Virus record (IMG/VR): IMGVR_UViG_3300037354_000009
Span: 1 to 62,685 of that record
DNA from: a virus
Lineage: Duplodnaviria; Caudoviricetes
DNA: 62,685 nucleotides
Direction: 5' to 3' (one strand)
The position numbers and the translations under genes were made by a program. Shown here one piece after another: positions 1-62,685 of the stretch. Position 1 is the first letter of the stretch; the number at the start of each line of letters is the position of its first letter. The notes beneath the pieces are model-generated. The model was not told the origin of the DNA. It was given only the letters and a program-made list of their open reading frames with translations, and made no database searches.

Positions 1-25
1 TGGTGATGTTGAGGTTCTGAGCCAT
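1..25 (-). CDS. partial CDS (N-terminus MAQNLNIT...), runs off left edge
   Basis: ATG at 25-23 overlaps the TAA of the upstream gene (TAATG coupling); frame open to window edge. Confidence 0.5.
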
Positions 26-561
26 TACTCTTCTAGTTCCTTCTGCGGATCAGACCCGAGATACTTTTGAGCAGCTTCCGGCGTGTACCTACCACGACCT
101 AGACCTAGAAGAGTGGGCTCTATGCCCCTCTTTGCTAGGTGTGCCTTATCAGCAGAATACATACCGTGTGCATCACCGACCCCAGCACCCAGCATGCCAC
201 CAATAGCAGCCCCAAGACCTGGACGTCCTCTAGCAACCCCACCAACCAAAGCACCACCAGCAGCACCTATTCCTCCACCGACCAGAGCATGAATGAGACT
301 CTTCTTCACCCTCTCCTTTATGAGAGCTGAGTCAGCCAGCAGCAAGCCTAGGCCAGAGTCTCCAGCTCGTGTAGCACGAACTATACCGCGTTGACCGTCA
401 TACCAAGACTCTGGCCTTACACTGTGCTCTGGACCAGCTTTCTTCTCAATACCGAGTACCTGCTCTAGCTGAGGAATAGACATCTGATCAAACAGACGCT
501 CTACTTCTGCACCAGCAGTCTTCTCTTGTTCCTCTGCGTACAACTTTGCCATGAAGTCCAT
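25..561 (-). CDS. putative head/ejection cargo protein with glycine-zipper segment
   Basis: 178 aa; N-terminal MDFMAKLY..EEQEKTAG and IEKKAG motifs; GxxxG hydrophobic stretch ALVGGGIGAAGGALVGG...GAAIGGMLGAGVG; RBS AAGGAG. Confidence 0.6.
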   Translation of the reverse strand: MDFMAKLYAEEQEKTAGAEVERLFDQMSIPQLEQVLGIEKKAGPEHSVRPESWYDGQRGIVRATRAGDSGLGLLLADSALIKERVKKSLIHALVGGGIGAAGGALVGGVARGRPGLGAAIGGMLGAGVGDAHGMYSADKAHLAKRGIEPTLLGLGRGRYTPEAAQKYLGSDPQKELEE

Positions 562-564
562 GAT

Positions 565-921
565 CTACTCCTTCTTCCCGTGCTTATCCCAAAAAGCCTT
601 CTTCTGCTCTGGCGTCATGCCGTGTTCCATCTTCTTTATCCCTAGGAAAGCGACCTTCTCTCCTACATACCGAGCAGCTGCCTGCTTGATGTGCCCTGGA
701 GCATTTCGTGTAGCTCTCATAGCCGTGAGTACAAGCTCTGCTTTCTTCTCAGCAGCGGTTGGCTCCTCAGGAGGAGTGGTCTTCTTGGCTGGAGCCTTAG
801 TCTCGGCATCCAGGGACTTCACAACCGAGGCATCTGGAGCCGGTGGTGTAGATGGACCAGCCACGGCTACTTTGGCCATCCCACGGTCATATAGGTCTGA
901 AAGGAAAGTATCCATGATCAC
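565..921 (-). CDS. hypothetical virion protein (K-x-A motifs)
   Basis: 118 aa; overlaps upstream stop; MAKVA, EKKA, EKVA motifs. Confidence 0.6.
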   Translation of the reverse strand: MIMDTFLSDLYDRGMAKVAVAGPSTPPAPDASVVKSLDAETKAPAKKTTPPEEPTAAEKKAELVLTAMRATRNAPGHIKQAAARYVGEKVAFLGIKKMEHGMTPEQKKAFWDKHGKKE

Positions 922-2099
922 TCCTGTAGTGCATCTATTCTGTTACCCAGCTGACCAGAACTCTGTAGACCGCTCTTTGCTCTACGAGACTGGTTCCACT
1001 GCTTGATCTTTCTGATGAGATATGGTGCAGCCACTACCGGCGCACCTAAGCCTAGTGCGTACGTACCGAAAGCCTTGCCTAGCTGCCTACGTGCTGTACG
1101 CAGAGCCTCAGGATGGTAGCCCATAGACTTCATCAGCTTCAGTGCGTGTATGGAGGCTGCGGCCTCTTCTCCTAGAATGGGGGCTACACCAGCAGCCGAC
1201 ATAAGTGGGGACAGCTTAGAGGCTGTGGAGTCAGGATCTGTCAGAGACGCAGTAACATTACCAGCACCTATACCAAACAATGCTCCAGGGAGGCGCAGAG
1301 CCTGTGTGACCTTGCCTATGTTGGACTTCTGAAATATGCCATGACCGAACTCATGAGCTGCTATGTGTGGACCAGCGTCCAATGGGGCAGCGATCAAACC
1401 GTTGTCAAGTGCGCCCGTTGCTAGGTGTGCAGCTGCCCTGTCTAGTACCTCTGGCGTAGCAAACTCTGCAGCAGGAGTCTGATTTAAGTAGTTCCTAATG
1501 AAGCCAGCGACACCCTTCTCCTCACGTTTGCGCATGAACTTAGGCAACATACCACCCTTAGGGTACGTTCTTCCAACGCCTATCCCTCCATGTGGTATTT
1601 GAATCACATCGGGCAAGTCTCCAACAACCTTGTACTTGTCCCGCATTATCTTACCAGCAGCCTCCTCCATAGCGTTTACGTGTTCTGGAGAGATGCTCTG
1701 ACCTAGCTCTGTCTTTTTGAGATTGTTTTTAAGCACCCTGCTTATACGCAGACCACCATACAGGGCCCCAGCATTTGCCAGGCCAGCACCTGCAAGTTCT
1801 GCATTGCTGGTTGCTGCCTGCATGCCTACTAAGGACTTCTTGAGGGCAGCTCTGTTAACAGGATCTGACTGATCTAATTGCTCAGCAGCCTGCAGGGCAG
1901 GCAGACGCTTCTCCTCTACTGGAGACATGCCTTTGCTGCCCCAAGGACCGTGTCTTACTAGACCTACTGCCCCGCTCGCTCCACCGAGTAAGGCAGCCGT
2001 AGTGTAAGGCTTCCTGGATACCCAAGAGGTGATTGGACTCAAGTCTGAGGCCACCTTCTTTTTGAAGGCAGCATATTTTGCCTGCCCAGCCGTTAACAT
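918..2099 (-). CDS. putative membrane-associated zinc metallopeptidase (HExxH), probable virion cargo
   Basis: IAAHEFGH plus downstream EEAAAS third-ligand motif and flanking hydrophobic helices; N-terminal AKYA/KKVA motifs. Confidence 0.65.
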   Translation of the reverse strand: MLTAGQAKYAAFKKKVASDLSPITSWVSRKPYTTAALLGGASGAVGLVRHGPWGSKGMSPVEEKRLPALQAAEQLDQSDPVNRAALKKSLVGMQAATSNAELAGAGLANAGALYGGLRISRVLKNNLKKTELGQSISPEHVNAMEEAAGKIMRDKYKVVGDLPDVIQIPHGGIGVGRTYPKGGMLPKFMRKREEKGVAGFIRNYLNQTPAAEFATPEVLDRAAAHLATGALDNGLIAAPLDAGPHIAAHEFGHGIFQKSNIGKVTQALRLPGALFGIGAGNVTASLTDPDSTASKLSPLMSAAGVAPILGEEAAASIHALKLMKSMGYHPEALRTARRQLGKAFGTYALGLGAPVVAAPYLIRKIKQWNQSRRAKSGLQSSGQLGNRIDALQE

Positions 2100-2101
2100 T
2101 C

Positions 2102-4063
2102 CTACGCCTTGGCGGCTGGCTTAGCTGCTTTTGGTGGGTGGATATTGACATTCACACCAGCTCCACCGCCACCCTCTGCTGAAGGAGGCTTAGGTGCTTC
2201 AGGAGCTTCGCCACCAGCAGGTGCAGCAGGAGCCGGAGGAGCTGCTCCAGTGGCCTCTGCAGGCATCTCTTGAGGCTGTGAGCCGCCACCTGGAGGCATT
2301 GGCTGTCCATCAGGGCCTGCTGCCCCACCCTCAGCCCCAGGAGGGCCAGGAGCTGGACCTACGGGCACCGGTGGAGGTCCAGCGGCCATGGTTGGGTCCT
2401 GGGCCAAGAGATCCATGAGCTGCTGCCTGTATGAGGTAATGGACTGGCGAAGCATCATGACCTGCTGTTGGGCCGCCTGAGACTCTGTCCTGGCCGACAT
2501 AGCGTCCTGCGAAGACATCTGGGCCTGTTCACTGGCCATCTGTGCCTGACCACCCTGGTCCTGCTTGACCTGCTCAATCTCTTGAAGCAGCTGCTGCATC
2601 TGGCCCTCAAGCATACCTGCACGCTCTTCTGCGGCAGATGCTGCTTGCTGGGCCTCATCAGCCCGAGCCTCGTGGAACTCAGATTCGTTGCCCTTCTGGA
2701 GCAATGCCATGATGGCATCCGACGGATCTGGTTGCAGGTCTGGATCAACTGTAGCTACTGGCTCTGCATCTGGTGCAGCACCCATCTCATCGTGCCCTGC
2801 TGGGTACTGATTGCCAGAGGCCTCATTGGCCCCAGGCATCGAGTGCTCGTCTGTGGTGGATAGACCATCACGACCATCTTCAGCAGTCTTCTTCAAACTG
2901 CGAATAGCACTCAGTAGCTTTGTAGCTGCTGCAGTCTTGGGAGCATCCATGCCCTCTGTGAGCTGTCCAGAAAGACCCTTGGCCCCCAGATTCCCGGCCA
3001 TACCGCCCAGAACAGGAGCATGGAATCTCTCACCGATAGCATGACCGGCCAGTACACCAGCCTGACCAGCAGCCTCATTGATTGCACCAGCAGCACCATC
3101 TTGTAGACCACCAGATACAGCGGCCTCTCCAACATCCTCTGGAGGTACCATTTCTGGTACAGATCTGAATAGATTACGAAGGCTCCAGCCTTCCTTGATC
3201 AGAGCAAGAGCAGAGGCTACCTTTGGCGAAGCTGGGTTGAAGCTCAAGGCTCCCTCAGCGAGACGACCCTCACCCGTCAGCTTAGGTGCCAGATTCAGCG
3301 TACCTTTGCCTGGAATGTTCAGGGCTGCTGAACGACCGCCTTTGGCCATGGCCTTCATGCCAAAGTGAGCACCGGCTATACCCAAACCACCGCCTGCTAG
3401 GCCACCCTTGAGGGCACCGCCTAGCATGCTTCCTTGTGGGTTGTTCATGTTACTGACCGCACCACCGATGGCCCCAACGCCAGCACCAGCCGCACCAGCA
3501 GCCAAAGTCGGATGCTTGATCGCCCAACCACCAATCTGACCAAGAACACCAGCAACCTTATGAGAGTTCTTCTCCGTCAGATCACCGGCCCCCTTCTCCA
3601 TAGCACCACGCTTGTTCAGCTTGTGAGCATCAAGCTCCTGACCAACAACTTTGCCAGCCTCATGACCCAGTGCCATGCCTGCAGCAGCTCTAAAAGCTTT
3701 CTCTCCAATACTGTGCCCTTGCCCAGTAAGACCCTTTCCCCTACCAGCCAAAAGACCAGCACCAATGCCAGCCATTGTACCAACCCCTTTACCAAGGCGC
3801 TCACCGTGGGTCCTCTGGTGTTTGGCATGGTTGGTAATGTCCTGTGCTACAGAAGATCGAACTCCTGATAGAGTACCTTGATCCATTGCACGCTGAATGT
3901 CTTCAGGAGCGATGGTTCCTTCGGCAGTCTTGATCAAGAGATCTACCTCGTCACCGAGCAGACCTCCAGAAGCCAGCTTCATGTACATGAAGTGTTCTGC
4001 AGACTTCTCCCACGGAATCTTGTTCTCTGTGGAGAGTGCCTTGAATAGCGCTTCCTCGTGCAT
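2102..4063 (-). CDS. large Gly-zipper/coiled-coil virion protein with many K-x-A motifs
   Basis: 653 aa; three Gly-rich hydrophobic modules separated by IKTA, EKGA, PKVA, PKTA, KKTA; Q-rich coiled coil and Pro/Gly tail. Confidence 0.65.
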   Translation of the reverse strand: MHEEALFKALSTENKIPWEKSAEHFMYMKLASGGLLGDEVDLLIKTAEGTIAPEDIQRAMDQGTLSGVRSSVAQDITNHAKHQRTHGERLGKGVGTMAGIGAGLLAGRGKGLTGQGHSIGEKAFRAAAGMALGHEAGKVVGQELDAHKLNKRGAMEKGAGDLTEKNSHKVAGVLGQIGGWAIKHPTLAAGAAGAGVGAIGGAVSNMNNPQGSMLGGALKGGLAGGGLGIAGAHFGMKAMAKGGRSAALNIPGKGTLNLAPKLTGEGRLAEGALSFNPASPKVASALALIKEGWSLRNLFRSVPEMVPPEDVGEAAVSGGLQDGAAGAINEAAGQAGVLAGHAIGERFHAPVLGGMAGNLGAKGLSGQLTEGMDAPKTAAATKLLSAIRSLKKTAEDGRDGLSTTDEHSMPGANEASGNQYPAGHDEMGAAPDAEPVATVDPDLQPDPSDAIMALLQKGNESEFHEARADEAQQAASAAEERAGMLEGQMQQLLQEIEQVKQDQGGQAQMASEQAQMSSQDAMSARTESQAAQQQVMMLRQSITSYRQQLMDLLAQDPTMAAGPPPVPVGPAPGPPGAEGGAAGPDGQPMPPGGGSQPQEMPAEATGAAPPAPAAPAGGEAPEAPKPPSAEGGGGAGVNVNIHPPKAAKPAAKA

Positions 4064-4074
4064 TGGTGTGCTCC

Positions 4075-4518
4075 TTAGGCAACGTAGTAGATGACGTCGT
4101 AGCGAGGGCCACCAGAGATGGAGGCCGTGATGTGCACGATGTCAGTCTTGACAACTTCAGCAACCGTAGTGTTCGTACTAGGGAACCCAAGTATGGTGTT
4201 CGCAGTACCGACCTTCACTGTGAAACCCTGCTCATCAACCACCAAGATAGGGTTTTGAGGAGACTGGCCATACGAGCGCAGCCTTACTGCTGCCATGCTG
4301 GAGTCAGTAGCCCTGATCTGTGTGTGGATCTCATAGGGAGAAAGACCAGCCCCAGTCGGATCTGAAAGGGTAGTAGTCCTGTCCGCACTGCCGTCATTGA
4401 TGATCACAGTCAACCCATGAAGACCAAAGACGGTTCCCTTCAGTGGCTTACTGCGAACAGCGCCGTTCAGGAAGTCTACTAGCTCCTCTGGGTTGTTGAA
4501 TGTCTTATCGATGTACAT
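4075..4518 (-). CDS. hypothetical structural protein
   Basis: 147 aa beta-rich ORF, RBS AGGAG, inside morphogenesis operon. Confidence 0.6.
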   Translation of the reverse strand: MYIDKTFNNPEELVDFLNGAVRSKPLKGTVFGLHGLTVIINDGSADRTTTLSDPTGAGLSPYEIHTQIRATDSSMAAVRLRSYGQSPQNPILVVDEQGFTVKVGTANTILGFPSTNTTVAEVVKTDIVHITASISGGPRYDVIYYVA

Positions 4519-4526
4519 GTGATCTC

Positions 4527-5540
4527 CTACCTCATACTCTCTCTAGAGAGAAAAGCGGCGCGTAGTACCGCAGCCAGTTTGTCGAATTCGTCTGAGTGCT
4601 TGAACGTGTCCCACAGATTGTTAACCCGCTTGAGCCTCTCCGTACTTTCTGCGTTTGGGTTCCTGTCAGGATGGTGTTGTATTACGAAGTCTCTATAGAT
4701 CTTCTTAGCTTCGACTTTTGTCTTTACCCTGCCTATTCCAGATAGCCCAGCTTCTTCTAACTTAGGAAGATGCCCAGTACTGTAACTCTTAGTGCGAGCC
4801 CCAGCATCACCACGATCCCTGGTGCTAGATCTCGCACCACTGTAGCTACGACTACCAGACCCTGCGCCCCCATAGGACTTCGAACGAGCCCCAGAGTCAC
4901 CGGTCCACTTTTTGTATCTCTTGCTGGCTTCGTCCTCCCCTGTATCCCATTTGACCTTATGTCTAGCTGTGGAGGCTTTCTCTCTAACACCCTTTGCATG
5001 ATAATAGGCGTTACGACTGGCGGCATACGCCTTAGACGCAGCATCCCACTCGTTCCACTTTTTCCAATTATTGGCATGGTGAGCGCTGTCGTGGGCCTTG
5101 CGTGCATCGTTGAAGTGCTGATCAAACGCCGCTTTACCAGCAGCATGATCTGCCTCATGATGGACGCCTTCCCCTATATTGTAGATGCTCTCGTACGAAC
5201 CTTTGTACTCGTTCCACACATCGTGGTTGCTATTTATTCGTGATGCAGTTTTTTTAGCAGCCAGATTTCCGAGAACCTTGCGGGCAGCAAGACCGAGTCC
5301 GATAACACCAGCAGCCCCAGCTACTCCTTTAGCCACGTTCCCGACAGTCCACCCCTTGCCCTTACCTTTGCCCTTATGTTCTACCTCACTCTGATAGACT
5401 GGTTCGCCCTTAGCAGTGTAGTGGTGCACCTTTCCACCACGTGATCCAGCACCACTGAGGGCGATCTTTTCCAGCTCATCAAACAGGGCGGCTGTGTCGT
5501 AAGCAGTGTTCATCTTAGTAGACTCCGTAGCAGTGTTCAT
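4527..5540 (-). CDS. J-domain (DnaJ-like) protein with N-terminal FDELEKIA motif and one TM helix
   Basis: C-terminal KKIYRDFVIQHHPDRNPN...RLKRVNNLWDTF (HPD J-domain); hydrophobic GVAGAAGVIGLGLAA. Confidence 0.75.
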   Translation of the reverse strand: MNTATESTKMNTAYDTAALFDELEKIALSGAGSRGGKVHHYTAKGEPVYQSEVEHKGKGKGKGWTVGNVAKGVAGAAGVIGLGLAARKVLGNLAAKKTASRINSNHDVWNEYKGSYESIYNIGEGVHHEADHAAGKAAFDQHFNDARKAHDSAHHANNWKKWNEWDAASKAYAASRNAYYHAKGVREKASTARHKVKWDTGEDEASKRYKKWTGDSGARSKSYGGAGSGSRSYSGARSSTRDRGDAGARTKSYSTGHLPKLEEAGLSGIGRVKTKVEAKKIYRDFVIQHHPDRNPNAESTERLKRVNNLWDTFKHSDEFDKLAAVLRAAFLSRESMR

Positions 5541-5555
5541 CTTAGTAGACTCCGT
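5502..5555. repeat. perfect 27-bp tandem duplication spanning a stop/RBS/start junction
   Basis: AGCAGTGTTCATCTTAGTAGACTCCGT at 5502-5528 and 5529-5555. Confidence 0.95.
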
Positions 5556-6063
5556 ACCAGCCGTTCACGAAGAAGTACTCAGTATGAACGCCAGAAGAGC
5601 TGGTCATCATGTTGGCAATGTTCATTGCTACTTTCTTCTGCACTTTTTCTTGCTCGTACTTGGTAGAGAAGTCTCGAATCCACTGCATCCACATGGGTGC
5701 CTTGTTGTTGGCGTCCACGCTGATGCCTCCATCCGAGAATTGTAGCTGGTTGCGGGTCTGGAGGATACCGATAGATTGCAGCAAGGCTACGCAGGTTCCA
5801 CGGAGGGCGAAGGCCTGGTAGTACCTACTGAACATGTCTTCGAGGGTCATGTACCCCAGGTTAGGAGGGGTACCAGCGAAGTCAGACAGGAAATCCATGA
5901 TCGCCCATGCGATCATTCTGTCTGAGTGCTCCTGCCCCTTCACCAGCCTATTGAGCTGGGGATGATCTCTCATGAAGAAGCGGACGGTCTGAATGAACGA
6001 GTTGAAGATAGGGCTTGTAGCCCCGCCCGCAACGCCATCCAGACCCTGTAGCTGCTGAGCCAT
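5542..6063 (-). CDS. putative head-tail adaptor/neck protein
   Basis: 173 aa helical protein (VRFFMRD..., SDGGISV) a few genes downstream of the capsid gene; positional inference. Confidence 0.55.
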   Translation of the reverse strand: MAQQLQGLDGVAGGATSPIFNSFIQTVRFFMRDHPQLNRLVKGQEHSDRMIAWAIMDFLSDFAGTPPNLGYMTLEDMFSRYYQAFALRGTCVALLQSIGILQTRNQLQFSDGGISVDANNKAPMWMQWIRDFSTKYEQEKVQKKVAMNIANMMTSSSGVHTEYFFVNGWYGVY

Positions 6064-6368
6064 TAGCTCCTCTTCTCTCCACGCAGCTTACCCCGCTGCC
6101 TACCATCCATCTTCTTTGTCGGAGCGTCTAGGTCTATCTCCTGGACCAAGCCAGAGACAGGCACAGCCGTGACAGTCCTCTTGGGAGCACTGCCCATAGA
6201 GACCAGATCTAAGGACAGCAGGTGCTTCACAACAGGCCCGTAGGCAACTGAATCAGGAAGCTCTTCCCTGACCTTGCCATACCTGTCAACGCACTTCGTA
6301 CCGCCAGCAAGGAGGGTCCACCTCTCCACTGGGAGACTTCTGCTCGTCTTGTTCAGCACCTTTGCCAT
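6063..6368 (-). CDS. hypothetical protein
   Basis: 101 aa, RBS AAGGAG, translationally coupled to the next gene. Confidence 0.55.
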   Translation of the reverse strand: MAKVLNKTSRSLPVERWTLLAGGTKCVDRYGKVREELPDSVAYGPVVKHLLSLDLVSMGSAPKRTVTAVPVSGLVQEIDLDAPTKKMDGRQRGKLRGEKRS

Positions 6369-6371
6369 GAT

Positions 6372-7079
6372 CTACTCCTTACGACGCTTTGACTTCTTGG
6401 TGGGCATATCCACCGTGATAGTCTGATCATCCTGTACCGGCAGAACCCCTGTCTCAAGCAGAAGCTTGTTTGGGTCTACCAGCTCTGTCGTGATGTCTTC
6501 TGATGGGGGCACAGGCTCTGGCATGCCTTCTGGACCTACTACTCCTGGAGCTTCTACAACTCCTGGGTCTCCCACTGCACCTGGATGACCACCATCCCAG
6601 TTCTCATCCGTACCTACAGGACCGGTTGGGCCCTCAGACACAGTCTCTGGTTGTGGGGAGCGCTCTGGCTCTGTCCTTGGGCCTGGAGGTGGAGGAAGCT
6701 CCTCATCAAAACCAGTGCCTGGAACTTTGCCAGCTACCTTACGCTTGAAAGGCCACATCTTGAAAGCCGGGCTAGAGGGTTCCTCGTCAGTCTTCTTGTC
6801 CAAGTAGGTAATGAACAGCCTACCATCTGGACGGGAGTCAACGAAAGACAAGTCTGGGCAAGTGAATGCCAGGCGTCCTTCACGAACCTTGGAAACGATC
6901 TCCTCTTCGTGCGCCTTGAACTCTTCCTCTGTGATTCTGATCGGTCTCTTCGGCAGAATCCTCCTGCCCATCAGCCGCTCAGTGGCTGTGTGTGGCACAG
7001 GGGAGTGGGCACGTTGGATGTGCGAACTCTGAGCCTTGAACATGTTGTGGATAACGAATGTCGGCACCTTCTCAGCCAT
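6372..7079 (-). CDS. hypothetical protein with acidic Pro-rich C-terminus
   Basis: start moved to ATG 7079 (MAEKVPTF; RBS CAGGAGA) because 7093-7133 is a terminator. Confidence 0.6.
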   Translation of the reverse strand: MAEKVPTFVIHNMFKAQSSHIQRAHSPVPHTATERLMGRRILPKRPIRITEEEFKAHEEEIVSKVREGRLAFTCPDLSFVDSRPDGRLFITYLDKKTDEEPSSPAFKMWPFKRKVAGKVPGTGFDEELPPPPGPRTEPERSPQPETVSEGPTGPVGTDENWDGGHPGAVGDPGVVEAPGVVGPEGMPEPVPPSEDITTELVDPNKLLLETGVLPVQDDQTITVDMPTKKSKRRKE

Positions 7080-7092
7080 TTGAATTCTCCTG

Positions 7093-7133
7093 AAAGAAAA
7101 AGCGCCAGCGCCCATGGTTAGGAACGCTGGCGC
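7093..7133 (-). terminator. intrinsic terminator after major capsid gene
   Basis: minus strand GCGCCAGCG-loop-CGCTGGCGC followed by TTTTTCTTT. Confidence 0.85.
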
Positions 7134-7166
7134 ATTCAACTACTTCTGTGTGTTGGTCAGGTCTCT

Positions 7167-8288
7167 TTAGAAGGCCTCGACCTGTGGGAACACCAGACCG
7201 GAGTCAACCCTGTTGTTCTCCTGGCCAAGGTCCTCTTCTGCCATCGGGATGACACTCGACAGGATGCTGTCGGTGTCGAGGCTGGTCGCATCACCCGAGT
7301 AGAGCTCGAGCTTACGTACAGACGCGATGTTGATCACGCTGACGGCGATGTCCTCCCAGGACTGCCAGGTGATCATGTTGGCAATCTTGTCGATGTAGAA
7401 CTTCGTGTTGTTCAGGATGAAGAACTTCCCGAAGAAGTCTGGCTTCGTGAACAGGTACAGGTTACCTGGACGAAGGATGTCCGTCTTGATGGTGCGGCAG
7501 TAAGCACGACCCATGAGGAGGTTGTACTTGTAGCCTTCGACAGTGGTCTCACTGACGATCTTGTTGCCGACGTCTTCAGTGGTCCACTGAAGGATGTCAT
7601 CCCAGTCAACTTCTGTCATGAGAACCATCTCTCCACGGAGACGGTTACCCGACAGCAGCTTGAACATGTTGACCAAGTCTGGCTTCTGGATGGGCAGCGA
7701 TGCCGAGGTCTCGGTAGAGGCATGGCGAGCAAGCTCACCCTTGCGTACGGAGAACTCAACTACGCTACCAGCCTGGACGCCAGCTGCATTCAGTGCAGTG
7801 ACGGTGTTGCCATTGGCTTCCTTCTGGAGAGCCTGGACAGCGGCCTCGATGTGGATCGTGAACTCACGATCTTCGATCTCTTGGATGTCCTTGACGGAGT
7901 TGTCCTCGATGACCTTGGTGATTGGCATTTCGTAGGCCAAGAGCTCCTGCTCAGTCTTCTCGAACTTCTCCGAGGAGATTGTGAAGAAGGGGACTTCCGC
8001 ACGTGGTGCACGGATGAAGCGGGCAGTGGGTTGACCACGGAAGGTCAAGCTCATTGCACGGCTCTTTGGTTCTACGTCGATGATCTTCACCAACGTATCG
8101 TGGTTGACGGAGCGCTGGCAGTCTGCCCGTGTGACCTGTTGCGGTGGGAGGATCTTCCTGGAGAAGGCGACCTCACGCAAACGGTCCCGGATGTACGTAC
8201 CGGCGTACTCAGCGATCTTCTCTTGCCCTTCGGCAGAGTCGAGCTTCTGAGTAAAAAGATCATTCAGAATTCTGGATGGAACGCTCAT
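7167..8288 (-). CDS. major capsid protein (probable HK97 fold)
   Basis: 373 aa; strongly biased codons; followed by terminator; follows protease/scaffold/decoration genes; short N-terminal segment ending QEKIA then YIRDRLREVAFSRKILPP. Confidence 0.75.
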   Translation of the reverse strand: MSVPSRILNDLFTQKLDSAEGQEKIAEYAGTYIRDRLREVAFSRKILPPQQVTRADCQRSVNHDTLVKIIDVEPKSRAMSLTFRGQPTARFIRAPRAEVPFFTISSEKFEKTEQELLAYEMPITKVIEDNSVKDIQEIEDREFTIHIEAAVQALQKEANGNTVTALNAAGVQAGSVVEFSVRKGELARHASTETSASLPIQKPDLVNMFKLLSGNRLRGEMVLMTEVDWDDILQWTTEDVGNKIVSETTVEGYKYNLLMGRAYCRTIKTDILRPGNLYLFTKPDFFGKFFILNNTKFYIDKIANMITWQSWEDIAVSVINIASVRKLELYSGDATSLDTDSILSSVIPMAEEDLGQENNRVDSGLVFPQVEAF

Positions 8289-8325
8289 GTGTATACCTCT
8301 TGTATGAAACCCTTGTTTGCCTCAA

Positions 8326-8769
8326 TTACCCGATGGTCTTGAGGAACCGCAGCTTGCCGCCGTTGTTTGCAGGTAGCCGTGTGACGTACCCGATGACCAC
8401 GCCAGTATCCCAGGCGACCAGACCAGAACGGGTCTGAGCATCATAGGTCACTGCTGCAGAGATCTTGAGTGGGGCACCCAAGACAACGGCACCTTGGAAG
8501 ATGCGGGTATCTGCTTCGTATGGCTTTGCAAACAAGACGGTGGTCTTGCCTAGTGCCTGGACGTCGAAACGTCCACGCTCTGCAAACACTGCGAAACCAA
8601 GGGCTCCCGTGTTTGCACGGATGAGCTGGTAAGCAGAGTTGAGTTGAGCGAACTCACCGTCTAGCAGTGGGTTCGGGTTAGTTGGGTTCACGATGCTTTG
8701 ATCAGCAACCGTAAAGTCCCTGCGGATCAGGTCTTGTACGTCTGTGACCAGTTCGAAATTGACGATCAT
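8326..8769 (-). CDS. putative capsid decoration/cement protein
   Basis: 147 aa beta-rich protein immediately upstream of MCP, ending VIGYVTRLP...KLRF. Confidence 0.6.
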   Translation of the reverse strand: MIVNFELVTDVQDLIRRDFTVADQSIVNPTNPNPLLDGEFAQLNSAYQLIRANTGALGFAVFAERGRFDVQALGKTTVLFAKPYEADTRIFQGAVVLGAPLKISAAVTYDAQTRSGLVAWDTGVVIGYVTRLPANNGGKLRFLKTIG

Positions 8770-8811
8770 GTGGATTCTCCTGTTGTTTCTTGTTGCCTTC
8801 GGAACACCGGC

Positions 8812-9183
8812 TTACGCCAGTCCGCCAAGCAGATACGTTTCAAGTGGGTTTGACCCGTCCTTGGAATCTTCAGCTGCAATCTTTGCGATCTCTCCGTTAG
8901 GAGCGGTCATCTCGATTGCCTCTTCGATTGCTTCCAGGGACCTTCCCTTGGCGTGAGCCTCCTTGATGTACTGGACGCGCTCTGCAAGGCTGGAGCCGAG
9001 ATTGATGTTCTTCTCCTCCATGCTGTGAGCGATCTTAGCAATCCTGGAGCCTAGACGATAACCGTCTAGTTCACGTTGCAGGGCATCCCGTTCCGAGGCC
9101 AGCTTCCGAAGGACTCCTGGTACCTCGGCGTAGACCTGGGCGGCCTGTGCAGCACTGATCTTTGTCGTTCCCATGGTATTCAT
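8812..9183 (-). CDS. putative scaffold/core protein
   Basis: 123 aa coiled coil; RKLA, AKIA, IKEA, AKIA motifs; C-terminal NPLETYLLG. Confidence 0.55.
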   Translation of the reverse strand: MNTMGTTKISAAQAAQVYAEVPGVLRKLASERDALQRELDGYRLGSRIAKIAHSMEEKNINLGSSLAERVQYIKEAHAKGRSLEAIEEAIEMTAPNGEIAKIAAEDSKDGSNPLETYLLGGLA

Positions 9184-9189
9184 CCTTCC

Positions 9190-10242
9190 TTAGGCTGTCT
9201 CTTTAGGGAGGTCGAACGAACTCGACTTCTCTTTTTGCTTGGCTTCTACGATAGACCGAAGCCTATCTGCCTTGTCCTTTGCTTCTGGTGAAGCATCGGA
9301 ACTGCAACCTGCCTCAGCGATCTTCTTGAGGTAGGCCCTCGCCGCAGCCACCTTCACAGATGAGATTTTGGTCCCAGCTGCATCAGTGTTGGAGAGGTTG
9401 TTCTGAAGGACAGTATCCGTCGTCTTCTTCTGAGCTGGTTCGTCTAGAACCTCACCCATCCGCTCTTTGGGCTCTGCCTTCGCATCACGCTTAGTGTAGT
9501 TGATTGCTGCTGTAAGTGAATCGATCAGCTTCTCCTGGGACGCAGCAGGTCCTGGAAGAGCTGGAACACCTTCTTCAGATGCAGTTGCCTGTGGTGGGAC
9601 ATCTGCTTCCTTGACGATGTGTAGAACACGAGCTACCTGAGTGGCCCGACCTGCCCGCTTGACCAAAGCTGCAGCAGCTTGCTTGAGGACATCCTTGTCC
9701 TTCCAAGACTCGCTGCCACCGGGTGGGTCATTCTGGGTGGTCTCCATGGCCGTATCAGGGTTGGTCTGGCCTGGTGACTTCACATCAGATCCTGGCTTCA
9801 TTGGGATCACGCCAGTGTTGGCCTGGCCCACAGCTTCAGATTGGACACCAGGAGTAGGCGAATTCTCATTCGTCTCGAAGGCACCTGGGCCTTCACCTGG
9901 ACCAACCTTGGCTTCTGGCTGACCTGTTGGTGTAGGAGGTGTGATCTCTCCTACGGCCTGCTTGAGCAACCAGTTCTGGTTGAGATACTCAATGGCACTG
10001 GCGAGCTTGATCGCCACTGCTGAGGTCTTCTCACCATCTGCTTTGCTGGTTTCATTCCTTTCGGGAACGGTAGCAGGGTTGTTGGGAGAGGCATTGGCAG
10101 CGCTTGGCTCCTTACCCTTCCCATCGTTGATATCTGTATCTTCTCCGTTGGCTGCGGCATCGCCGTCTGCTGCTGCTAGCTTCTCACGTTCTTCAGCCTC
10201 AGCCAGCGCCGTAGCAACCATTGCTTGTAGCGAGATGTGCAT
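9190..10242 (-). CDS. putative scaffold/core protein, K-x-A-rich
   Basis: start at ATG 10242 (RBS GGAGG); disordered acidic linkers with EKLA, IKLA, LKQA x2, VKRA, VKEA, VKVA, KKIA. Confidence 0.6.
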   Translation of the reverse strand: MHISLQAMVATALAEAEEREKLAAADGDAAANGEDTDINDGKGKEPSAANASPNNPATVPERNETSKADGEKTSAVAIKLASAIEYLNQNWLLKQAVGEITPPTPTGQPEAKVGPGEGPGAFETNENSPTPGVQSEAVGQANTGVIPMKPGSDVKSPGQTNPDTAMETTQNDPPGGSESWKDKDVLKQAAAALVKRAGRATQVARVLHIVKEADVPPQATASEEGVPALPGPAASQEKLIDSLTAAINYTKRDAKAEPKERMGEVLDEPAQKKTTDTVLQNNLSNTDAAGTKISSVKVAAARAYLKKIAEAGCSSDASPEAKDKADRLRSIVEAKQKEKSSSFDLPKETA

Positions 10243-10283
10243 CGAATCCTCCGAGTACAAAATTAGGTGGCAGTTGCTGCCGA

Positions 10284-10565
10284 CTACACTCCACCTACAT
10301 CATTCACCCCTACGCCCATAGACGCTGGGGGTGTGGAGAAGTTAGGCTGAGAGTAGTTCTGGCTGGGACCATACTTAGCTGCCGGTGTTACGAGCTTGGG
10401 AGACATGGGACCGGGGGCAGTCGGCGCTTTTGGGAACTGGGCTGGAGTGATCTTAGACCTTGGTGCTCCGACAGTCTTGGTTCCCCAAGGGCTGTCCATG
10501 GAGCGGGCCAAACCACCCAGCTTCTCCAGTTCTTCAAAAAACGCCGACATACCGATCCCAGTCAT
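10284..10565 (-). CDS. small Pro-rich virion protein with N-terminal AFFEELEKLG motif
   Basis: 93 aa ORF filling gap in the head operon. Confidence 0.55.
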   Translation of the reverse strand: MTGIGMSAFFEELEKLGGLARSMDSPWGTKTVGAPRSKITPAQFPKAPTAPGPMSPKLVTPAAKYGPSQNYSQPNFSTPPASMGVGVNDVGGV

Positions 10566-10571
10566 TGGGTG

Positions 10572-11468
10572 TTATTCATTCCACTGAACTGGAACGCCCT
10601 CTGCCTCAAGCATCTGTAGAGCACGACGCTCAATCTCGATCTCGAGAGTAGAAGCAGTCTTCTCCTCAGGAGTCTCATCTACTTGTGGAGGAGCAAGGTT
10701 GCCCTCTGTATCAACCCAGCCAGCTTCCTTGGCCAGCTCCCAGGCGCGCTCAGAGGCCAAAGCATCGAGTGCCGAGGACTCCTTCTTCTTGCCGCCCACT
10801 GCCTTGCTGACACCTACGCCAGCGGCACCAGCTCCTGCGGCGATACCTGTCCGGGTACCCCAGACCTTGGCGCGCTCCTTGTTGAGCTCGCTCTTCATGT
10901 TTGCACCAGTGGCGACGCCACCGTGACTCTTGGCTGCGTGATCTGCCAGCGCCACTGGGGAATTCTTGAACTTGTTCAAGGTGTCGCCCTTAGCGAGGTC
11001 CATGGCACGGCTGCCCTTGACCTTGTCGAGGACGGCCTTGCCTGCGTCAGAGACGTCCTTACCACGCTTCTTGGCGAATTCGCCGGCGTGGAACAGAGCG
11101 TTCCTGACCTTGTCGGATACCACTCCGGCCTGCTTCTGGATCTCAGTGAGCTCTTGATTGAACGAGTGAGCCATCACGCGGCCAAGGAAGTCAGCTTCTG
11201 CCACCTTCTCTGCTGCGTCCTTCTCACCAGACTCAGAGGACTCCTTGGACTCCTTCGACTCTGCTGTCTCCTTCGATTCCTTTGGAGGGAACTCTGCAGT
11301 CTTCTGCAGTTCGCTGACCATATTGGCCACTTCAGCATCGCTGAACTGACTCAGATCAACATTGTTATCCTCAGCCAACTTCACAAGAAGTTCTGCAGCG
11401 GCCAACTTTACCTGATCGTCTTCGGCGCTGCTACCAGTGCCATAGATCTCTGCCAATTGTGCGTCCAT
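10572..11468 (-). CDS. putative scaffold/core protein with Gly-rich hydrophobic insert
   Basis: 298 aa; VKLA x2, QKTA, EKVA, QKQA, AKEA, EKTA; RBS CAGGAG. Confidence 0.6.
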   Translation of the reverse strand: MDAQLAEIYGTGSSAEDDQVKLAAAELLVKLAEDNNVDLSQFSDAEVANMVSELQKTAEFPPKESKETAESKESKESSESGEKDAAEKVAEADFLGRVMAHSFNQELTEIQKQAGVVSDKVRNALFHAGEFAKKRGKDVSDAGKAVLDKVKGSRAMDLAKGDTLNKFKNSPVALADHAAKSHGGVATGANMKSELNKERAKVWGTRTGIAAGAGAAGVGVSKAVGGKKKESSALDALASERAWELAKEAGWVDTEGNLAPPQVDETPEEKTASTLEIEIERRALQMLEAEGVPVQWNE

Positions 11469-11543
11469 GTGTGATCTCCTGAATTCTCGGTTTGTTTCGG
11501 TTCGTTCGGTGATCTGTTTCCTCGAGGTACGAAGCCTCTAACC

Positions 11544-13325
11544 TCACCGAGAAATGACTTTCTTCCCTATCCCAACCAATTTTGCTAGTAAATCCTTCGG
11601 AAGGGAAGAACCTTCTGCATGTAAAATACCCAGGGCGGCTAGTGAAGCCAGAGCGTGTGGATGGCTAGCAAGCAGATCTTCTACGATACCAGCTTGTTCA
11701 CCTTGAAGCTCCTGCCTCTTTACATCACGCCTAGCCATCATAGAGATGGCTTCCGCAGCAATAGCAGCCCCTATTACGTGAGCTGTTTCAACTGTCGCTG
11801 TCTTGAACAAGGCATCTGCTACACCAGATCGATGTACAGCACTCCACAGACCAGAATCTGTTTCCACTACCGAGGGCACATCCTTCAAACAAGAAGCAGC
11901 TCCTCGTATGTACCCGTTGTACATAGCGGCAATCTTCTGCATGAATGGGTGCGAAGAAGTCTTCTGAAGAGATGGCTCTTCCTTGGGCCCGCCCATGATA
12001 GTGATGCGAACCATACGTCTCTTAGCTACTGGCTCAAGGGAGCTTCTACCTTCCAAGAGAGGCATCAACAGCTTCTTGATCACGTCACTGAAGTGACCCG
12101 AGCCCATGTCTGCCGGTGACTCATCCTCATCACTATGAGGAAAAACGATACCCTTATTGTCCAGCTCATCAGCCAAAGGCTTGTTGCCCATGCTGATGAT
12201 GGTGATCCTTTGAAACTCACGTGGCCGCAGGAGCATGCCCATCATGGTTGGTGTGGAGAGAGACTCGCTCAGATCTCCTTTGCCCAGCGTATCCAGTATA
12301 TCGTTAGGGATGTCGTCTTTAGCTGGTACTGCTTTACCTCCAAACTGGGAAGGTACGACGTCCTTTTCGATTTCTCCTGACTTGATCTCGGACGCTGACT
12401 TGACCCTGGGTAACACGGTGCCGACCGAAGCAGCTTTTTCCATAGGTTCTTCCCCATAGCCGACTTCCTCTGCCACCTGCCACGATGGAACCGTCTCTCC
12501 CTGGAAAGACACAGAGGCGAGCTTTGCCATCACCTTAGCCGTCTTGTCAGCCCCTATGAACACCACAGAGATATCGAAGAACCTGGGGTAGTCGTTGATG
12601 GCGTAGTTCTTCATGCCGTTGGGCATGATCTTGTTGAGCGCCTTCCTCAGGTGCTCACAATAGTCATTCCTGGTGATCGAGACTCCACGAATAAGACGAA
12701 CCTTGTGTACCTCTAGCACAGCTGCCGATACGCTCTTGTGCTTCGACGGATCGAAGGTAGCTTTGGCCTCTTCGTAGCGTTTCCAGTCAGTACAGTTGGA
12801 GCACAGATCGTAGGGGACCTTGCACCCCATGGACACGTCTGGGTAGATGCCTTGATCTAGCTTGTCACAGACATCAGTAGCACCAAACTGTAGAGCTCTG
12901 TCACGGTCTACCTCTATGACTAGCTCCACCCTCTTCATGTGGTCATGCCAAGCAGACAGCATGATGTTACCGAAGCTACGAAACGGGTCCTTGTTCACGT
13001 GGTGCTTGAACAGACCCGCAGTCCTGAACGTCTCGTATCCGTAGTCTGGGCCCCTGTGTATCAGCGCAGTCTCTGGGAAGTAGTCCCCATTGATATTCGA
13101 ACCCCAGTATTCACCTGCGCCAAGGGCATTCACCAGGATGTAGATCTTCCTGGGGTTAGGTCTAATGGTCTCAAGCAGATCACGCACGGAGGGGAGCAAA
13201 GGAGCTGCAGTCTTCCCCATACTAAAGAAAGATGCAGCCTTCTCCATCTCCCCTGGCTGGAAGACCTCTACAAGCCTTTCGCCGTGCTGACGGTGTGCTT
13301 GAAACTGACAGACCTTAATGATCAT
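11544..13325 (-). CDS. prohead (capsid maturation) serine protease with Cys/His cluster
   Basis: NINGDYF, FKHHVNK (His), DVSMGC (Ser), CSNC...YCEH, FFDISVVFIGADKTA; position upstream of scaffold and capsid genes. Confidence 0.65.
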   Translation of the reverse strand: MIIKVCQFQAHRQHGERLVEVFQPGEMEKAASFFSMGKTAAPLLPSVRDLLETIRPNPRKIYILVNALGAGEYWGSNINGDYFPETALIHRGPDYGYETFRTAGLFKHHVNKDPFRSFGNIMLSAWHDHMKRVELVIEVDRDRALQFGATDVCDKLDQGIYPDVSMGCKVPYDLCSNCTDWKRYEEAKATFDPSKHKSVSAAVLEVHKVRLIRGVSITRNDYCEHLRKALNKIMPNGMKNYAINDYPRFFDISVVFIGADKTAKVMAKLASVSFQGETVPSWQVAEEVGYGEEPMEKAASVGTVLPRVKSASEIKSGEIEKDVVPSQFGGKAVPAKDDIPNDILDTLGKGDLSESLSTPTMMGMLLRPREFQRITIISMGNKPLADELDNKGIVFPHSDEDESPADMGSGHFSDVIKKLLMPLLEGRSSLEPVAKRRMVRITIMGGPKEEPSLQKTSSHPFMQKIAAMYNGYIRGAASCLKDVPSVVETDSGLWSAVHRSGVADALFKTATVETAHVIGAAIAAEAISMMARRDVKRQELQGEQAGIVEDLLASHPHALASLAALGILHAEGSSLPKDLLAKLVGIGKKVISR

Positions 13326-13327
13326 GG

Positions 13328-13981
13328 TTAGTCATCTACACCGGGACGACTGGGAGCATGTGAGTGCCCACCAGCATGTTCCTCTTTTTTGGAACTCTCT
13401 CTTGCTGCACGCTCAGGTGCCCTCATACCGTGTTCGAACATGGATTTCTGAGCGCCGCCGACCCCTCCAGATACGAAGCCTGGGAACTGAGACTCGTTAT
13501 GTCCACGTGCACCAGATACAGACTTCTGTGTATCAGCAAGCATCTTAGCCGTGTCCATAGGAACAGCCACACTACCCTCGTTCCCACGCTCTAGAAGATT
13601 GCGAACGAAAGAGCCAGCAATCACAGGGTCCTTGGCCATGTGTGGAGACATGTGCCTGAGTGAATTATAGAGCGCCTGTACCTTGGCAGCATCCTGCTGT
13701 TGAAGCTCTGGATGAGCCTCTAGCATTGCCTTGTACTCCATAGGCTTCTTCCACTTGTCTATGCCCATGCCGATCAACTTACGAAGACCACCTAGGGCAG
13801 CTTCACCGCCCATGGTGACTCCACCCACTGCAGCACCTGCAGTAAGCTGATTACCTAGGACATTGGCGAAGGTGTCCATCCCACCGGCACCAACAGCAGG
13901 CTGAAACTTCATACCACTCCACAACGATCCCCCAAAGCCAGCAGTTTTCTTCAGTGAGAGGAACTCTTCTACAGGGTTCAT
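13328..13981 (-). CDS. putative virion cargo/ejection protein
   Basis: N-terminal EEFLSLKKTAG then Gly-rich hydrophobic segment. Confidence 0.6.
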   Translation of the reverse strand: MNPVEEFLSLKKTAGFGGSLWSGMKFQPAVGAGGMDTFANVLGNQLTAGAAVGGVTMGGEAALGGLRKLIGMGIDKWKKPMEYKAMLEAHPELQQQDAAKVQALYNSLRHMSPHMAKDPVIAGSFVRNLLERGNEGSVAVPMDTAKMLADTQKSVSGARGHNESQFPGFVSGGVGGAQKSMFEHGMRAPERAARESSKKEEHAGGHSHAPSRPGVDD

Positions 13982-14298
13982 TGGTAACCTCCAGCAGCCA
14001 TCTGTTTACGGAGCACACGCTCCTTGTTCCAGTCGGACACACCCTTCAGGGTCTTGTATGCGCCATACGTGGCCACGCCAACTGGAAGTGCGTGAACAGC
14101 ACCCGAAAGGATCTTGGGAGCTTTCACAGAATCAAGGTGCTCAGCCATAGCCTGTGAACCCTTGTTGGCAGCGTCCCACACGTGGCCAACACCCCTACGA
14201 GCCGATCCAAGCAGGTCCCTAACGCCAGTAGACTTGGCTTCTGCAGCTGTCTTAGTTCGAAGAACAGCTAGGGCTGTTCTGACCTTTGGTGTGCTCAT
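13978..14298 (-). CDS. small virion protein with hydrophobic segment
   Basis: start at ATG 14298 (ATGA overlap with upstream gene); RTKTAA motif. Confidence 0.55.
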   Translation of the reverse strand: MSTPKVRTALAVLRTKTAAEAKSTGVRDLLGSARRGVGHVWDAANKGSQAMAEHLDSVKAPKILSGAVHALPVGVATYGAYKTLKGVSDWNKERVLRKQMAAGGYQ

Positions 14299-14477
14299 GT
14301 TTTGGCCCTCGCCTCTTCTAGACTCCGTTGCCAATCTTCTACGCGCTTGCGTTCTTTGATGGGGCACTGCCAGTGGGAGCTACAGATCTTTACTCCGATC
14401 CATGGCCCCAACACAGACCATACTGTGAACCACAATATGATCAGGACTAGTGCCCATACTGGAAGATGGACAGTCAT
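14295..14477 (-). CDS. small single-pass membrane protein
   Basis: 60 aa, VWALVLIILWFTVWSVLG; coupled to both neighbours (TAATG, ATGA). Confidence 0.6.
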   Translation of the reverse strand: MTVHLPVWALVLIILWFTVWSVLGPWIGVKICSSHWQCPIKERKRVEDWQRSLEEARAKT

Positions 14478-15406
14478 TAGCGTACCAACTCGTGCAACTT
14501 CTTGTTGGCACCCACCAGCTGCTCATCCAAGATCTTGATAGATGTGTCCAGCACCCGGCAGGCATGAGCCGCCTTGGTGAAGGCCACGTAGCTAGCGATC
14601 ACTGGGTGTGCTGGGTTTGGGATCACTCCAGCCACCTTGGCCATCAAAGTCAGCTCTTTGTGCCCACGAGCCCGAAGATGATTGGCCACCTTCATCATGG
14701 CCTCCTTGTACAACCGAGCATCCTCAGTGTACCCGCTCCAGGCCCTGGCAATGTCTCCAAGCTGAGTACCCGTCTCTACAGCCTGAGTAACTGTGTCACA
14801 TAGGTCTTTGGCTAAGCCACCATAGAAGATTCTAGCAGAGGCCAACTTACTGGTGGCATCTTCCTTTGCCCTCTCCAACCCCAACCTCAGATCGTTCACA
14901 TCGTCTGCAGGATCAATGTGGCTAGCGTGATCCCTAGTGCGACTAACAGCAGAAGCCGTCTTAACATTCTCTGTCGAGAACCCAAAAGCCTCTGCAATCT
15001 TACTCATCCCGTCTGCTGAGGCAGTTTTGTAGGACAATGCCGGAGCCTGATAGTCGTCATTGCCGATGTTGTTGAGGGCAGGATTGCCACCGTCATTTAG
15101 GTCCTTGAGGACGTAGCCAGGATCTGCTGGACCACCGGTAAAGGTCACGTTGCGCATCTCGCCAGCCTTCTCGAACTCCGATAGGTAGGCGCTTGTGTTT
15201 GCGAACTCACAAACCCGCTTTACCTGCTCCGGGGAGAGGCACGCCTCTTTTACCGTAGCCACGACCGCCTCTGAAAGACTATGTTTTCCGTCTCCGTACA
15301 GGGCAGCCGCTTTCTTACCCATCAGCTCAAGCTGTTCCGGGTCTACTGACTTGGCGGCTCTCTGCAAGGACAGACCAAGTGGAAGAGCTCCTGGTGCATC
15401 ACTCAT
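14477..15406 (-). CDS. putative head core protein, K-x-A-rich; first gene of head operon
   Basis: 309 aa; LSPEQVKRVCEFAN; YKTA, SKIA, VKTA, SKLA, AKVA. Confidence 0.6.
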   Translation of the reverse strand: MSDAPGALPLGLSLQRAAKSVDPEQLELMGKKAAALYGDGKHSLSEAVVATVKEACLSPEQVKRVCEFANTSAYLSEFEKAGEMRNVTFTGGPADPGYVLKDLNDGGNPALNNIGNDDYQAPALSYKTASADGMSKIAEAFGFSTENVKTASAVSRTRDHASHIDPADDVNDLRLGLERAKEDATSKLASARIFYGGLAKDLCDTVTQAVETGTQLGDIARAWSGYTEDARLYKEAMMKVANHLRARGHKELTLMAKVAGVIPNPAHPVIASYVAFTKAAHACRVLDTSIKILDEQLVGANKKLHELVR

Positions 15407-15425
15407 GGGATTCCCCTTTGTGGAT

Positions 15426-15466
15426 AGAATAGGTAGTTGACTGCATGCATGTCAACCCCGCAGAAT
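15426..15466. promoter_or_regulatory. overlapping divergent sigma70-like promoters centred on a palindrome
   Basis: minus strand TTGACA(15455-15450)-N18-TATTCT(15431-15426); plus strand TTGACT(15437-15442)-N18-CAGAAT(15461-15466); palindrome GTTGAC-TGCATGCAT-GTCAAC. Confidence 0.65.
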
Positions 15467-15491
15467 CAAAACTCATCTCTACAGAGATAAC

Positions 15492-16022
15492 ATGAAGCAC
15501 GACGACTTGGGAAGCAAACAGGAAGCAGAGCACCTCCGCAGGTTGATGGACGCCAGAATAGCCAACCTCGAGAAGCAGATGGCCTTCCTTCTCCGAATCA
15601 ACGGCCTAGATCTGTCAGCCTTCCGTACAGCCACTGATGAGCAGTTACTAGAGATCTACCGTGGTTCCGTGAGCCTAATCTCCGTGATCAACAAAGGTGT
15701 AGATCTGGAGGTCATAGAACGGTGGTCTGAGTACTTTGTTCAGTTCTCTGAATACGAATTCACCCGACTGCAGCCCCTAGTATCCTTTGACCACACTTGG
15801 GAGCCATTCTTCCTCCTGTGCACCAAGATGATGACCCAAGTAAGGCACGATAAGCGCATGGGCGAGAACACCTCTATTCAGCAGCTTTATGCCGTCCTGG
15901 ACAAGGGTAGGAGAAACCTCAGGGACGCGGCCATCCTTATGTGCCGCAAGTACCCCGATACCCTAACAGCCAAGGGTAAGGTGATCTTAAAGGACAACAA
16001 CCTGCTGGCAGACCTCCAATAG
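15492..16022 (+). CDS. hypothetical protein, divergently transcribed from head operon
   Basis: 176 aa helical ORF with ATG start. Confidence 0.65.
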   Translation: MKHDDLGSKQEAEHLRRLMDARIANLEKQMAFLLRINGLDLSAFRTATDEQLLEIYRGSVSLISVINKGVDLEVIERWSEYFVQFSEYEFTRLQPLVSFDHTWEPFFLLCTKMMTQVRHDKRMGENTSIQQLYAVLDKGRRNLRDAAILMCRKYPDTLTAKGKVILKDNNLLADLQ

Positions 16023-16023
16023 C

Positions 16024-16052
16024 GCAAAACAGGCTGTTTTCCTGGGTATAAG
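16024..16052 (+). promoter_or_regulatory. phage promoter class A
   Basis: GCAAAA-N17-TATAAG (GGGTATAAGGATA); followed by hairpin CTGCTACA/TGTAGCAG and RBS. Confidence 0.8.
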
Positions 16053-16105
16053 GATACTGCTACAGGAAACGCTATTCTAACGATGGCGTGTAGCAGGAGG
16101 ACACT

Positions 16106-16411
16106 ATGCGTACACCCAAGAGTCAGAACCAAGGTCAGAAGGTTGCTACTCAAGACTCTATGACCCAAGCCGGGCTTCAAATCTCCCAGGCCACGCTTCA
16201 GGGCTACTTTGACAACCAAAAGGCCCAGGCTGATGCCGTCATCGCCTTCTTCAAGGACATGATGAGCTCCACCGTTCCGCTCGTGATGGCCGCCATTTCA
16301 ATGAAGGAGCGAGAATGCGCCTCCAGGATCGAAGTGGCCAAGTTGGAGCTGGAACGGGCCAAGCTCGAGAACCCGTCTGCCAAACGCCGTACCAGCAGTG
16401 ACGTTTCCTAG
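16106..16411 (+). CDS. hypothetical (probable early) protein
   Basis: 101 aa; RBS CAGGAGGACACT-ATG; own promoter and terminator. Confidence 0.75.
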   Translation: MRTPKSQNQGQKVATQDSMTQAGLQISQATLQGYFDNQKAQADAVIAFFKDMMSSTVPLVMAAISMKERECASRIEVAKLELERAKLENPSAKRRTSSDVS

Positions 16412-16430
16412 ACAACGGTCATGACCCAGG

Positions 16431-16463
16431 TTGACCCCGTCCAAACGGATCGGGGTCAATTTT
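16431..16463 (+). terminator. intrinsic terminator
   Basis: TTGACCCCG-TCC-AAAC-GGA-T-CGGGGTCAA then TTTT. Confidence 0.7.
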
Positions 16464-16525
16464 AGCCCCCAAAATAGGCCAAAATGGGGCGTTTTGGGCC
16501 CCCTATGGGATACCCCTCCAAACAG

Positions 16526-16554
16526 TGAAAAACATGGGTTTGGGTGGGTATAAG
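16526..16554 (+). promoter_or_regulatory. phage promoter class A
   Basis: TGAAAA-N17-TATAAG (GGGTATAAGGATATTG). Confidence 0.8.
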
Positions 16555-16614
16555 GATATTGAAGCAGGAAAGGATAGTCCGATCTTGTGGCCCAAAACTG
16601 ACCAGGAGGACACT

Positions 16615-17043
16615 ATGGAAACTGAAGAGAACTACACCATGAACAAGACCACCATCAAAGCCATCATCGCCAAGCTGGCCAGCACCAACCTCTCCGCTGA
16701 GGACTCGGAGAGTATCAAGAAAGACTTCGCATCCTTGTCCGACGAAGACAAGGACACCCTGCGGGCTAACCTCTCCACCTTCGGCTTCTACAAGAAGGGT
16801 GGGGCCTGGAATGCCGGAATGATAACCGAGTTCGGAGACCTTCTGCGACCCAACATCGGGGTGCACGAGACGGTCAAGGCCGCCGTCAACCTGGGCCTCA
16901 AGGGCTTGGGTATCGGTACTGGCGGCTACCTGGCATATCAGGGCGGCAAGGCCGTGCTCGAGAAGATGGGCGTGGTGGGTGTTACCAGCACGGGGCTGGC
17001 GGCGGCAGACACCCTGGGTGCGGCGGCCTTCGGCGATGAGTAG
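16615..17043 (+). CDS. hypothetical (probable early) protein with Gly-rich hydrophobic segment
   Basis: start moved to ATG 16615, RBS CAGGAGGACACT-ATG identical to that of 16106. Confidence 0.75.
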   Translation: METEENYTMNKTTIKAIIAKLASTNLSAEDSESIKKDFASLSDEDKDTLRANLSTFGFYKKGGAWNAGMITEFGDLLRPNIGVHETVKAAVNLGLKGLGIGTGGYLAYQGGKAVLEKMGVVGVTSTGLAAADTLGAAAFGDE

Positions 17044-17052
17044 ATCACAGTA

Positions 17053-17104
17053 GACACACCCTATTCGAATTGGTGTGTCGGGAGAGGCCATCGGGCTTCT
17101 CTTT
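17053..17104. terminator. tandem hairpins between convergent genes, probable terminator
   Basis: GACACACC/GGTGTGTC and GGAGAGGCC-ATCG-GGCTTCTCT-TT. Confidence 0.55.
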
Positions 17105-18914
17105 AGCCGTAATTCTCTGCCAGACCAGTGTCCTGTAGCGGTGCAAAGATATCTGGACGAGGGTTCTCCAGACACGCAGCCAGCAAGCACAGCAGGTGAG
17201 AGTGGAATGCGTCGTCTGTCTTACCAGGCTGCTTCTTGTACTCATTCATCCTGAGCCGCTCGTTATACTCGGTGAAGATGTTGAGCACGTCCTGAGCATG
17301 AGGTTCTTTGTAGTCTTCCCACCTAGGCAAGTCGATCTTCTTAGCCTTCATGGCATTGAACAGATCGCTCATGACCTCAGTCCTATGGGTCATCCAGCGC
17401 TTGAGGTTAGGCTCCCAATAGATCTTCTTTTTCTGCCTCGGATTGTATTGGTACTTCATTACCTTGTGCGCACCAAAGCGCTTGATTAACTTGTCATTGG
17501 GATAGAAGCCACCACCGTAGTCGACCCCTATGATCCTGACCTGCAACTGGGAGCACATCTGAGTGATAATGTCTAGCTGGCGCTCAGGGTCCAGGTCCTG
17601 CCCAGTGAAACGATGGCACCAAAAGATCGTGAAGTTTCCTGACCCCATGTACCCGCCAAAGGATACGTGTGTGTAGGATGCGCTCTCTCCCGGACCCCAG
17701 TCTATCCCAGCGTAGATAGCCCTACCCTGTGCCAGCGTACGGAACTGTTCAATGTCCCCCATCTCCAACTCTGGACGGCAGACAGCCTGCAGCTGAGCCC
17801 TGGTGATTGGACGAACACCAGAGTCATAAGACATACCCAGCTTCTCGTTCATGAACTGAGATCTTGAGTACTGCTCCTGGGCAACAGTAACCTCCTCCCA
17901 GTCCACCCACGGCACCATGATCTGAGGAATACGGTATCCCTCAAAGGTGACCTTGTCCTTATTGTCCACGGTCATGGGCTGCATAGAAGCCCACTGTGCC
18001 TTAGGGTGGCGAGCACTGATCAGCTCACCACACTTGTCACATATCAATCCCTCGGACCCTATGTTCTTCTCAGCCAGTACATTCCAGTGCCACGTACCCG
18101 AGTCACTCGGTAGACCGTGCCTCTCGCAAGGTACAACCCACTCATTCTGAGTAGAGAACTCACTCCAGTAGTGAGCGATGGTGTTGTCCACTGACTTAGG
18201 TGTGCCGGAGTAAAGGAAGAGCTTGTAGCTCGAGTGGAATGCACACTGCTCGATGACTGGGATGTTATCTACCAAGATGTCTTGAAGCTCATCGATCAAC
18301 ACCATATCCGCAGGAATACCACGGACACGGTCTGCTGTGAGGTAGGCGTACCTGAGTCTGATCTGAGAGTAGTTGATGAACTTCTTGAAGAAGACTGCTT
18401 GGTTGATCTTAGATGAGGTGTACGAACGAAGCATAGGTGAGGAGTCGATGACGTCCTTGATGCGGTCGTTCGAGAAGACCTTCGCTTGTTCAGCTGAGGG
18501 TGCGACGTACAAAGATCTGAAGTTGTTGGTCAGTGCTGAGTAGCAGAGTAGACGATTGCCTAGGGTGGTGGACTTCTCAACCTGACGACCGCACTGAAGT
18601 AGAACCTTGTTGGCTGGGGTATCATAGATCTTCTTGAGGTACTCACGTCCCTCGAAAGAGAAGTCTGAGATACGACCAGCCTCTGGCACCCTGATAGCAG
18701 TCTCCGCAAACTCAGATGGAGATACTCCAACCAGCTCTTCCATCTGAGCTGCGATCTCATCCTCCTCAGGTTCGAGATCTATTTGAAACTCTTGTGGTTC
18801 TCCTTCCTCGTTGTAGTCAAAGAAGGGTTCCCCTTGTCCATAGGAGACATGGTGAAGTGGAATAGCTCTCGCAGAGCTCAACATCTCAGCTTCATCTAGT
18901 CTGATCGTAGCCAT
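17103..18914 (-). CDS. terL: terminase large subunit (lambda gpA-like)
   Basis: Walker A-like CGRQVEKST, LYVAP, Walker B VLIDELQD, motif III SGTP, CxxC/H zinc pairs, RNase H-like GIDWG and C-terminal DDAFH. Confidence 0.85.
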   Translation of the reverse strand: MATIRLDEAEMLSSARAIPLHHVSYGQGEPFFDYNEEGEPQEFQIDLEPEEDEIAAQMEELVGVSPSEFAETAIRVPEAGRISDFSFEGREYLKKIYDTPANKVLLQCGRQVEKSTTLGNRLLCYSALTNNFRSLYVAPSAEQAKVFSNDRIKDVIDSSPMLRSYTSSKINQAVFFKKFINYSQIRLRYAYLTADRVRGIPADMVLIDELQDILVDNIPVIEQCAFHSSYKLFLYSGTPKSVDNTIAHYWSEFSTQNEWVVPCERHGLPSDSGTWHWNVLAEKNIGSEGLICDKCGELISARHPKAQWASMQPMTVDNKDKVTFEGYRIPQIMVPWVDWEEVTVAQEQYSRSQFMNEKLGMSYDSGVRPITRAQLQAVCRPELEMGDIEQFRTLAQGRAIYAGIDWGPGESASYTHVSFGGYMGSGNFTIFWCHRFTGQDLDPERQLDIITQMCSQLQVRIIGVDYGGGFYPNDKLIKRFGAHKVMKYQYNPRQKKKIYWEPNLKRWMTHRTEVMSDLFNAMKAKKIDLPRWEDYKEPHAQDVLNIFTEYNERLRMNEYKKQPGKTDDAFHSHLLCLLAACLENPRPDIFAPLQDTGLAENYG

Positions 18915-18943
18915 GCAAAAACTTCCTGTGTTCGAGGTATAAG
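18915..18943 (+). promoter_or_regulatory. phage promoter class A, abutting the terL start codon on the opposite strand
   Basis: GCAAAA-N17-TATAAG (AGGTATAAGGATATTG). Confidence 0.75.
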
Positions 18944-18946
18944 GAT

Positions 18947-19080
18947 ATTGGTTGAGAGGAGTCTTACTCTGTCAACCAATCAAAACTCTGCTGGACCTCA
19001 GCACTGCATTGGTACCTAGTGAAAACTAGGAACCATTCATTGCTGATAGCCAACAGACCGGCGTAAGCCGGTCCAGTACT
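18947..19080 (+). ncRNA. candidate structured small RNA (~135 nt)
   Basis: no ORF; stems ATTGGTTGA/TCAACCAAT, TCAGCA/TGCTGA, CCTAGT-GAAA-ACTAGG, GACCGGC-GTAA-GCCGGTC (two GNRA loops on + strand); directly after class A promoter. Confidence 0.6.
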
Positions 19081-19088
19081 TAGCCCTA

Positions 19089-19613
19089 CTACGGTAGCCC
19101 TATGTAGGTACCGCATGGCCATTTGTACACTTCACCGATCTTAAACCCGAAGTGATAGATGAAGCGAACGATGAAGTTCTCTGACCACAAAGGACCAGTC
19201 GGCAATGACACAGACCAGCTGTCTACCTCAGGAAAGTACTCCATCTTTCCAGAGGAACCCTTGAAGTACTCCGTCAATGCCTCAGAAAGCTTCTCTTCGA
19301 AGCCAGGATTCCACGGGATCTTCTCGAATGCAGCGTTGGCTTCCGTGGCCAGAGCATTCTTAGCCTCATCAGTGGACAAGGTCCTCATCAGTTCTTCGGT
19401 TTCTTCGAATAGCTTCTTTCGATCTCTCTTGTAGAAGTGGTAGGTCAGCACGTCGCCTGCCACTCTCCACTCAGCCAACAGATTGTCCTTTACCACTTGG
19501 TTGAACTTAGGCACCGCCTTGATCACACTATCAAGCGGTACGGTATCTGTTGGTAGAGTGTCTACTGCTTTGTGTTCGGTCTCAGTTGCGAAGAACGGTA
19601 CGATCTCAGCCAT
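19089..19613 (-). CDS. hypothetical protein
   Basis: 174 aa, RBS GAGGA, coupled to upstream gene. Confidence 0.6.
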   Translation of the reverse strand: MAEIVPFFATETEHKAVDTLPTDTVPLDSVIKAVPKFNQVVKDNLLAEWRVAGDVLTYHFYKRDRKKLFEETEELMRTLSTDEAKNALATEANAAFEKIPWNPGFEEKLSEALTEYFKGSSGKMEYFPEVDSWSVSLPTGPLWSENFIVRFIYHFGFKIGEVYKWPCGTYIGLP

Positions 19614-20517
19614 CTTTATCCTCCTCTAACATACTGTCGTGGATCAGCTTACCGTCGGTTCCGGCTCCCGACTTGCTGAAGTTGTCACCTGCAAGCTCTT
19701 CAATGGACAGCACCCTGCTTGTGTCCTTCTTCATCCTGAACTTCTCGAATGCCTGGAGAACTTCCTTCAGAGCTACATCGCTCTGCCGCATCTCGTTCTC
19801 AGCAGCAGTGATGACGTCCATGTAGTTCTTCATCATCTTGGAGTGGATGATAGAGGCGGGCTGCCTTTCGATCTCTAGCACCTTCATGAAGGCTACGTCC
19901 CGCATACGACGAGCCACCACACCAGTGTTGATGTTGGGTGGTGGACCAGACATGCCAGCCAACCAAGGCACCACCATCTCCTGCATGTCTGGGGCAGCAG
20001 TGAGAGTAGTGATACGATCATAAGCATTGGGCTTATGATCCATGAACGCTATCCACTCACTCATGGATAGGAGTCTACGGTTCCAGAAGTAGTGCTGGAA
20101 CGCAGACACACCCTCCACAGTGAGGCTAGCGCCGTGATACTTGTTGGCTTTGGTTACGATGTCCTCGAATCTCAACGAGGACAAGATCAATTGCTCGATG
20201 TTTTCTCTTAACCTGGGTTCACCTAATATCCTGTAAGCCTCAGCCACTGCTGGGGTAGGGAACCACAGCTCATGGATGTTGTGCTTGCGCAGGTACGCTA
20301 CAGTCTCCTCATACGCTTCGGAATCACCTGATGGAGACGTCTCCCAGGGATCTGGAAAGGGCTCCATCTTCTCCTGAAGCTCCTCCAGATAGCGCCTGCC
20401 TACAGACTCCATCTGATGGTCTTCAAGGATTGTTACGAGCGTACCTAGATCGTACTCCCTCTTACTAATTAAGAATCTAATGAAGTATTCTGCTGGGCTA
20501 TGCCTAAGGTCTGCCAC
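19606..20517 (-). CDS. hypothetical protein (possible terminase small subunit by position)
   Basis: 303 aa helical protein two genes upstream of terL; no diagnostic motif. Confidence 0.5.
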   Translation of the reverse strand: MADLRHSPAEYFIRFLISKREYDLGTLVTILEDHQMESVGRRYLEELQEKMEPFPDPWETSPSGDSEAYEETVAYLRKHNIHELWFPTPAVAEAYRILGEPRLRENIEQLILSSLRFEDIVTKANKYHGASLTVEGVSAFQHYFWNRRLLSMSEWIAFMDHKPNAYDRITTLTAAPDMQEMVVPWLAGMSGPPPNINTGVVARRMRDVAFMKVLEIERQPASIIHSKMMKNYMDVITAAENEMRQSDVALKEVLQAFEKFRMKKDTSRVLSIEELAGDNFSKSGAGTDGKLIHDSMLEEDKDG

Positions 20518-20535
20518 GGGACACCTCTCGTGGAC

Positions 20536-22563
20536 TTAGGCCTGTGGTGCAGCGTCGAGTGTCTTCAGTCCCGCAACTACCTTGTCCAGATGCACCAGTG
20601 CTCGCTGAAGGGCCCCCTCATCTACAGTGTGCAGCCCCATCCTGGTAGCTACCAGAAGCTCTGCCATCTTGCGGATGACAGACTCGAACTCTGGGATGTA
20701 TCCAGCAAAGATGGCTACGTTCTCAGGGTTAATGAACCCCACCGACAGTACCTTGTCCACCGCCGTCGGGTCCTCTAGCATCGCTGCTTCCTTGAGAAGG
20801 TAGGCACGAAGAGGAGGGAGCTTATTCATGACGTCTGCAGCAGCCAGCTTGGCCTTACCGTAGCGTTCACTCATGAGGGTGACTGGCTTGGCAGAGAACC
20901 ACATCTCGTGGCTCGCCTGCTTTTGCATGCTCACCAGATCTTGAGCGAACTGCACAGGCTCCTGTCCCAACACCGCTCCCAAGAACACAGCATCGTCCTT
21001 GTCCACGAACTTGGTCGGGATTAGGTGGGCAACCTTGTCAATCTCTTGACCCTGGAAGCTGTACTCCACGCCATTCGTGATGACCCGAACAGCATTCGTC
21101 ATGGCCAGGGCCTGGCCTACCTTGGTGAACTCATCTGGAGATGAGGCAAGATCAGTAGGCTCATTGAGCGTGATGAAGCCGCACTCTTCTGGAATACCGT
21201 AGTGCCCCTCTTCGATCATGGCTGGCATCTTCAGACCAGGAACCTTGGAGACCGTGATCTTCTCACCCAAGGTAGTGTCACAGTGGAATGACATACCCTC
21301 TGGTGTCTCTTCGCAAGCAGTGACGTTGACAGGAGTGAAGGCCAGCGCCCCATCAGAAGCAGCATGGTAGAAGCAGCCAAGACCCTCTGGATCTGAATCG
21401 ATCAGGTCACTGGTCTTTGCTACTGCCACACCCGCAATGTTCTCCTGTACAGCGGACTCGCTGCCGTTGGTGAACACAGACATAGGCAACAACGTACCAT
21501 CAAAGTCCATGATCTTTGGGAACACCCAGCCAACCAACTCACGGTTCTCGTTCTGGGTCTTGACCTTGTACATACCGAACTTGTTGACCACTTCGATTGT
21601 CACATCTACCAGGGTCTTCTTCACTGCAGGTTCTGATGTGATGGTAGTGGTGCCGTCTGCCTCTACTTTGGACACCATGTCCCCACCAAGAGCACCGACT
21701 GCTGCTTGACGAGGGATATCCTGAGCATCAGGGATGAAGGCATCTGGATTGGCCGTCTTGATACGGAAGCCATCGTCTAGCCTCTTGATCTGAATAACGG
21801 TGGGCTTGATAGCCCCAGCTATCTTGCGAAGGTAGTCTTCTCCGCTGCCGACATTGGCAGTCGCAGCCTTCGTCAGCTTCTTGATGAAGCCCATAGCTGC
21901 AGCGTTCTTGGTCAGGGTGCCAGCCAAGCTCCACGCTTCATCAGTCTCACCACCGACCTTGCTGAGCACGTCACTGGCCTGCTCCCTGGTGATGGTGGGT
22001 AGGATGGCGTCGAACAGGAACTCTGGGTGAGCTCCACCCTCCTTGCCCATGCCACCGGAGGCACCAACGTCTGCCATCATGGGGCCACGAGCACCACCAT
22101 ACTGACGGTGAGGTGGGTACAGCTGCTCAATGAGAGAGATGTCGCCTGGCCGCTCACGGATAGCTTCGAACAGGTTGGGGCGGAACAGGGCCTTACGTAG
22201 GCGCTCATCTGTGAGAGGCTCCACCTTCCCATCGTAGACCAAGGTGTCTAGCTGCTTGAGCTTGCCATCCTGGACAATGATCGGAATGATAGCCTTCTGC
22301 CTACCCTTCAGGGTAGCAGGGGTATCATCATCCCGTGGGTTGATGGCCATCTTGTTGAGGAGTTCGACCTGACCCAGGCCATACCGCCTGTCCGAGTCCA
22401 CCACCCGGAGCACCACCTTGGGGGCGTACTCGCTGGTGTAGGGGGCCTGACGGTACAGCTCATCGAGAATCTGCTGAGGCCAGTCATTGGCATCCTCGCT
22501 TAGCATGCACTCCATGCCTAGCTTCTCGAGTTGGATTGGGTTTTGATCTAGAAAGAGGTTCAT
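20536..22563 (-). CDS. large putative head core protein with K-x-A/G motifs
   Basis: 675 aa; EKLG, SKVG, TKNA, RKIA, TKVG, DKVA, QKQA, AKLA, LKEA. Confidence 0.65.
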   Translation of the reverse strand: MNLFLDQNPIQLEKLGMECMLSEDANDWPQQILDELYRQAPYTSEYAPKVVLRVVDSDRRYGLGQVELLNKMAINPRDDDTPATLKGRQKAIIPIIVQDGKLKQLDTLVYDGKVEPLTDERLRKALFRPNLFEAIRERPGDISLIEQLYPPHRQYGGARGPMMADVGASGGMGKEGGAHPEFLFDAILPTITREQASDVLSKVGGETDEAWSLAGTLTKNAAAMGFIKKLTKAATANVGSGEDYLRKIAGAIKPTVIQIKRLDDGFRIKTANPDAFIPDAQDIPRQAAVGALGGDMVSKVEADGTTTITSEPAVKKTLVDVTIEVVNKFGMYKVKTQNENRELVGWVFPKIMDFDGTLLPMSVFTNGSESAVQENIAGVAVAKTSDLIDSDPEGLGCFYHAASDGALAFTPVNVTACEETPEGMSFHCDTTLGEKITVSKVPGLKMPAMIEEGHYGIPEECGFITLNEPTDLASSPDEFTKVGQALAMTNAVRVITNGVEYSFQGQEIDKVAHLIPTKFVDKDDAVFLGAVLGQEPVQFAQDLVSMQKQASHEMWFSAKPVTLMSERYGKAKLAAADVMNKLPPLRAYLLKEAAMLEDPTAVDKVLSVGFINPENVAIFAGYIPEFESVIRKMAELLVATRMGLHTVDEGALQRALVHLDKVVAGLKTLDAAPQA

Positions 22564-22572
22564 TGCGTTCTC

Positions 22573-22866
22573 CTACGTAATCATTCCTTGGATCAGGGGT
22601 CCACCTGCTGTACCAGGTGGGCAGGTACCCATCACCATAGCGTTGGATAGTAAGTGCGCCACTACGGCCTTAGCCACAGCATCAGCTATGACCTGGGCCA
22701 TGGGGTCAGCCATGAAGGTTGGCTTCAAAGTAGGTGTCGTCGTGACACTTATAGTACCGTCACCATTATCCGTCTTGTTGATGGCTGTTTCTGGAGACAT
22801 GCCGATAGGCACCGTGGTCAACAGTGAGTGGATGGCAGCCGATAGTGCGTTTGGATCTAGTGGCAT
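22573..22866 (-). CDS. small baseplate/spike-associated protein
   Basis: 97 aa immediately downstream of gpV-like spike gene. Confidence 0.5.
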   Translation of the reverse strand: MPLDPNALSAAIHSLLTTVPIGMSPETAINKTDNGDGTISVTTTPTLKPTFMADPMAQVIADAVAKAVVAHLLSNAMVMGTCPPGTAGGPLIQGMIT

Positions 22867-22869
22867 GTT

Positions 22870-24093
22870 CTACTTCAAATAAACGATCTTTGCGAGGATG
22901 CTAGCCAGTGCCCCTGCCTGAATGGGAGGACCATTGGGTACGTGAGTATGTGTTGCGAGCCAGTTCAATAACTGTAACCCAAGAACGCCTGGCTCGGAAG
23001 CGTCTGCACCACCTAATTTCAAAGAGGATGCAGTGATTGACTTGATCTTGGCCCAAGTCTCTGCACTTCCCTCATTTCCAGTAATGGTGTGGTCTTTCTT
23101 GATGGTCTCAGTGAGAGCACCCTGCACTATGAGTTCACGATCCTTAGTGACGGTGATGCTCTGTGTACCATCCACTGTCAGCGTGTCTGTACCGGTGATC
23201 TCTACCTTGCGGTCACCCTGCATCGTGTAGGTGGTGCCGTCTCTACCTATTCGAAGGATGAACTTCTCACTCTGGGTGGTTCCATCTATTGGATTCACGT
23301 TGTCTGGAGAGACCACCACTTCTATGAATGGAACAGCGTCACTGGGAAGATGGGTACTCTTAATCAAGGAGCCGACGCTTACCTTGACAGAAGCCATCTT
23401 ATCTTGAGCAAACTCTCTGGCCACCAGCATGAACTGCGTGGGAGCATCAGCATCAGGCGTGGTCTCCGACGGGTGCACCACCCAGCTCATGGTTCCGGCT
23501 GCTGTGTTCAGCTCGTAGTTCTCGCAGAAGTCCCGGATGTAGTTGCCTAGAGGTATGTAAGCCCGCTGACAGATATTAGTGGACCCTATCTGAAGGACAC
23601 CACCTCGACGCATGACTACGAAGTTCTCATCCCGGCCCTGCCACAGCATGTCCCCAGGGTTGAGCACGGGTCTCTTCGACCGGTAGCTTGCGTCCGAGAC
23701 CCTCTCCTGGGTAGTGCCACCGGAGGTGGATACCTTGGGCGTAGAGACGAGAGCAGTCTCCTGGGTACCTGTTGGCTCCTCCTGGGCGTTCGTACTGCCA
23801 GAGTCCACTGCCGATGCTTCAGGGGCAGTGAGGAACCCCATGACGAAGGGAGACTCGTCATCAGATGGCCAGCAGAGCACGCACACGGCACCTACCTCAG
23901 GCACTACGGTGAAGCCCTCACCGTTGTTGTAGTGGAGGTATGGGGCCATGATTTGCACCCCAGCGATCTGCCTGCCTGAGTGTTGGGACACCCAGTCTAT
24001 GGTCATGTTCTGTGGGTTCACGTTGGCTACGACACCGGTCTCACATCGAAACCGGCTCTTGCCGTCGCTCACCATTGAGTTCTTGAAGGCCAC
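22870..24093 (-). CDS. baseplate central spike protein (gpV/gp45/gp5-like)
   Basis: N-terminal OB-fold (GVVANVN...VPEVGAVCV...PFVMGF), 8-residue beta-helix repeats (ITGTDTLT VDGTQSIT VTKDRELI VQGALTET), C-terminal THTH tip motif. Confidence 0.75.
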   Translation of the reverse strand: MAFKNSMVSDGKSRFRCETGVVANVNPQNMTIDWVSQHSGRQIAGVQIMAPYLHYNNGEGFTVVPEVGAVCVLCWPSDDESPFVMGFLTAPEASAVDSGSTNAQEEPTGTQETALVSTPKVSTSGGTTQERVSDASYRSKRPVLNPGDMLWQGRDENFVVMRRGGVLQIGSTNICQRAYIPLGNYIRDFCENYELNTAAGTMSWVVHPSETTPDADAPTQFMLVAREFAQDKMASVKVSVGSLIKSTHLPSDAVPFIEVVVSPDNVNPIDGTTQSEKFILRIGRDGTTYTMQGDRKVEITGTDTLTVDGTQSITVTKDRELIVQGALTETIKKDHTITGNEGSAETWAKIKSITASSLKLGGADASEPGVLGLQLLNWLATHTHVPNGPPIQAGALASILAKIVYLK

Positions 24094-27000
24094 TAGTATT
24101 CCCCTGGCTTTCCTTTTCCTACCTCAGCACCGTACACAATGGCTGGGATCGGATGGACCCCGTGGATGCTACTCGTCCAGCCCTTCTGAGCTGCTTCTAT
24201 GATCGTATCCGACAGGTTCTCGTGATTGAGCTTAGCTATCCAGTCTTCTTGCATCTCTAGTGGTAGTACGTTGACACCCTTGAGAATGGGCTCATGGATT
24301 ATTGGGTGAGCTCCCTTAGGCATGCTCCTGTTGATACTGGAGACCTGAGACGTAGAAGCAAAGTCTCCACGGATATACCCAGTGGAGGAGCCTGGGTCCT
24401 TGATCTTAGTGAGGTTGGTCAGTGCCTTCACCACTACCTCGTGGTTCCTTCTACGGATACCCGAGTCAGCGAAGGCATTGCTTAGCTCCTTGGCCAAGTG
24501 CAATTGCACAGGCTCTACACCAGTGAGAGCAAGCATCTCGTGTGGATTCACCAGACCACCAGAGATTGGGCTACCCTTCTTAACCTCCATCCCGACCTTC
24601 AACGGCTGTCCGTTGTACATCGGGGCACCTATTGCGTGGGGTACGTAGTGCGTGTGCCCTTCTACGGTGACTTCGTAACCACCGGCTGCTGATGGGGCGA
24701 TCTTAGTTACCTTACCATTCACTCCGCTCAAAGTAGCAGACCCAGGCAGTACCTTCGGGAAGGCCAACAGATTCTTGACGTTCTCGAAGTCATCGACCAG
24801 AGCACTCTTAGAAGAGGCGGTACCACCAGTGTGGAACGCCTTCAGGGCCAGCTGCGTAGTGCGTTCGCCCAGGGACTGCCCAGCAAGGACACCTACGTTG
24901 AGTCCCTTCTCTGGCAACACACCGTTCTCTGTGAGACCGTAACACTTCTGGCAGATACCGGGCCCGTGCAGGCAGCGAAGTGGAGACCTGACCACTACCT
25001 TACCCACGTTATTGTTCCGTAGGGAATTGCGTACCTCAGGTGTGATCAGTGTGCCTGTCTTGAAGACGTGGCTGCCTGCCTTGATGTCAGCCGCAGTGAA
25101 CCTATCCAGGACGTCCTTGTCATCTACACCAAGGGCTATACCCTTATCTGTACCGCAGTCATGATCTACGATCAAATTGTTCATGACCGAGTTCATGACC
25201 TGCTTGCTGATGTAGCCAGGCTCCTGAACGGATTGAACCTTCTGGATGATGCCCTTACGGGAACCACTGATAGCCGTCCAGTAGTCTGCGACATCCAGTC
25301 CTTCGGAGTAAGACCTACGAACTGGAGTAGGGATGATCTCTCCCTTGTGATTGCTCATGAGCATGGGCGCAGCACGTATCTGCCTGAGGGTATCGGTACC
25401 ACCCTTCATGCCCACGTTGTGCAGGAGCATCAGATTGTTATCGCTCTCGGACACAGCCCTAAGATGTTTGTTCATCTCATTAGTGGCTGCAGCGTAGATG
25501 TCAATCTGCTTTTGATCTTTGTGTGGGCCAGTAAGCTTGTGTACTTTGGCATCGGCTTCAGCCAAGATCTTGTCTCTCATGTGGCGCTCAGGAGCTATGT
25601 CCTTCATGCCAATGGAGAAGGCCGTGTCTGTGGCCCACATGTTCCCGAGATCTTTCAGCTTGTTAGCAGCGTCACTGTACTCACCCTTGTGCTCCTTGCC
25701 GATCTGGGTGAACATGGCTTCCTGTGCCTTCTTGTCTAGAGAGGCACTGCCCTCTAGTAGCTTCCGGCGCATGGCCTCTGGTAGAGCACCGGCTACCATG
25801 AATCTTCCTACACTAGCCTTCATACCGCCTACAGACACTCTATCAGTGAGGTGCGCTTCTCCCCTCCTGACAGCAGCCTCCATCTCCTGCATGTTGGCGA
25901 ACTTATGATTCGTATTCTTCCCAGGCTGCATGATTCCATACAACCCGAGTCTGCTCTCGTTAGTCGGGGCGTACATGATGTCCCCTGTAGAAGGACTGAA
26001 TAGGTTCCTTGAGGGCAGCATCTTGTGTGCTTCTGCCACAGCTTCTACGCTCACAGGTACGAAGGCACCCATGGCATCGCCATCGAAGTCAGCATTGAAT
26101 CCGCTGGTAACCAGAGGGTGTACCTGCACCGCCTTGCCTCCTACTATACGAGGCTTGAATGCCTGCACACCGTACTTGTGGAGAACAGGATCTCTCTTGA
26201 GGAGAATGGGCCTACCTGCCATGACTCTGTTCAAAGCACGATCAACTATCTCACCACCCTCAGTCAGCTGCTTCTGTGCCTGCAGTGGGGTAATGCCAAG
26301 CATGTTCTTCAGCTCACGTACAACGAATGGCTTGTACACCTCGAGTGCAGCAGACCTAGGCAGGCCTACTTCGTCCAACCCTAGAGACGGCTCTGGGATA
26401 ATGGTTCCACGCATGGACATGTCCTGCTTGCGTTCGACCAATTGATCTTGGAAGAAGCCCTCCTTGGGAGAGCCACCCTTAGCGCCTGTCCTGACATCTA
26501 TGACCTTCTTGCCGTGGATGTAGTCCAGGATTCCTCTGCGCACCTGGGACGGGTACCCACCAATACCAGCCAGTGCACGAAGGCCATCATAGACCTCATT
26601 ACGAACGTCAACCTTCGACGGATCATCATCCGGGATCAATGGAGACATCTTAGAGTAACGAGAAGCCGATAGGTGCAGGTTCTTGTAAAGACCATTCAGA
26701 TCTTCTTCGCTGATGGTTCCATTGGGTAGCACTGGTAGAGGCCGCATCGAAGGAGGAAGAATAGGTATGGTCTTGGCTAGGTACGCTTGAGAAGGGGTCA
26801 TGCCCACCTTGTCTAGCGCCTGCAGCAACTTCACTTTGCTGTTGGCATGGTCTAGGTAGGAGCCTTTCAACGTAGGCTTATCTAGTGCGATCTTAGCGGC
26901 AGCTAGGTCTCTCTTCACATCGATCTTTCCAAGCATGTGCTCGAAAGCCTTACCTCCTACGATCCCACCAGGCATCTTCTCAGCCAGCCCTATCTTACCC

Positions 27001-30000
27001 GTACCAGGATCTACGGCTAGCGTACCACCCACCACCCCATCGAACTCTTTCTGCTTGATGCCAAGCAAACGAATGATCGCACTCTCAAAGACTGGATTCG
27101 GAAAGGCTTCTGGCAGGTGGTAATGTGACCACTTCGTACCCTCTAGCCCACCAGTAACCTTGGGGTCGAACAAACCACCGGGTTCTGGCTTCATGTTCTT
27201 GGCAGTAACCCACCGAGCTGGATCTGTGATCTCACCGTTGCTCTGCTCAACGATCTGCTTGTCAGTCATCGGCATCAACGTGAGATTGTTCCCTACTTTG
27301 TGTACATTCACCCCTAGCCCCTTGATGTACCCAAGGAACTTGTGATACGCAAACGAAGGCTTAGGTGTAGGCAACATCTCTCCAGCCTGGAGAGCGGACC
27401 AGAACTGATCTCCTTGAGCAGCGTCACTCTTCAGAGTCTGCATCTCTCGCAAGTTGGCCACTGCACCGTGAGCCAGCATAGAGTACAGACCAAGGGTACC
27501 CAGAGACTTGGCTCCCTGTGGACCACCGCCCCTAGGGATCATGTTCTTGTCGTAGGCGTAGCCAGTACCACCAGCACGAGCACTCAGCTTCTTTTCTACC
27601 TGGTGATGGAGCTTGAAGACGTGCATGGGTCCGACTAAAACGTCACCCATCTTGTTGTGAGTAACGGGATCGAATACCTCTTCCTTGTCTGTGAGTCCAT
27701 GCTTCTCGAGGTCAGCCGTCACCTGTGCATGGAAGTCTGCGCCTGGAGCAAAGTTCTTGACCAGGTAAGGCTTGCCAGTCTTCTCTGCAATCTTACCGGC
27801 TGCGACCTCGAGCACCTGCCCTAAGTTGGTTCTACCCGTGACACCCAGTGGGTTCAGTAAGATCTCAAGATGCCTACCGTCCTTGGTGTGTGGCATCTCG
27901 CTGTCAGGTATGATGCGAGTAACGATACCCTTATTACCGTGCCTGCCTGTGGCCTTGTCACCGATCTCAAGTGGCTCCTCAGTCTTCACGTGTACTGACA
28001 CGTTCTTGCCGACCTTCACCACCTCTTTGACGATACCAGAGTAGTCGCTGTCCCACTTGATGCTGGAGTCTTTGTACGGCCTGACGATGGACTTGTGAAG
28101 CTTCGACAGTTCTATGTCTTCCTTACGCTCAGGATCATTAGAAGCACGAAGAGCAGCCACCAAAGTATCCCCAGGCATAATCACTGTACCTGGTAGTACG
28201 ACGCCTTCTTCATCTAGCTTGTCGTACTGAGCCTTGTTCATGGCCGTTGGCATGTACGCCTGGAACTTCTTCTTGTCCAGGATGTGTGCGATGTCCCGCT
28301 CCAGAGAGTGCCTGTGCAGGTGCTCAGATGTCAGCTTCTTAGCTGCGCTCTCGCTGACCACGATGCCGTCATCAAAGTTGTACCCTTTGTAGGGCATGAA
28401 CCCTGCTCGCAGGTTGGTTCCTATGGCTAGAGTACCGCCCTTGGTGTAGTTGGTATCAGCAATGGTCTGCCCATCAGTAACCCGATCACCCACCTTAACG
28501 ATGGGCTCAGCATGCATGAAGGCCTTGTCCTCGTTCAGTGGAAAATTATCGTAGATGTGTACCTCGTGCTTGCCACCATCAGATTTCTTGATGATGATGG
28601 AGTCGGACTTGATCTTGTGGACTACGCCATCTACTGGAGATCTGTGACTAGCAAAAGTACCGACCACCTTATCAAAACTATTGGCACCAGCCATGCTCTG
28701 AACAAGAGGGACCTCCCTATGCTTGAGCGAGATAGCTTGTTCCATCTGCCGACCAGCCATGGTGCTACGGTTCGGGTGATCTGAGGGCATGAATGGAATC
28801 ATGTTGGATGACATAGAGAACATCTGAAGAGGGTCCTTCATGATGTAGTCTGCGTCCTTCAACTTCCCCTCATAGATCTCGTTGCCTGGCCCACTGATCT
28901 TGACTACGTCACCTGCAGCCTTTGGCTTGCCGCCTTCCCAGTGTACTTGATCTGGTAGAGCTACGTGTGACCGGTATGCCAGAGCAGGATTCACATCCTC
29001 ATGCTTCCCAGTCTTCGTGTTGTACATACGCACAACAACATCGTGCCCCTTCTTGATGACACCAAGAGGGAGTCGCAGGGTGATGCCGGTAGCGTGACCT
29101 TCGGGAGTATGGATAGGGTCCAAGAATCCTAAGTGAGAGGGGTCAATCAACTTGGCATCGTCGCTGATCTGATGCTCAGACTTGACGCCACCATCCCCCA
29201 TGATGGTTGTCTTCATCTGCGCAGAAACCATCTCCAACGGATTCGTCTGGTCCGTAACGATAGCTAGAGAGTTCTTACCGAACATCTGCTTGATCGGACG
29301 GTTGAACACCTCTGGAGAGATGATGTCCCTGACTCTATCCTTTCGGTCAATGTTATTGTTGACCTTCCTTATGATCTCTCTAGAGCCTTTGATCAACCTC
29401 TCTGCTGCAAAGTCCTCAATCGAATGGAGGTCTTTGAACATGAGAGCATCACGTGGGTCTGGCTTAGCCTCACCTCGAGAGATCTGAAGGAGCTTGTGAG
29501 ATGCGTCCAACAATAATGGGCCAGTGACTGATGTGTACCCTTTACCTAAGGTGAATAGGTTCACCTCTGGACGAAGTACAGTCTTGCCCATGGTCTCCCA
29601 CAGGTGCGCCTTTGCCTCATCTGGCGTGGGCTTAGTAGTCTTGTCACCTGTAGATGCCCGGTAGAACTTGGCCAGTTCCTTGGTCTCGTCTGCGTGATTG
29701 ACACCTACGATGTCTTTACCCCAGGACTTCTCTACCTCTTCCTCAGACACACCCATGGCGTGTAGGAACGGTTTCAATGGCATGTTTGAGTTGCCGTAGT
29801 TCAGTGTGAACTCCTTCGACTTTGGATCGAAGTGTACCTTGAACCCGCCAATAGCATTGACATGAGACTCGAGAGCCCCGTCTGCTTTGACCATGTTATA
29901 GACACCTGGCTTCAGCCTCCACTGGTTGTCTATCTGGTACTCTTGGCCATCCACAATGTGGCTATACCTACTGGTGACCTTAGGCAGGTTCAGCAGGTTC

Positions 30001-30260
30001 ATCTTCTGCTTGTCTATGACCTTGCCAGAAGTGTTGTCCTTCAAGGTGACTGTGGCTTCAACAGGAACGGACCAAGTACGTCCGCTCAGCTTGGCCTGTT
30101 TCTGTGACCTGAGATCATCGATACTCAGATTATCTTTAACCGCTACATCATGTAGTTCTAGCGTGTTCTTCCGCCCGATTATGGGGAAGAGCCCGCTGAC
30201 TGCCTTTTGTACTCGGTCCTTGAGGAGTTCAAACCCCTCTTCCGGTGCAAGACGTGCCAA
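24093..30260 (-). CDS. rpoBC: single-polypeptide two-barrel DNA-directed RNA polymerase, fused beta and beta' homologues
   Basis: beta motifs GDKATGRHGNKG, LLNPLGVTGRTNLGQVLE, KLHHQVEKKLSAR; beta' motifs RPILLKRDPVLHK, HPLVTSGFNADFDGD (~26076-26096), DCGT, VRSPLRC..GICQKCYG, GQSLGERTTQLALKAFHTGG; TTG start with RBS GAGGA. Confidence 0.95.
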   Translation of the reverse strand: MARLAPEEGFELLKDRVQKAVSGLFPIIGRKNTLELHDVAVKDNLSIDDLRSQKQAKLSGRTWSVPVEATVTLKDNTSGKVIDKQKMNLLNLPKVTSRYSHIVDGQEYQIDNQWRLKPGVYNMVKADGALESHVNAIGGFKVHFDPKSKEFTLNYGNSNMPLKPFLHAMGVSEEEVEKSWGKDIVGVNHADETKELAKFYRASTGDKTTKPTPDEAKAHLWETMGKTVLRPEVNLFTLGKGYTSVTGPLLLDASHKLLQISRGEAKPDPRDALMFKDLHSIEDFAAERLIKGSREIIRKVNNNIDRKDRVRDIISPEVFNRPIKQMFGKNSLAIVTDQTNPLEMVSAQMKTTIMGDGGVKSEHQISDDAKLIDPSHLGFLDPIHTPEGHATGITLRLPLGVIKKGHDVVVRMYNTKTGKHEDVNPALAYRSHVALPDQVHWEGGKPKAAGDVVKISGPGNEIYEGKLKDADYIMKDPLQMFSMSSNMIPFMPSDHPNRSTMAGRQMEQAISLKHREVPLVQSMAGANSFDKVVGTFASHRSPVDGVVHKIKSDSIIIKKSDGGKHEVHIYDNFPLNEDKAFMHAEPIVKVGDRVTDGQTIADTNYTKGGTLAIGTNLRAGFMPYKGYNFDDGIVVSESAAKKLTSEHLHRHSLERDIAHILDKKKFQAYMPTAMNKAQYDKLDEEGVVLPGTVIMPGDTLVAALRASNDPERKEDIELSKLHKSIVRPYKDSSIKWDSDYSGIVKEVVKVGKNVSVHVKTEEPLEIGDKATGRHGNKGIVTRIIPDSEMPHTKDGRHLEILLNPLGVTGRTNLGQVLEVAAGKIAEKTGKPYLVKNFAPGADFHAQVTADLEKHGLTDKEEVFDPVTHNKMGDVLVGPMHVFKLHHQVEKKLSARAGGTGYAYDKNMIPRGGGPQGAKSLGTLGLYSMLAHGAVANLREMQTLKSDAAQGDQFWSALQAGEMLPTPKPSFAYHKFLGYIKGLGVNVHKVGNNLTLMPMTDKQIVEQSNGEITDPARWVTAKNMKPEPGGLFDPKVTGGLEGTKWSHYHLPEAFPNPVFESAIIRLLGIKQKEFDGVVGGTLAVDPGTGKIGLAEKMPGGIVGGKAFEHMLGKIDVKRDLAAAKIALDKPTLKGSYLDHANSKVKLLQALDKVGMTPSQAYLAKTIPILPPSMRPLPVLPNGTISEEDLNGLYKNLHLSASRYSKMSPLIPDDDPSKVDVRNEVYDGLRALAGIGGYPSQVRRGILDYIHGKKVIDVRTGAKGGSPKEGFFQDQLVERKQDMSMRGTIIPEPSLGLDEVGLPRSAALEVYKPFVVRELKNMLGITPLQAQKQLTEGGEIVDRALNRVMAGRPILLKRDPVLHKYGVQAFKPRIVGGKAVQVHPLVTSGFNADFDGDAMGAFVPVSVEAVAEAHKMLPSRNLFSPSTGDIMYAPTNESRLGLYGIMQPGKNTNHKFANMQEMEAAVRRGEAHLTDRVSVGGMKASVGRFMVAGALPEAMRRKLLEGSASLDKKAQEAMFTQIGKEHKGEYSDAANKLKDLGNMWATDTAFSIGMKDIAPERHMRDKILAEADAKVHKLTGPHKDQKQIDIYAAATNEMNKHLRAVSESDNNLMLLHNVGMKGGTDTLRQIRAAPMLMSNHKGEIIPTPVRRSYSEGLDVADYWTAISGSRKGIIQKVQSVQEPGYISKQVMNSVMNNLIVDHDCGTDKGIALGVDDKDVLDRFTAADIKAGSHVFKTGTLITPEVRNSLRNNNVGKVVVRSPLRCLHGPGICQKCYGLTENGVLPEKGLNVGVLAGQSLGERTTQLALKAFHTGGTASSKSALVDDFENVKNLLAFPKVLPGSATLSGVNGKVTKIAPSAAGGYEVTVEGHTHYVPHAIGAPMYNGQPLKVGMEVKKGSPISGGLVNPHEMLALTGVEPVQLHLAKELSNAFADSGIRRRNHEVVVKALTNLTKIKDPGSSTGYIRGDFASTSQVSSINRSMPKGAHPIIHEPILKGVNVLPLEMQEDWIAKLNHENLSDTIIEAAQKGWTSSIHGVHPIPAIVYGAEVGKGKPGEY

Positions 30261-30321
30261 GGATTCCTCGCTTTATGTGTGTGGTCAGGACAAAGGTACC
30301 AGAACGCATCAAGTATGGGCA

Positions 30322-30350
30322 TGAAATTATACTGCGCAAAGCGGTATAAG
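30322..30350 (+). promoter_or_regulatory. phage promoter class A (variant), divergent from RNAP gene
   Basis: TGAAAT-N17-TATAAG (CGGTATAAG); followed by hairpin GCAAGGG/CCCTTGT. Confidence 0.65.
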
Positions 30351-30407
30351 TACTATGCAAGGGAAGAAGACTTCGCCCTTGTAAGACATACGACGAAGGA
30401 GCCGCTA

Positions 30408-30548
30408 ATGAGCATGTCCACCGAAGATCGATCATCCTTGGATTCATTCAGTGATATGGTCCAAGGAGAGGTATCAGACGACAAAGAGGAAGATGGAGGC
30501 GGCGGCGGAGGACAAGACGCAGAAGAAGATGCCGGTGATGACAGGTGA
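30408..30548 (+). CDS. small highly acidic protein (46 aa)
   Basis: RBS AAGGAG then ATG 30408; MSMSTEDRSSLDSFSDMVQGEVSDDKEEDGGGGGGQDAEEDAGDDR. Confidence 0.5.
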   Translation: MSMSTEDRSSLDSFSDMVQGEVSDDKEEDGGGGGGQDAEEDAGDDR

Positions 30549-30632
30549 TCATCTTTTTGGCAAGCTTCTTTGCGAGTTTGCTGGCCACAGTGACTAGGAG
30601 GCCAAATAGCAACTGGGACAACGGTACCAGCG

Positions 30633-31238
30633 GTGAGGCTAAGCGACAGTTGTAGTAGTTGCGGCGACGCAATGTATGATCGACAGCTGTCGATGATAGA
30701 GAGCGGGTACATGCAACCCATGCTAAAAGATCCTAGGTTTTTCAGGTTTGTAGCATGGGCGGCTGTACCTCTAGACGATAGACCAGAGGGTGCAGTAAGC
30801 ATCCTGATACTGATCCACCAAGACTGCTTCATGAGTAGCCGAGGAGAGCTAGAAGATGAGTTGGCTGCTCCAGAAGCAAGAGACTCGAGGCACTGCGATC
30901 TGTGTCGAAGAAGGTTCGATCCGTACCACAAGATGTTCCAAGTAACCGAGTGGTGCCCGATGCCTGAAGCTAGTGACGAGAACGGTCAACCAGAGTTTGT
31001 TCTGGACCCGACCGTTGAGAAGATTCTCCTCTGCCCAGGGTGCATGAAACGCATCTTGGGCGAGGGGGATGAAGAAGAGGGAGACGCCTACCTAACCGAA
31101 GGCATTCTCCCTACCACAAAGGAGGAAGACAATGATGCCACTGAACCCTGCAGTACCGGGGGTGACTCTGGCCAACTACGCAGAAGAGACCCTGAAAGTA
31201 GACGGGCTAGATTCAAACGTCTATTTATACCGAGCTAG
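30633..31238 (+). CDS. putative zinc-binding protein
   Basis: CSSC, HQDC, CDLC, CPGC pairs. Confidence 0.6.
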   Translation: MRLSDSCSSCGDAMYDRQLSMIESGYMQPMLKDPRFFRFVAWAAVPLDDRPEGAVSILILIHQDCFMSSRGELEDELAAPEARDSRHCDLCRRRFDPYHKMFQVTEWCPMPEASDENGQPEFVLDPTVEKILLCPGCMKRILGEGDEEEGDAYLTEGILPTTKEEDNDATEPCSTGGDSGQLRRRDPESRRARFKRLFIPS

Positions 31239-31494
31239 GCTCGAGTACGGCCTGACGTCAATCCCAGTAGAAGTAGTAAGGCTATCCAACGACATGGCAA
31301 TAACGATGTACTGGTTCCCCAGGATCAAAGCTGCCGTAGCGTTGGAGCATTACAAACACCAAAAAGAAGCAGGACTAGCAGCCTCTGATCCAGAGGTGCA
31401 CAAAGTGAATGACATGCTTCACTCTGTGCGCCAAATGCTGGGAATCAACAATACAGTATGCGGCAAACGTAAGAGAGCTGAGAGTAACCTGTGA
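31132..31494 (+). CDS. hypothetical protein
   Basis: 120 aa, RBS AAGGAGG; converges on portal stop. Confidence 0.6.
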   Translation: MMPLNPAVPGVTLANYAEETLKVDGLDSNVYLYRARLEYGLTSIPVEVVRLSNDMAITMYWFPRIKAAVALEHYKHQKEAGLAASDPEVHKVNDMLHSVRQMLGINNTVCGKRKRAESNL

Positions 31495-33537
31495 TCAGAC
31501 TTGCGCAGCTTCAGGACCTCTGCGAGGTGCACGTTGCAGTGGCAACGCTCTCGCAGAGGCCTGTGAGGCGGCGGTGGGACCGTTACCGCCGCTCATCATT
31601 AGCCCCATAACCGTATCGTGCAGAGCTGGGTTGTACTGCTTTAGCCTACCGAGCATGACTGGCTTCTCCCCAGGGTTGAGCCTGGAGAACTTGTCCGCCA
31701 GCTTCCGTGCCATGAACAGCAGGTCCACATTCATGCCACCAGCTATATCTTCGTTGGTAGCAGAAGGTGGATGCCTCTGAACACTCTGCAGGGAGAGTGG
31801 AGAGTTGATCTCCTTAGGCCCAGCAATCAGTGATGGGTTCCTTGGGGTAGGTGTCAGGTCTGGATTTTTAGGTGGGGGTTGCTGTCCTGTTTGAGCAGCA
31901 GCCTGATCTTGCATCATTCCGTTCTGAAGCTCAGACTGGAATGCCATCTGATCTTTAGCCCCCTCACCCTGGATAGCGACTTGTTCAGCCATGGCTTTGG
32001 CTTGAGCCTTGTTGACCCACTTCTGCTGGACCAACTGTGCTTCGCCTTCCATCTCTGCCTGGAGCAGACGCTGCTTCTTCATCGCACCGATGCGACGAGT
32101 AGCTTCGTTCTCCATGATCTGGTCTTCCTTAGCAGAGTCGTAGTCTGCATCCGAGCAGAGAGACTCGTCTGAGATCTTCCCGGCCTGGTTGAGCTGGAAC
32201 AGATAAGCCTTCCTCTGTAGGTCGTCTGCCATCTTGAATGGCTTGAACCTTGCCCCGACCTTGGCCCAGCCTAGGTAGGAAGCCGTACGTTCAATCACCC
32301 AATGCAGCAGTGCCAGCTGATCAGATAGGTAGCCCAGGAACATGTTCTCGAGCATACGCAGAGACACGTTGGACCCCGAATAACTGAGCCCGCCGAAGAT
32401 GAGTTCGGTAGGCACGCCCATACCTGCGATGATGTGTTCGGACCACACTCTGATCTCTTGGCTCAAGAGTAGGGCCCTACCATCACCGCCGATTGTCTGT
32501 TGACCAATGGGCAATGGGAGGATGGGGATATAGTTGTTGTCTGCCCTCCACCGACGCAGCTCTCCTGCGATCTGGTCATGCCAGTCCATCAAGTTGACGG
32601 AGGTGTACGGGTCCGACGTAGCTGACCCAGCCTGTGGGAACAGCACACGCAAAGGAACAATGTGCTCGAGGGCGATGGACTCCTGAGCCTTGCGGAGAAC
32701 CTGAAGGTAGAACGTATCCTTCAGAACAGGCAAGATCATAGGGGTACCCCAACCTCTATCCTTCCCGGCCAACGTGGGCCGCTTGAAGTGATAGATGTTG
32801 TCACGAGAGAACACGACAGCTTTTCTTAGCCTTAAAGCATCAATGAAGAGCTGTGGCATGGTCTCCACAGTGGACTTCTTCCCCATGATGATGTCGTTCT
32901 TGATCTGAACAGGGATGGTGTAGTAGTACTCCGACTCACCGGTGATGTCGTTGTACCGGGTATCGATATCCTCGGGGTTCCACCTGAGCAAACGAATGCC
33001 CTTTGGTGCCTTGATGTAGTGATCACGAACCAAGGCAATGTCAGCATGGCTGCACTTGGTGCACTCCCAGTGGAACTCAAAGTTCTGGAAGCGGTACGTG
33101 GCATCAGCAGCCTGCTTCTCATGCCCACAGCGCTTGCACTTGAGCATCTTCACGAAGGGGTAGAAGATACTGACCAAGGCGTTGCCATAGGCGTAGTAGT
33201 CCAGCCCCAGTTCAATCTGGAAGGGACGGTACCTGAGCTGAGAGTTCAGGAAGGTGTACCACTTCTCCTTCAGATCTGGCTTGTCCGTGTCCAGGATGAT
33301 GTCAGTGACTGGGTAGTCCGCCATCTTGGCCACGACTGCATTGATCAGTGGGTTGACCAAGAAGTAGTACCTGCACCACCGGAACATCTGCTTGACGGTA
33401 GCCGGTAGGTAGGTCTGACCAATGTCAAAGAATGGACTCGGGTACTGCAGACCGTAGTCAGAGGAGCTACCGGTACGTCCACGAGACCTAGAGAAACGAA
33501 GTGCAGAGGAGTCCGCACCGCCCAATCCTACAGACAT
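31495..33537 (-). CDS. portal protein with zinc-ribbon insertion
   Basis: 680 aa; RYYFLVNPLINAVV, YYAYGNALV, LLRWNPEDI, IYHFKR...GWGTPMILP; CKRC/CTKC insert; Q-rich C-terminus. Confidence 0.75.
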   Translation of the reverse strand: MSVGLGGADSSALRFSRSRGRTGSSSDYGLQYPSPFFDIGQTYLPATVKQMFRWCRYYFLVNPLINAVVAKMADYPVTDIILDTDKPDLKEKWYTFLNSQLRYRPFQIELGLDYYAYGNALVSIFYPFVKMLKCKRCGHEKQAADATYRFQNFEFHWECTKCSHADIALVRDHYIKAPKGIRLLRWNPEDIDTRYNDITGESEYYYTIPVQIKNDIIMGKKSTVETMPQLFIDALRLRKAVVFSRDNIYHFKRPTLAGKDRGWGTPMILPVLKDTFYLQVLRKAQESIALEHIVPLRVLFPQAGSATSDPYTSVNLMDWHDQIAGELRRWRADNNYIPILPLPIGQQTIGGDGRALLLSQEIRVWSEHIIAGMGVPTELIFGGLSYSGSNVSLRMLENMFLGYLSDQLALLHWVIERTASYLGWAKVGARFKPFKMADDLQRKAYLFQLNQAGKISDESLCSDADYDSAKEDQIMENEATRRIGAMKKQRLLQAEMEGEAQLVQQKWVNKAQAKAMAEQVAIQGEGAKDQMAFQSELQNGMMQDQAAAQTGQQPPPKNPDLTPTPRNPSLIAGPKEINSPLSLQSVQRHPPSATNEDIAGGMNVDLLFMARKLADKFSRLNPGEKPVMLGRLKQYNPALHDTVMGLMMSGGNGPTAASQASARALPLQRAPRRGPEAAQV

Positions 33538-34391
33538 TATGCTTCTCCCTCATACGCAGGAGCGTACGCTTCAGCCGGTGCTGGGTTATGCCCCGTGAGG
33601 CGATCTCCAACACGTCCCACCCTCTGCCCAGCTCTGCCTGTCCAGCTACCCATCAGCATGCCAGGTAGCATACCAGCGGGACCAGCAGTGAACCCGAGAG
33701 TACCTGAAGCGTTGCCGAGGGTCTTCTCCAACCTGCCTGGACCGTTAGGATCTGGCTTACTCAACAGATCTGACGCTGCTGACAGACCAGCGACACCGGT
33801 CAAAGCCTTCCCAGCGCCATCCATACGGTTCCACGAATTCTTGAGGACAGTACCAGGCTTGGTCACAAGACCATGAACAGACCCCGGCAAAGAGAGCCAG
33901 TCATTCTTCAGGGCCTCTTGCATGTGAGTGTCTTGTGCCAGCTGCCCTGGAGTAGCATCGGCTTCTAGCTTTGGAAGCACTCCGATCTCTCTGGCTCTGG
34001 CCACACGCTCTGGGTGTGTTCCCTCTATCCCCTTGCCAGTGAACTGATACTTCTGTCTCTCCCAGAAGTTGCTCACGCCCTTGCCTGCGGCCTCTCTACC
34101 ACCCTTAGTGGCCAGATGACCCAGGCCTACAGCACTTGCTCCAGCTAGGCCACCGAGCACACCTCTATGAAGACGATTGCCGTCCTCACCAGTAGCAGCA
34201 CCAATACCAGCACCTACAGCACCACCAGCCAGCATCTGTCCAGATCTGGTCTCTAGCCCAGGAAGGCTCTTCAATAGTGGAAAAGATCGCAGACCCTTAA
34301 CCCCACGACCCAAGAGATCTGCAGCCCCACCGGCCTCCTTCTGAAGCTCAGTTAGCATACCCAGCATATGATCTTCGGTGATGTGCTTCAT
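33537..34391 (-). CDS. Gly-zipper putative cargo/ejection protein
   Basis: start moved to ATG 34391 (ATGA overlap); N-terminal MLTELQKEAG then several GxxxG hydrophobic segments. Confidence 0.6.
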   Translation of the reverse strand: MKHITEDHMLGMLTELQKEAGGAADLLGRGVKGLRSFPLLKSLPGLETRSGQMLAGGAVGAGIGAATGEDGNRLHRGVLGGLAGASAVGLGHLATKGGREAAGKGVSNFWERQKYQFTGKGIEGTHPERVARAREIGVLPKLEADATPGQLAQDTHMQEALKNDWLSLPGSVHGLVTKPGTVLKNSWNRMDGAGKALTGVAGLSAASDLLSKPDPNGPGRLEKTLGNASGTLGFTAGPAGMLPGMLMGSWTGRAGQRVGRVGDRLTGHNPAPAEAYAPAYEGEA

Positions 34392-35254
34392 GTGAGTAAC
34401 AACAGCTGTTCTTTGAGCTGCCTCCCCCTCAGAGCTTGATAGTCCCACGCCACCTTCAGTTTGGCTACCTGTATGTCTACCGCCGTCTCTTCAAGAGACA
34501 TGCCAGAAGTCTTGATGGCCTCTCGATACTTGCGCTGCACCTCTAACTCCATACCCTCGTACTCAATGCCTCTGTCTGACAAGTAACGATTGATCTCTGC
34601 CTGACAAAACGAAACAGGATGTGGTGCGTACAGCACTCCTTCATCCAGCATGCTTGCAGCCACAAAGCTTTCCACCTCAGGCGCAAACACCTCACCCTTA
34701 CGAACCATCTCTGCGATGTCCACGCTGCTCATGAGCTGTGACAATGATGGCTTCTGAAGAACGTGCCAGTCTGGGATGTTGTTGTTCAGTGCTTGGGTGA
34801 TCCAGCAGAACGTCTCCCAGTTCTTCCAGTACATCTCCCCTATATGAAGGGTGCGTACCGCTTGTATCTTAGCCTTGGCATGGTCGGAGATAGAGGGAAC
34901 CCTGAAGTCTTCCTTGATCTCTTTCCACAGCGTCTCTGGCTGCCACTCAAACCAGTCTGCCTGGTACCGTTTCAACAGAGCGATGTCGAACACCACCGGG
35001 TGTGTGTCGTGATGAACGAATAGGTTCTTCCCAGTGACTGGTGTGGTCTTCCTGGTATTCAGCTCCGGCACCTGTAGAGGTGGGGGAGCGTATGGCTCAG
35101 GTAGATTAACCTTATAGTGATCATCTGTAGGTACAACTGTCTTCGCATCGAGGACAGCTGAGTCATCGTCACTCGGTGTAGTGGGTATCTGCTGGCCGAC
35201 TTTTTGTAGTACGGCCAGCAGATTTGACTCGTGGTCTGTCACCCCGTCCTTCAA
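34388..35254 (-). CDS. hypothetical virion-associated protein
   Basis: 288 aa (start uncertain: TTG 35254 or GTG 35242); LQKVG near N-terminus. Confidence 0.6.
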   Translation of the reverse strand: MKDGVTDHESNLLAVLQKVGQQIPTTPSDDDSAVLDAKTVVPTDDHYKVNLPEPYAPPPLQVPELNTRKTTPVTGKNLFVHHDTHPVVFDIALLKRYQADWFEWQPETLWKEIKEDFRVPSISDHAKAKIQAVRTLHIGEMYWKNWETFCWITQALNNNIPDWHVLQKPSLSQLMSSVDIAEMVRKGEVFAPEVESFVAASMLDEGVLYAPHPVSFCQAEINRYLSDRGIEYEGMELEVQRKYREAIKTSGMSLEETAVDIQVAKLKVAWDYQALRGRQLKEQLLLLT

Positions 35255-36097
35255 TTATGTAGGACCAGTTGCGCCAGTCACACCGGTTGGGCCGGTAGGA
35301 CCGGTAGCGCCAGTGACGCCTGTTGCGCCAGTAGCACCAGCAGAGCCTCCACCAAGCTGTACCGTGATAGGAGCAGTCAATGTACCGTTCGACTCGACCA
35401 CAGCAGCCACCTTGTCACCAGTGTTGTGTGCTGGAGTCGTGGTGCTCAGGTTCGGAGATGACACAGTGAGGACAGCGTCAGTCCAAGCAGCCGCACCAGT
35501 GGCACCGGTGGTGTTCTTTGGTAGTGCTTCCACTCCCGAGAACGTCACCTTGTTGCCAGCATATGCGCCAACGCCACCAGCAAGAGGCGTAGAGGCCACT
35601 GCTAGAGCGAATGGAGTAGCGTCACCAACGACGACGGTTGCCCACAGGATACCCTGGCACCCAGAACCGTTGGCATTGATCAGCGTAGCGATAGCAGAAG
35701 CCGTGCTTCCGCCAGCAGCAGGTTGAATGGTGAGGGTGTTGTTGGCGAAGGCCACCGAAGCTCCTCCTGCTGCCACAAGGATCACGACCTTGATGCCGCT
35801 CTTACCTGGCTTCAGTGCAGTGATGACCAGGTGAGAGGTACCAGACACGAGCGTCAGTGTGTCGAAGGTCTGGCCCTGAAGCAGAGCTCTGCCACGGAAC
35901 ACCACTGTGGCTCCTGTTGCTGCAGGCTCAGCACCCACTAGCCAGTCTAGCATCGGGAACCCGACCTGAGCTTCCAGGTTCTCGAATCCAATTTCCGTAT
36001 CACTGCGAAGGTCAGCGACCTCGCCTGGGATACCGCTCTTGCCTAGAAGCAAGTGCTCTAGCTTTGCATGTTGTGCGCCAAATGATCTACTGGACAT
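35255..36097 (-). CDS. structural protein with C-terminal collagen-like G-X-T repeat
   Basis: beta-rich; ends GATGATGVTGATGPTGPTGVTGATGPT. Confidence 0.65.
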   Translation of the reverse strand: MSSRSFGAQHAKLEHLLLGKSGIPGEVADLRSDTEIGFENLEAQVGFPMLDWLVGAEPAATGATVVFRGRALLQGQTFDTLTLVSGTSHLVITALKPGKSGIKVVILVAAGGASVAFANNTLTIQPAAGGSTASAIATLINANGSGCQGILWATVVVGDATPFALAVASTPLAGGVGAYAGNKVTFSGVEALPKNTTGATGAAAWTDAVLTVSSPNLSTTTPAHNTGDKVAAVVESNGTLTAPITVQLGGGSAGATGATGVTGATGPTGPTGVTGATGPT

Positions 36098-36109
36098 GGT
36101 CTCTTCTCC

Positions 36110-37504
36110 TTATTGTGAGTCGTTGAGAATCCTGGCAATGATACGTTTCGAATCCAAAGGCAGAGAGTCGAATACCGTATTCGGGTTCTCTACGATTTCA
36201 CTGGCCAGTTCTTTTCCGAACAGGGTGCAAATCTCGTGAATCTTCTTTCCGTCCCTGACTCCCTGGGTAAGTACATCCTCGGTCAGTCTATCGGCACCTT
36301 GCGTCCAAGTCCACTCAGCTTGCTTGGTCATACCAAAGGTTGAGGCGATAGGATCGACCACGTAGTCATCCCAATACTGATCGATACCGTGGTCAACGTC
36401 GAACCTTGTAAGCTCTGCACAGAAAGCTTCTGGCTTTGCACTGGCATACTTATCGATCATTCCCTTGAGCACATCACGCTCAGGAGAATCATTCTGCCAG
36501 AACTGCATACGGGTACTGACTGCTGCTCTAACTTCCATCTCTGGAGCAAAGCTCTTGCTTGCGTACTTCCTGATCGTACTAGTCACCTGGATGCCTAGGC
36601 TGTCCGCCCTTGCTGCCAGCTTGGTGCAGTACTCTTGTCGGTCACTGGGATGCAACGTCTTACCATTCTCTTCGAACCACCGGTTGGCCTCGAGGACATC
36701 GCCGTAGGAATCGAGAGGGAACCTACCCTGGCCGTACTTGTGTAGGGCGTAGTTGCTGTGAGCTTGCTTCACGAACTTGGGTTCTGGTGCTTTACCAGTC
36801 ACATCCACGTAGAGTGCCGCAGTCTTCTTGATCGTAGCATTGAGCTGACTATCAGCATCGTCAGCCTTGTTGGGGTTGGACTGGAGTGGCATGATCTCAG
36901 AGCCGGTCACGTCTCCGTCCTTCTCTAGCCTAGGAAACACCGACTCGCTTTGCCTGCGCTTGCTCTTACCGTAATTCAAAGAATTGCCAAAAGCTACTTC
37001 ACCAGACTTCCCTCGTCTGACCGCCTTCATAGCCTGGGCACTAGCGTTTTGTCCTGCGGTAGAAGAACTAGCCCTTCGAAAAAGAGCCAAATCCTTTGGG
37101 TTATTTGGTAGCAGATCGGTGGCTAAGGCTTTAGCGAATGCCTCTGCCTTCGTAGCAATCTTCTCGAGCTGTGCGGGAGGCTCTATACCGAAGGCCAGGC
37201 AGTACCCGAGCAGGTTTGCCGCAGCGATCTTCTGGGCTTCCTCAGGGAGCTTGTCCTTGGTCTCCATGAAGTAGAGAGCAGACAAGGCAGTATTCCCCTT
37301 GTCCACGCAGGCAAACTTCCTCATGGCCTTGCCGTTGTCTACCATGATCAGAGCGAAGGCGTCATCTGGCAAAGCTGCCAGCTTCTCCTCTGTCTGGAAG
37401 TCAGCCGATCTGACGTAGTCAGGCAGCTGGGCGTGAGCCACTTTGGTTTTGAGAACCGACCCCATCGGGTCGTCATAGAAGTCAATGATGGTGCCGGTTT
37501 GCAT
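36110..37504 (-). CDS. putative head core protein, K-x-A-rich; first gene of portal operon
   Basis: 464 aa; QKIA, EKIA, KKTA, VKQA, TKLA, RKYA, DKYA, TKQA. Confidence 0.65.
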   Translation of the reverse strand: MQTGTIIDFYDDPMGSVLKTKVAHAQLPDYVRSADFQTEEKLAALPDDAFALIMVDNGKAMRKFACVDKGNTALSALYFMETKDKLPEEAQKIAAANLLGYCLAFGIEPPAQLEKIATKAEAFAKALATDLLPNNPKDLALFRRASSSTAGQNASAQAMKAVRRGKSGEVAFGNSLNYGKSKRRQSESVFPRLEKDGDVTGSEIMPLQSNPNKADDADSQLNATIKKTAALYVDVTGKAPEPKFVKQAHSNYALHKYGQGRFPLDSYGDVLEANRWFEENGKTLHPSDRQEYCTKLAARADSLGIQVTSTIRKYASKSFAPEMEVRAAVSTRMQFWQNDSPERDVLKGMIDKYASAKPEAFCAELTRFDVDHGIDQYWDDYVVDPIASTFGMTKQAEWTWTQGADRLTEDVLTQGVRDGKKIHEICTLFGKELASEIVENPNTVFDSLPLDSKRIIARILNDSQ

Positions 37505-37534
37505 GAAGGTCTCCCTGCGTGAGTACCAAAGATG

Positions 37535-37564
37535 ATAGTACGTTCCGAAGACAAGTCATGTCAA
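37535..37564 (-). promoter_or_regulatory. sigma70-consensus promoter for portal operon
   Basis: minus strand TTGACA(37564-37559)-N18-TACTAT(37540-37535). Confidence 0.7.
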
Positions 37565-37578
37565 CAACGCCGTGGGGT

Positions 37579-37608
37579 GCAAAAATATCAGAAATTCACG
37601 GGTATAAG
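37579..37608 (+). promoter_or_regulatory. phage promoter class A for replication operon
   Basis: GCAAAA-N18-TATAAG (GGGTATAAGCA); leader hairpin CCCAATC/GATTGGG. Confidence 0.75.
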
Positions 37609-37677
37609 CATCCTACTTATGACCCCCCAATCCCGCCTTGAAACGAGATTGGGAAACCTGTGAAAGGAACTGACCGA

Positions 37678-38091
37678 ATGGGAGCATACGCCGACCGTGT
37701 CAACGTAAACGAGAAGCCAGCCTGCTGGGGAGATGGCGACTCGTACGACTCCAGGGATGCGGACTGTTCTGCGTGCAACTTTCAGCACACCTGCCGAGCT
37801 GAGATATCTAGGGCATCTGCCGCAGCCATGGGCCCAGACAGAAGAACAACCCCTGCAGGTACCCCGCTTCGAACCTACCAGACATACCAACCGTACCGAC
37901 CACAAGGATACCAAGCGCCCACCTCCAACTACCGTCCCCAAGGAGGAGTAGAGTACAGCAACTGGGCTCCTGGTCCGATCAGCGAGAACGACAACCCGGT
38001 TACCAGGTTCTTCAAAGATGGTGTAGCAGGAGCGGCTCGTGGTGGTCTGTACGAGTGGTACAGATTCTTCACAGTGTTCCGGCTCAAGTAA
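37678..38091 (+). CDS. hypothetical protein with N-terminal four-Cys cluster
   Basis: PACWG...CSACNFQHTC; ATG 37678 with RBS AAAGGA. Confidence 0.6.
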   Translation: MGAYADRVNVNEKPACWGDGDSYDSRDADCSACNFQHTCRAEISRASAAAMGPDRRTTPAGTPLRTYQTYQPYRPQGYQAPTSNYRPQGGVEYSNWAPGPISENDNPVTRFFKDGVAGAARGGLYEWYRFFTVFRLK

Positions 38092-38099
38092 GGAGAGTA

Positions 38100-39548
38100 A
38101 TGGAGATCACCCTAGTCAGAAAGGACCCAGACGTTGGCTACTTCGGTAGGCAGCTCTGGATACCCAAGAAGCACATCAATGTCCGCTCCATCAAGGCAGG
38201 GCTCGAGTTCCCTGTCATGGGGGAGACTGGGGTCGAGTTCCTGCAGCTGTGGGAGGAATGTGATACTCACATCATCGTCCCACGAGAGTTCATCCCCAGG
38301 AGTCAGTACAAGGATGCTCCCTTCCCGATCATAGACATCGGACCCTACGAGTACAGGAACATCAACTTCAACAGTCGCATCGTCCTGGATTTCCTAGAGC
38401 CTGACAAGGACATCCAGCGAAGAGCCTTCAAGGCTATGTGCGAAGCCAACTGTGGAATCCTGAACCTGTCCTGCGGCAAAGGGAAAACACAGATCGCCCT
38501 GAGCCACATGGCACACAAGAAGGTACCAGCCCTGGTGATCGTGAACAACACCACGCTCATTGACCAGTGGAAGGCACGCATCGAGTCCTTCATGGATGTG
38601 GACGGTGGTGTAGGCCTGGTCCAAGGAGACCCAGCTGAGTGGGACTGGAGGGGCAGGGGTGTGGTTCTGGCAATGATCCACTCCCTGTCTCTCCGTTATG
38701 AAGAGATACCTGAAGGCTTCGACAGATACTTCGGTGGTATCTACTATGATGAAGTCCACCACCTATCCGCCCCGTTGTTCGTCCACACAGCCCCCATGTT
38801 CTACGGAGAGCGTTGGGGGCTGACTGCTACGGTGAATAGGGAGGATGGTCTCGAGCCCATCTACCAGTACCACGTTGGCCCCACCTTCTTTCGGGACCTA
38901 CAGCAGGAGGTCAAGCCACGCATCTACATTCAAGAGGTACCTATCAGCATAGATACCAATGATGAAGAGGTACAAAAGAAGATCTATGCTGGCGGGAAGA
39001 TCAACATCCCCAAGCTGAGGACCTACCTGGGTACTCTCCAAGCCAACAATGACTTCATTGCCGAGAAGCTTCGTATGCCCATCAGCAAGAAGAGAAAGAT
39101 GCTGGTACTGAGCCACAGTGTAGATCAACTCAGGCTTCTCCACGACATGTTCCCGGATTCCGGTCTGTGCACAGGTAGGGAGAAGCCAGCAGCCAGGATA
39201 GAGACCCTGAGGACCAGGCAGATAACCTTCGGGACTTTGCAGCTGGTGAAAGAGGCTCTGGACGAGAAGTCCCTAGACACGATCTTCTTTCTTACGCCAT
39301 TCGGAAGTGGAGCAGTAGAAGACGGTGGAAAGAACACCCTACAACAGGGCATGGGACGCATCCTTGGGTACCGTGGTGGTGGCAATCACCCAGTGGTGGT
39401 AATCATGGACCACGTCTTCATCCCTAAGTTCCACAAGTCATGCCGACAACTGAAGAAGCTGATCAACGAGTGGCCCGTCGATGAGGGTGGTCCACTAGAG
39501 TACACAATCCTTCGACCCTTTGACGAACAGGAGAGATACAAGAAATGA
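38100..39548 (+). CDS. superfamily 2 helicase (UvsW/SSL2-like)
   Basis: GILNLSCGKGKT, DEVHH, GLTAT, QGMGRI; ATG 38100 with RBS AAGGAG. Confidence 0.85.
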   Translation: MEITLVRKDPDVGYFGRQLWIPKKHINVRSIKAGLEFPVMGETGVEFLQLWEECDTHIIVPREFIPRSQYKDAPFPIIDIGPYEYRNINFNSRIVLDFLEPDKDIQRRAFKAMCEANCGILNLSCGKGKTQIALSHMAHKKVPALVIVNNTTLIDQWKARIESFMDVDGGVGLVQGDPAEWDWRGRGVVLAMIHSLSLRYEEIPEGFDRYFGGIYYDEVHHLSAPLFVHTAPMFYGERWGLTATVNREDGLEPIYQYHVGPTFFRDLQQEVKPRIYIQEVPISIDTNDEEVQKKIYAGGKINIPKLRTYLGTLQANNDFIAEKLRMPISKKRKMLVLSHSVDQLRLLHDMFPDSGLCTGREKPAARIETLRTRQITFGTLQLVKEALDEKSLDTIFFLTPFGSGAVEDGGKNTLQQGMGRILGYRGGGNHPVVVIMDHVFIPKFHKSCRQLKKLINEWPVDEGGPLEYTILRPFDEQERYKK

Positions 39549-39928
39549 GAACCGTGATCTTAGGAGACAGCAACCCGAACTACATGTTCATTGGTCAGAC
39601 CGACATGGATGACGGGGAAGTCAAGAGCTACATGGAAAAGGGATGGGGAGTAGAGCTCAAGAATGCTCGAATCTTCCAGCACCAGATCATGACCGTCATG
39701 ACCCAGCAGGGCCCGAATACCATGGCCAGTACCAAGATCTACCCATTCCCCCTGACCAACTCGGGGGCAAGCATCACCATCAAGCCCACGCTGTACATCT
39801 CTGTGGAAGACATCCCAGAGATCAGTGCAAACTTGAAGCAGGTAATGGAAGCTTGCCTCGAACTAGAGCAACACCTCAGAGTCCAACAGTCTGGCCTAGT
39901 CATGGCCAGAGAGCTGCCCAAAATCTAA
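39545..39928 (+). CDS. hypothetical protein
   Basis: 127 aa, ATGA overlap with helicase. Confidence 0.65.
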   Translation: MRTVILGDSNPNYMFIGQTDMDDGEVKSYMEKGWGVELKNARIFQHQIMTVMTQQGPNTMASTKIYPFPLTNSGASITIKPTLYISVEDIPEISANLKQVMEACLELEQHLRVQQSGLVMARELPKI

Positions 39929-40001
39929 ACATTGGTAACGCAGTAGGCAATTCGGGGCACCGTGCCCCAAATTACCGTGTGCGTCAAGGAAAGGAGATCA
40001 A

Positions 40002-40169
40002 ATGCTTGTAACAATCACGATCAAAGTAAACTACGACGAAGCTACTGTAACTGATCCCACCGAGCTACGAGACTGTCTGCGTGAAGAGGTCGGCTACTGC
40101 ATAGGAGATGGAATGCTCACGCCTCTGGATAGCGAGGTTGTAGACAGCCACTCCGTAGAGGTCATATGA
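40002..40169 (+). CDS. small acidic hypothetical protein (55 aa, not in ORF track)
   Basis: RBS AAGGAG; MLVTITIKVNYDEATVTDPTELRDCLREEVGYCIGDGMLTPLDSEVVDSHSVEVI; ATGA overlap with UDG-like gene. Confidence 0.65.
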   Translation: MLVTITIKVNYDEATVTDPTELRDCLREEVGYCIGDGMLTPLDSEVVDSHSVEVI

Positions 40170-40930
40170 ACAAGGCAGAAAAGCTGGCCCAGCTAGAAGA
40201 GAAGTGGGCAGGCTGTACCAAGTGTCCGCTGCACACGACAAGGAAGAATCTGGTGTTCGGGGAAGGCAATCCTAATGCCGACTTGATGATCATCGGAACT
40301 GCTCCTGGAGAAGAAGAGGACCTGTTGGGCAGACCATACATGGGAGAGTCAGGAGCCATCCTGAATGACTTCCTCAATGGTGCCCGGCTCAGCAGAGAAG
40401 AGGACGTGTACATCACCAACATTGTCTGCTGCTATCCGCAGATGGTGAAGGAGGATGAGCGCACGGGGAAGAAGTACGTGGGGGCTCGTGATCCGAAGAA
40501 GGAAGAGAGGATGGCATGCAGGGAGCGCCTGCTGGAGACCATCTACATAGTGGACCCTATGCTCATCGTAGCTTTCGGAAAGCCAGCCATGCAGGCACTG
40601 ACCGGGAAGAGCACAGTGACAGCCAGGCTTCATGGTGAGATCCAAACCATGCGCCTACCAGGAAGAAGCACAGAGCTCAGGTATGCAGTGATGCCGACAT
40701 ATGAACCAGGCCAGCTGGCGGGCAGCTCTGATACAACCACCCAGCACACAGGACTGTGGGGTCCAGCGATACAGGACTTCACCAACATCTGCAAGATCAT
40801 AGACTACCTCAGAGAGCAGTACTACGGCGTGGTACCACCAGATAAACAAAAGCAACCTGACAAGAAAACCAAGAAGGGAAAAGCATCGCATGCCGAAGAA
40901 GACGACGAAGACCCAGACAGAGAAGACTGA
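40166..40930 (+). CDS. uracil-DNA glycosylase family 4-like protein with altered active-site motifs
   Basis: CTKCPL, VFGEGNPNADLMIIGTAPG, YITNIVCC; GEAPG->GTAPG and YHP->YEP. Confidence 0.8.
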   Translation: MNKAEKLAQLEEKWAGCTKCPLHTTRKNLVFGEGNPNADLMIIGTAPGEEEDLLGRPYMGESGAILNDFLNGARLSREEDVYITNIVCCYPQMVKEDERTGKKYVGARDPKKEERMACRERLLETIYIVDPMLIVAFGKPAMQALTGKSTVTARLHGEIQTMRLPGRSTELRYAVMPTYEPGQLAGSSDTTTQHTGLWGPAIQDFTNICKIIDYLREQYYGVVPPDKQKQPDKKTKKGKASHAEEDDEDPDRED

Positions 40931-41402
40931 GGCTCCACCAGAGACCACGGCACAGAAGCAGGCAAAGGTCTACAAGCATGCAGAGGACGAGCTACGAGCA
41001 TTCATGAAGGACCCAGATGTCCGACCGATGCTCGAGGAGTTCTACGGGCTCCTGGAAGCTAGGAATCTGGCACTAGATGTAGCCGTACGAGAGGTGAAGG
41101 CAGAGCTTCAGAGATCTGATAGGAAGCAGCTGGTCTATGAAGGCATCGGTGCACAGAGCAAGATGAGCCGGTACTACGACACGGACTTCTTGGCAGAGCA
41201 TCTACCTGTCGGGCAAGCAAACCTGGTACTGACCAGCAAGCTTGTCTACGAACTGAACCAACCTCTACTCGAGCAGATGGTACGTCAAGGAGAGGTTGAT
41301 CCACAGATCGTAGGACAGGCCTACCACGAAGACCCACAAAACCCATCAGCCCTTCCGGGAACACCAAAACCATTCACCCTTCCGGCACTGCCGAGAGACT
41401 AG
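40890..41402 (+). CDS. hypothetical protein
   Basis: 170 aa in replication operon. Confidence 0.65.
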   Translation: MPKKTTKTQTEKTEAPPETTAQKQAKVYKHAEDELRAFMKDPDVRPMLEEFYGLLEARNLALDVAVREVKAELQRSDRKQLVYEGIGAQSKMSRYYDTDFLAEHLPVGQANLVLTSKLVYELNQPLLEQMVRQGEVDPQIVGQAYHEDPQNPSALPGTPKPFTLPALPRD

Positions 41403-41544
41403 TGTGGCACGACCAGGAATAGCGAAATAGATTGCGAAGATCTACTAGAGCACGAATATGAACCACGGACACCAATAGGAGAAGACGGCCTGATCATAGG
41501 ATGGTTATGCCGATGTGGACAACGAGTAACCCCAAAGGAGAACC

Positions 41545-41949
41545 ATGGCGAGACCATTGATACCAGGAAGAAAGACAGCGGGACCGGTAGGTAACACTGG
41601 CCCAGGGCCAAACGCTACCGCCTCTGTGCAAGGTAAGGCAACAGAGAAGGTCAAGACAGACGGAGATCGCATCAGGCGAGAGAAAGACCTGAGTGGAAGC
41701 TTCGACATGCCCTTCCCTATCGGGGATGGTGTAGGAAGAGTCGAGGTAACCAGGGGATTCAAGAACTGGTTCAGCACACGTGAAGCTGGTCTGACCGTTG
41801 AATCCACCGTAACAGTAAGTGTGGCGTGCAACCAAGACGTCCACTCCATTCTAGAGGCTGTCACACAAGCCGGAATAGTAGCCGAAGAAAAGGCCAAGGA
41901 AGGCGCAGAAGAGATGGGGGCTTACCTCAAGAACTTCGGGGGAGGCTGA
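41545..41949 (+). CDS. hypothetical protein
   Basis: 134 aa, RBS AAGGAG. Confidence 0.65.
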   Translation: MARPLIPGRKTAGPVGNTGPGPNATASVQGKATEKVKTDGDRIRREKDLSGSFDMPFPIGDGVGRVEVTRGFKNWFSTREAGLTVESTVTVSVACNQDVHSILEAVTQAGIVAEEKAKEGAEEMGAYLKNFGGG

Positions 41950-42284
41950 TGTTAGTCTGCGAGGCAGAGAGCAAGATCAATGCCCTGCAGGTGACCGAGG
42001 TATCCATCACCAACTTTCCGAACGCTGGTCTGGTAGTGAATGCCACCTACGCACTGATGGAGTATGATGTTAAAGCCAAGGCCGTGGTAGGAACTCACGG
42101 AAAGTGCACAGCGAACCCAAAGAACTGGTCTGAAGAGACCCTCCAACTAATGAAAGACCTTATGGTCGCAATGGAAGAAGATCTTACACCACGACACTTT
42201 GCAACCCAACGAAACCCAAGCATGGAGAACAAAAATGAGACGCGGACTGAGACTGGAAGACTCGAAGAAGTTGATCCCGTTTAA
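41949..42284 (+). CDS. hypothetical protein
   Basis: start ATG 41949 (TGATG coupling, RBS GGAGG). Confidence 0.6.
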   Translation: MLVCEAESKINALQVTEVSITNFPNAGLVVNATYALMEYDVKAKAVVGTHGKCTANPKNWSEETLQLMKDLMVAMEEDLTPRHFATQRNPSMENKNETRTETGRLEEVDPV

Positions 42285-43386
42285 CCTGGTACGGGAAGAG
42301 ATTGCTGAAGAGCATGACCTAAAGAACAGAGACGTCGTAGTGAAGATGTCTGATGTTCGGATCAACAAAGAGCTGAACATGGACATCCCTGGACTCGGCT
42401 CCTACACAATGACCGGCTGGTCGAAGAGCCAACTCGGCTCAAAGCTGGGCATCCAGTGGGACAAGTGGTTCAACTCCAAGTGGATCAAGCCAGAGCAGGT
42501 GCAAGAGGAACTGCAGAGGCGGTTCAACCACAGTGGTGAGAGCTGCAAGATCAGAACAAAGAGGTACCGTGCTGGTGCCCCTGGACTGAAGGTAGCTGAT
42601 GGGTACATGAGAGCTGTCCTCTCGCCCACCTTCGAACCCATTGATGACGAGAAGATCTTTGACCGGTGTGAGCGCAAGTTCACCTCCCAGTTGGAGACTC
42701 TTGGCTTCATGAAGGACCACCACAACAAGCACGCAGTGTGGGGCAATGATCACTGCAACTACTACACCCTGGTAGCCAAGGAGCCTATCGACCTTGGCCC
42801 CATCGACAGGAACAGTGATAACCACGAACTGAGGGCTGTCTACGACAATGCAGAACGAGCAGGGAGTCTCCCGGAGACTGACCTTGTGTACCCAGGCATG
42901 ACCTTGCGCAATTCTGAGGTCGGGTACACAGCGGTCATCATCGACGAGTTCTCCTTCCGCCTGGTCTGCTCGAACGGGATGATCATTAGTGTTGGGGACA
43001 GCCGCCTTCTCTACAGGCAGCACCGCCCCATCGAAGAGGCAGCGTTGGACAGGCAGCTGAGCGAAGCCTTCGGTGTACTGAGTGCACGGTGGGTCTCTAC
43101 CAAGTCGAAGCTGCAGCTTCTGTCCAGCATCAACGTGGTCAACCCAGAGAAGGAAATCGAAATGCAGCTGAACAAGATGGAGGCCACCAAGCTCTTCATC
43201 AAGGGTGCACAAGATGCCTTCAAACTGGAGCCACTGCCCAACATGTACGGCATCCTCCAGGCAATCACACGTGCTGCACAAGATGTGAATGAGGACATGG
43301 ACAAGAGGGTAACTCTGGAGGAGATGGCTGGTCGCTTTCTCTCCAAGGCCCCATCGTTGACTGCCCTCGCCACTGTCGCAGCGTAA
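42235..43386 (+). CDS. DUF932-family protein
   Basis: RAVLSPTFEPIDD and LRNSEVG...FRLVCSNG motifs; ATG 42235 with RBS GGAG. Confidence 0.75.
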   Translation: MRRGLRLEDSKKLIPFNLVREEIAEEHDLKNRDVVVKMSDVRINKELNMDIPGLGSYTMTGWSKSQLGSKLGIQWDKWFNSKWIKPEQVQEELQRRFNHSGESCKIRTKRYRAGAPGLKVADGYMRAVLSPTFEPIDDEKIFDRCERKFTSQLETLGFMKDHHNKHAVWGNDHCNYYTLVAKEPIDLGPIDRNSDNHELRAVYDNAERAGSLPETDLVYPGMTLRNSEVGYTAVIIDEFSFRLVCSNGMIISVGDSRLLYRQHRPIEEAALDRQLSEAFGVLSARWVSTKSKLQLLSSINVVNPEKEIEMQLNKMEATKLFIKGAQDAFKLEPLPNMYGILQAITRAAQDVNEDMDKRVTLEEMAGRFLSKAPSLTALATVAA

Positions 43387-43400
43387 CCACAACCCGTAGT

Positions 43401-43486
43401 GGGGGAGCAGAGTCTGCGCCACTAGCAGTGGTGTAGGTCAACAATCTTTTGACTTGCACACCTACTGGGCGCAGCTTTGTTCCCCC
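43401..43486 (+). ncRNA. 86-nt rod-like RNA hairpin upstream of Hfq-like gene
   Basis: GGGGGAGCAGAG/CTTTGTTCCCCC, CTGCGCC/GGCGCAG, internal loop, GTGTAGGTCAA/TTGACTTGCAC; G-U pairs work only on + strand. Confidence 0.6.
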
Positions 43487-43507
43487 TCGTTTCTCGAAAG
43501 GAATCGT

Positions 43508-43786
43508 ATGAAACCAAGCGACACTGCTGTACTCGAAGGCAAGGTAAAGAAGCTCGAGAAGGATGTAAACGAGCTCAAGGACTTGATCAACGTCCATGAG
43601 AACTGGAACAGTGAGATCAAGAAGATGTTCGGCAAGAAGGTAGATGTCGTAACCAGCACAGGCACCGTGCATAGGGGTGAGCTGCTCTGGTCAGATCGTT
43701 ACTGCATCTGCATCTTCCACGAAATCAGAAAGAACAGGGTCACCCTGAATAAAGGGGGAGTGGTATCTATCGAACTGTCCAAGTGA
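43508..43786 (+). CDS. Hfq/Sm-like RNA-binding protein with N-terminal coiled coil
   Basis: VDVVTSTGTVHRGELLWSDRYCICI matches Sm1 pattern; VTLNKGGVVSI matches Sm2 position; ATG 43508, RBS AAAGGA. Confidence 0.6.
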   Translation: MKPSDTAVLEGKVKKLEKDVNELKDLINVHENWNSEIKKMFGKKVDVVTSTGTVHRGELLWSDRYCICIFHEIRKNRVTLNKGGVVSIELSK

Positions 43787-43799
43787 GAGGAGCATTCCC

Positions 43800-45305
43800 A
43801 TGGCTGCGAACAAAGACCTAAGACTGATTGCAAAAATAGCCGACGTGGGCCCTTCTGGGATGAGGGCAGCAATAGATGCTGAGATCCGACCGGACCACAT
43901 CATGGACCTCGACGCACGCATGGTGTTCGAGTTCATGCTGGGGTACTACCACAATGCCAAGACCGGGGGTGATGTACCAACAAGGGACATGATCCGCGAC
44001 AGCTACTCAACGGTGGACCTCCCTGACAACGACCGTATGAAGATGTCCTCCGTCATAGAGGACTTCAAGAAGCACGACGCCAGTGCAAGGTTGGACAAGC
44101 TGTCCTCCTACCTACACGACTGGAGAGACAGACCTGACGAAGCACTGGTACATCTAGAACGAGAGATCAAAGAGATTGGCAAGCAGCGTAGAGGCAGCAC
44201 CGACATAGTCGTGGCTGACGCGATCTCTGCAGTCAAGTACATCTACGAAGAGAACAAGAACAGGGGCGTGCTCAAGGGCATACCCTATCCCTGGAAGATC
44301 TTAAATGATGAGACCAGGGGAATGCAGGATGGAGAGTACATCATCTTCTATGGTCGCCCAAAGTCTCTCAAGACCTGGGTAGCCTTGAGCATCTGCATGT
44401 ACGCCTACGACTATGCCAGCAGGAGAATCCTAATCTATACACGTGAGATGTCTCCAGAACAGATGATGGAGAGGTGCGTGTGCCTATTGATTGGGGCAGC
44501 CTACGACGACTGGAAGCACGGTCGTTTGGCATCTATCCCGCACCCTCATGGTGGGTCTATGGAAGACCACTTCTACTCCATGATGGAGACCATGAAGCAG
44601 GACGAAGTCACCTGCAGTCTAGAGACAGGAAAGAACAAGAGCCTCATCATCACCAGTGACCGACAGGACAGGAAGTACGGCGGTGGTGTGAAAGGACTAC
44701 GGCACAAGATCGAGGACTTCAAACCCGATCTAATCTTCGCAGATGCCGTGTACCTGATGAGGAATGACAGAGAGCAAGGGGCCCGGTCCTTGAAGTGGAA
44801 TGACCAGGCAGCTATCTCTCAAGACCTGAAGGACCTGGCACAGGACATGAAGCGTCCTATCCTGGCCACTCTCCAGGCCAACCGTGCCAGTGAGAAGGAG
44901 GACCAGCAGGGGCGGTCCACAACCAACATGTCCTTCTCAGACTCATACGCTCAGGACACAGACCTGGCCATTGAGATCATCAAGAAGAGGGTGGACAGGC
45001 ACCACAATGAGCTGGCCCTCTCCATCACAGCATCACGTGAAGCAAACATCGCAGGGTTCGCCATCAACGGAGACCCAGCTACCAACTTCACACAGCTGTA
45101 TCGTCCGGTACATGACGACGTAGGTGAGGTGAAGGTAGACGGGCAGGTAGTCATGGCACCGTTGATCTTCAATGACTCACGAGACATCAAGGAAGTGTTC
45201 TGGAAGAACTACATCCCGAAGTACATGCCAGACTACGACAGCAAGCCAGAGAAGGCCAAGGACAGGGCACGGAAGCCAGTCAACATACCTCGAGGTGGAG
45301 CATAG
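43800..45305 (+). CDS. dnaB: replicative DnaB-like (SF4) helicase
   Basis: GIPYPW..LN..T.GMQ.GEY, Walker A GRPKSLKT, EMS, LIFAD, LQANR, SDSYAQD. Confidence 0.85.
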   Translation: MAANKDLRLIAKIADVGPSGMRAAIDAEIRPDHIMDLDARMVFEFMLGYYHNAKTGGDVPTRDMIRDSYSTVDLPDNDRMKMSSVIEDFKKHDASARLDKLSSYLHDWRDRPDEALVHLEREIKEIGKQRRGSTDIVVADAISAVKYIYEENKNRGVLKGIPYPWKILNDETRGMQDGEYIIFYGRPKSLKTWVALSICMYAYDYASRRILIYTREMSPEQMMERCVCLLIGAAYDDWKHGRLASIPHPHGGSMEDHFYSMMETMKQDEVTCSLETGKNKSLIITSDRQDRKYGGGVKGLRHKIEDFKPDLIFADAVYLMRNDREQGARSLKWNDQAAISQDLKDLAQDMKRPILATLQANRASEKEDQQGRSTTNMSFSDSYAQDTDLAIEIIKKRVDRHHNELALSITASREANIAGFAINGDPATNFTQLYRPVHDDVGEVKVDGQVVMAPLIFNDSRDIKEVFWKNYIPKYMPDYDSKPEKAKDRARKPVNIPRGGA

Positions 45306-45308
45306 CAG

Positions 45309-46385
45309 ATGGCCCTCTCGGACATGATCTTAGAGTCCGCCAGGAAGCACCTACGGTTCATCAAGACCTCCGGTAACTACAACATCGGAGGTCCGTGTCC
45401 TTTCCACAAGTCCGGTCAAGAGAAGACCCCGTCGTTCTACATCAACCTGAACAACGGTCTGTACTACTGCCATGCCTGCGGAGAGAAGGGCACCTTCGCC
45501 CAGTTCCTCAAGGCTATGGGGGAGCAGTCAGAGAAGGTAGATCTTATCTTGCAGCTCTCCAGGGAGGCCAGGATAAAGCCTCCACCAAAAGCCACCAGCC
45601 TGCGGGGCACGCACTTCCTGAAGGAGAGCCTTCTCGGTGTGTTCGATTACTGCCCCATCAAGCTGGTGGACGATGGCTTTGATGAGGTCCTGCTGCAGAA
45701 AATGGACATAGGGTTCGACAAAGAGTACGAACGGATCACCTTCCCCATCCGGGACATCTACGGAGATCTGGTTGGTGTCTCTGGCCGCACGGTCACCGGC
45801 GCCTTCCCCAGGTACAAGGTCTACAAGAAGGAGGACCTGGTGCGCTTTGCATCAGACGATCCGATAGAGAAGTCTAAGTACGACCAGTACGAAATCAAGA
45901 ACCACTGCTTCCTGTGGAACATGCACAACGTATATCCGAAGCTCTTCTACACAGACCTGGACACGGTCATATTGGTAGAGGGCTACAAGGCATGCTTGTG
46001 GATGCTCCAGCAAGGATTTGAGAACACAGTAGCCCTGCAAGGGAGTAGAATGAGTGCCCTTCAAGAAGCCGCTCTGGCGAAGCATGATGGCTGGGTCATC
46101 CTCTTCCTAGACAACAACAAGGCTGGAAAGGAAGGTACAGCAGACACAGGAGACCGACTGATCGCAAGAGGACTACGTGTCCTAGTATGCAACTACCCAG
46201 ACGAATACGAAGACAATGCACAACCTGACAATCTAACCCAAAGCGAAATTCAACAAGTACTAGATCAAGCAACATCACTGATCGAATGGAAGGACAAACA
46301 TGGAATACTCACCAAATCGCAGCCTCTCGACGTCAATGCATGGGTACGTAACGAGCCGAACCACGGGGTCAGGCGGTCGGAGTAG
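45309..46385 (+). CDS. dnaG: DnaG-like primase (CHC2 zinc finger + TOPRIM)
   Basis: CPFH..EKTPSF...YYCHAC, RITFPIRD...VGVSGR, VEGY, LFLDNNKAG. Confidence 0.8.
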   Translation: MALSDMILESARKHLRFIKTSGNYNIGGPCPFHKSGQEKTPSFYINLNNGLYYCHACGEKGTFAQFLKAMGEQSEKVDLILQLSREARIKPPPKATSLRGTHFLKESLLGVFDYCPIKLVDDGFDEVLLQKMDIGFDKEYERITFPIRDIYGDLVGVSGRTVTGAFPRYKVYKKEDLVRFASDDPIEKSKYDQYEIKNHCFLWNMHNVYPKLFYTDLDTVILVEGYKACLWMLQQGFENTVALQGSRMSALQEAALAKHDGWVILFLDNNKAGKEGTADTGDRLIARGLRVLVCNYPDEYEDNAQPDNLTQSEIQQVLDQATSLIEWKDKHGILTKSQPLDVNAWVRNEPNHGVRRSE

Positions 46386-47418
46386 AGGGGCATCCCTCAA
46401 CATCAGATGGGGACACCGTTGGGCACCACCCAAGGGAATCCCTGCAAAGGTACGGCTTCTTCCTGGAGCCTACATGTCCAAGAGCGGGGACGAGGAGGCG
46501 AACTACTATCAGTACATCTCCTTCTACAGTGCCCGTACGAACAAGAGCTTCGTCACCTCCGCAGAATGGGAGCTGAGGAATGGTCGTCCAGAACGTACTG
46601 GTGGGGAGTGCCTAGGTTGGGATGCGTTTGACCAAGAGACATCAGAGGGTGTGGAATCAGCCCACCGTACTGTTTCTCGTCGTCTCATGCATGCCTTCAA
46701 TGGCATCCACCTGGACTGGTACCACCAGGTACCGGTAGAGCGTGATGGCAAGGCCGTGCTCTTCGAGAACGGACCACACAAAGGTGAGCAGATCACCAAC
46801 CAAGAACAATGCACCGGACGCAAGTGCGAGTACTGCTCTGCCAAGATCCCTAAGACCTTTGGCAAGAAAATCCACTGGAGCATGGGCCTCGGCCACCTAC
46901 AGAATCTTGTAGGAGCCATCGACGAGATCGAAAAGGACTGCGCTAACTGTGGTGGTACTGGCAGCGTAGAGAAGATCAGCTGTGACTGTGAAGGGTGTGG
47001 CAAGATCGTGCTGAACGTAGGCGACTTCAATATGGCCAACGAGAAGCAAGCCAACGAGTTCTACAAGCTCACAGGATCTCCATTCAAGTGCAAGTGCGGC
47101 CACACCGGCTGGCTGCTCACACAGCTCGAATGCAACAACGAGCAAGCCAAGTGCAGAGACCCAAAGCCACGGTCACTGTTCGACTGTGACATCGAAGTGA
47201 AGCGTCAAGGAGAAGGTTCTAGCTCGACCGTTCAGGTCGTCCGCTGGACACCTACTGTACTGTCCGAAGATCTCTTGGAGATGGCAAAGCCATACGACTT
47301 CTCTGAGATCTTTGCGCCAGACCCGTTGAAGATCCAAGCTGAAATCCTAGGGATCAGAGGCCCCAAGGACGACAAGCCGCAGTCCCGTGAGTACGGGAAA
47401 GCCAACTTCGACAAGTAG
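46300..47418 (+). CDS. putative single-stranded DNA-binding protein (gp32-like) with Cys-rich inserts
   Basis: KVRLLP and DIEVKRQGEGSSSTV motifs, many CxxC; between primase and polymerase, followed by terminator. Confidence 0.55.
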   Translation: MEYSPNRSLSTSMHGYVTSRTTGSGGRSRGASLNIRWGHRWAPPKGIPAKVRLLPGAYMSKSGDEEANYYQYISFYSARTNKSFVTSAEWELRNGRPERTGGECLGWDAFDQETSEGVESAHRTVSRRLMHAFNGIHLDWYHQVPVERDGKAVLFENGPHKGEQITNQEQCTGRKCEYCSAKIPKTFGKKIHWSMGLGHLQNLVGAIDEIEKDCANCGGTGSVEKISCDCEGCGKIVLNVGDFNMANEKQANEFYKLTGSPFKCKCGHTGWLLTQLECNNEQAKCRDPKPRSLFDCDIEVKRQGEGSSSTVQVVRWTPTVLSEDLLEMAKPYDFSEIFAPDPLKIQAEILGIRGPKDDKPQSREYGKANFDK

Positions 47419-47425
47419 TACTCGG

Positions 47426-47460
47426 AGCCCCGCTCTCATAAGGAGGGCGGGGTTTCTTTT
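47426..47460 (+). terminator. intrinsic terminator
   Basis: GCCCCGCTCTC-ATAAG-GAGGGCGGGGT then TTCTTTT. Confidence 0.8.
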
Positions 47461-47492
47461 CTCTCGATAACCTGCCACAGGAGGGCCGTGCA

Positions 47493-49427
47493 TTGCCTGG
47501 AATGATCCAAGACCTACCGCCAGTAACCTGGGTAGACAACCCAGAAGCGATGATGAAGTTCGTGAACCACGTTCGAGACACCAAAGAAGCAGCTATAGAC
47601 ACAGAGACCACTGGCCTCAACCGATGGAAAGATCATGTGGTCGTTTGGTCTGCCTGCCCAGAAGAGAACTCCAGATACTGCTTCAGCCGAGAGATGCTCA
47701 CCATCTTCGACAAGGAGCTGTCCCAAGACAGTAGCCTGACCTGGTGGCTGACCAACATGACATTCGACTTCTGCATGCTCACCAACTCTGGTGTGCGAGC
47801 ACCAACAGGCCCTGCCTACTGCACCCTGGCCATGGACTGGCTCCACGATGAGAACAGGTCAGGCTTCCACGGATTGAAGGACACTGCTCTTCACTACTGT
47901 GGCCTGAACATGATCAGCTTCAAAGACACCTTCGAGAAAGAGCACAAGGAGGATACGGTAGAGCAGAGGCTTCTCCGTGGACTCAAGAACGACTTCCGTG
48001 GTGCCATCAACTACGCCTCATTCGACGCCTACGCTACCTATCGAGTGAAGGACGTACTGAGAGACAAGCTAGCAGACGAGGAGATGGTGAACAGCCAGTC
48101 CTTGTGGGACTACTACCGTGAGATAGAGCTGCCATTCACAAGGGTACTGTTCAACCTGATCCGCCGAGGAATCATGGTGGACACCGGGTACCTCGAGGAC
48201 CTCAAACCCAAGCTTGCTGACACGGCCATGAGGCTGGAACGTCAGATCAACAAGATAGCAGGTAAAGAGATCAACCTGAAGAGCACCAAGCAGCTTCGTT
48301 GGCTGCTGTTCGAAAAAATGGGACTCAAGCCGATCAAGAAGACGGAGACACAGGAACCATCCACAGATGAGAGCGTGCTGTCCTTCTATGCGGAAGAGGG
48401 CATAGAGATATGCGAGCTCATCACCAAACTCAGGAAGGTGAACAAGATCAATGGCACCTATGTAGAGGGCTTGTCCAAGTGGGCAGACCACGATGGGCGC
48501 ATTCATCCTACTCTCACCCAGCACGTGACTGTCACTGGTCGTCTCAGCTCAGTAGACCCCAACCTCCAGAACGTACCCAAGCCGGACCATGATGATTACC
48601 ACCTGCGAGAAGCCTTCATTCCCAGGCACGGGTATGTCTTCGTCGTGTTCGACTACAGCCAGCTGGAGATGAGGCTGCTGGCACACGAGGCACACGATCA
48701 GAACATGATCGACGTCATCAATCGTGGCTGGGACATTCACGCAGGCACCGCCTGCATCATGTACAACTACGACTATGATGAGCTGAACAAGGCACTGAAG
48801 AAAAAGAAGAACCCTCAGCTTGAGCTCTCCGCACTGGAGAGAGCCATGTGTGATGCTAGGTCAGCAGCCAAGGCCATTGGCTTCGGTCTGTCCTACGGTG
48901 AGGGGCCCAAGAAGTTGGCGAAGAAGCTAGGCATCTCCTACGATGAAGCCCTAGTTAAGATCGAAGACTACTTCCGCCCGTACCCAGACATTCGTCAGTT
49001 CATCAACGATACCCACAGGCTAATCCGCACTGACCAGATGGTTCGCACTGTATCTGGACGTCCACGTAGATTCCCTGCCATGCACACGCTTGGCGGCATG
49101 TCGAAGTGGCACATGTCCGGTGCTCAGCGTGGAGAGCTGGCCAGGGCAGAGAGGCAGAGCGTGAACAGCCGCATCCAGGGGTCAGCAGCGGACGTAGCCA
49201 GGAGGGCCATGATCCACTGTGAGTATGACTCACGTCTAGCAAACCTAGGTGTACAGATGCTTCTTCAGATCCACGACGAACTCATCTTCGAGGTACCTGA
49301 AGAGTCTGTGAAGGAGGCTACGCCTATCATCAAGAACATAATGGAACACCCACTACCCTACGACCTCTCCGTTCCATTGGAGTGCGATGGAGGGTCTGGG
49401 TACAGCTGGGCCTCGGCAAAGGGGTAA
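47493..49427 (+). CDS. polA: family A DNA polymerase with 3'-5' exonuclease (no 5' nuclease)
   Basis: IDTETTG, TVTGRLSS..PNLQN, DYSQLEMR, RSAAKAIGFGLSYG, NSRIQGSAAD, QIHDEL. Confidence 0.95.
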   Translation: MPGMIQDLPPVTWVDNPEAMMKFVNHVRDTKEAAIDTETTGLNRWKDHVVVWSACPEENSRYCFSREMLTIFDKELSQDSSLTWWLTNMTFDFCMLTNSGVRAPTGPAYCTLAMDWLHDENRSGFHGLKDTALHYCGLNMISFKDTFEKEHKEDTVEQRLLRGLKNDFRGAINYASFDAYATYRVKDVLRDKLADEEMVNSQSLWDYYREIELPFTRVLFNLIRRGIMVDTGYLEDLKPKLADTAMRLERQINKIAGKEINLKSTKQLRWLLFEKMGLKPIKKTETQEPSTDESVLSFYAEEGIEICELITKLRKVNKINGTYVEGLSKWADHDGRIHPTLTQHVTVTGRLSSVDPNLQNVPKPDHDDYHLREAFIPRHGYVFVVFDYSQLEMRLLAHEAHDQNMIDVINRGWDIHAGTACIMYNYDYDELNKALKKKKNPQLELSALERAMCDARSAAKAIGFGLSYGEGPKKLAKKLGISYDEALVKIEDYFRPYPDIRQFINDTHRLIRTDQMVRTVSGRPRRFPAMHTLGGMSKWHMSGAQRGELARAERQSVNSRIQGSAADVARRAMIHCEYDSRLANLGVQMLLQIHDELIFEVPEESVKEATPIIKNIMEHPLPYDLSVPLECDGGSGYSWASAKG

Positions 49428-49428
49428 C

Positions 49429-49782
49429 ATGACGTACTCACAGCTGATCACGCAGCTATCTAAGAACACTGGGTACACCAAGAGAGAGCTACGTACAGTT
49501 CTAAGGAACCTAGCAAAGATCATCTCAGAGACCTTGTGTAGTGGTCAGCCAGTACAGTGGGATTCGGTGGGCCTCTTCTTCAATGCACCTGAAGGGGCCC
49601 ACCACGTCCGTAACTACAAGACTGGAGAGCGCTACTGGACCAAACCAAGACGCAGGGTAAAGTACAAACCTAGTACAGGATTAAGGAACAGCGTCAGAAG
49701 ATCAATCGAACTGTTCAAAGAAGAAGAACCCACTGAACGGTATCTACCAAAGGAAAAGGCCCATGGAAAAGTACGCAGTTGA
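49429..49782 (+). CDS. HU/IHF-like DNA-binding protein
   Basis: MTYSQLITQLS...GQPVQWDSVGLF...RNYKTGE...RRVKYKPS; start ATG 49429. Confidence 0.75.
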   Translation: MTYSQLITQLSKNTGYTKRELRTVLRNLAKIISETLCSGQPVQWDSVGLFFNAPEGAHHVRNYKTGERYWTKPRRRVKYKPSTGLRNSVRRSIELFKEEEPTERYLPKEKAHGKVRS

Positions 49783-49927
49783 GATCGACCCGAAGAAGGT
49801 GGAGCAAGAGAAGACGGCGGGTAAGAGCCCACCGAACAACCCCAGCTCCAACATTCCGCTAGACCCTGAGAAAGGATCTGAGCCGTTTGAAAAAGAGAGC
49901 GGAAAAAAAGCACCACAGACCACGTAA
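49763..49927 (+). CDS. small protein carrying EQEKTAG motif (54 aa, not in ORF track)
   Basis: MEKYAVEIDPKKVEQEKTAGKSPPNNPSSNIPLDPEKGSEPFEKESGKKAPQTT; RBS AAGGA. Confidence 0.6.
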   Translation: MEKYAVEIDPKKVEQEKTAGKSPPNNPSSNIPLDPEKGSEPFEKESGKKAPQTT

Positions 49928-50549
49928 GCTAAGTGCCGACAAAGAAAAAGAGATCCTAGAGGGTCAAGACTACTTGTGCGCTATGTGTAGCATTCCCCTC
50001 AAGAGTGAACGGTACCCAGAGGGTAAGAAACGCTGTCACGATCACGATCACAGAACAGGTAAAACTCGTGGGTTTCTTTGCACAAAATGCAACACGACTT
50101 TGGGGGCGCTTGGAGACAACGTCCCCGAGGTCAAAGAGACTACCGAACGCGCTCTGGGCTATCTAACTAGATCAGAGGGTCCGTGGATCTACAATGGCAA
50201 AACGTACACAACAAAGTCAGCAACTATCTACGCCTTTCTGGACGATGAAAAAGCGTACACAGGGGACGTACTGTTCCCTACCCTGGAGACAGCTAGGAAA
50301 AATCTACCGTTTCCAGTCTACCACGGAGACTTCCACGCCAGAGTAGATAACTACTGCAACAAGACAAGAACAGATCAAACAGGTCAGTACACAATAAGTA
50401 GACCTCTTCTCAAATCCGGGAAGTGCGGAAGAGTGTACACCACTGCACTAATCACACCTGAAAATAAGGAAGGCCATGACACCAAAAAAGAAGAGCAAAG
50501 AAAAGACAGCATCCAAGACATCCAGCAACCAAGCATATCTAGTATTTGA
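49887..50549 (+). CDS. endonuclease VII-like (His-Me) nuclease
   Basis: QDYLCAMC...CHDHDHRTGKTRGFLCTKCNTTLG. Confidence 0.8.
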   Translation: MKKRAEKKHHRPRKLSADKEKEILEGQDYLCAMCSIPLKSERYPEGKKRCHDHDHRTGKTRGFLCTKCNTTLGALGDNVPEVKETTERALGYLTRSEGPWIYNGKTYTTKSATIYAFLDDEKAYTGDVLFPTLETARKNLPFPVYHGDFHARVDNYCNKTRTDQTGQYTISRPLLKSGKCGRVYTTALITPENKEGHDTKKEEQRKDSIQDIQQPSISSI

Positions 50550-50820
50550 AGACACGTACGACCCACAAGGTGAGCCCTCTATGTATGATGGAGCCTGCGA
50601 AGAGGGAGCGTTACACGTCGGCGATGCCACTATGGTATTGGCAACGTCTCCAAGAGAAGCAGCGAAGGCGTACAGAGGCGACATACAGGGGCAGTCAAGG
50701 CTAGTGGTAGCTACCGTTAGTAGCTTTACAGCATTCTCCACAGACGAACCAGAAGGACCCAGGCCATTTTTGCTAGTAGAAGAAGAGTCCTACGGAGGAG
50801 CGAGCGATGCCAAAGGCTAA
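50476..50820 (+). CDS. hypothetical protein
   Basis: 114 aa, RBS AAGGAAGG. Confidence 0.55.
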   Translation: MTPKKKSKEKTASKTSSNQAYLVFEDTYDPQGEPSMYDGACEEGALHVGDATMVLATSPREAAKAYRGDIQGQSRLVVATVSSFTAFSTDEPEGPRPFLLVEEESYGGASDAKG

Positions 50821-52117
50821 GAAAGCGCCTGCCCAAGAGGAATTCACCCCCATAGATCGTAATAACATCCCAAGGGTGGACACCGACGAACTCCTGGATT
50901 CTCTTCAGGCGAAGCTTGGAGGAGAGGGGGTGGTCATGCAGAGAGGTGAGGAGGTTGAAGGTCGCTTCGATCTCCGCAGACCCAGTGGCATCCTTCAACT
51001 AGACCTCGCTTGTGGTGGAGGACTTCCAGCAGGTGGCCTGTCTCAGATAGACGGGCTGGATGGCATCGGCAAGAACCTGCTCCTCAATCACTTCCTGGCC
51101 AAGCAGCAGCGCATCCACAAGGAGAACACCAACCTAGCCATGGTGTGCTTCGAGGGAGGCTTCGACAAGCTGTTTGCTCGAGCCCTGGGCGTGAGGGTGG
51201 CTCTATCTGACTACGAGATAGAGGGCATAGGTAGGGAGAGGCACCTCAGAGGACAGCCTGAGCTCACTGAAGAAGAAGTAGCTGACTTGAAAGATCAGAT
51301 TGGCAACTTCCACATCTTCCGTGGTGCTGCTGCAGAAAAGATCTTGGAGGGCGTGGCTGACTGCATAGCCAGTAACTCCTACCAGATCATAGGCATAGAC
51401 TCGTGGGACGCCATGCTCACCCAGTCCGAGGACAACAAAGATCTAGAGGACAACGCCAAGGTAGCAGACGCGTCCAACGTACAGACTCGCTGGATGAGGA
51501 AGGTGTTTGGTGCCCTTGCTCCCCAGAAGATCTGTCCGTCCTGCGGAAGCAGACCGCTAGACTTCAAGGTCTTCGGGAAGGGTGGCTACGAGTACAAGTG
51601 CGGTAACTCCAAGTGCGGATGGAAGGGACAGAAGCCCTTCTTGTGGGAGAATGAGACCACCATCATTGGCCTCCGACAGGTACGTGCGAACATGAAAGCG
51701 TACGGGCACGCCAGAGAGTACAGGACCACTGGTGCCTATGCCCTCCGTCACGGCAAGATGATCGACATCCAGCTCCGCAAGGGCAAGCCCATCACCATCA
51801 AGGACAAGGACGTAGGCAAGGAGATTGTGTGGGAGCTGACCAAAGGGAAAGCAGGTACTCACGAGGGCCTGACTGGTATCTACAGCTACTACTTCAATCC
51901 CCCACAGATCGACATAGCAGCAGACCTGGAGAACTACTGCACCGCCAATGAGGTCATCACATATGGCGGTCCTAAAGCAGGGTTCATGCTCGGTGATATG
52001 AAGCTGGGCAACAAAGAAGAGATGCAGAGGCGCATCGAAGAGGACGAAGACTTCCAATCTCTTCTCAGGATCGAAGCCATCAAACATGCAGGACAGGGGC
52101 ACGTGAGGTACAAGTGA
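50807..52117 (+). CDS. recA: RecA/UvsX-like recombinase with zinc-ribbon insert
   Basis: PSGILQLDLACGGGLPAG, Walker A GLDGIGKN, IIGIDS, QVRAN...TTGAYALRH; CPSC...C...C insert. Confidence 0.85.
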   Translation: MPKAKKAPAQEEFTPIDRNNIPRVDTDELLDSLQAKLGGEGVVMQRGEEVEGRFDLRRPSGILQLDLACGGGLPAGGLSQIDGLDGIGKNLLLNHFLAKQQRIHKENTNLAMVCFEGGFDKLFARALGVRVALSDYEIEGIGRERHLRGQPELTEEEVADLKDQIGNFHIFRGAAAEKILEGVADCIASNSYQIIGIDSWDAMLTQSEDNKDLEDNAKVADASNVQTRWMRKVFGALAPQKICPSCGSRPLDFKVFGKGGYEYKCGNSKCGWKGQKPFLWENETTIIGLRQVRANMKAYGHAREYRTTGAYALRHGKMIDIQLRKGKPITIKDKDVGKEIVWELTKGKAGTHEGLTGIYSYYFNPPQIDIAADLENYCTANEVITYGGPKAGFMLGDMKLGNKEEMQRRIEEDEDFQSLLRIEAIKHAGQGHVRYK

Positions 52118-52656
52118 AAGGCGTGGAACTGGAACTAGGTATTCGATACGTGGGCTTTGGTCTGTCTTGCACCAACTGTGGAAAGGTCAGAGAATCCACA
52201 CGCTACGTACTTAGGGACGCACAGTCGGGCACCCTCCTGCAGGAGGCTCGACTGTGTGACCAGTGCCAAGACAAGGGACACGTGATCAAGTTCAACGTGG
52301 CATCCACAGACCCACGAGCAGCAGTACGAGCTGCTAGAAGAGTAAAGCTATCCAGGAACATGGAGAGAGGGCTAGCCCTGGACGTTGGAGGGGTAGTACA
52401 GCCAGGGTCAGGGAATGGGGATGACAAGGATGACGTTCGGGTCCATGGGGAGTGGCGCTTCGAACACAAGTACACAGACAGCGTCAAGAGCTACAAACTC
52501 GAGGCCACTGACTTGGCTGCTGTTGCAAGGCACGCCAAATTGGCGGGTGAGAAACCAGCTCTGGTGTTGAACTTCCGAAAACTGGGGAAGAGGTTCGTGA
52601 CACTCCCCTACGACCTCTTCTTGGAGATCATGGAGAAGATACGTGGAAAGAACTGA
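52114..52656 (+). CDS. PD-(D/E)XK Holliday-junction resolvase-like nuclease with N-terminal zinc finger
   Basis: CTNC/CDQC; QPGSG...DDV...FEHK. Confidence 0.65.
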   Translation: MKGVELELGIRYVGFGLSCTNCGKVRESTRYVLRDAQSGTLLQEARLCDQCQDKGHVIKFNVASTDPRAAVRAARRVKLSRNMERGLALDVGGVVQPGSGNGDDKDDVRVHGEWRFEHKYTDSVKSYKLEATDLAAVARHAKLAGEKPALVLNFRKLGKRFVTLPYDLFLEIMEKIRGKN

Positions 52657-53521
52657 GCTACTCACAATTGCAGACAGCAAGGACTTCCGTAAGGAGGTCC
52701 TGCAGCACATAGTAATCAAAGATCGTGTAGAGGCGATGCTAGAGGACATGAACGCAGAGCCCGTAGAGCTGCGGGGTGAACTGAGAATCGGAGACGCACC
52801 AAGAAGGAAGCACATCTTCCATGCGTCCGAGATTGGCAGACTCACTGGTAAGACCCTAGACAAGAAGTACCCAATGGGCTGTGGCAGGGCCCTCTACTAT
52901 GGGTACGTGGGAGCTAAGTCTGAGAACTCCTTCGATCCTAGACTCCGCCGCATCTTCGACAATGGTTCGGGTATCCACCTGCAACTGCAGATGTACATGC
53001 ACCACTATGCTAAGAAGCACAAGAAGACGGACAAGTTCCAGGACGAGGTGGGTATCAGCCCAGAGAACAATGCGATGGCAGATAGCTACGATATCTCTGC
53101 CCACATGGACGGCCTATGGGAGTTCACTACTCCCACCATCCACGCCAGAGCAGGACTAGAGATCAAATCCATCAATGACGAGGGCTTCAAGGCCACCAAA
53201 GGCGCACACCAGGAACACATTATACAGGGCACCGTCTACCAGGCATGCCTGGACCTGCCTCTCATGGTGTTCCTGTACTACAACAAGAACGACTCCAGCC
53301 TTGCTGAGTACGTTCAGGTGTTCGATGAGGATAGGTGGAACTCGATCAAAGAGAAGCTCGACTATGTTCGTGGGTGTGCCATGAAAGGAACCGAGCCTCC
53401 ACAAGAGATCACCTTTGGTTGCAGGAACTGCAAGTACGCAGCTGTCTGCAAGCCACCTAAGATGGGACGCGGAGGCCCGTCAGCCCTCAGCACACTCCGC
53501 ACCAGCAGGAAGGGACAATAA
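52643..53521 (+). CDS. Cas4/AddB-like PD-(D/E)XK exonuclease
   Basis: HASE, C.RALYY, G.GIH, HMDG, LEIKS, Q...Y, C-terminal CRNCKYAAVC. Confidence 0.75.
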   Translation: MERTELLTIADSKDFRKEVLQHIVIKDRVEAMLEDMNAEPVELRGELRIGDAPRRKHIFHASEIGRLTGKTLDKKYPMGCGRALYYGYVGAKSENSFDPRLRRIFDNGSGIHLQLQMYMHHYAKKHKKTDKFQDEVGISPENNAMADSYDISAHMDGLWEFTTPTIHARAGLEIKSINDEGFKATKGAHQEHIIQGTVYQACLDLPLMVFLYYNKNDSSLAEYVQVFDEDRWNSIKEKLDYVRGCAMKGTEPPQEITFGCRNCKYAAVCKPPKMGRGGPSALSTLRTSRKGQ

Positions 53522-54123
53522 TGCCAACCACTGAAGCAGAGTACACACACGGCGTGAACATGTACGCCCAAGCCGTGGACAAGGGTGACGCTGACATGAC
53601 CCTGATGGGCTTCCCACAGGCAGAGCGCCCAAAAAGGGGTGAAGAGCTAGCGGACAGACCACAGCTACCAGAACGCATCAGCGATCTGAACATGTCACAG
53701 TTGTTGGACCTATTGACCTGGTACACCGCCTGGTTCGACTACGCCACCAACCTGATGCCAAAGGCCAGGTCGATGAAGACCTCTCTGGAATCCGCCAGAG
53801 ACTTCGCCTGGGCTAAGATCAGAAGAGAGAAGAGGGACGAGAAAACTGTCTCTGACAAGGACGACGCAGCTCGTACCGATCTGAGGTACATCAAGCTCAA
53901 CGCCGACCTGGAGACGGCAGACTACAGATACAACATGCTGAAGGCCATCTCAGAGGGCCTGTACAGAGACATAGAAACCATCTCCCGTGCCATCACAGGA
54001 CTGTCAGATCGATTCAACAGTGAGGGGCACAGGTACACTGGGGAGAAGATAGCTAGCAAGCACGGTGTTGGGCAGTCACACCCAGGCATGAACGTACTAT
54101 CCAGGTTCAGGAAGAAGTCATGA
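53521..54123 (+). CDS. helical hypothetical protein (possible UvsY-like recombination mediator)
   Basis: 200 aa coiled-coil pattern with KTVSDKD; in recombination cluster. Confidence 0.5.
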   Translation: MPTTEAEYTHGVNMYAQAVDKGDADMTLMGFPQAERPKRGEELADRPQLPERISDLNMSQLLDLLTWYTAWFDYATNLMPKARSMKTSLESARDFAWAKIRREKRDEKTVSDKDDAARTDLRYIKLNADLETADYRYNMLKAISEGLYRDIETISRAITGLSDRFNSEGHRYTGEKIASKHGVGQSHPGMNVLSRFRKKS

Positions 54124-54569
54124 GCTACCTGAAGGTGTGGATAGATCGTCTACCACCCTCATCCAACAAGATCTATGTGAGCGTCCCAGGAAAGGGGAGG
54201 TTCCTATCGCCACAGGCGTCAGCCTTCAAGGTGTACGCCATGCGGACGATCCAACAGCAGGGCAGGGTAGCCTTCCTAGGCATGAAGCAGAACGTACCAT
54301 ACGAGTTACGCCTGATAGTGTTCTTCGATCAAGTTGAGTACCTGAAATCTGCGAAGGGAACACGGTATAAGCGTATAGATCTTAGCAACCAAGTTAAGCT
54401 GATCGAAGATACGGTTGCAGCAGCAACAGGCATAGATGACTCGCATAACTTCAGGATGGTCTTGGAGAAGCACTGCGATCCAGACCACCCAGGTATGTAC
54501 GTCACCCTGCTACCCATCTCAGAAGATCGAGTTGGGCTCACCAAGGAGCAGTACGATGCAGACACGTAA
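54120..54569 (+). CDS. rusA: RusA-like Holliday junction resolvase
   Basis: LPPSSNKIY...DLSNQVKLIED...GIDDS. Confidence 0.75.
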   Translation: MSYLKVWIDRLPPSSNKIYVSVPGKGRFLSPQASAFKVYAMRTIQQQGRVAFLGMKQNVPYELRLIVFFDQVEYLKSAKGTRYKRIDLSNQVKLIEDTVAAATGIDDSHNFRMVLEKHCDPDHPGMYVTLLPISEDRVGLTKEQYDADT

Positions 54570-54918
54570 CTACGAAGAGATGAACGTAACAGAGCTGGTT
54601 GCGCTAGCCAGAAGGGCAGGCATCCTGTCGGCCCACCGTGGTATGGGAAGAGAGCTTCTGACAGGGATGCTCACAGAGGAAATAGATCCTGCGGACGTAG
54701 ACAACCCAGACCCAATAGACGAAGAACGAGAGCTCATGCTCTACCTACAAGAGACCCAACCGGACATGATCTTGGGACAGCTGAAGTGTAAATCAGAACA
54801 CTACTTCTGCCCTCTCTGTCCGCCCGCTAGGGTAGCCATGTGTGCCGTCATATCCAGCTCACAAGGATTCAGGGAACGCAACAAGGCCGACATGCTACAT
54901 GGCATTCGGAGGCCGTGA
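54556..54918 (+). CDS. protein with N-terminal Rho-N/HEH-like motif and Cys cluster
   Basis: YEEMNVTELVALARRAGI; start ATG 54556, RBS AAGGAG. Confidence 0.55.
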   Translation: MQTRNYEEMNVTELVALARRAGILSAHRGMGRELLTGMLTEEIDPADVDNPDPIDEERELMLYLQETQPDMILGQLKCKSEHYFCPLCPPARVAMCAVISSSQGFRERNKADMLHGIRRP

Positions 54919-55148
54919 TGCCTTCCTGTGGGTCATGTGGGAATCTAAGAACCTGCTACGTAGTTGATGAAAAGAAGCTGGCTTCGGGATACTATTGCGG
55001 TTCCTGGGTCAGTGCTGCCGAAAGTGTGCTGACTGCACGTGACCAGATCAATGAAGCGTTCGGACCTTGGGCACTCAAGTTCGAACTGCCACCTACTGCT
55101 ATGAAGAGTGTTGTTTCGAGAATGAGGAGAAGACACAAAAATGGCTAG
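54918..55148 (+). CDS. small Cys-rich protein
   Basis: MPSCGSCGNLRTC...YYC; TGATG coupling, RBS GGAGG. Confidence 0.55.
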   Translation: MPSCGSCGNLRTCYVVDEKKLASGYYCGSWVSAAESVLTARDQINEAFGPWALKFELPPTAMKSVVSRMRRRHKNG

Positions 55149-55635
55149 CACCTATACCCGTGAAGAGCTGGAGAACCTGCGCCGATCTGAGATTCGGACC
55201 ATTGCAGTCAGCGATGGATTCGACATGTCCCCCAAGGACGCAGTGAGTGCTCCATCCAAGGACCTGATCGAGTACATCCTATCCAAGCAGGGTGGGGAGA
55301 AGAAGGCTGCAGGTGGCAAGAAGGCTGCTGCCAAGGCTGCTCCTGTCTCCGAGCCGGAAGAGACACCAGAGGAGGCCCCAGAAGAGGCTCCAGCAGCAAC
55401 CAAGACCTCCAAGAAGGAGGAAGCAACCACCGTCACCAGGATCAACAAGCTCGGTGAAGCACTGGACACTGTCCAGGCTGAGATGAAGAGCGAGATTGGC
55501 GACGTCAAGCAGCAGGTCTATGTGCTCATGGCCATGGTCAAGCTGATGCTCGGCACCACCGACCTCGAGCCCAAGGACATCGACGAAGCAATCGAAGCCG
55601 CCAGTGCGGAGTTCGAAGAGCAGGGAAAAGAGTAG
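55141..55635 (+). CDS. Rho-N/HEH-like protein ending in a GGGAAAA slippery site
   Basis: TYTREELENLRRSEIRTIA; acidic linker; coiled coil; ends CAG GGA AAA GAG TAG. Confidence 0.7.
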   Translation: MASTYTREELENLRRSEIRTIAVSDGFDMSPKDAVSAPSKDLIEYILSKQGGEKKAAGGKKAAAKAAPVSEPEETPEEAPEEAPAATKTSKKEEATTVTRINKLGEALDTVQAEMKSEIGDVKQQVYVLMAMVKLMLGTTDLEPKDIDEAIEAASAEFEEQGKE

Positions 55636-55826
55636 GCCGGGATAGCCTAGGCCCTCAGTCTCCACCTCCGGGTACACTCAGTACCTTCAGACAGGAGGAG
55701 CTAGAACTGATGGGCTTTGAGGAGCTGCGAGACATGCTAGATGGGTATGTGATCTACAAACCAGAGAACCTATCCGCTACCAAAGAGCAGCTCCTCGGGC
55801 TTGCCCGTAAGCACTCAGTACGTTAG
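55623..55826 (+). CDS. -1 frame extension of upstream gene (or independent 38-aa ORF from ATG 55710)
   Basis: -1 frame open from slippery site to TAG 55824-55826; encodes TFRQEELELMGFEELRDML, similar to upstream N-terminus. Confidence 0.5.
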   Translation, partial: GKRVGRDSLGPQSPPPGTLSTFRQEELELMGFEELRDMLDGYVIYKPENLSATKEQLLGLARKHSVR

Positions 55827-55830
55827 ATCG

Positions 55831-55863
55831 GAAGGGCCCCCAAACCAGGGGGCCTTTTCTTTT
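55831..55863 (+). terminator. intrinsic terminator ending replication operon
   Basis: GGCCCCC-AAACCA-GGGGGCC then TTTTCTTTT. Confidence 0.85.
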
Positions 55864-55868
55864 AACCA

Positions 55869-55898
55869 TGAAAAAGGCGCGTCATGTACGGGTATAAG
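55869..55898 (+). promoter_or_regulatory. phage promoter class A
   Basis: TGAAAA-N18-TATAAG (GGGTATAAGGAT). Confidence 0.75.
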
Positions 55899-55916
55899 GA
55901 TTGTGGAGGACACCTT

Positions 55917-56198
55917 ATGAAACCTATTGTGGAGAGATCAGTCCGACTTGTTTCGCACAGAAACCTCACAGGAGTGACTATGGGTACGACCAGGGGAAAG
56001 AACGGAGTGCCGCCAATGCATGCTGTAGGCAGCGTCCCCCCAACCAGATCTTCTAAGGTCATGGCAGATGCCATCATAGCCAGGACACCGACCAAAGATC
56101 GATACGGCATCGACTACGTGCTTCGTCACGGGATCAACTCAGACGTTGACTCTCTTGCTGTCCAGCACGAACTCGACCAGGCTAACCTGGAAGAGTAG
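55917..56198 (+). CDS. hypothetical protein
   Basis: start ATG 55917, RBS GGAGGACAC. Confidence 0.65.
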   Translation: MKPIVERSVRLVSHRNLTGVTMGTTRGKNGVPPMHAVGSVPPTRSSKVMADAIIARTPTKDRYGIDYVLRHGINSDVDSLAVQHELDQANLEE

Positions 56199-56199
56199 C

Positions 56200-56382
56200 A
56201 TGCCACAAAAGAGGGAATGGAAAACCTCTCCGTGGATCAAGCTGAGACCCAAGTTTCTAGAAGACTACTACAGGAGCTACAAGCCACTGGTGCAACGGAT
56301 AGCTGTAGTCGCTCTACCCAGGCTACAAGAAGTGATGAAGATAGTGGATAAGTCCACCCATCAGACTAGCGAAGGAGGGTAG
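56200..56382 (+). CDS. small basic hypothetical protein
   Basis: MPQKREWKTSPW...; ATG 1 nt after upstream stop. Confidence 0.5.
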   Translation: MPQKREWKTSPWIKLRPKFLEDYYRSYKPLVQRIAVVALPRLQEVMKIVDKSTHQTSEGG

Positions 56383-56394
56383 TCTGATGGCAAT

Positions 56395-56467
56395 GGGCCT
56401 GTAGCTCAACGGTCAGAGCAGGCGGCTCATAACCGCTCGGTTCGGGGTTCGAATCCCTGCAGGCCCA
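56395..56467 (+). tRNA. tRNA with CAT anticodon, most likely tRNA-Ile2 (lysidine type); CCA not encoded
   Basis: acceptor GGGCCTG/CAGGCCC, D arm GCTC/GAGC, anticodon GGCGG-CTCATAA-CCGCT, T arm GGTTCGAATCC; C4,C5 acceptor pattern as in bacterial Ile2 tRNAs. Confidence 0.9.
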
Positions 56468-56469
56468 CT

Positions 56470-56520
56470 GAGAATCCCCACAGCCAACACTGGTTGGACT
56501 GCACTGTGGGGATTTTCTTT
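56470..56520 (+). terminator. hairpin/terminator after tRNA
   Basis: GAGAATCCCCACAG/CTGTGGGGATTTTC then TTT. Confidence 0.7.
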
Positions 56521-56522
56521 AG

Positions 56523-56551
56523 GCAAAAGATGATCACATTCGGGGTATAAG
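56523..56551 (+). promoter_or_regulatory. phage promoter class A
   Basis: GCAAAA-N17-TATAAG (GGGGTATAAGGA). Confidence 0.75.
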
Positions 56552-56555
56552 GACT

Positions 56556-56750
56556 TTGGTGAGGATGCATTCTGCCTTCTGTCCTTTCGAAGTGTGTGAA
56601 CATAGTGATCCTCCATCACCGTGATCCTTGGGGATGCATCCTCACCAATTTCTTTGCAGTCGAGGGCCGTTCTGGTTGGCATCAAGCAGGCTTCTTTGGG
56701 CAGAAAACACACAGGCATCGGCCCCTGCATAGTGCAGCTGTGTGTTTTCG
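56556..56750 (+). ncRNA. candidate structured RNA (~195 nt)
   Basis: perfect 15-bp stem 56556-56570/56634-56648; perfect 12-bp stem 56703-56714/56738-56749; GGGCCG/CGGCCC potential pseudoknot; no credible ORF. Confidence 0.6.
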
Positions 56751-56756
56751 TTAGCC

Positions 56757-58103
56757 TTAGATCAGCGGCTGGTTAGCCAAGATCTTCCTGACGAGGCTCG
56801 AAGCCTTGCGTACGTCCGTCACTTCTCGCTTTGCCTCGGCTATGGGGTTGGACGGAGACAAAGGTTCCAGTGGCTCGAACATGGCGTTGGCTGCCGACTG
56901 CAGTACTCCAGGAGGAGCATCCCCCTCACTGGACTTGATCTTACCTGGCATCTTGAAGTGAATAGGTGGAGCGTCACTGCCAAGGGTAGCTGGGTCAGCA
57001 TCGAACACATCGAAGGCCCGCTTCTGCAACAGAGCCGCTACCTTGATCAGTGTCTTCTTCTTAGCCACCAACTCACGGAGCTTGTCCATGGTGACTGGAT
57101 GGATGCTGTCGAAGAACTTGGGGTTGTCGTAGTGGTCGAGGTAAGCCTGCTTGGCCTCATCCTCCTCATCAAACCCCAGCATCACCTTGTCCTCGTCGTA
57201 CTTACCAGACTCTGGCTTCTTCTGGTGAACCACGAAGGCCATGTCAGCGTTCACGTTGGGGCCCAGGAACACATCCAGGCCCTCTCCGTCCGCTCCCTTG
57301 GTGCCTTCGATGTAGCCGTAGGCGTAACGGAAGATGGTCTTCCAGGGGTGGCCGTCCTTGTCCACACCACGTCTGATGCTGCCAGCCGTGTGCTCTATAG
57401 CGATGGGGAGGCCCTGGAAGTCCGTCTTACCTTCGAGGGTGAAGGCATGCTTTACCAGCGCCTGGGAGAGCTTCTGAAGGGCTGGGTTGGTGTGTGCCTT
57501 GACCCAGGCAGAAGCCACAGCAGCACGCTTCTTGAGGCCCTTGGCGATGCGTATACGCTCCCCTTGTGGCTCCTCTGGTTCAGCCTCAGAGATGGGGTTG
57601 TCTTCCATCTCACCGGTGCCCACACCTGCCCCACGTACACCCACATCGGAGGTGGTTTGAAGGCCACCACCTGGCTGCGGTGGGCTCAGATTATCTGCAC
57701 CACGGTGGGCTACGTCGATGGGGGCATCAGTGTTCCTGGCCATGGACCGCTCTCGAGTACCAGCGTCGGTAGCTCGCTCATCCTTTGTGGAGGGGTTGAG
57801 GCGGCTCTGGTAGGTGGCATCCATATCCTCGAGGCCGAAGGTGGAATAGTTGGCTCGCTTGACTACGTGACCTGTCTTCCAGATCTGACGGATGTTGGGC
57901 ATGATCTTAGTGCCATCCCCTAGGAACCCTCCTCCATCAAAGTCCGCCCCCTTCTCCACAGCACCAGCAGCATCCCCCTGCACAGCATCCATACGAGTAC
58001 CAGCAAGCTGATGACCAGACAGCTCTTGTGCCTGGTCTTCAGCCATCAAGTCACGATCTTCGTGCTTGGCTTTGCGTGGTTGATCAAACGTCAGTACTCC
58101 CAT
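56757..58103 (-). CDS. virion-associated protein with inorganic pyrophosphatase-like domain
   Basis: FQGLPIAIE..GSIRRG...YGYIEGTKGADGEGLDVFLGP...YDEDKVMLGF...AYL.HY, the pattern of the pyrophosphatase-like domain of phage polyvalent proteins; K-x-A motifs on both sides. Confidence 0.75.
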   Translation of the reverse strand: MGVLTFDQPRKAKHEDRDLMAEDQAQELSGHQLAGTRMDAVQGDAAGAVEKGADFDGGGFLGDGTKIMPNIRQIWKTGHVVKRANYSTFGLEDMDATYQSRLNPSTKDERATDAGTRERSMARNTDAPIDVAHRGADNLSPPQPGGGLQTTSDVGVRGAGVGTGEMEDNPISEAEPEEPQGERIRIAKGLKKRAAVASAWVKAHTNPALQKLSQALVKHAFTLEGKTDFQGLPIAIEHTAGSIRRGVDKDGHPWKTIFRYAYGYIEGTKGADGEGLDVFLGPNVNADMAFVVHQKKPESGKYDEDKVMLGFDEEDEAKQAYLDHYDNPKFFDSIHPVTMDKLRELVAKKKTLIKVAALLQKRAFDVFDADPATLGSDAPPIHFKMPGKIKSSEGDAPPGVLQSAANAMFEPLEPLSPSNPIAEAKREVTDVRKASSLVRKILANQPLI

Positions 58104-58126
58104 AGCTGCTCCAGTTACCTACAGGA

Positions 58127-60421
58127 CTAGCGTGCCACGTGCCCTTCGCTATGCGCATCAATGAAGTCCACGTAGATGGCTACTGGACCATCTCCAGACA
58201 TGTTTATGACCTGAAGTGGAACGTAGTAGAAGGATGTACTAGCTGGTGCGAACGTGGTCAAAGGACCGAGCAAGCCGCCGTCTATGTATGCTTGGAAGGT
58301 GTTATTCTTATAGAACACCATCTCTAGTGTGTAGTATTGCCCAGCGTTCAGCACCAAGCCACTGTCATAGATGCCGCTGTTGCCGAATCCATCGTTCCAG
58401 GAGAAGCCTATGCTGTTGGCGTACTCATTTAGAGTAAAGTAGCAGTACGAGATTGACGTCTCTGGATTAGAGGCATCACCGAACCCAGCATCAAATCTGT
58501 ATGTAGGATTTACTCCACCAGACAGAGCCAGCAACTCTAAGCACAAGCGAAAGCGCCAGGCATTGGCTGTCAAAGAGGCTACCTTAGATCCAGAGATGAT
58601 CCCTCTTCCATCGACGATTGCTTCAGTAGTCAGAGCACACACGGTCTCTCTACCAGCATGATCTTGGTGGAAGAATGTCTGCCCACCGGTGCCGTCTAGC
58701 ACATAGTTGTCATCGATCTTGATGTTGGTGCTGTCAGCGAAAATAGCTCTACTCTGGAAGTCACTGAAGAAGTCGTAGTCGAGGCCCTTATCTATTAGGA
58801 TCGGGTTGCCGCCATCAAAAGTGCTCAGTGCCCGACTATTGTCCAAGACTACCTCGCTGGCATAAACGTAGTACGAAAAGAGCGTACTCCATCTAGAACC
58901 AGCAGTACCTAGGCTTACAGCCATATCTCCTATGGGACGAAAAGCTGTCCAGTAAGCAGACCTCTCTAGACCCACTCCCACTGTACCGAAGTAGGAGTTG
59001 TACATCGACAGCTCTAATGAGGACGCAGATGCGCCTGGGATAGTCGGATCTCCTTGTAGTACCAGAGACCCAGATATGTCCCCCGTCACAAGACGCATAC
59101 TGTATCCGGCCAATGAAGCTAGACCAGGTGGCTCTACTCCGGCTATGGTGTAGACAGTCTCAACAAAAGGATAGTGTCCAGGGAACGGCTCCACGTTCAA
59201 CCCGCCCCTAAAGTTGACTGCTGAACCTGTCGAAGACCCAGCCAAGTAGGAACCAAGGTGTATGGCGTTTTGAGGGTCTGAGAGAGGAGCCCTTATGGTG
59301 GTCAAGTAAGCATCTGCCCATGGAAGAGATGCTGTTCCTAGAGATAGGGTTGTGCCACTGTTAGGGCCCAGTACACCGTCAACACCAAACCTCATCTGAC
59401 GTGTGATATCACCGGCAGAAATCACAGTAAACAGCATGTCCGCAGCTGGGGTAGCTACCCCCAGATTTGCAATCATACTGATGGCTAATTGTACGGTGTG
59501 GGGTCCTGGGGCCATCAGGTACAGCCCAGCATAGTTCTCTCTAGCATTTATCTCAGTACCGGTAGACCCGTACGCCATGAAGATGTTAGGGGCTGTTCCG
59601 TTTACTGGGGTAACATTGATCGGGTTCATCACACCAATGCCAGAATAAGGTGACCCTAATGGGGCGAGTCCTATGCTCTGACAACCGGTTATTTTATGGG
59701 TAGCTAAGTTCAGATCACCAGTCATTGACCTGGAACCGTCCTGAAGAACAACCCCAGGCGGAACGTCCTCACCAGTCAGTGAGCGGAAGCGAGTAAAGGC
59801 GTCTGGGTGGGTGAACGGCATGTCCTTGAGGTTAGTTCTCACACCGTAGATCAACCGCACTGCTGTAGCATTTGGGATCGTGTAGGCTGGATTTACTATT
59901 GCACCAGTAAGAGGGTCTACTGTGCAAAAACGTGCCCATGGATTGGGCACAAACCCCTGCTGGTATACCTCAGTCGAGTCTGCCGAGTCATACACAGCAT
60001 GGACCCGCACCTCATTGCCGCTGGTGTCAGTAAGAGCATTGTACTGAGCATCCATCACGCTGAACAAGGCCTGCATACCTTCAGGATCTGCGGGCGTAGC
60101 TGCGCCTGGGTACGTGGCGTCTCCACAGAACACTGGATCAGCTATTGCAATCTGAACCCTGTCTTGCCCAGTAGATGTGAACCTTAATGCAGCATTGACA
60201 GCGATAGGCACAGACAAAATGCCAGTGAAGATTGTGTCTACATTCAATGACAGAGCCCAGGAAGCACGGTTGGCTATGCCAGAGGTTCCAGGCTCACCGA
60301 ATCCAACGAAACGACCACCAGAAGATCCTGGTGTATCAGATAGACTGATCTGAGCGTTGTTTCCTATTTGCCCAGAGGCTGTACCATGTGGGAAGGGAAG
60401 CTGTGCGATTGGGGTTGCCAT
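58127..60421 (-). CDS. tail fibre / receptor-binding protein
   Basis: 764 aa; DGSRSMTGDL, two LGTA...W...Y repeats, C-terminal lectin-like beta-sandwich composition. Confidence 0.65.
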   Translation of the reverse strand: MATPIAQLPFPHGTASGQIGNNAQISLSDTPGSSGGRFVGFGEPGTSGIANRASWALSLNVDTIFTGILSVPIAVNAALRFTSTGQDRVQIAIADPVFCGDATYPGAATPADPEGMQALFSVMDAQYNALTDTSGNEVRVHAVYDSADSTEVYQQGFVPNPWARFCTVDPLTGAIVNPAYTIPNATAVRLIYGVRTNLKDMPFTHPDAFTRFRSLTGEDVPPGVVLQDGSRSMTGDLNLATHKITGCQSIGLAPLGSPYSGIGVMNPINVTPVNGTAPNIFMAYGSTGTEINARENYAGLYLMAPGPHTVQLAISMIANLGVATPAADMLFTVISAGDITRQMRFGVDGVLGPNSGTTLSLGTASLPWADAYLTTIRAPLSDPQNAIHLGSYLAGSSTGSAVNFRGGLNVEPFPGHYPFVETVYTIAGVEPPGLASLAGYSMRLVTGDISGSLVLQGDPTIPGASASSLELSMYNSYFGTVGVGLERSAYWTAFRPIGDMAVSLGTAGSRWSTLFSYYVYASEVVLDNSRALSTFDGGNPILIDKGLDYDFFSDFQSRAIFADSTNIKIDDNYVLDGTGGQTFFHQDHAGRETVCALTTEAIVDGRGIISGSKVASLTANAWRFRLCLELLALSGGVNPTYRFDAGFGDASNPETSISYCYFTLNEYANSIGFSWNDGFGNSGIYDSGLVLNAGQYYTLEMVFYKNNTFQAYIDGGLLGPLTTFAPASTSFYYVPLQVINMSGDGPVAIYVDFIDAHSEGHVAR

Positions 60422-60430
60422 CGTGATCTC

Positions 60431-61117
60431 CTAGAACTGTAGCTGCCAACGAACTTCGAGAGTGATGTCCGTGGTCTTCGTGATCGTACCAAAGTTGTTG
60501 TAGGCCACTACCGTGGGCCTCAGTGGATTGATGTACGCTGGTGGTGTGGTGTAGGCGTAGAAGTCTGTGGCTGGCCTAGCTATCACGGCCTGGTTGTACA
60601 GCATCAAGCCAGCTTCACTAATGGGCACAGATGGGTGTGCCCCACTTAGGTTCATCATCTGATCTGTTATGGTTGATGTGTACTCTACTGTAGAGTAACC
60701 AGAACCAGTAACATAGAACAATTGAGGCGGTGCCACTACTGGAACTGCCCAGTCTCCACTTCCACCGGTACCAGAAGTGCCAGTAGCCAACACCGGCCTC
60801 TCTAGATACTTGATGAGCGGATCTCCCTTATCGTAGTTGTTCAGTCCAGGATAGTCGGTAGCCAGGTCTGGGTACATCGTATCCACGCCAGTGAGCTGCT
60901 TTTTGCCGCCTATACCGAAGCTCATGTACCCGATGAAGGTATCCATCATGTGCCCGGCAAAACCAGAACTTGGGGACACAACCCGAGGCAGAAACTCCCT
61001 ACCCAGGTTCACCCAGATGTTGTGGGACTCGTGGCAGTCCTTCAGAACGATCTTCCCACGATCTCTCGTGGTGATCTTGAAGTTTGATTCTACGTGTATG
61101 CCCTCAGAAAAATGCAT
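60431..61117 (-). CDS. baseplate/tail-fibre collar-like protein
   Basis: HNIWVNLGR, ISEAGL, ITKTTDITLEVRWQLQF; start moved to ATG 61117 (RBS AAGGA). Confidence 0.6.
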   Translation of the reverse strand: MHFSEGIHVESNFKITTRDRGKIVLKDCHESHNIWVNLGREFLPRVVSPSSGFAGHMMDTFIGYMSFGIGGKKQLTGVDTMYPDLATDYPGLNNYDKGDPLIKYLERPVLATGTSGTGGSGDWAVPVVAPPQLFYVTGSGYSTVEYTSTITDQMMNLSGAHPSVPISEAGLMLYNQAVIARPATDFYAYTTPPAYINPLRPTVVAYNNFGTITKTTDITLEVRWQLQF

Positions 61118-61155
61118 CGTTGTCCTTGCCGTGCAGTATATCGCACACCTAAGTA

Positions 61156-62685
61156 CTATAGCCACCACTGTCTTGTGTACACCCCGTTAGGCACAAGAGT
61201 GTCATAGTAGATCACTCCATATGCAGGCCCATAAGGTGGCGGTGGGTAGATGTCAGGGCCAGAAAGAGGAATGATGTCTAGCCCGCCTCCGTCATCATAG
61301 GCCCAGATGGAATCCCAGTTGAGGTAACGTGGGACTCCTAATGGAGGAAGATGCTCCGTCAAGTCTATGGTCTTGTCCACGCCCGACAGATCCCCCTGTC
61401 TGAACATGGTGTAGTCAAGAAAGATGTCTATCGGCGTAGGGTTGCCTACTAGGTAGTACCGCAGAGTTGCTTTGCCCATCGCTAAGAGCAACATCGTAGG
61501 CGTACCCACGCTAAATGGAACAAGATGTAGAGAACTCTCGACCTGATCAGAGGCACATAGCCACGGAGGTATTTGATCTAAGTGTACACTACCGAGAACA
61601 GTAGGATCGATCTCTCCCCACTCTCCTTCAGTGTGCCCCATACGGTTAGCCGTAAGCCTGCTGTCTGGTCCAATGAGCTCATCTACTCCACCACTCATCC
61701 CGTTTACTTGGATAGCATTTGGTGTAGCCGTCACAGTCGTAAGAGCAAAGTTACCGCCCGTACCCATAAATGGTGCTGCACAATGCCGTACAACGATGTC
61801 CACATCCGACCACCCACCATCCACTATTATGAGGCTATTGCTAAAGATGATGTCCCACACCAAGTCTCTGAGAGCAAACTGCGTGTCGTCAATGGTCGTA
61901 CAGTCCGCTACTAAAGTACCTGGCGTTTGTACAAACGTCCCATCTACCTTGAATTCAATAGTGATCGATCCACCTAGCCCGTCGTAGGTAGGGACAGTGA
62001 GTGTGTCGTTGTTCGTCATCCATGATTTGGTGTGGGTGGCTATCTCCCCTGAGGCAGCAGGAACCTGAGGAGCAGCAGACACTCTGAAATCAACTGTGTT
62101 GATTGTACCGAGCGCTGTATTTGCAGTGATTGGCTGATTACCCGCATAACCAGGGACAGGATACTGCCAAGTCTGCGTGAACACTGGGTCACCACCACCA
62201 GTAGGATTACCCAACGTGGTGTTAGAGAGAATCACTCCGTGAACCACCGTAGCAGTGTCATTAGCGTTCTCGGGTATCCCACGAAGGTCAGCTACCAAGG
62301 TGCCTGGTGTCTGCACAAAATCGTCGTCTACTTGCATCTCAACGACGATGAACCCACCACTACCATTAGGCATGGTAAGGGTATCGTTGTTCCGCAGTTG
62401 AGAAACTCTAGGCAACCCTGTGTATCCGATAGCCTTTAAGGTTAGCCCGGCTCTGAACGGCTCAGTGATTATGATCTCTGTGGAACTGATTAAGGAAGTA
62501 GGAATCCCGCCTGAAACGGTAAGCCTGGCCAGCACGTTCATACGATCAAACGGAAACAACTGTGGTCGATCATGCAGGAATGGTAGGACAGCATCATAAT
62601 GCTGCAGAGGCCTTCCGTCGTCGTCTAGAGCAGAGTAAGGAGCAGGTAATGGCACACCCTCAATGTTGTCATCCCACCTATAGCC
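61156..62685 (-). CDS. partial baseplate/tail protein with internal duplication (5' end beyond window)
   Basis: frame open to right edge; two copies of NNDTLT.P...GG.I..E..VD..FVQTPGTLVAD. Confidence 0.6.
   Translation of the reverse strand, partial: GYRWDDNIEGVPLPAPYSALDDDGRPLQHYDAVLPFLHDRPQLFPFDRMNVLARLTVSGGIPTSLISSTEIIITEPFRAGLTLKAIGYTGLPRVSQLRNNDTLTMPNGSGGFIVVEMQVDDDFVQTPGTLVADLRGIPENANDTATVVHGVILSNTTLGNPTGGGDPVFTQTWQYPVPGYAGNQPITANTALGTINTVDFRVSAAPQVPAASGEIATHTKSWMTNNDTLTVPTYDGLGGSITIEFKVDGTFVQTPGTLVADCTTIDDTQFALRDLVWDIIFSNSLIIVDGGWSDVDIVVRHCAAPFMGTGGNFALTTVTATPNAIQVNGMSGGVDELIGPDSRLTANRMGHTEGEWGEIDPTVLGSVHLDQIPPWLCASDQVESSLHLVPFSVGTPTMLLLAMGKATLRYYLVGNPTPIDIFLDYTMFRQGDLSGVDKTIDLTEHLPPLGVPRYLNWDSIWAYDDGGGLDIIPLSGPDIYPPPPYGPAYGVIYYDTLVPNGVYTRQWWL

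Follow-up and report, generated by a model that had tools for sequence, protein, structure and literature searches.

According to reviews of phage transcription, large phages either carry split, sigma-less RNA polymerases (RNAPs) of their own or use the host enzyme through sigma factors that they encode (PMC7598289, PMC7824862, PMC13282480). The RNAPs of phiKZ and AR9 are described there as two-barrel, β/β′-related enzymes without α or ω, split into 4–5 polypeptides and occurring as two paralogous sets, one of the two enzymes being packaged (PMC7598289, PMC7824862). Those accounts give no sigma-70 homologue for them; its place is taken by a fifth subunit, gp68 or gp226. The mReC of Weinheimer & Aylward (2020, PMC7481178) comprises uncultured tailed phages, partly from IMG/VR, whose β and β′ are detectable by COG/Pfam-type models. 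The system closest to the one reported here is that of Salmonella phage Arash (gp206 and gp216, with sigma gp10; OQ632216.1; PMC10585845) and the Vibrio phages D69, D148 and D181, which fall in the sister group in our β′ tree.

How does the present locus compare with these? It lies in a window of 62,685 nucleotides, the whole stretch of phage DNA analysed (IMG/VR record IMGVR_UViG_3300037354_000009), a fragment that CheckV puts at 33% complete. As in Arash and D69, whose RNAPs are 31–33% identical to it, β is fused to β′ at the same junction, the same deletion has removed the β′ zinc ribbon and a portal gene lies just upstream. In Arash and D69, however, β′ is divided between two genes, the break following the position equivalent to residue 1478 (1525 + 606 aa and 1527 + 609 aa, respectively), whereas in the window it is continuous, as in all 120 listed homologues; the loop corresponding to E. 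coli 553–569 is missing exactly at that cut point. The locus resembles mReC in that its RNAP falls outside the cellular clades (here, the sampled bacteria), has homologues of both β and β′ and carries the NADxDGD motif. The accessible mReC text mentions no β–β′ fusion, missing zinc ribbon or sigma, and names a fusion for crAssphage only; in those mReC contigs with detectable capsid and terminase genes, the capsids belong to PF07068 and many terminases to PF03237 (PMC7481178), unlike the window, where the capsid gene (7167–8288) has no Pfam match at E ≤ 0.01 and the terminase matches PF05876 (50.7 bits; PF03237 reaches 18 bits, under its cut-off of 22). The sequence-only reading of this DNA had pointed to the multisubunit-type RNAPs of phiKZ-like and some uncultured Caudoviricetes lineages. 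Phage multisubunit RNAPs do exist, but phiKZ is not the closest: the present RNAP is a single chain, each of five relatives' records has one RNAP locus, four of the five have a sigma-70-like gene, and Arash and D69 are nearer. The PHROG RNAP families match the window protein at 1e-28 or weaker, the phiKZ/AR9 types being far more divergent.

In one polypeptide, the gene product comprises the entire catalytic core of a bacterial-type RNAP (table 1). The TTG start aligns to the methionine of ‘MARL...’ in homologues. Pfam finds Rpb2_6 (PF00562, E 1.3e-58), Rpb2_3, Rpb1_2 (PF00623, 3.8e-25) and Rpb1_5 (9.7e-20), with a sub-threshold, partial match to Rpb1_1 (profile 197–241), and the best PDB sequence matches are bacterial β′ chains (E about 1e-95). 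Individual elements were mapped by aligning a family HMM to Salmonella β and β′, which carry E. coli numbering. The motif GDKxxGRHGNKG holds the conserved lysines of the β barrel (Rpb2 domain 6), and the end of β enters β′ at about residue 17–30 without a linker. The bridge helix (residues 1657–1693), lid and trigger loop are all present. Economies are made elsewhere: the β lobe is shortened (residues 179–245 correspond to β 223–420), SI2 and β 1128–1181 have no counterpart in the alignment, the rudder is shortened, the trigger loop lacks SI3, and both terminal tails are missing together with the β′ loop 553–569. Both AF2 models are mediocre overall (pTM 0.37 and 0.45); in the one that covers the clamp helices, these are helices 199–215 and 225–242 (model numbering). 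The claim that this is a real fusion bearing all the catalytic motifs in 2055 aa is thus borne out by the single frame, by Pfam, by the PDB matches and by the Salmonella alignment. Its compactness needs qualification. The chain is indeed shorter, but about 410 of the roughly 700 residues ‘missing’ relative to E. coli are the lineage-specific insertions SI1, SI2 and SI3, and the shortfall against S. aureus β and β′ (stop-to-stop frames of 1185 + 1215 aa) comes to about 340 aa. To call the enzyme ‘minimal’ was an overstatement, because E. coli served as the yardstick.

Table 1. Positions in the window of the RNAP gene, its parts, its neighbours and the promoter-like sites.
Feature	Positions	Strand	Basis or remark
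RNAP gene, single 2055-aa β–β′ chain	24093..30260	−	one open frame; TTG start, TAG stop
GAGGA Shine-Dalgarno/ribosome-binding site	30265..30269	−	4 nt before RNAP TTG; read directly
β-like part, about residues 1–990	27291..30260	−	Salmonella alignment; AF2 model, mean pLDDT 67.7
β flap with flap-tip region, residues 645–748	28017..28328	−	99/111 Salmonella positions aligned
β catalytic-barrel motif GDKxxGRHGNKG, residues 764–779	27924..27971	−	10/16 identical to Salmonella β 1060–1075
β/β′ junction, residues 981–1003	27252..27320	−	kept in 79 aligned members
Site of missing β′ zinc ribbon, residues 1024–1061, KPEPGGLFDPKVTGG-LEGTK-WSHYHLPE...	27078..27191	−	Salmonella alignment
β′ clamp helices, residues 1185–1231, predicted docking site of sigma region 2	26568..26708	−	Salmonella alignment; model
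NADFDGD Mg-binding motif, residues 1389–1395	26076..26096	−	alignment; β′ double-psi β-barrel
Second zinc site, residues 1698–1775	24936..25169	−	C1702, C1763, C1770, C1773
gp5-like tail spike gene	22870..24093	−	GTG start as listed; one base shared with RNAP stop codon
Portal protein gene, upstream of RNAP	31495..33537	−	same strand as RNAP; tblastn E 1.5e-87 to Arash gp204 ‘portal protein’, 8.2e-93 to D69 homologue
GGTATAAG promoter-like site	16045..16052	+	
GGTATAAG promoter-like site	16547..16554	+	
GGTATAAG promoter-like site	18936..18943	+	
GGTATAAG promoter-like site	30343..30350	+	83 nt from RNAP start, facing away
GGTATAAG promoter-like site	37601..37608	+	head of plus-strand replication block
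GGTATAAG promoter-like site	54364..54371	+	
GGTATAAG promoter-like site	55891..55898	+	
GGTATAAG promoter-like site	56544..56551	+	

Is the fusion peculiar to this contig? A database search returned 2235 matches at E ≤ 0.001. Among the 120 matches listed, all are single chains with both PF00562 and PF00623 (43–100% identity, 1655–3591 aa), the longer ones carrying intein or homing-endonuclease domains. Contigs of relatives extend to about 200 kb. For the family alignment we kept 79 of 121 proteins, leaving out one duplicate and 41 outside 2030–2160 aa; throughout these 79 the junction is kept, as is the zinc-ribbon gap. The single chain is the normal state in a large family of uncultured tailed phages. 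A quick IQ-TREE of β′ was computed from 44 rows, ten of them from the fused family and 30 from bacteria of five groups, the only cellular sequences sampled; the bacteria were picked by the pattern G[FY]NADFDG, which biases the sample. The fused family lies on one side of a branch with SH-aLRT 99, Arash and D69 are its sister (SH-aLRT 96), and the 30 bacteria all lie on one side of a branch with SH-aLRT 98. A 162-kb contig bearing one family member (L052) has indeed been binned into a MAG of a Leptolyngbyaceae cyanobacterium, as might be expected if the locus were a bacterial rpoB–rpoC stretch, whether captured from a host, a contaminant or wrongly binned, or if mis-assembly had fused two frames. 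Yet the RNAP is only 26–30% identical to bacterial β′ and is not nested within the bacteria, 30 of 30 being across a supported branch; its flanks are those of a phage (portal, terminase, major head protein and spike); and no assembly error is indicated when 79 independent sequences share the junction and every listed homologue is single-chain. The probability of a bacterial or artefactual origin is negligible, and we take the gene to be a phage-encoded RNAP of multisubunit type. It lies between the portal and gp5-like spike genes on the virion-gene strand, and the portal–RNAP order also holds in Arash.

The missing zinc ribbon, likewise claimed at the outset, is absent by alignment as well. 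Residues 1003–1037 correspond to β′ 30–63, and β′ 65–100, including C70, C72, C85 and C88, has no counterpart in the RNAP. There is no cysteine at residues 1030–1100, nor in 78 of the 79 aligned members, and the gap is identical in Arash gp206 and Vibrio D69 0261. The second zinc site was correctly said to be kept: its four ligands align with E. coli C814, C888, C895 and C898 and are present in 79/79 members. They are also the only cysteines in the whole protein, and exactly four cysteines occur in 69 of the 79. The cysteine content of minus-strand ORFs is 0.60%, against 1.67% for plus-strand ORFs; even at the lower rate the Poisson probability of zero non-ligand cysteines in the RNAP is 4.6e-6. 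The Arash RNAP is likewise poor in cysteine (one in gp206, four in gp216), and 106 of 120 homologues of the sigma-like protein described below have none. Low cysteine is a correlate of packaging; it falls short of proof.

If the enzyme needs a sigma factor, where is it encoded? As first noted, the window, about one-third of the genome by CheckV, holds none: six-frame searches found no match to Sigma70_r2 or Sigma70_r4, nor to α (PF01000) or ω (PF01192), with 0 matches for each of the last two. PF01000, PF01193 and PF01192 gave hits in 0/5 relatives' records, one of them 89% complete, in searches where controls gave 14/14, though very divergent homologues could escape. Sigma70_r3 (PF04539), on the other hand, was found by six-frame search in four of the five relatives, in G004 too above the cut-off. 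Three of these (G001, G002 and G005, with RNAPs 81%, 62% and 49% identical) each encode an orthologous sigma-70-like protein of about 255 aa, scoring 29.8, 35.3 and 29.7 bits for Sigma70_r3 against a cut-off of 25.3, with sub-threshold matches to region 2 or 4 in the right order. It matches PHROG 351, ‘RNA polymerase sigma factor’, at 1.4e-16, its gene adjoins a tail-fibre gene, and it is orthologous to Arash gp10, which carries a sigma-factor annotation (blastp 2e-27 to 2e-31). So the promoter-specificity factor, at first reported as unidentified, has a conserved candidate in the relatives. The protein has 123 database homologues, eight of which share their longest-contig size with RNAP homologues, placing sigma and fused RNAP on the same long contigs. 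The window contains no sigma because it is collinear with 16.4–85.5 kb of G001, the closest long relative, where the sigma gene lies at about 163.6–164.3 kb; the sigma of the present phage is therefore extrapolated from its relatives.

Could such a protein bind the fused chain? In bacteria the β flap tip is the docking site of sigma region 4. Both docking sites, clamp helices and flap tip, are retained here at near-bacterial length. We modelled window β′ residues 990–1509 with a relative's sigma (P0125) and obtained a score of 0.76, the best of three controls reaching 0.01; the mark used is reached by 58/80 solved complexes and 2/110 mismatched pairs. Runs agreed in at least 48% of contacts, with a partner pLDDT of at least 67. 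The predicted interface joins residues 1193–1222, in the clamp helices, to sigma residues 42–89 and 113–121. The model supports sigma binding, although the interface is a textbook one and may echo holoenzyme structures already solved. The relatives' sigma could instead serve the host core enzyme.

Which genes might such a holoenzyme read? The window holds eight exact copies of the octamer GGTATAAG, each on the plus strand, compared with an expectation of 0.66; none of 100 shuffles reached eight. In G001 there are 28, some at orthologous intergenic positions, and 28 family loci hold 39, of which 38 are on the strand opposite the RNAP gene. The density is 6.5 per 100 kb in family loci, whereas 79 bacterial loci have 0.8 per 100 kb. 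Fourteen of 27 family loci carry an exact divergent copy within 200 nt of their RNAP start; the 13 without one include all ten whose RNAPs are 41–49% identical (L015, L022–L025, L027, L029 and L030 among them). The 20.5-kb Arash locus has seven copies, again all opposite the RNAP strand, unlike the 19-kb locus of Vibrio D69, with no exact copy. In its extended form, tGaAAA-N17-(GG)TATAAG, the motif has a −35-like tGaAAA followed after about 17 nt by TATAAG. It is promoter-like, and judged from sequence the phage polymerase is a candidate reader. Neither the RNAP gene nor the sigma gene has GGTATAAG on its own strand. A sigma-70 consensus scan of 18001–38000 gave seven sites against 11.4 in shuffles, and no second promoter class is therefore definable for the virion block. 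One strong host-like site, TTGACA-18-TACTAT (37564–37535), heads the minus-strand block.

Mass spectrometry of Arash virion preparations gave 128 unique peptides for Gp206, 40 for Gp216 and 24 for the sigma Gp10, with 32 for the portal and 30 for the major capsid protein (PMC10585845). The 116 proteins of that proteome include ribonucleotide reductases, and the authors allow for carry-over of abundant proteins; in the part of the study available, no mention of CsCl was found (PMC10585845). That the RNAP of the present phage is packaged is suggested by analogy with Arash, whose RNAP is 33% identical.

Taken together, these observations favour a packaged single-chain core that, with a phage sigma, reads the non-virion genes, to which we assign a probability of roughly 0.6. 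The best-founded part is that the RNAP works as a holoenzyme with a phage sigma-70-family factor of about 255 aa (regions 2, 3 and 4) encoded outside the fragment; we think this quite probable. The fused chain would stand in for the α-dimer as assembly platform, neither α nor ω apparently being encoded, and the sigma would bind this core. Somewhat less securely, but still probably, late expression of the virion gene block yields polymerase and sigma, which are packaged in the particle and delivered along with the DNA. Whether the delivered enzyme then starts the non-virion genes at tGaAAA-N17-(GG)TATAAG is an evenly balanced matter. If it does, loss of the zinc ribbon may be part of a purge of non-essential cysteines, which is usual in proteins that leave the cytoplasm. 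More tentatively, the lineage as a whole may pack a sigma-dependent β–β′ core and its own sigma in the capsid, inject them with its DNA and run an ‘inverted’, N4-like programme in which this holoenzyme reads the non-virion genes from tGaAAA-N17-GGTATAAG, with the virion block, RNAP gene included, read otherwise; fusion, ribbon loss and cysteine removal would then be adaptations to packaging and to passage through tail and periplasm.

Might the enzyme not belong to the virion at all? RNAP and sigma could be made during infection for middle and late genes while host RNAP reads the early genes, GGTATAAG marking strong host-type early promoters. The Arash virion list, as available, holds obvious cytoplasmic enzymes, so carry-over is possible, but the RNAP and sigma peptide counts match those of portal and capsid while the ribonucleotide reductases have 2–11 (PMC10585845). 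The motif resembles a sigma-70 promoter, and the site heading the minus-strand block is strongly host-like. Yet in host sigma-70 promoters the last −10 base is almost always T, whereas the −10-like hexamer here ends in an invariant G. Furthermore, this phage and Arash share the octamer though their RNAPs are 33% identical, which a phage-borne reader fits better than differing host sigmas, and both the RNAP gene and the sigma gene have virion genes as neighbours and lack the motif on their own strand. A purely intracellular role is unlikely, but deserves to be kept in mind.

Considerably less probable is a minimal polymerase independent of sigma, with a specificity factor unrelated to it as in phiKZ and AR9, the relatives' sigma-like protein redirecting the host polymerase. 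The window itself would suit this, having yielded no sigma, α or ω, and phage sigmas that redirect the host polymerase are, in the available reviews, common in large phages lacking their own RNAP (PMC7824862, PMC7598289). But clamp helices and flap tip, where sigma docks, keep nearly their bacterial length; the complex model, with its textbook-pair caveat, puts sigma region 2 on those helices; the same long contigs carry both sigma and the fused RNAP; and in Arash virion preparations the sigma was found alongside the polymerase (PMC10585845).

If the packaged, sigma-dependent reading is correct, this would be the smallest natural sigma-dependent polymerase of multisubunit type, a natural experiment on the need for the α platform, ω and the β′ zinc ribbon, and a handy transcription system of one gene plus sigma, whose promoter is sharply defined. 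Packaging and promoter use can be tested directly in Arash, a cultured relative that grows on a laboratory Salmonella strain and shares the orthologous sigma and GGTATAAG opposite the RNAP strand.

Fusion of this kind has precedents. In the natural RpoB–RpoC fusions of Helicobacter and Wolbachia, and in the engineered β::β′ of E. coli, the β C-terminus is joined to the β′ N-terminus, its neighbour in the fold; the bacterial fusions keep zinc ribbon, α, ω and host sigmas and stand within their own bacterial clades. Phage N4 packs a large, T7-like single-subunit RNAP in its particle and injects it to read the early genes. The crAss-like phages likewise pack and inject a large RNAP for their early genes; the accessible text describes it as a highly divergent two-barrel protein without detectable β/β′ sequence similarity (PMC7481178). 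Both are functional analogues of the proposed programme; neither, so far as these accounts go, uses a sigma-70-type factor. Cobetia phage Carin-5 (PV155638.1) has adjacent sigma, β and β′ genes and so, like the relatives here, joins a bacterial-type core to an annotated sigma. It differs in its separate β (1083 aa, with ten cysteines) and β′ (927 aa, on a very long branch of our tree) and in its replication-type neighbourhood. Unlike either kind of large phage described in the reviews cited at the outset, the present family has a bacterial-type, single-chain core together with a sigma-70-type factor, and apparently neither α nor ω.

The RNA polymerase (RNAP) is encoded by a single open frame within a linear record of 62,685 bases that CheckV estimates to be 33% complete. 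Its TTG start, preceded by GAGGA and a 4-nt spacer, lines up in the homologue alignment with the M that opens 'MARL(S/A/D)PEEGF...', and the last base of its TAG stop also lies in the GTG start listed for the next gene. The first half of the chain matches the Pfam Rpb2 domains 6 and 3, and the second half Rpb1 domains 2, 3 and 5, with only a partial, sub-threshold match to Rpb1 domain 1. The solved structures closest in sequence are bacterial β′ chains (E ~1e-95).

How are β and β′ laid out in one chain? We aligned an HMM of 79 family members to the β and β′ subunits of Salmonella (E. coli numbering) and S. aureus. The β part ends at about residue 990 and β′ starts, without a linker, at the equivalent of about residue 17–30, so numbered that RNAP residues 1003–1037 correspond to β′ 30–63. 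The zinc ribbon, the four-Cys site I of β′ (β′ 65–100; C70, C72, C85, C88), has no counterpart in this alignment; across the gap the chain runs from GGLFDPKVTGG through LEGTK to WSHYHLPE. Besides the elements listed in the table, the lid and bridge helix are kept, as is the trigger loop, without SI3. The sequence-only reading had described an RNAP in one chain that lacks the zinc ribbon, and the frame, the Pfam matches and the 79-member alignment all confirm this observation.

Position of the RNAP gene in the window and of conserved elements in its product
Feature	Position	Strand	Status
RNAP gene	24093..30260	-	single open frame, 2055 codons
Beta flap with tip	RNAP residues 645-748		present
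Beta lysine motif	RNAP residues 764-779		present
Clamp helices	RNAP residues 1185-1231		present
NADFDGD	RNAP residues 1389-1395		present
Second zinc site	C1702, C1763, C1770, C1773 of RNAP		present

Relative to S. aureus the protein lacks 95 residues of the β lobe segment, 53 in the zinc-ribbon region, 45 in a β′ loop at E. coli 553–569, as well as the termini; in the comparison with E. coli, some 410 further residues are accounted for by the lineage-specific insertions SI1, SI2 and SI3. The RNAP therefore falls short of a Firmicute core by about 14%, and much of the 25% behind the compactness noted earlier is due to the insertions of E. coli. AlphaFold2 (AF2) models of the two halves gave a mean pLDDT of 67.7 and a pTM of 0.45 for the β part, and 63.7 and 0.37 for the β′ part. 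They are trustworthy only locally, over residues 10–270 and 10–240 of the respective parts, and the clamp coiled-coil exceeds a pLDDT of 80. A Foldseek search against the PDB returned bacterial β′ chains only (best E 9.9e-43), at a TM of ~0.28 because the domains are poorly arranged in the model. Given this local reliability and low TM, we do not infer the global shape of the RNAP from these models.

Could the fusion be an artefact of assembly? A protein search returned 2235 matches, and all 120 of those listed (43–100% identity, on contigs of up to ~200 kb) carry β and β′ Pfam domains in one chain. The family alignment retained 79 of 121 proteins, leaving out one duplicate and 41 outside 2030–2160 aa; these 79 share the β/β′ junction and the zinc-ribbon gap, and 78 are cysteine-free in the gap. 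By these comparisons the single chain is a family trait and no artefact. The longer of the listed homologues (up to 3591 aa) bear intein or homing-endonuclease domains. Such insertions, one to several per gene, occur in many family members (P0003–P0006, P0011–P0016 and others; PF14528, PF14890, PF05204, PF03161). In G001, a relative of 168 kb and 89% completeness whose RNAP is 81% identical and whose 16.4–85.5 kb stretch is collinear with the window, the frame (G001:C1:51719-60010) encodes 2773 aa and carries two insertions, both in the β part. The window copy is free of inteins and homing endonucleases.

Might the chain nest within a bacterial clade that has an intact zinc domain? We built a quick β′ tree (IQ-TREE, LG+C20+F+G4) of 44 rows. 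The rows of the family and of other phages were the window, 8 of 14 usable family loci, the contig L052, Salmonella phage Arash, Vibrio phage D69, Cobetia phage Carin-5 and one Rhizobium phage; the bacterial rows were Salmonella, S. aureus and 28 loci out of a set of 79 from bacteria. A branch with an SH-aLRT of 99 has the fused family as one side, and Arash and D69 are its sister (support 96). A supported branch (98) sets all 30 bacteria apart, and no such nesting is seen in this tree, which has neither archaea nor eukaryotes and covers few bacterial groups (Bacillota, Planctomycetota, Patescibacteria and some Gammaproteobacteria), picked with a search pattern that biases the choice. The placements of Carin-5 and the Rhizobium phage are unreliable on account of their very long branches (10 and 2.85). 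L052 (CBDHHL010000046.1, 162,553 bp) encodes a 2069-aa single-chain RNAP with a 39% identical β′. It is binned as a Leptolyngbyaceae cyanobacterium MAG, which reflects mis-binning of a phage contig or else hints at the host range. In Carin-5 (PV155638.1), σ, β and β′ are three adjoining separate genes beside those for a topoisomerase and a DNA polymerase; bacterial-type RNAP with σ is therefore found in more than one phage group.

What supplies promoter specificity? A six-frame Pfam search found no σ, α or ω gene in the window, a fragment of ~33% of the genome, and tblastn and a family HMM likewise place no σ-like gene there. A six-frame search with PF04539 found such a gene in four of the five relatives examined. 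G001, G002 and G005, whose RNAPs are 81%, 62% and 49% identical to that of the window, each hold an orthologous σ-like frame of ~255 aa (43–56% identical to one another), in which Sigma70_r3 exceeds its cut-off and regions 2 and 4 are sub-threshold in the right order; G004 is the fourth. Taken alone, Sigma70_r2 and Sigma70_r4 remain under the Pfam cut-off in all relatives. Weak matches in G003 and at 85.5 kb of G004 were dropped as unrelated frames, that of G004 being an HTH–HNH protein. The σ-like protein matches PHROG 351 'RNA polymerase sigma factor' and has an orthologue in Arash, gp10 (blastp 2e-27 to 2e-31, family HMM 7e-39). It has 123 database homologues, many of them named 'specialized sigma subunit' or 'FliA [uncultured Caudovirales phage]', and for eight of these σ homologues the longest contigs agree in size with those of the RNAP homologues. 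The G001 gene adjoins a tail-fibre gene at ~163.6–164.3 kb, beyond the part that matches the window. Models of α and ω gave no matches in the five relatives (controls 14/14), each of which has one RNAP locus.

We also predicted the complex of window β′ (residues 990–1509) with P0125, a σ that probably comes from a relative whose RNAP is 86% identical, as the longest contig of both proteins is 120,109 bp. The score was 0.76, against 0.01 for the best of three controls, with the verdict 'supports binding'; of 80 solved complexes 58 attain this mark, and of 110 mismatched pairs 2 do. The runs shared no fewer than 48% of contacts, and the pLDDT of the partner was at least 67. The predicted interface joins the clamp helices (residues 1193–1222) to σ residues 42–89 and 113–121. 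The contact of σ region 2 with the clamp helices is a textbook one; the result therefore expresses likeness to solved holoenzymes and is not proof that this pair binds, and the model does not show whether the σ would prefer the phage core or that of the host. Promoter specificity very probably comes from a phage σ70-type protein encoded elsewhere in the genome. The earlier interpretation is thus partly supported: the RNAP gene belongs to phages and not to bacteria, and the window has no σ, but the size gap was overstated and the factor described as unidentified has a candidate in four of five relatives, which in G001 lies outside the part collinear with the window.

Does the window carry a matching promoter signal? 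Counting the exact octamer alone, GGTATAAG occurs eight times, on the plus strand every time, against 0.66 expected; none of 100 shuffles reaches eight, and copies with one mismatch are not enriched (28 versus 25.3). At every copy tGaAAA lies ~17 nt upstream of TATAAG, and gAT follows most. The sites stand ahead of plus-strand genes, the replication block at 37.6 kb among them, and one, at 83 nt from the start of the RNAP gene, is directed away from it. G001 has 28 copies, including some at orthologous intergenic sites. With RNAP set to plus in 28 family loci taken from IMG/VR, 38 of 39 copies lie on the opposite strand. Their density is 6.5 per 100 kb, versus 0.8 in 79 bacterial loci, and in 14 of 27 family loci a copy that diverges from the RNAP gene lies no more than 200 nt from its start. 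Seven copies, all opposite to the RNAP strand, occur in the Arash locus and none in that of D69. The layout fits a σ70-family reader with regions 2, 3 and 4. Two points favour a phage-borne reader: the -10-like hexamer ends in an invariant G, where T is almost universal in host promoters, and GGTATAAG is common to phages with no more than 33% identity between their RNAPs.

For the virion block no second promoter class could be defined from GGTTGACA counts and a σ70 consensus scan: GGTTGACA is not enriched in the window (2 copies versus 2.9 expected), nor are consensus sites in 18001–38000 (7 versus 11.4 in shuffles). TGCCACCTA, with four copies in inconsistent contexts, was dropped as a candidate. 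In a divergent control region at 37505–37659, two sites point in opposite directions: a strong host-like one, TTGACA-18-TACTAT (10/12 matches), toward the minus-strand virion block, and a GGTATAAG site at 37601 toward the plus-strand replication block. Another GGTATAAG site, at 56544, lies 76 nt after the single tRNA-Met (CAT) gene (56395–56468, plus strand), with no obvious plus-strand frame downstream. Between RNAP and portal, 30207–31494 is a short island in which GC and AT skew switch sign; its plus-strand frames (30207–30548, with an acidic tail, 30633–31238 and 31132–31494) lie downstream of the GGTATAAG site at 30343, and the listed minus-strand frame 30353–30931, of low complexity with runs of S and P, is probably spurious. 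A family A DNA polymerase is seemingly in two plus-strand pieces, exonuclease-like (40166–40930) and polymerase (47493–49427), which match phrog_17 at consecutive profile positions and are separated by 6.5 kb that includes helicase and primase genes.

Does the RNAP travel in the virion? Its gene lies within the minus-strand virion block, which includes genes for the major head protein, terminase, portal and gp5-like spike as well as fibre-like genes. Its 2055 residues include only four Cys, every one a ligand of the second zinc site, whereas β plus β′ have 17 in S. aureus and 22 in Salmonella. At the rate of the minus-strand frames (0.60% Cys, versus 1.67% in plus-strand frames), 12.3 non-ligand Cys would be expected and none is seen (Poisson 4.6e-6). 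The four are kept in 79 of 79 relatives, 69 of which have exactly four, and 106 of 120 σ homologues are cysteine-free. The missing four-Cys ribbon thus appears to be one instance of a wider removal of cysteines, which fits, without proving, a protein that leaves the cytoplasm. Elsewhere in the window, 56757–58103 (minus strand) encodes a cysteine-free 448-aa protein with an InPase domain (PF18823, E 3.9e-42) that also matches PHROGs of minor head, virion structural and large polyvalent proteins, and that may be packaged as well.

Direct evidence for RNAP in the virion is limited to Arash. In its particle proteome, as reported in PMC10585845, Gp206 has 128 unique peptides and the highest number of spectra (3516); Gp216 has 40, σ Gp10 24 and the neighbouring helicase Gp217 38, beside 32 for portal and 30 for capsid. 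The list comprises 116 proteins, ribonucleotide reductases included at 2–11 unique peptides, and the authors there allow for carry-over.

How does this polymerase compare with those already described? In the main texts searched we found no description of a single-chain phage β–β′ RNAP or of zinc-ribbon loss, nor of the polymerase–σ pairing, bar a passing remark in the Arash paper (PMC10585845). The phages treated in passages of PMC12619734 are without any RNAP. The window phage may belong to the multimeric RNAP-encoding Caudovirales, although its capsid and terminase families fail to match theirs. The closest isolates are Arash (181 kb) and the Vibrio phages D69, D148 and D181 (187 kb), whose RNAPs are 31–33% identical. 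In Arash and D69, as in the window, the portal gene is just upstream of the RNAP gene, and the β/β′ junction and the zinc-ribbon deletion are the same. However, their β is fused to the front half of β′ only (1525 and 1527 aa), the rear half being a separate gene (606 and 609 aa), whereas the window RNAP runs on through both halves of β′. Their split point corresponds to residues 1479/1480 of the window protein (~25821–25826), where the single-chain family is without the bacterial loop (E. coli 553–569, S. aureus 550–594); this suggests that the surface loop tolerates deletion as well as chain breakage. We conclude that the RNAP represents the single-chain form in a phage lineage with two-chain cousins, among them that of a phage in culture.

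Follow-up and report, generated by a model that had tools for sequence, protein, structure and literature searches.

The locus and its relatives

The DNA analysed here, hereafter called the window, is the whole of an IMG/VR record of 62,685 bp from an uncultured large peat phage. Because CheckV rates the record as 33% complete, the full phage genome is estimated at about 190 kb. The plus strand carries a replication module (38055-56198) that encodes helicases, a primase, a DNA polymerase, endonuclease VII, a UvsX-like recombinase, a Cas4-like nuclease, and RusA. The structural genes form minus-strand blocks, with the major head protein among them and the large terminase (17103-18914, minus strand) in the structural block. 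No sign of lysogeny genes was seen within the window. The last gene of the plus-strand replication block is a tRNA-Met (CAT) at 56395-56468 (plus strand; found by ARAGORN and scored at 70 bits by the Rfam tRNA model). Facing it is a convergent late gene (56757-58103, minus strand) for a 448-aa minor-head-like virion protein with an inserted InPase domain (PF18823, 3.9e-42; minor head protein in PHROG).

The 288-bp gap where the end of the tRNA gene meets the convergent head-gene block holds the unit described here. Positions 56523-56752 on the plus strand look like a stand-alone non-coding gene, and its predicted RNA of about 195 nt would extend from 56558, 7 nt past the -10 hexamer, to the T run of a terminator at 56752. 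The segment 56553-56756 folds at -73.7 kcal/mol (z -2.63); for 56523-56760 the plus strand reaches -82.7 kcal/mol (z -2.66) and the minus strand -69.6 kcal/mol (z -1.51).

Relatives of the locus were sought with the convergent protein. The search of IMG/VR returned 55 loci, 53 of which share merely the widespread InPase-domain region. Two loci (L002 and L003) match residues 20-448 of the protein (69% in the best segment and 65% in the alignment); they are the same across the region, and both stand for G001, a 168-kb relative that is 89% complete. A metagenome scan with the same protein yielded L078 (77% identity, on an 11-kb contig), L079, and G001 again. The L079 contig ends inside the head gene, and L275/G002, reached via the upstream 164-aa gene, ends before the RNA site. 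The comparison thus covers three independent versions of the unit (the window, G001, and L078), as only two independent relatives were found. All three have the same order of elements, namely a terminator hairpin, a promoter of the class described below, TTTGGTGAGGAT(G/A)CAT, a loop, the complementary arm, and a T-run hairpin, with the head-gene stop 8-10 nt past that hairpin.

Terminators on both sides of the unit

An intrinsic terminator precedes the unit at 56473-56520 (plus strand). Its stem, AATCCCCACAG / CTGTGGGGATT, is followed by a T run, and the fold has an energy of -28.2 kcal/mol (z -6.6). Counterparts with other stem letters occupy the same place in L078 (-22.9 kcal/mol, z -5.1) and in G001 (-13.9 kcal/mol, z -6.4). 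This terminator closes the tRNA transcription unit, and the RNA unit therefore needs a promoter of its own.

At the other end, hits in a scan for terminator-like sequences mark a bidirectional intrinsic terminator (56703-56752) made up of an A tract, a stem, and a T tract. The two arms of the stem, GAAAACACACAG (56703-56714) and CTGTGTGTTTTC (56738-56749), are 12 nt each, and CGGCCC (56719-56724) lies within the loop. The structure folds at -22.9 kcal/mol on the plus strand and -24.0 kcal/mol on the minus strand, and it adjoins the stop of the convergent head gene, which is 8 nt away in the window. Transcription of the RNA and of the convergent head-gene operon is predicted to end here. The counterparts in L078 and G001 again have different stem letters. 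In the window and in L078, the terminator appears able to work from either side; in G001 a good T run is present only in the RNA direction. A terminator hairpin thus stands on each side of the unit in all three lineages. Judged by sequence, the unit bears two generic marks of an sRNA gene, a promoter of its own and a Rho-independent terminator, the latter recognized as a stem plus a T run in all three. The preliminary description had presented the 3' stem as part of a special RNA structure. The stem is real, but it is simply the A-tract/stem/T-tract intrinsic terminator of the convergent gene, with a G+C-containing hairpin and a T run at the end of a gene.

Upstream of this terminator lies a linker (56650-56702, plus strand) that holds GGGCCG (56664-56669). 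The linker is not conserved; only some 14 nt of it remain in L078 and some 3 nt in G001, and because it shrinks the predicted RNA lengths are about 195 nt in the window, 150 nt in L078, and 95 nt in G001. The pseudoknot that had been suggested between GGGCCG and CGGCCC can form in the window only, as the terminator loop is 4 nt in G001 and of unrelated sequence in L078. Since this 6-nt complementarity is found in the window alone, it has no demonstrated excess over chance. Neither the linker nor the pairing is conserved, and both are therefore probably chance or filler. The alternative partners proposed for TGCAG/CTGCA are likewise peculiar to the window, the terminator loops being unrelated among the lineages.

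A phage-specific promoter class

The promoter was assigned by motif class (56523-56553, plus strand). It consists of a -35-like GCAAAA (56523-56528), a 17-nt spacer, and a -10 hexamer TATAAG (56546-56551) inside GGTATAAGGA (56544-56553). At no more than one mismatch, GGTATAAGGA has seven copies in the window, all on the plus strand, against 2.03 expected, and none of 100 shuffles reached seven. The relative G001 has 19 copies of GGTATAAGNA, compared to 3 for a reversed control. These counts bear out the "class A promoter" that had been noticed in the window.

Alignment of 26 sites from the window and G001 gave the consensus TG(C/A)AAA, a 17-nt spacer, and TATAAG, or, written out further, TG(C/A)AAA-N17-GGTATAAG(G/T)A. 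In the upstream element, positions -18 and -17 are A in 24 of the 26 sites and position -20 is G in 13. Downstream of the motif, position +13 is T in 22 sites, and position +14 is a purine in 23, of which 15 have G. As this purine-rich offset falls 7 nt past the -10 hexamer, we infer that the RNA starts at G56558.

An SD-like motif and a start codon follow within 110 nt at 15 of the 26 sites, with an ORF of at least 35 codons. The sites that head ORFs include those at 37601, for the first gene of the replication block, and at 55891, for the gene preceding the tRNA. The remaining 11 sites lack such an ORF and include the RNA unit and a second unit at 18947, each in both phages. The promoter of the RNA unit is present at the syntenic site in both L078 and G001.

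A scan for canonical sigma-70 promoters (TTGACA-like -35, TATAAT-like -10, 16-18 nt spacing) gave no sites in 55500-57500. The -10 hexamer TATAAG agrees with the sigma-70 box at five of six positions, and the upstream element is TG(C/A)AAA instead of TTGACA-like. Because the canonical scan was empty, the promoter status depends on the phage-specific motif, and the factor that reads the motif would not be a textbook sigma-70 with a TTGACA -35. The class could be used to annotate early/middle transcription units in this group of peat phages of about 190 kb.

A basal stem conserved in three lineages

The transcript is predicted to open with one arm of a long stem. Arms of 15 nt, TTGGTGAGGATGCAT (56556-56570) and ATGCATCCTCACCAA (56634-56648), have exactly 63 nt between them. 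All of the strings quoted in the preliminary description are present in the layout that it gave, including this 63-nt enclosure, CGGCCC, and GGGCCG. In the alignment, the conserved basal stem has 16 bp, with its 5' arm at 56557-56572 and its 3' arm at 56632-56647 (both plus strand). The first 13 nt of the 5' arm are invariant save for one G/A change.

Across the three lineages, 47 of the 48 cells of this stem are paired, and the single unpaired cell is an A-C mismatch in L078. Ten pairs are invariant, including the nine lowest pairs of the stem, three change on one side, and two change on both sides (alignment pair 16/94 from GC to AU and pair 21/89 from CG to UA). When the partner was slid by 1-3 columns as a control, only 33-50% of the cells were paired. 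Since both independent relatives retain the stem, and do so with changes that compensate each other, it is beyond chance and was rightly singled out from the window alone. Covariation had been proposed as a check and gave a divided answer: two pairs change on both sides, but 63 of 500 column shuffles reached the same level of covariation, and with three sequences only the statistics are weak. The 5' arm is 81-94% identical between lineages, compared to 59-72% for the last 300 nt of the adjacent gene; the neighbouring protein is 65-77% identical among the relatives.

The plus strand is the better paired of the two strands (47/48 versus 44/48 cells) because four U-G cells become C-A on the other strand. 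This advantage agrees with the direction of the promoter. Single-sequence folds also favour the plus strand in the window and in G001, and in L078 the antisense strand folds better (-53.1, z -5.8, versus -44.0, z -4.5).

According to the preliminary description, the reading would fail if the 3' stem served only as the terminator of the convergent gene and the 5' part was unconserved. The 3' stem is indeed that terminator, yet conservation does extend to the 5' part. At the syntenic site, two independent relatives retain the promoter class, the 5' stem, and the terminator, which upholds the proposal of a promoter-driven, structured, non-coding unit. No plus-strand ORF is conserved across the three lineages. 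A plus-strand micro-ORF with its ATG at 56566 was ruled out, as G001 has ATA there, against ATG in the other two, and then an early stop, and a CsrA-type GGA site in the 5' arm was dropped, as it is paired and single. Judged by its sequence features, the unit is quite probably a genuine, conserved, non-coding transcription unit.

Relation to known RNA families

With the covariance models of Rfam 15 on the whole window, the tRNA alone reached the gathering score. At E<=10 in 56380-56800, the other rows were eukaryotic miRNAs and snoRNAs only, the best being MIR861 with 25.5 bits against a threshold of 70. The suggestions of a ribozyme or a 6S-like regulator are thus unsupported, because no Rfam family matches at its threshold. 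6S RNA forms a long rod-like helix, in which a large central bubble imitates an open promoter. The folds predicted here have one closing stem of 15-16 bp and a branched interior of 45-63 nt, with no second closing helix.

R1, a covariance model of the stem domain, was run on 39 sources and found only the three cognate sites, with one copy in the whole G001 record. An arm-gap-arm pattern collected 76 viral stretches and at least 120 genome stretches. R1 gave no match at E<=0.01 on the 74 viral loci of this pattern outside G001. Among the 80 listed of the at least 120 genome loci, the sole match (29 bits, L225) is an unrelated inverted repeat without the promoter and was discarded. A distant blastn search of phage GenBank with 56380-56780 matched the tRNA only (63 records), and none of the records covered 80% or more of the query. 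In viral contigs, the exact 21-nt stem pattern gave no matches, the promoter-plus-stem pattern found only two G001 records, and the 764-aa neighbouring protein, used as bait, found no relative. From these comparisons, the RNA appears to be a new family of a known kind.

The apical loop and its candidate targets

The region enclosed by the basal stem measures 63 nt in the window, 57 nt in L078, and 45 nt in G001 and is largely diverged. A yCUCCAWC block is retained within it, as UCCUCCAUC in the window, ACCUCCAAC in L078, and UUCUCCAACCUCC in G001. In the MFE fold of the window RNA, this block forms part of an apical hairpin, GUGAU-CCUCC-AUCAC (56605-56619, plus strand), with CCUCC (56610-56614) as the loop. 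Each of the three MFE folds places CUCC in a hairpin loop, and the apical stems that present it differ: GUGAU/AUCAC in the window, ACAUAGUG/CAUUGUGU in L078, and GGUU/AACC in G001. The partition function gives CUCC an unpaired probability of 1.00 in the window and L078 and of 0.69-1.00 in G001. In these predicted folds, yCUCCAWC is thus a conserved and accessible seed (unpaired probability 0.69-1.00), which is another generic mark of an sRNA.

The anti-Shine-Dalgarno tail of 16S rRNA has CCUCC as its core, and the genes of the phage themselves carry strong GGAGG sites. In each of the three RNAs, CAU lies 4-6 nt upstream of CUCC, and the loop region is therefore the complement of a complete translation start region.

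The best non-cis duplex among 269 candidate start regions of the window was formed with the start region GGAGGACACTATG (16096-16108, plus strand) of gene 16106-16411, at -30.5 kcal/mol compared to -30.2 kcal/mol for the best of 10 shuffled loops. An identical start region (16605-16617, plus strand) belongs to gene 16615-17043 and gave a duplex of -23.2 kcal/mol. The two genes, whose shared start region is also given as GGAGGACACUAUG, are adjacent and form a small plus-strand island in the late block, each with a promoter of the class. The pattern GGAGG-N0-3-CACTATG occurs three times in the window (once at the start of each of these two genes and once as the loop's complement) against 0.03 expected, a count to be read with the pattern having been picked post hoc and the two gene start regions being one duplicated 15-mer. 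Given two sequences that both resemble start regions, the extra coincidence amounts to the 4-nt spacer only.

G001 has no orthologues of 16106 and 16615. Its own RNA had no outstanding partner among 351 G001 start regions, with the best duplex at -31.1 compared to -26.4 to -34.6 for shuffles. The sole long match in a search for exact complementarity of at least 11 nt between the RNA and the window was one of 14 nt, 56676-56689 with 27051-27064. It was dismissed, as it pairs the unconserved linker with the non-coding strand of a minus-strand gene and about 0.09 such matches are expected by chance. Contigs from four DNA sequencing runs gave no variants in the RNA, because the tRNA alone attracted other contigs. 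A look-up of sequencing runs containing the sequence listed none made from RNA.

A possible anti-start-region regulator

From the observed anatomy, conservation, and accessibility of the loop in predicted folds, we infer the production of an RNA with the ends given above and the following course of events. Transcription would start near G56558 from the phage-class promoter, whose class also heads genes of the replication module. The first nucleotides would pair at once with 56632-56647, and the resulting stem of 15-16 bp would seal the 5' end. The enclosed region would then fold so that the CCUCC/CUCCA tract is exposed at the tip of the apical hairpin, and transcription would stop at the bidirectional terminator common with the convergent head operon. 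An mRNA could be bound by the loop at its Shine-Dalgarno sequence. Since CAU is found in the apical stem 4-6 nt upstream of CUCC, the pairing could continue from there across the spacer and the AUG. Such pairing would block the initiation of translation. The best candidate targets in the window would be 16106 and 16615, which have the same promoter class.

Base pairing is the most likely way for this RNA to work. The combined reading, a stand-alone sRNA gene whose product pairs through its loop with translation start regions, is one that we would accept or doubt in about equal measure. A narrower version, in which the RNA acts as a translational repressor like T4 RegA, is unlikely. In that version, the CCUCC loop and CAUAGUG would pair with GGAGGACACUAUG of 16106 and 16615 and shut off their translation as infection proceeds, the RNA being made from a promoter of the early/middle class at the end of the replication module. 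If the base-pairing model holds, the target start regions in L078, whose loop is CAUAGUGACCUCC, should read GGAGGUCACUAUG or nearly so, loop and leader having changed in step.

Known functions are rare among the small RNAs of virulent or large phages. The present unit is compact, occurs in three lineages, and offers a testable seed in its CCUCC apical loop together with two concrete candidate targets. If it does act against ribosome-binding sites, it would be a case of RNA-based timing of translation in an uncultured phage lineage.

Comparison with known regulatory RNAs

Several described RNAs share parts of this design, and c4 of P1 and P7, P22 sar, and lambda OOP serve as the nearest working models. 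The c4 antisense RNA and its target derive from one transcript, from which c4 is processed. In phages P1 and P7, its loop sequences pair around the target ribosome-binding site and block translation (PMC12197685). The present RNA resembles c4 in being a short structured phage RNA, and the function of c4 is described as depending on a structure that presents its loops (PMC12197685). In contrast to c4, whose target is the ant operon of a temperate phage, the RNA of this large uncultured phage has only candidate targets, and it has no Rfam match of any kind. RNAs of the RsaE/RoxS and RNAIII type in Firmicutes use unpaired C-rich loop motifs to pair with the Shine-Dalgarno sequence and repress translation. 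However, their motifs are UCCC/CCCC and their architecture is another one, and the present RNA is without an Rfam match.

The Cuckoo, or alpha-r14, sRNAs of Alphaproteobacteria are chromosomal and have two to four adjacent hairpins, each loop with the 9-nt CCUCCUCCC (PMC4615179). Their hairpin loops likewise show an anti-SD-like C/U tract while the stem sequences are free to vary (PMC4615179). Unlike them, the present RNA is phage borne and has one apical loop inside a long closing stem. That loop contains CCUCC in the window and L078, or CUCC plus CCUCC in G001, and the 9-nt motif is not found in it.

P22 sar and lambda OOP are phage transcripts of 68-77 nt that run from promoter to terminator and act by pairing, and sar covers the start region of ant, as reviewed elsewhere (PMC12197685). 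Both overlap an established gene on the opposite strand, whereas here only an unconserved mini-ORF lies opposite. Similar in setting are sRNA1 and sRNA2 of PAK_P3, RNAs of about 100 nt that are intergenic, lie next to tRNA genes of a virulent phage, and were detected by RNA-seq. The paper that describes them gives the T4 band C/D RNAs as the only earlier examples from a virulent phage, and the functions of both sets are at most guessed there, for example as translational silencing (PMC4933390). In contrast to the PAK_P3 RNAs, the present RNA is predicted from sequence, and the likeness to the PAK_P3 and T4 RNAs is one of description. A literature search for phage-encoded small RNAs with an anti-Shine-Dalgarno found nothing related.

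Other readings of the unit

The unit may also be no more than punctuation, insulating the convergent early and late modules and yielding a short transcript without a role in trans; in a variant of this reading, a 3' stem on read-through late mRNA would serve RNase III or protect against exonucleases. The unit does lie exactly at the point of convergence, and its second stem terminates the head operon. The long stem can form on either strand, in L078 even better on the minus strand. About 9 of the 26 class promoters have a hairpin at the transcript start, although such hairpins are not significant class-wide (Mann-Whitney p 0.08). However, a promoter between the terminators has been kept in three lineages though it is needless for insulation, because two terminators already insulate the modules. 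The stem arms are nearly invariant whereas the terminator stems change freely, and the unpaired CUCCA block is retained in an otherwise diverged loop. We regard the punctuation reading as unlikely.

The chief rival to pairing through the loop makes a tiny minus-strand gene the conserved feature and has the plus-strand RNA regulate it in cis as an antisense RNA, much as P22 sar or lambda OOP do. Its translation would come from late-operon transcripts that read through the terminator. The ORF list has a minus-strand mini-ORF of 58 codons at 56427-56603, and its SD (GGAGGA) and ATG are the reverse complement of GGAGGATCACTATG (56601-56614). All three lineages have GGAGG(A), a 4-6-nt spacer, and ATG on the minus strand, and the ATG is in frame with M(H/Y)PHQ(S/N)(P/T)YT in each, as read by hand. 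The start region is near-identical to those of two real genes (16106 and 16615), and with the loop complement a well-spaced SD and ATG in three lineages, the mini-ORF explains the conservation of the loop equally well. In G001, the T tract of the terminator in the minus direction is weak, and the next terminator follows immediately on the stop of the 24-codon ORF.

Against the mini-ORF, the lengths are 58 codons in the window, 17 in L078, and 24 in G001, the N- and C-terminal parts are unrelated, and the flanking residues and tails agree in neither length nor frame. In the window, the ORF crosses the promoter, a terminator, and the tRNA gene in antisense. Each of the three substitutions in the shared block alters an amino acid, and the block itself is no more than the stem arm and the -10 box read on the opposite strand. 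The 58-aa product had no homologue among proteins of 31-102 aa, and in the window and L078 a good terminator in the minus direction separates the late operon from the mini-ORF. The mini-ORF products have in common only a hydrophilic 9-residue block without a homologue, a finding that does not fit a type I toxin-antitoxin pair, in which an antisense RNA faces a conserved ORF for a small hydrophobic toxin. A regulator acting on start regions is ranked above a minus-strand gene, whose role as the conserved feature we consider improbable. A cis-antisense relation between the RNA and the mini-ORF that resembles P22 sar is possible.

A self-cleaving ribozyme, a 6S-like decoy of RNA polymerase, or a decoy of another protein would agree with a structured RNA that has a long stem and a large internal region, and the nine lowest, invariant stem pairs could mark a protein-binding site. 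These readings are very improbable, given that only the tRNA reached an Rfam gathering score, the 45-63-nt interior has little conserved sequence, unlike a catalytic core, the predicted folds show no 6S-type rod with a central bubble, and the proposed pseudoknot is not conserved. It is hardly credible that the unit is a replication-origin transcript, that is, a primer or R-loop RNA from a promoter at the end of the replication module as at T4 oriF and oriG, where the origins have promoter-made primer or R-loop RNA: the unit adjoins replication genes and its promoter has no ORF behind it, but the RNA is strongly self-folded and ends at a terminator, and the region has 48% G+C with no visible A+T-rich unwinding element and no repeats or iterons noted.

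The unit at 18947

The unit at 18947 had been described as a related RNA of the same class. R1 misses it at E<=10, and the two have no more in common than the promoter class and a hairpin where the transcript begins, so the 18947 unit is a different RNA. The TTGGT opening that had been noted for both RNAs is true in the window, but the G001 counterpart of the 18947 unit opens with TTGTGACAAA; the common opening arises because the promoter class prefers T at +13 and G at +14. The 18947 unit is itself conserved, with syntenic promoters at 18936 in the window and at 65125 in G001, and in both phages a hairpin follows the promoter with differing stem letters and the same CUUA loop.

Orientation of the class promoters and genes under their control

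All seven sites of the phage-specific class promoter in the window (16045, 16547, 18936, 30343, 37601, 55891, and 56544) are oriented on the plus strand, and four of the seven fall within the minus-strand late block. Early or middle transcription from the late-block sites may thus be antisense to late genes. A three-gene island on the plus strand (15492-17043) is embedded in the minus-strand structural block. Class promoters at 16045 and 16547 drive two of its three genes, whose start regions consist of the same 15 nt (CAGGAGGACACTATG). The proteins of these two genes both lack a match in the 168-kb relative G001.

The 18947 unit (18915-19090, plus strand) is another class-promoter unit without an ORF, located opposite the large terminase gene's leader in antisense orientation. 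It did not match R1, the covariance model of the RNA stem domain. In G001 its counterpart is on the minus strand of C1, near position 65125 (locus L062). There, too, the transcript begins with a hairpin; the stem letters differ between the two phages (GGUUGA/UCAACC against GACAAA/UUUGUC), and the CUUA loop is common to both.

Variation in the neighborhood of the RNA

The convergent gene (56757-58103, minus strand) encodes a head-associated protein into which an InPase domain (PF18823) is inserted at residues about 224 to 345. The 304-aa orthologue in G001 (L003 3959-4873, plus strand) lacks precisely this segment. Judging from a match covering residues 1 to 448, the protein of the 11-kb contig L078 apparently also carries the insert. 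In G001 only, the ATG of a 43-codon ORF (L003 4871-5004, plus strand), which is antisense to the full length of the RNA, overlaps the head-gene stop codon as TAATG; the window and L078 have TAAGG at this position.

An extra stretch is found between tRNA-Met and the terminator upstream of the RNA promoter in L078 (5110-5600, minus strand; length about 450 nt) and in a fourth relative, L275 (5065-5583, plus strand), where it is incomplete because the contig stops inside it. In both, it starts with a long hairpin whose arms covary (GCGGCAGTACGTATG... versus GCGGCAGTACATG...). The tRNA-Met of L078 is truncated past the variable region; it was not called by ARAGORN and scored 28.1 bits against the Rfam tRNA model, below the threshold of 29.

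Within the unconserved linker of the RNA, 14 nt (56676-56689, plus strand) are identical to 27051-27064 on the coding (minus) strand of the gene for a 2055-aa protein, with about 0.09 such matches expected by chance (hand arithmetic).
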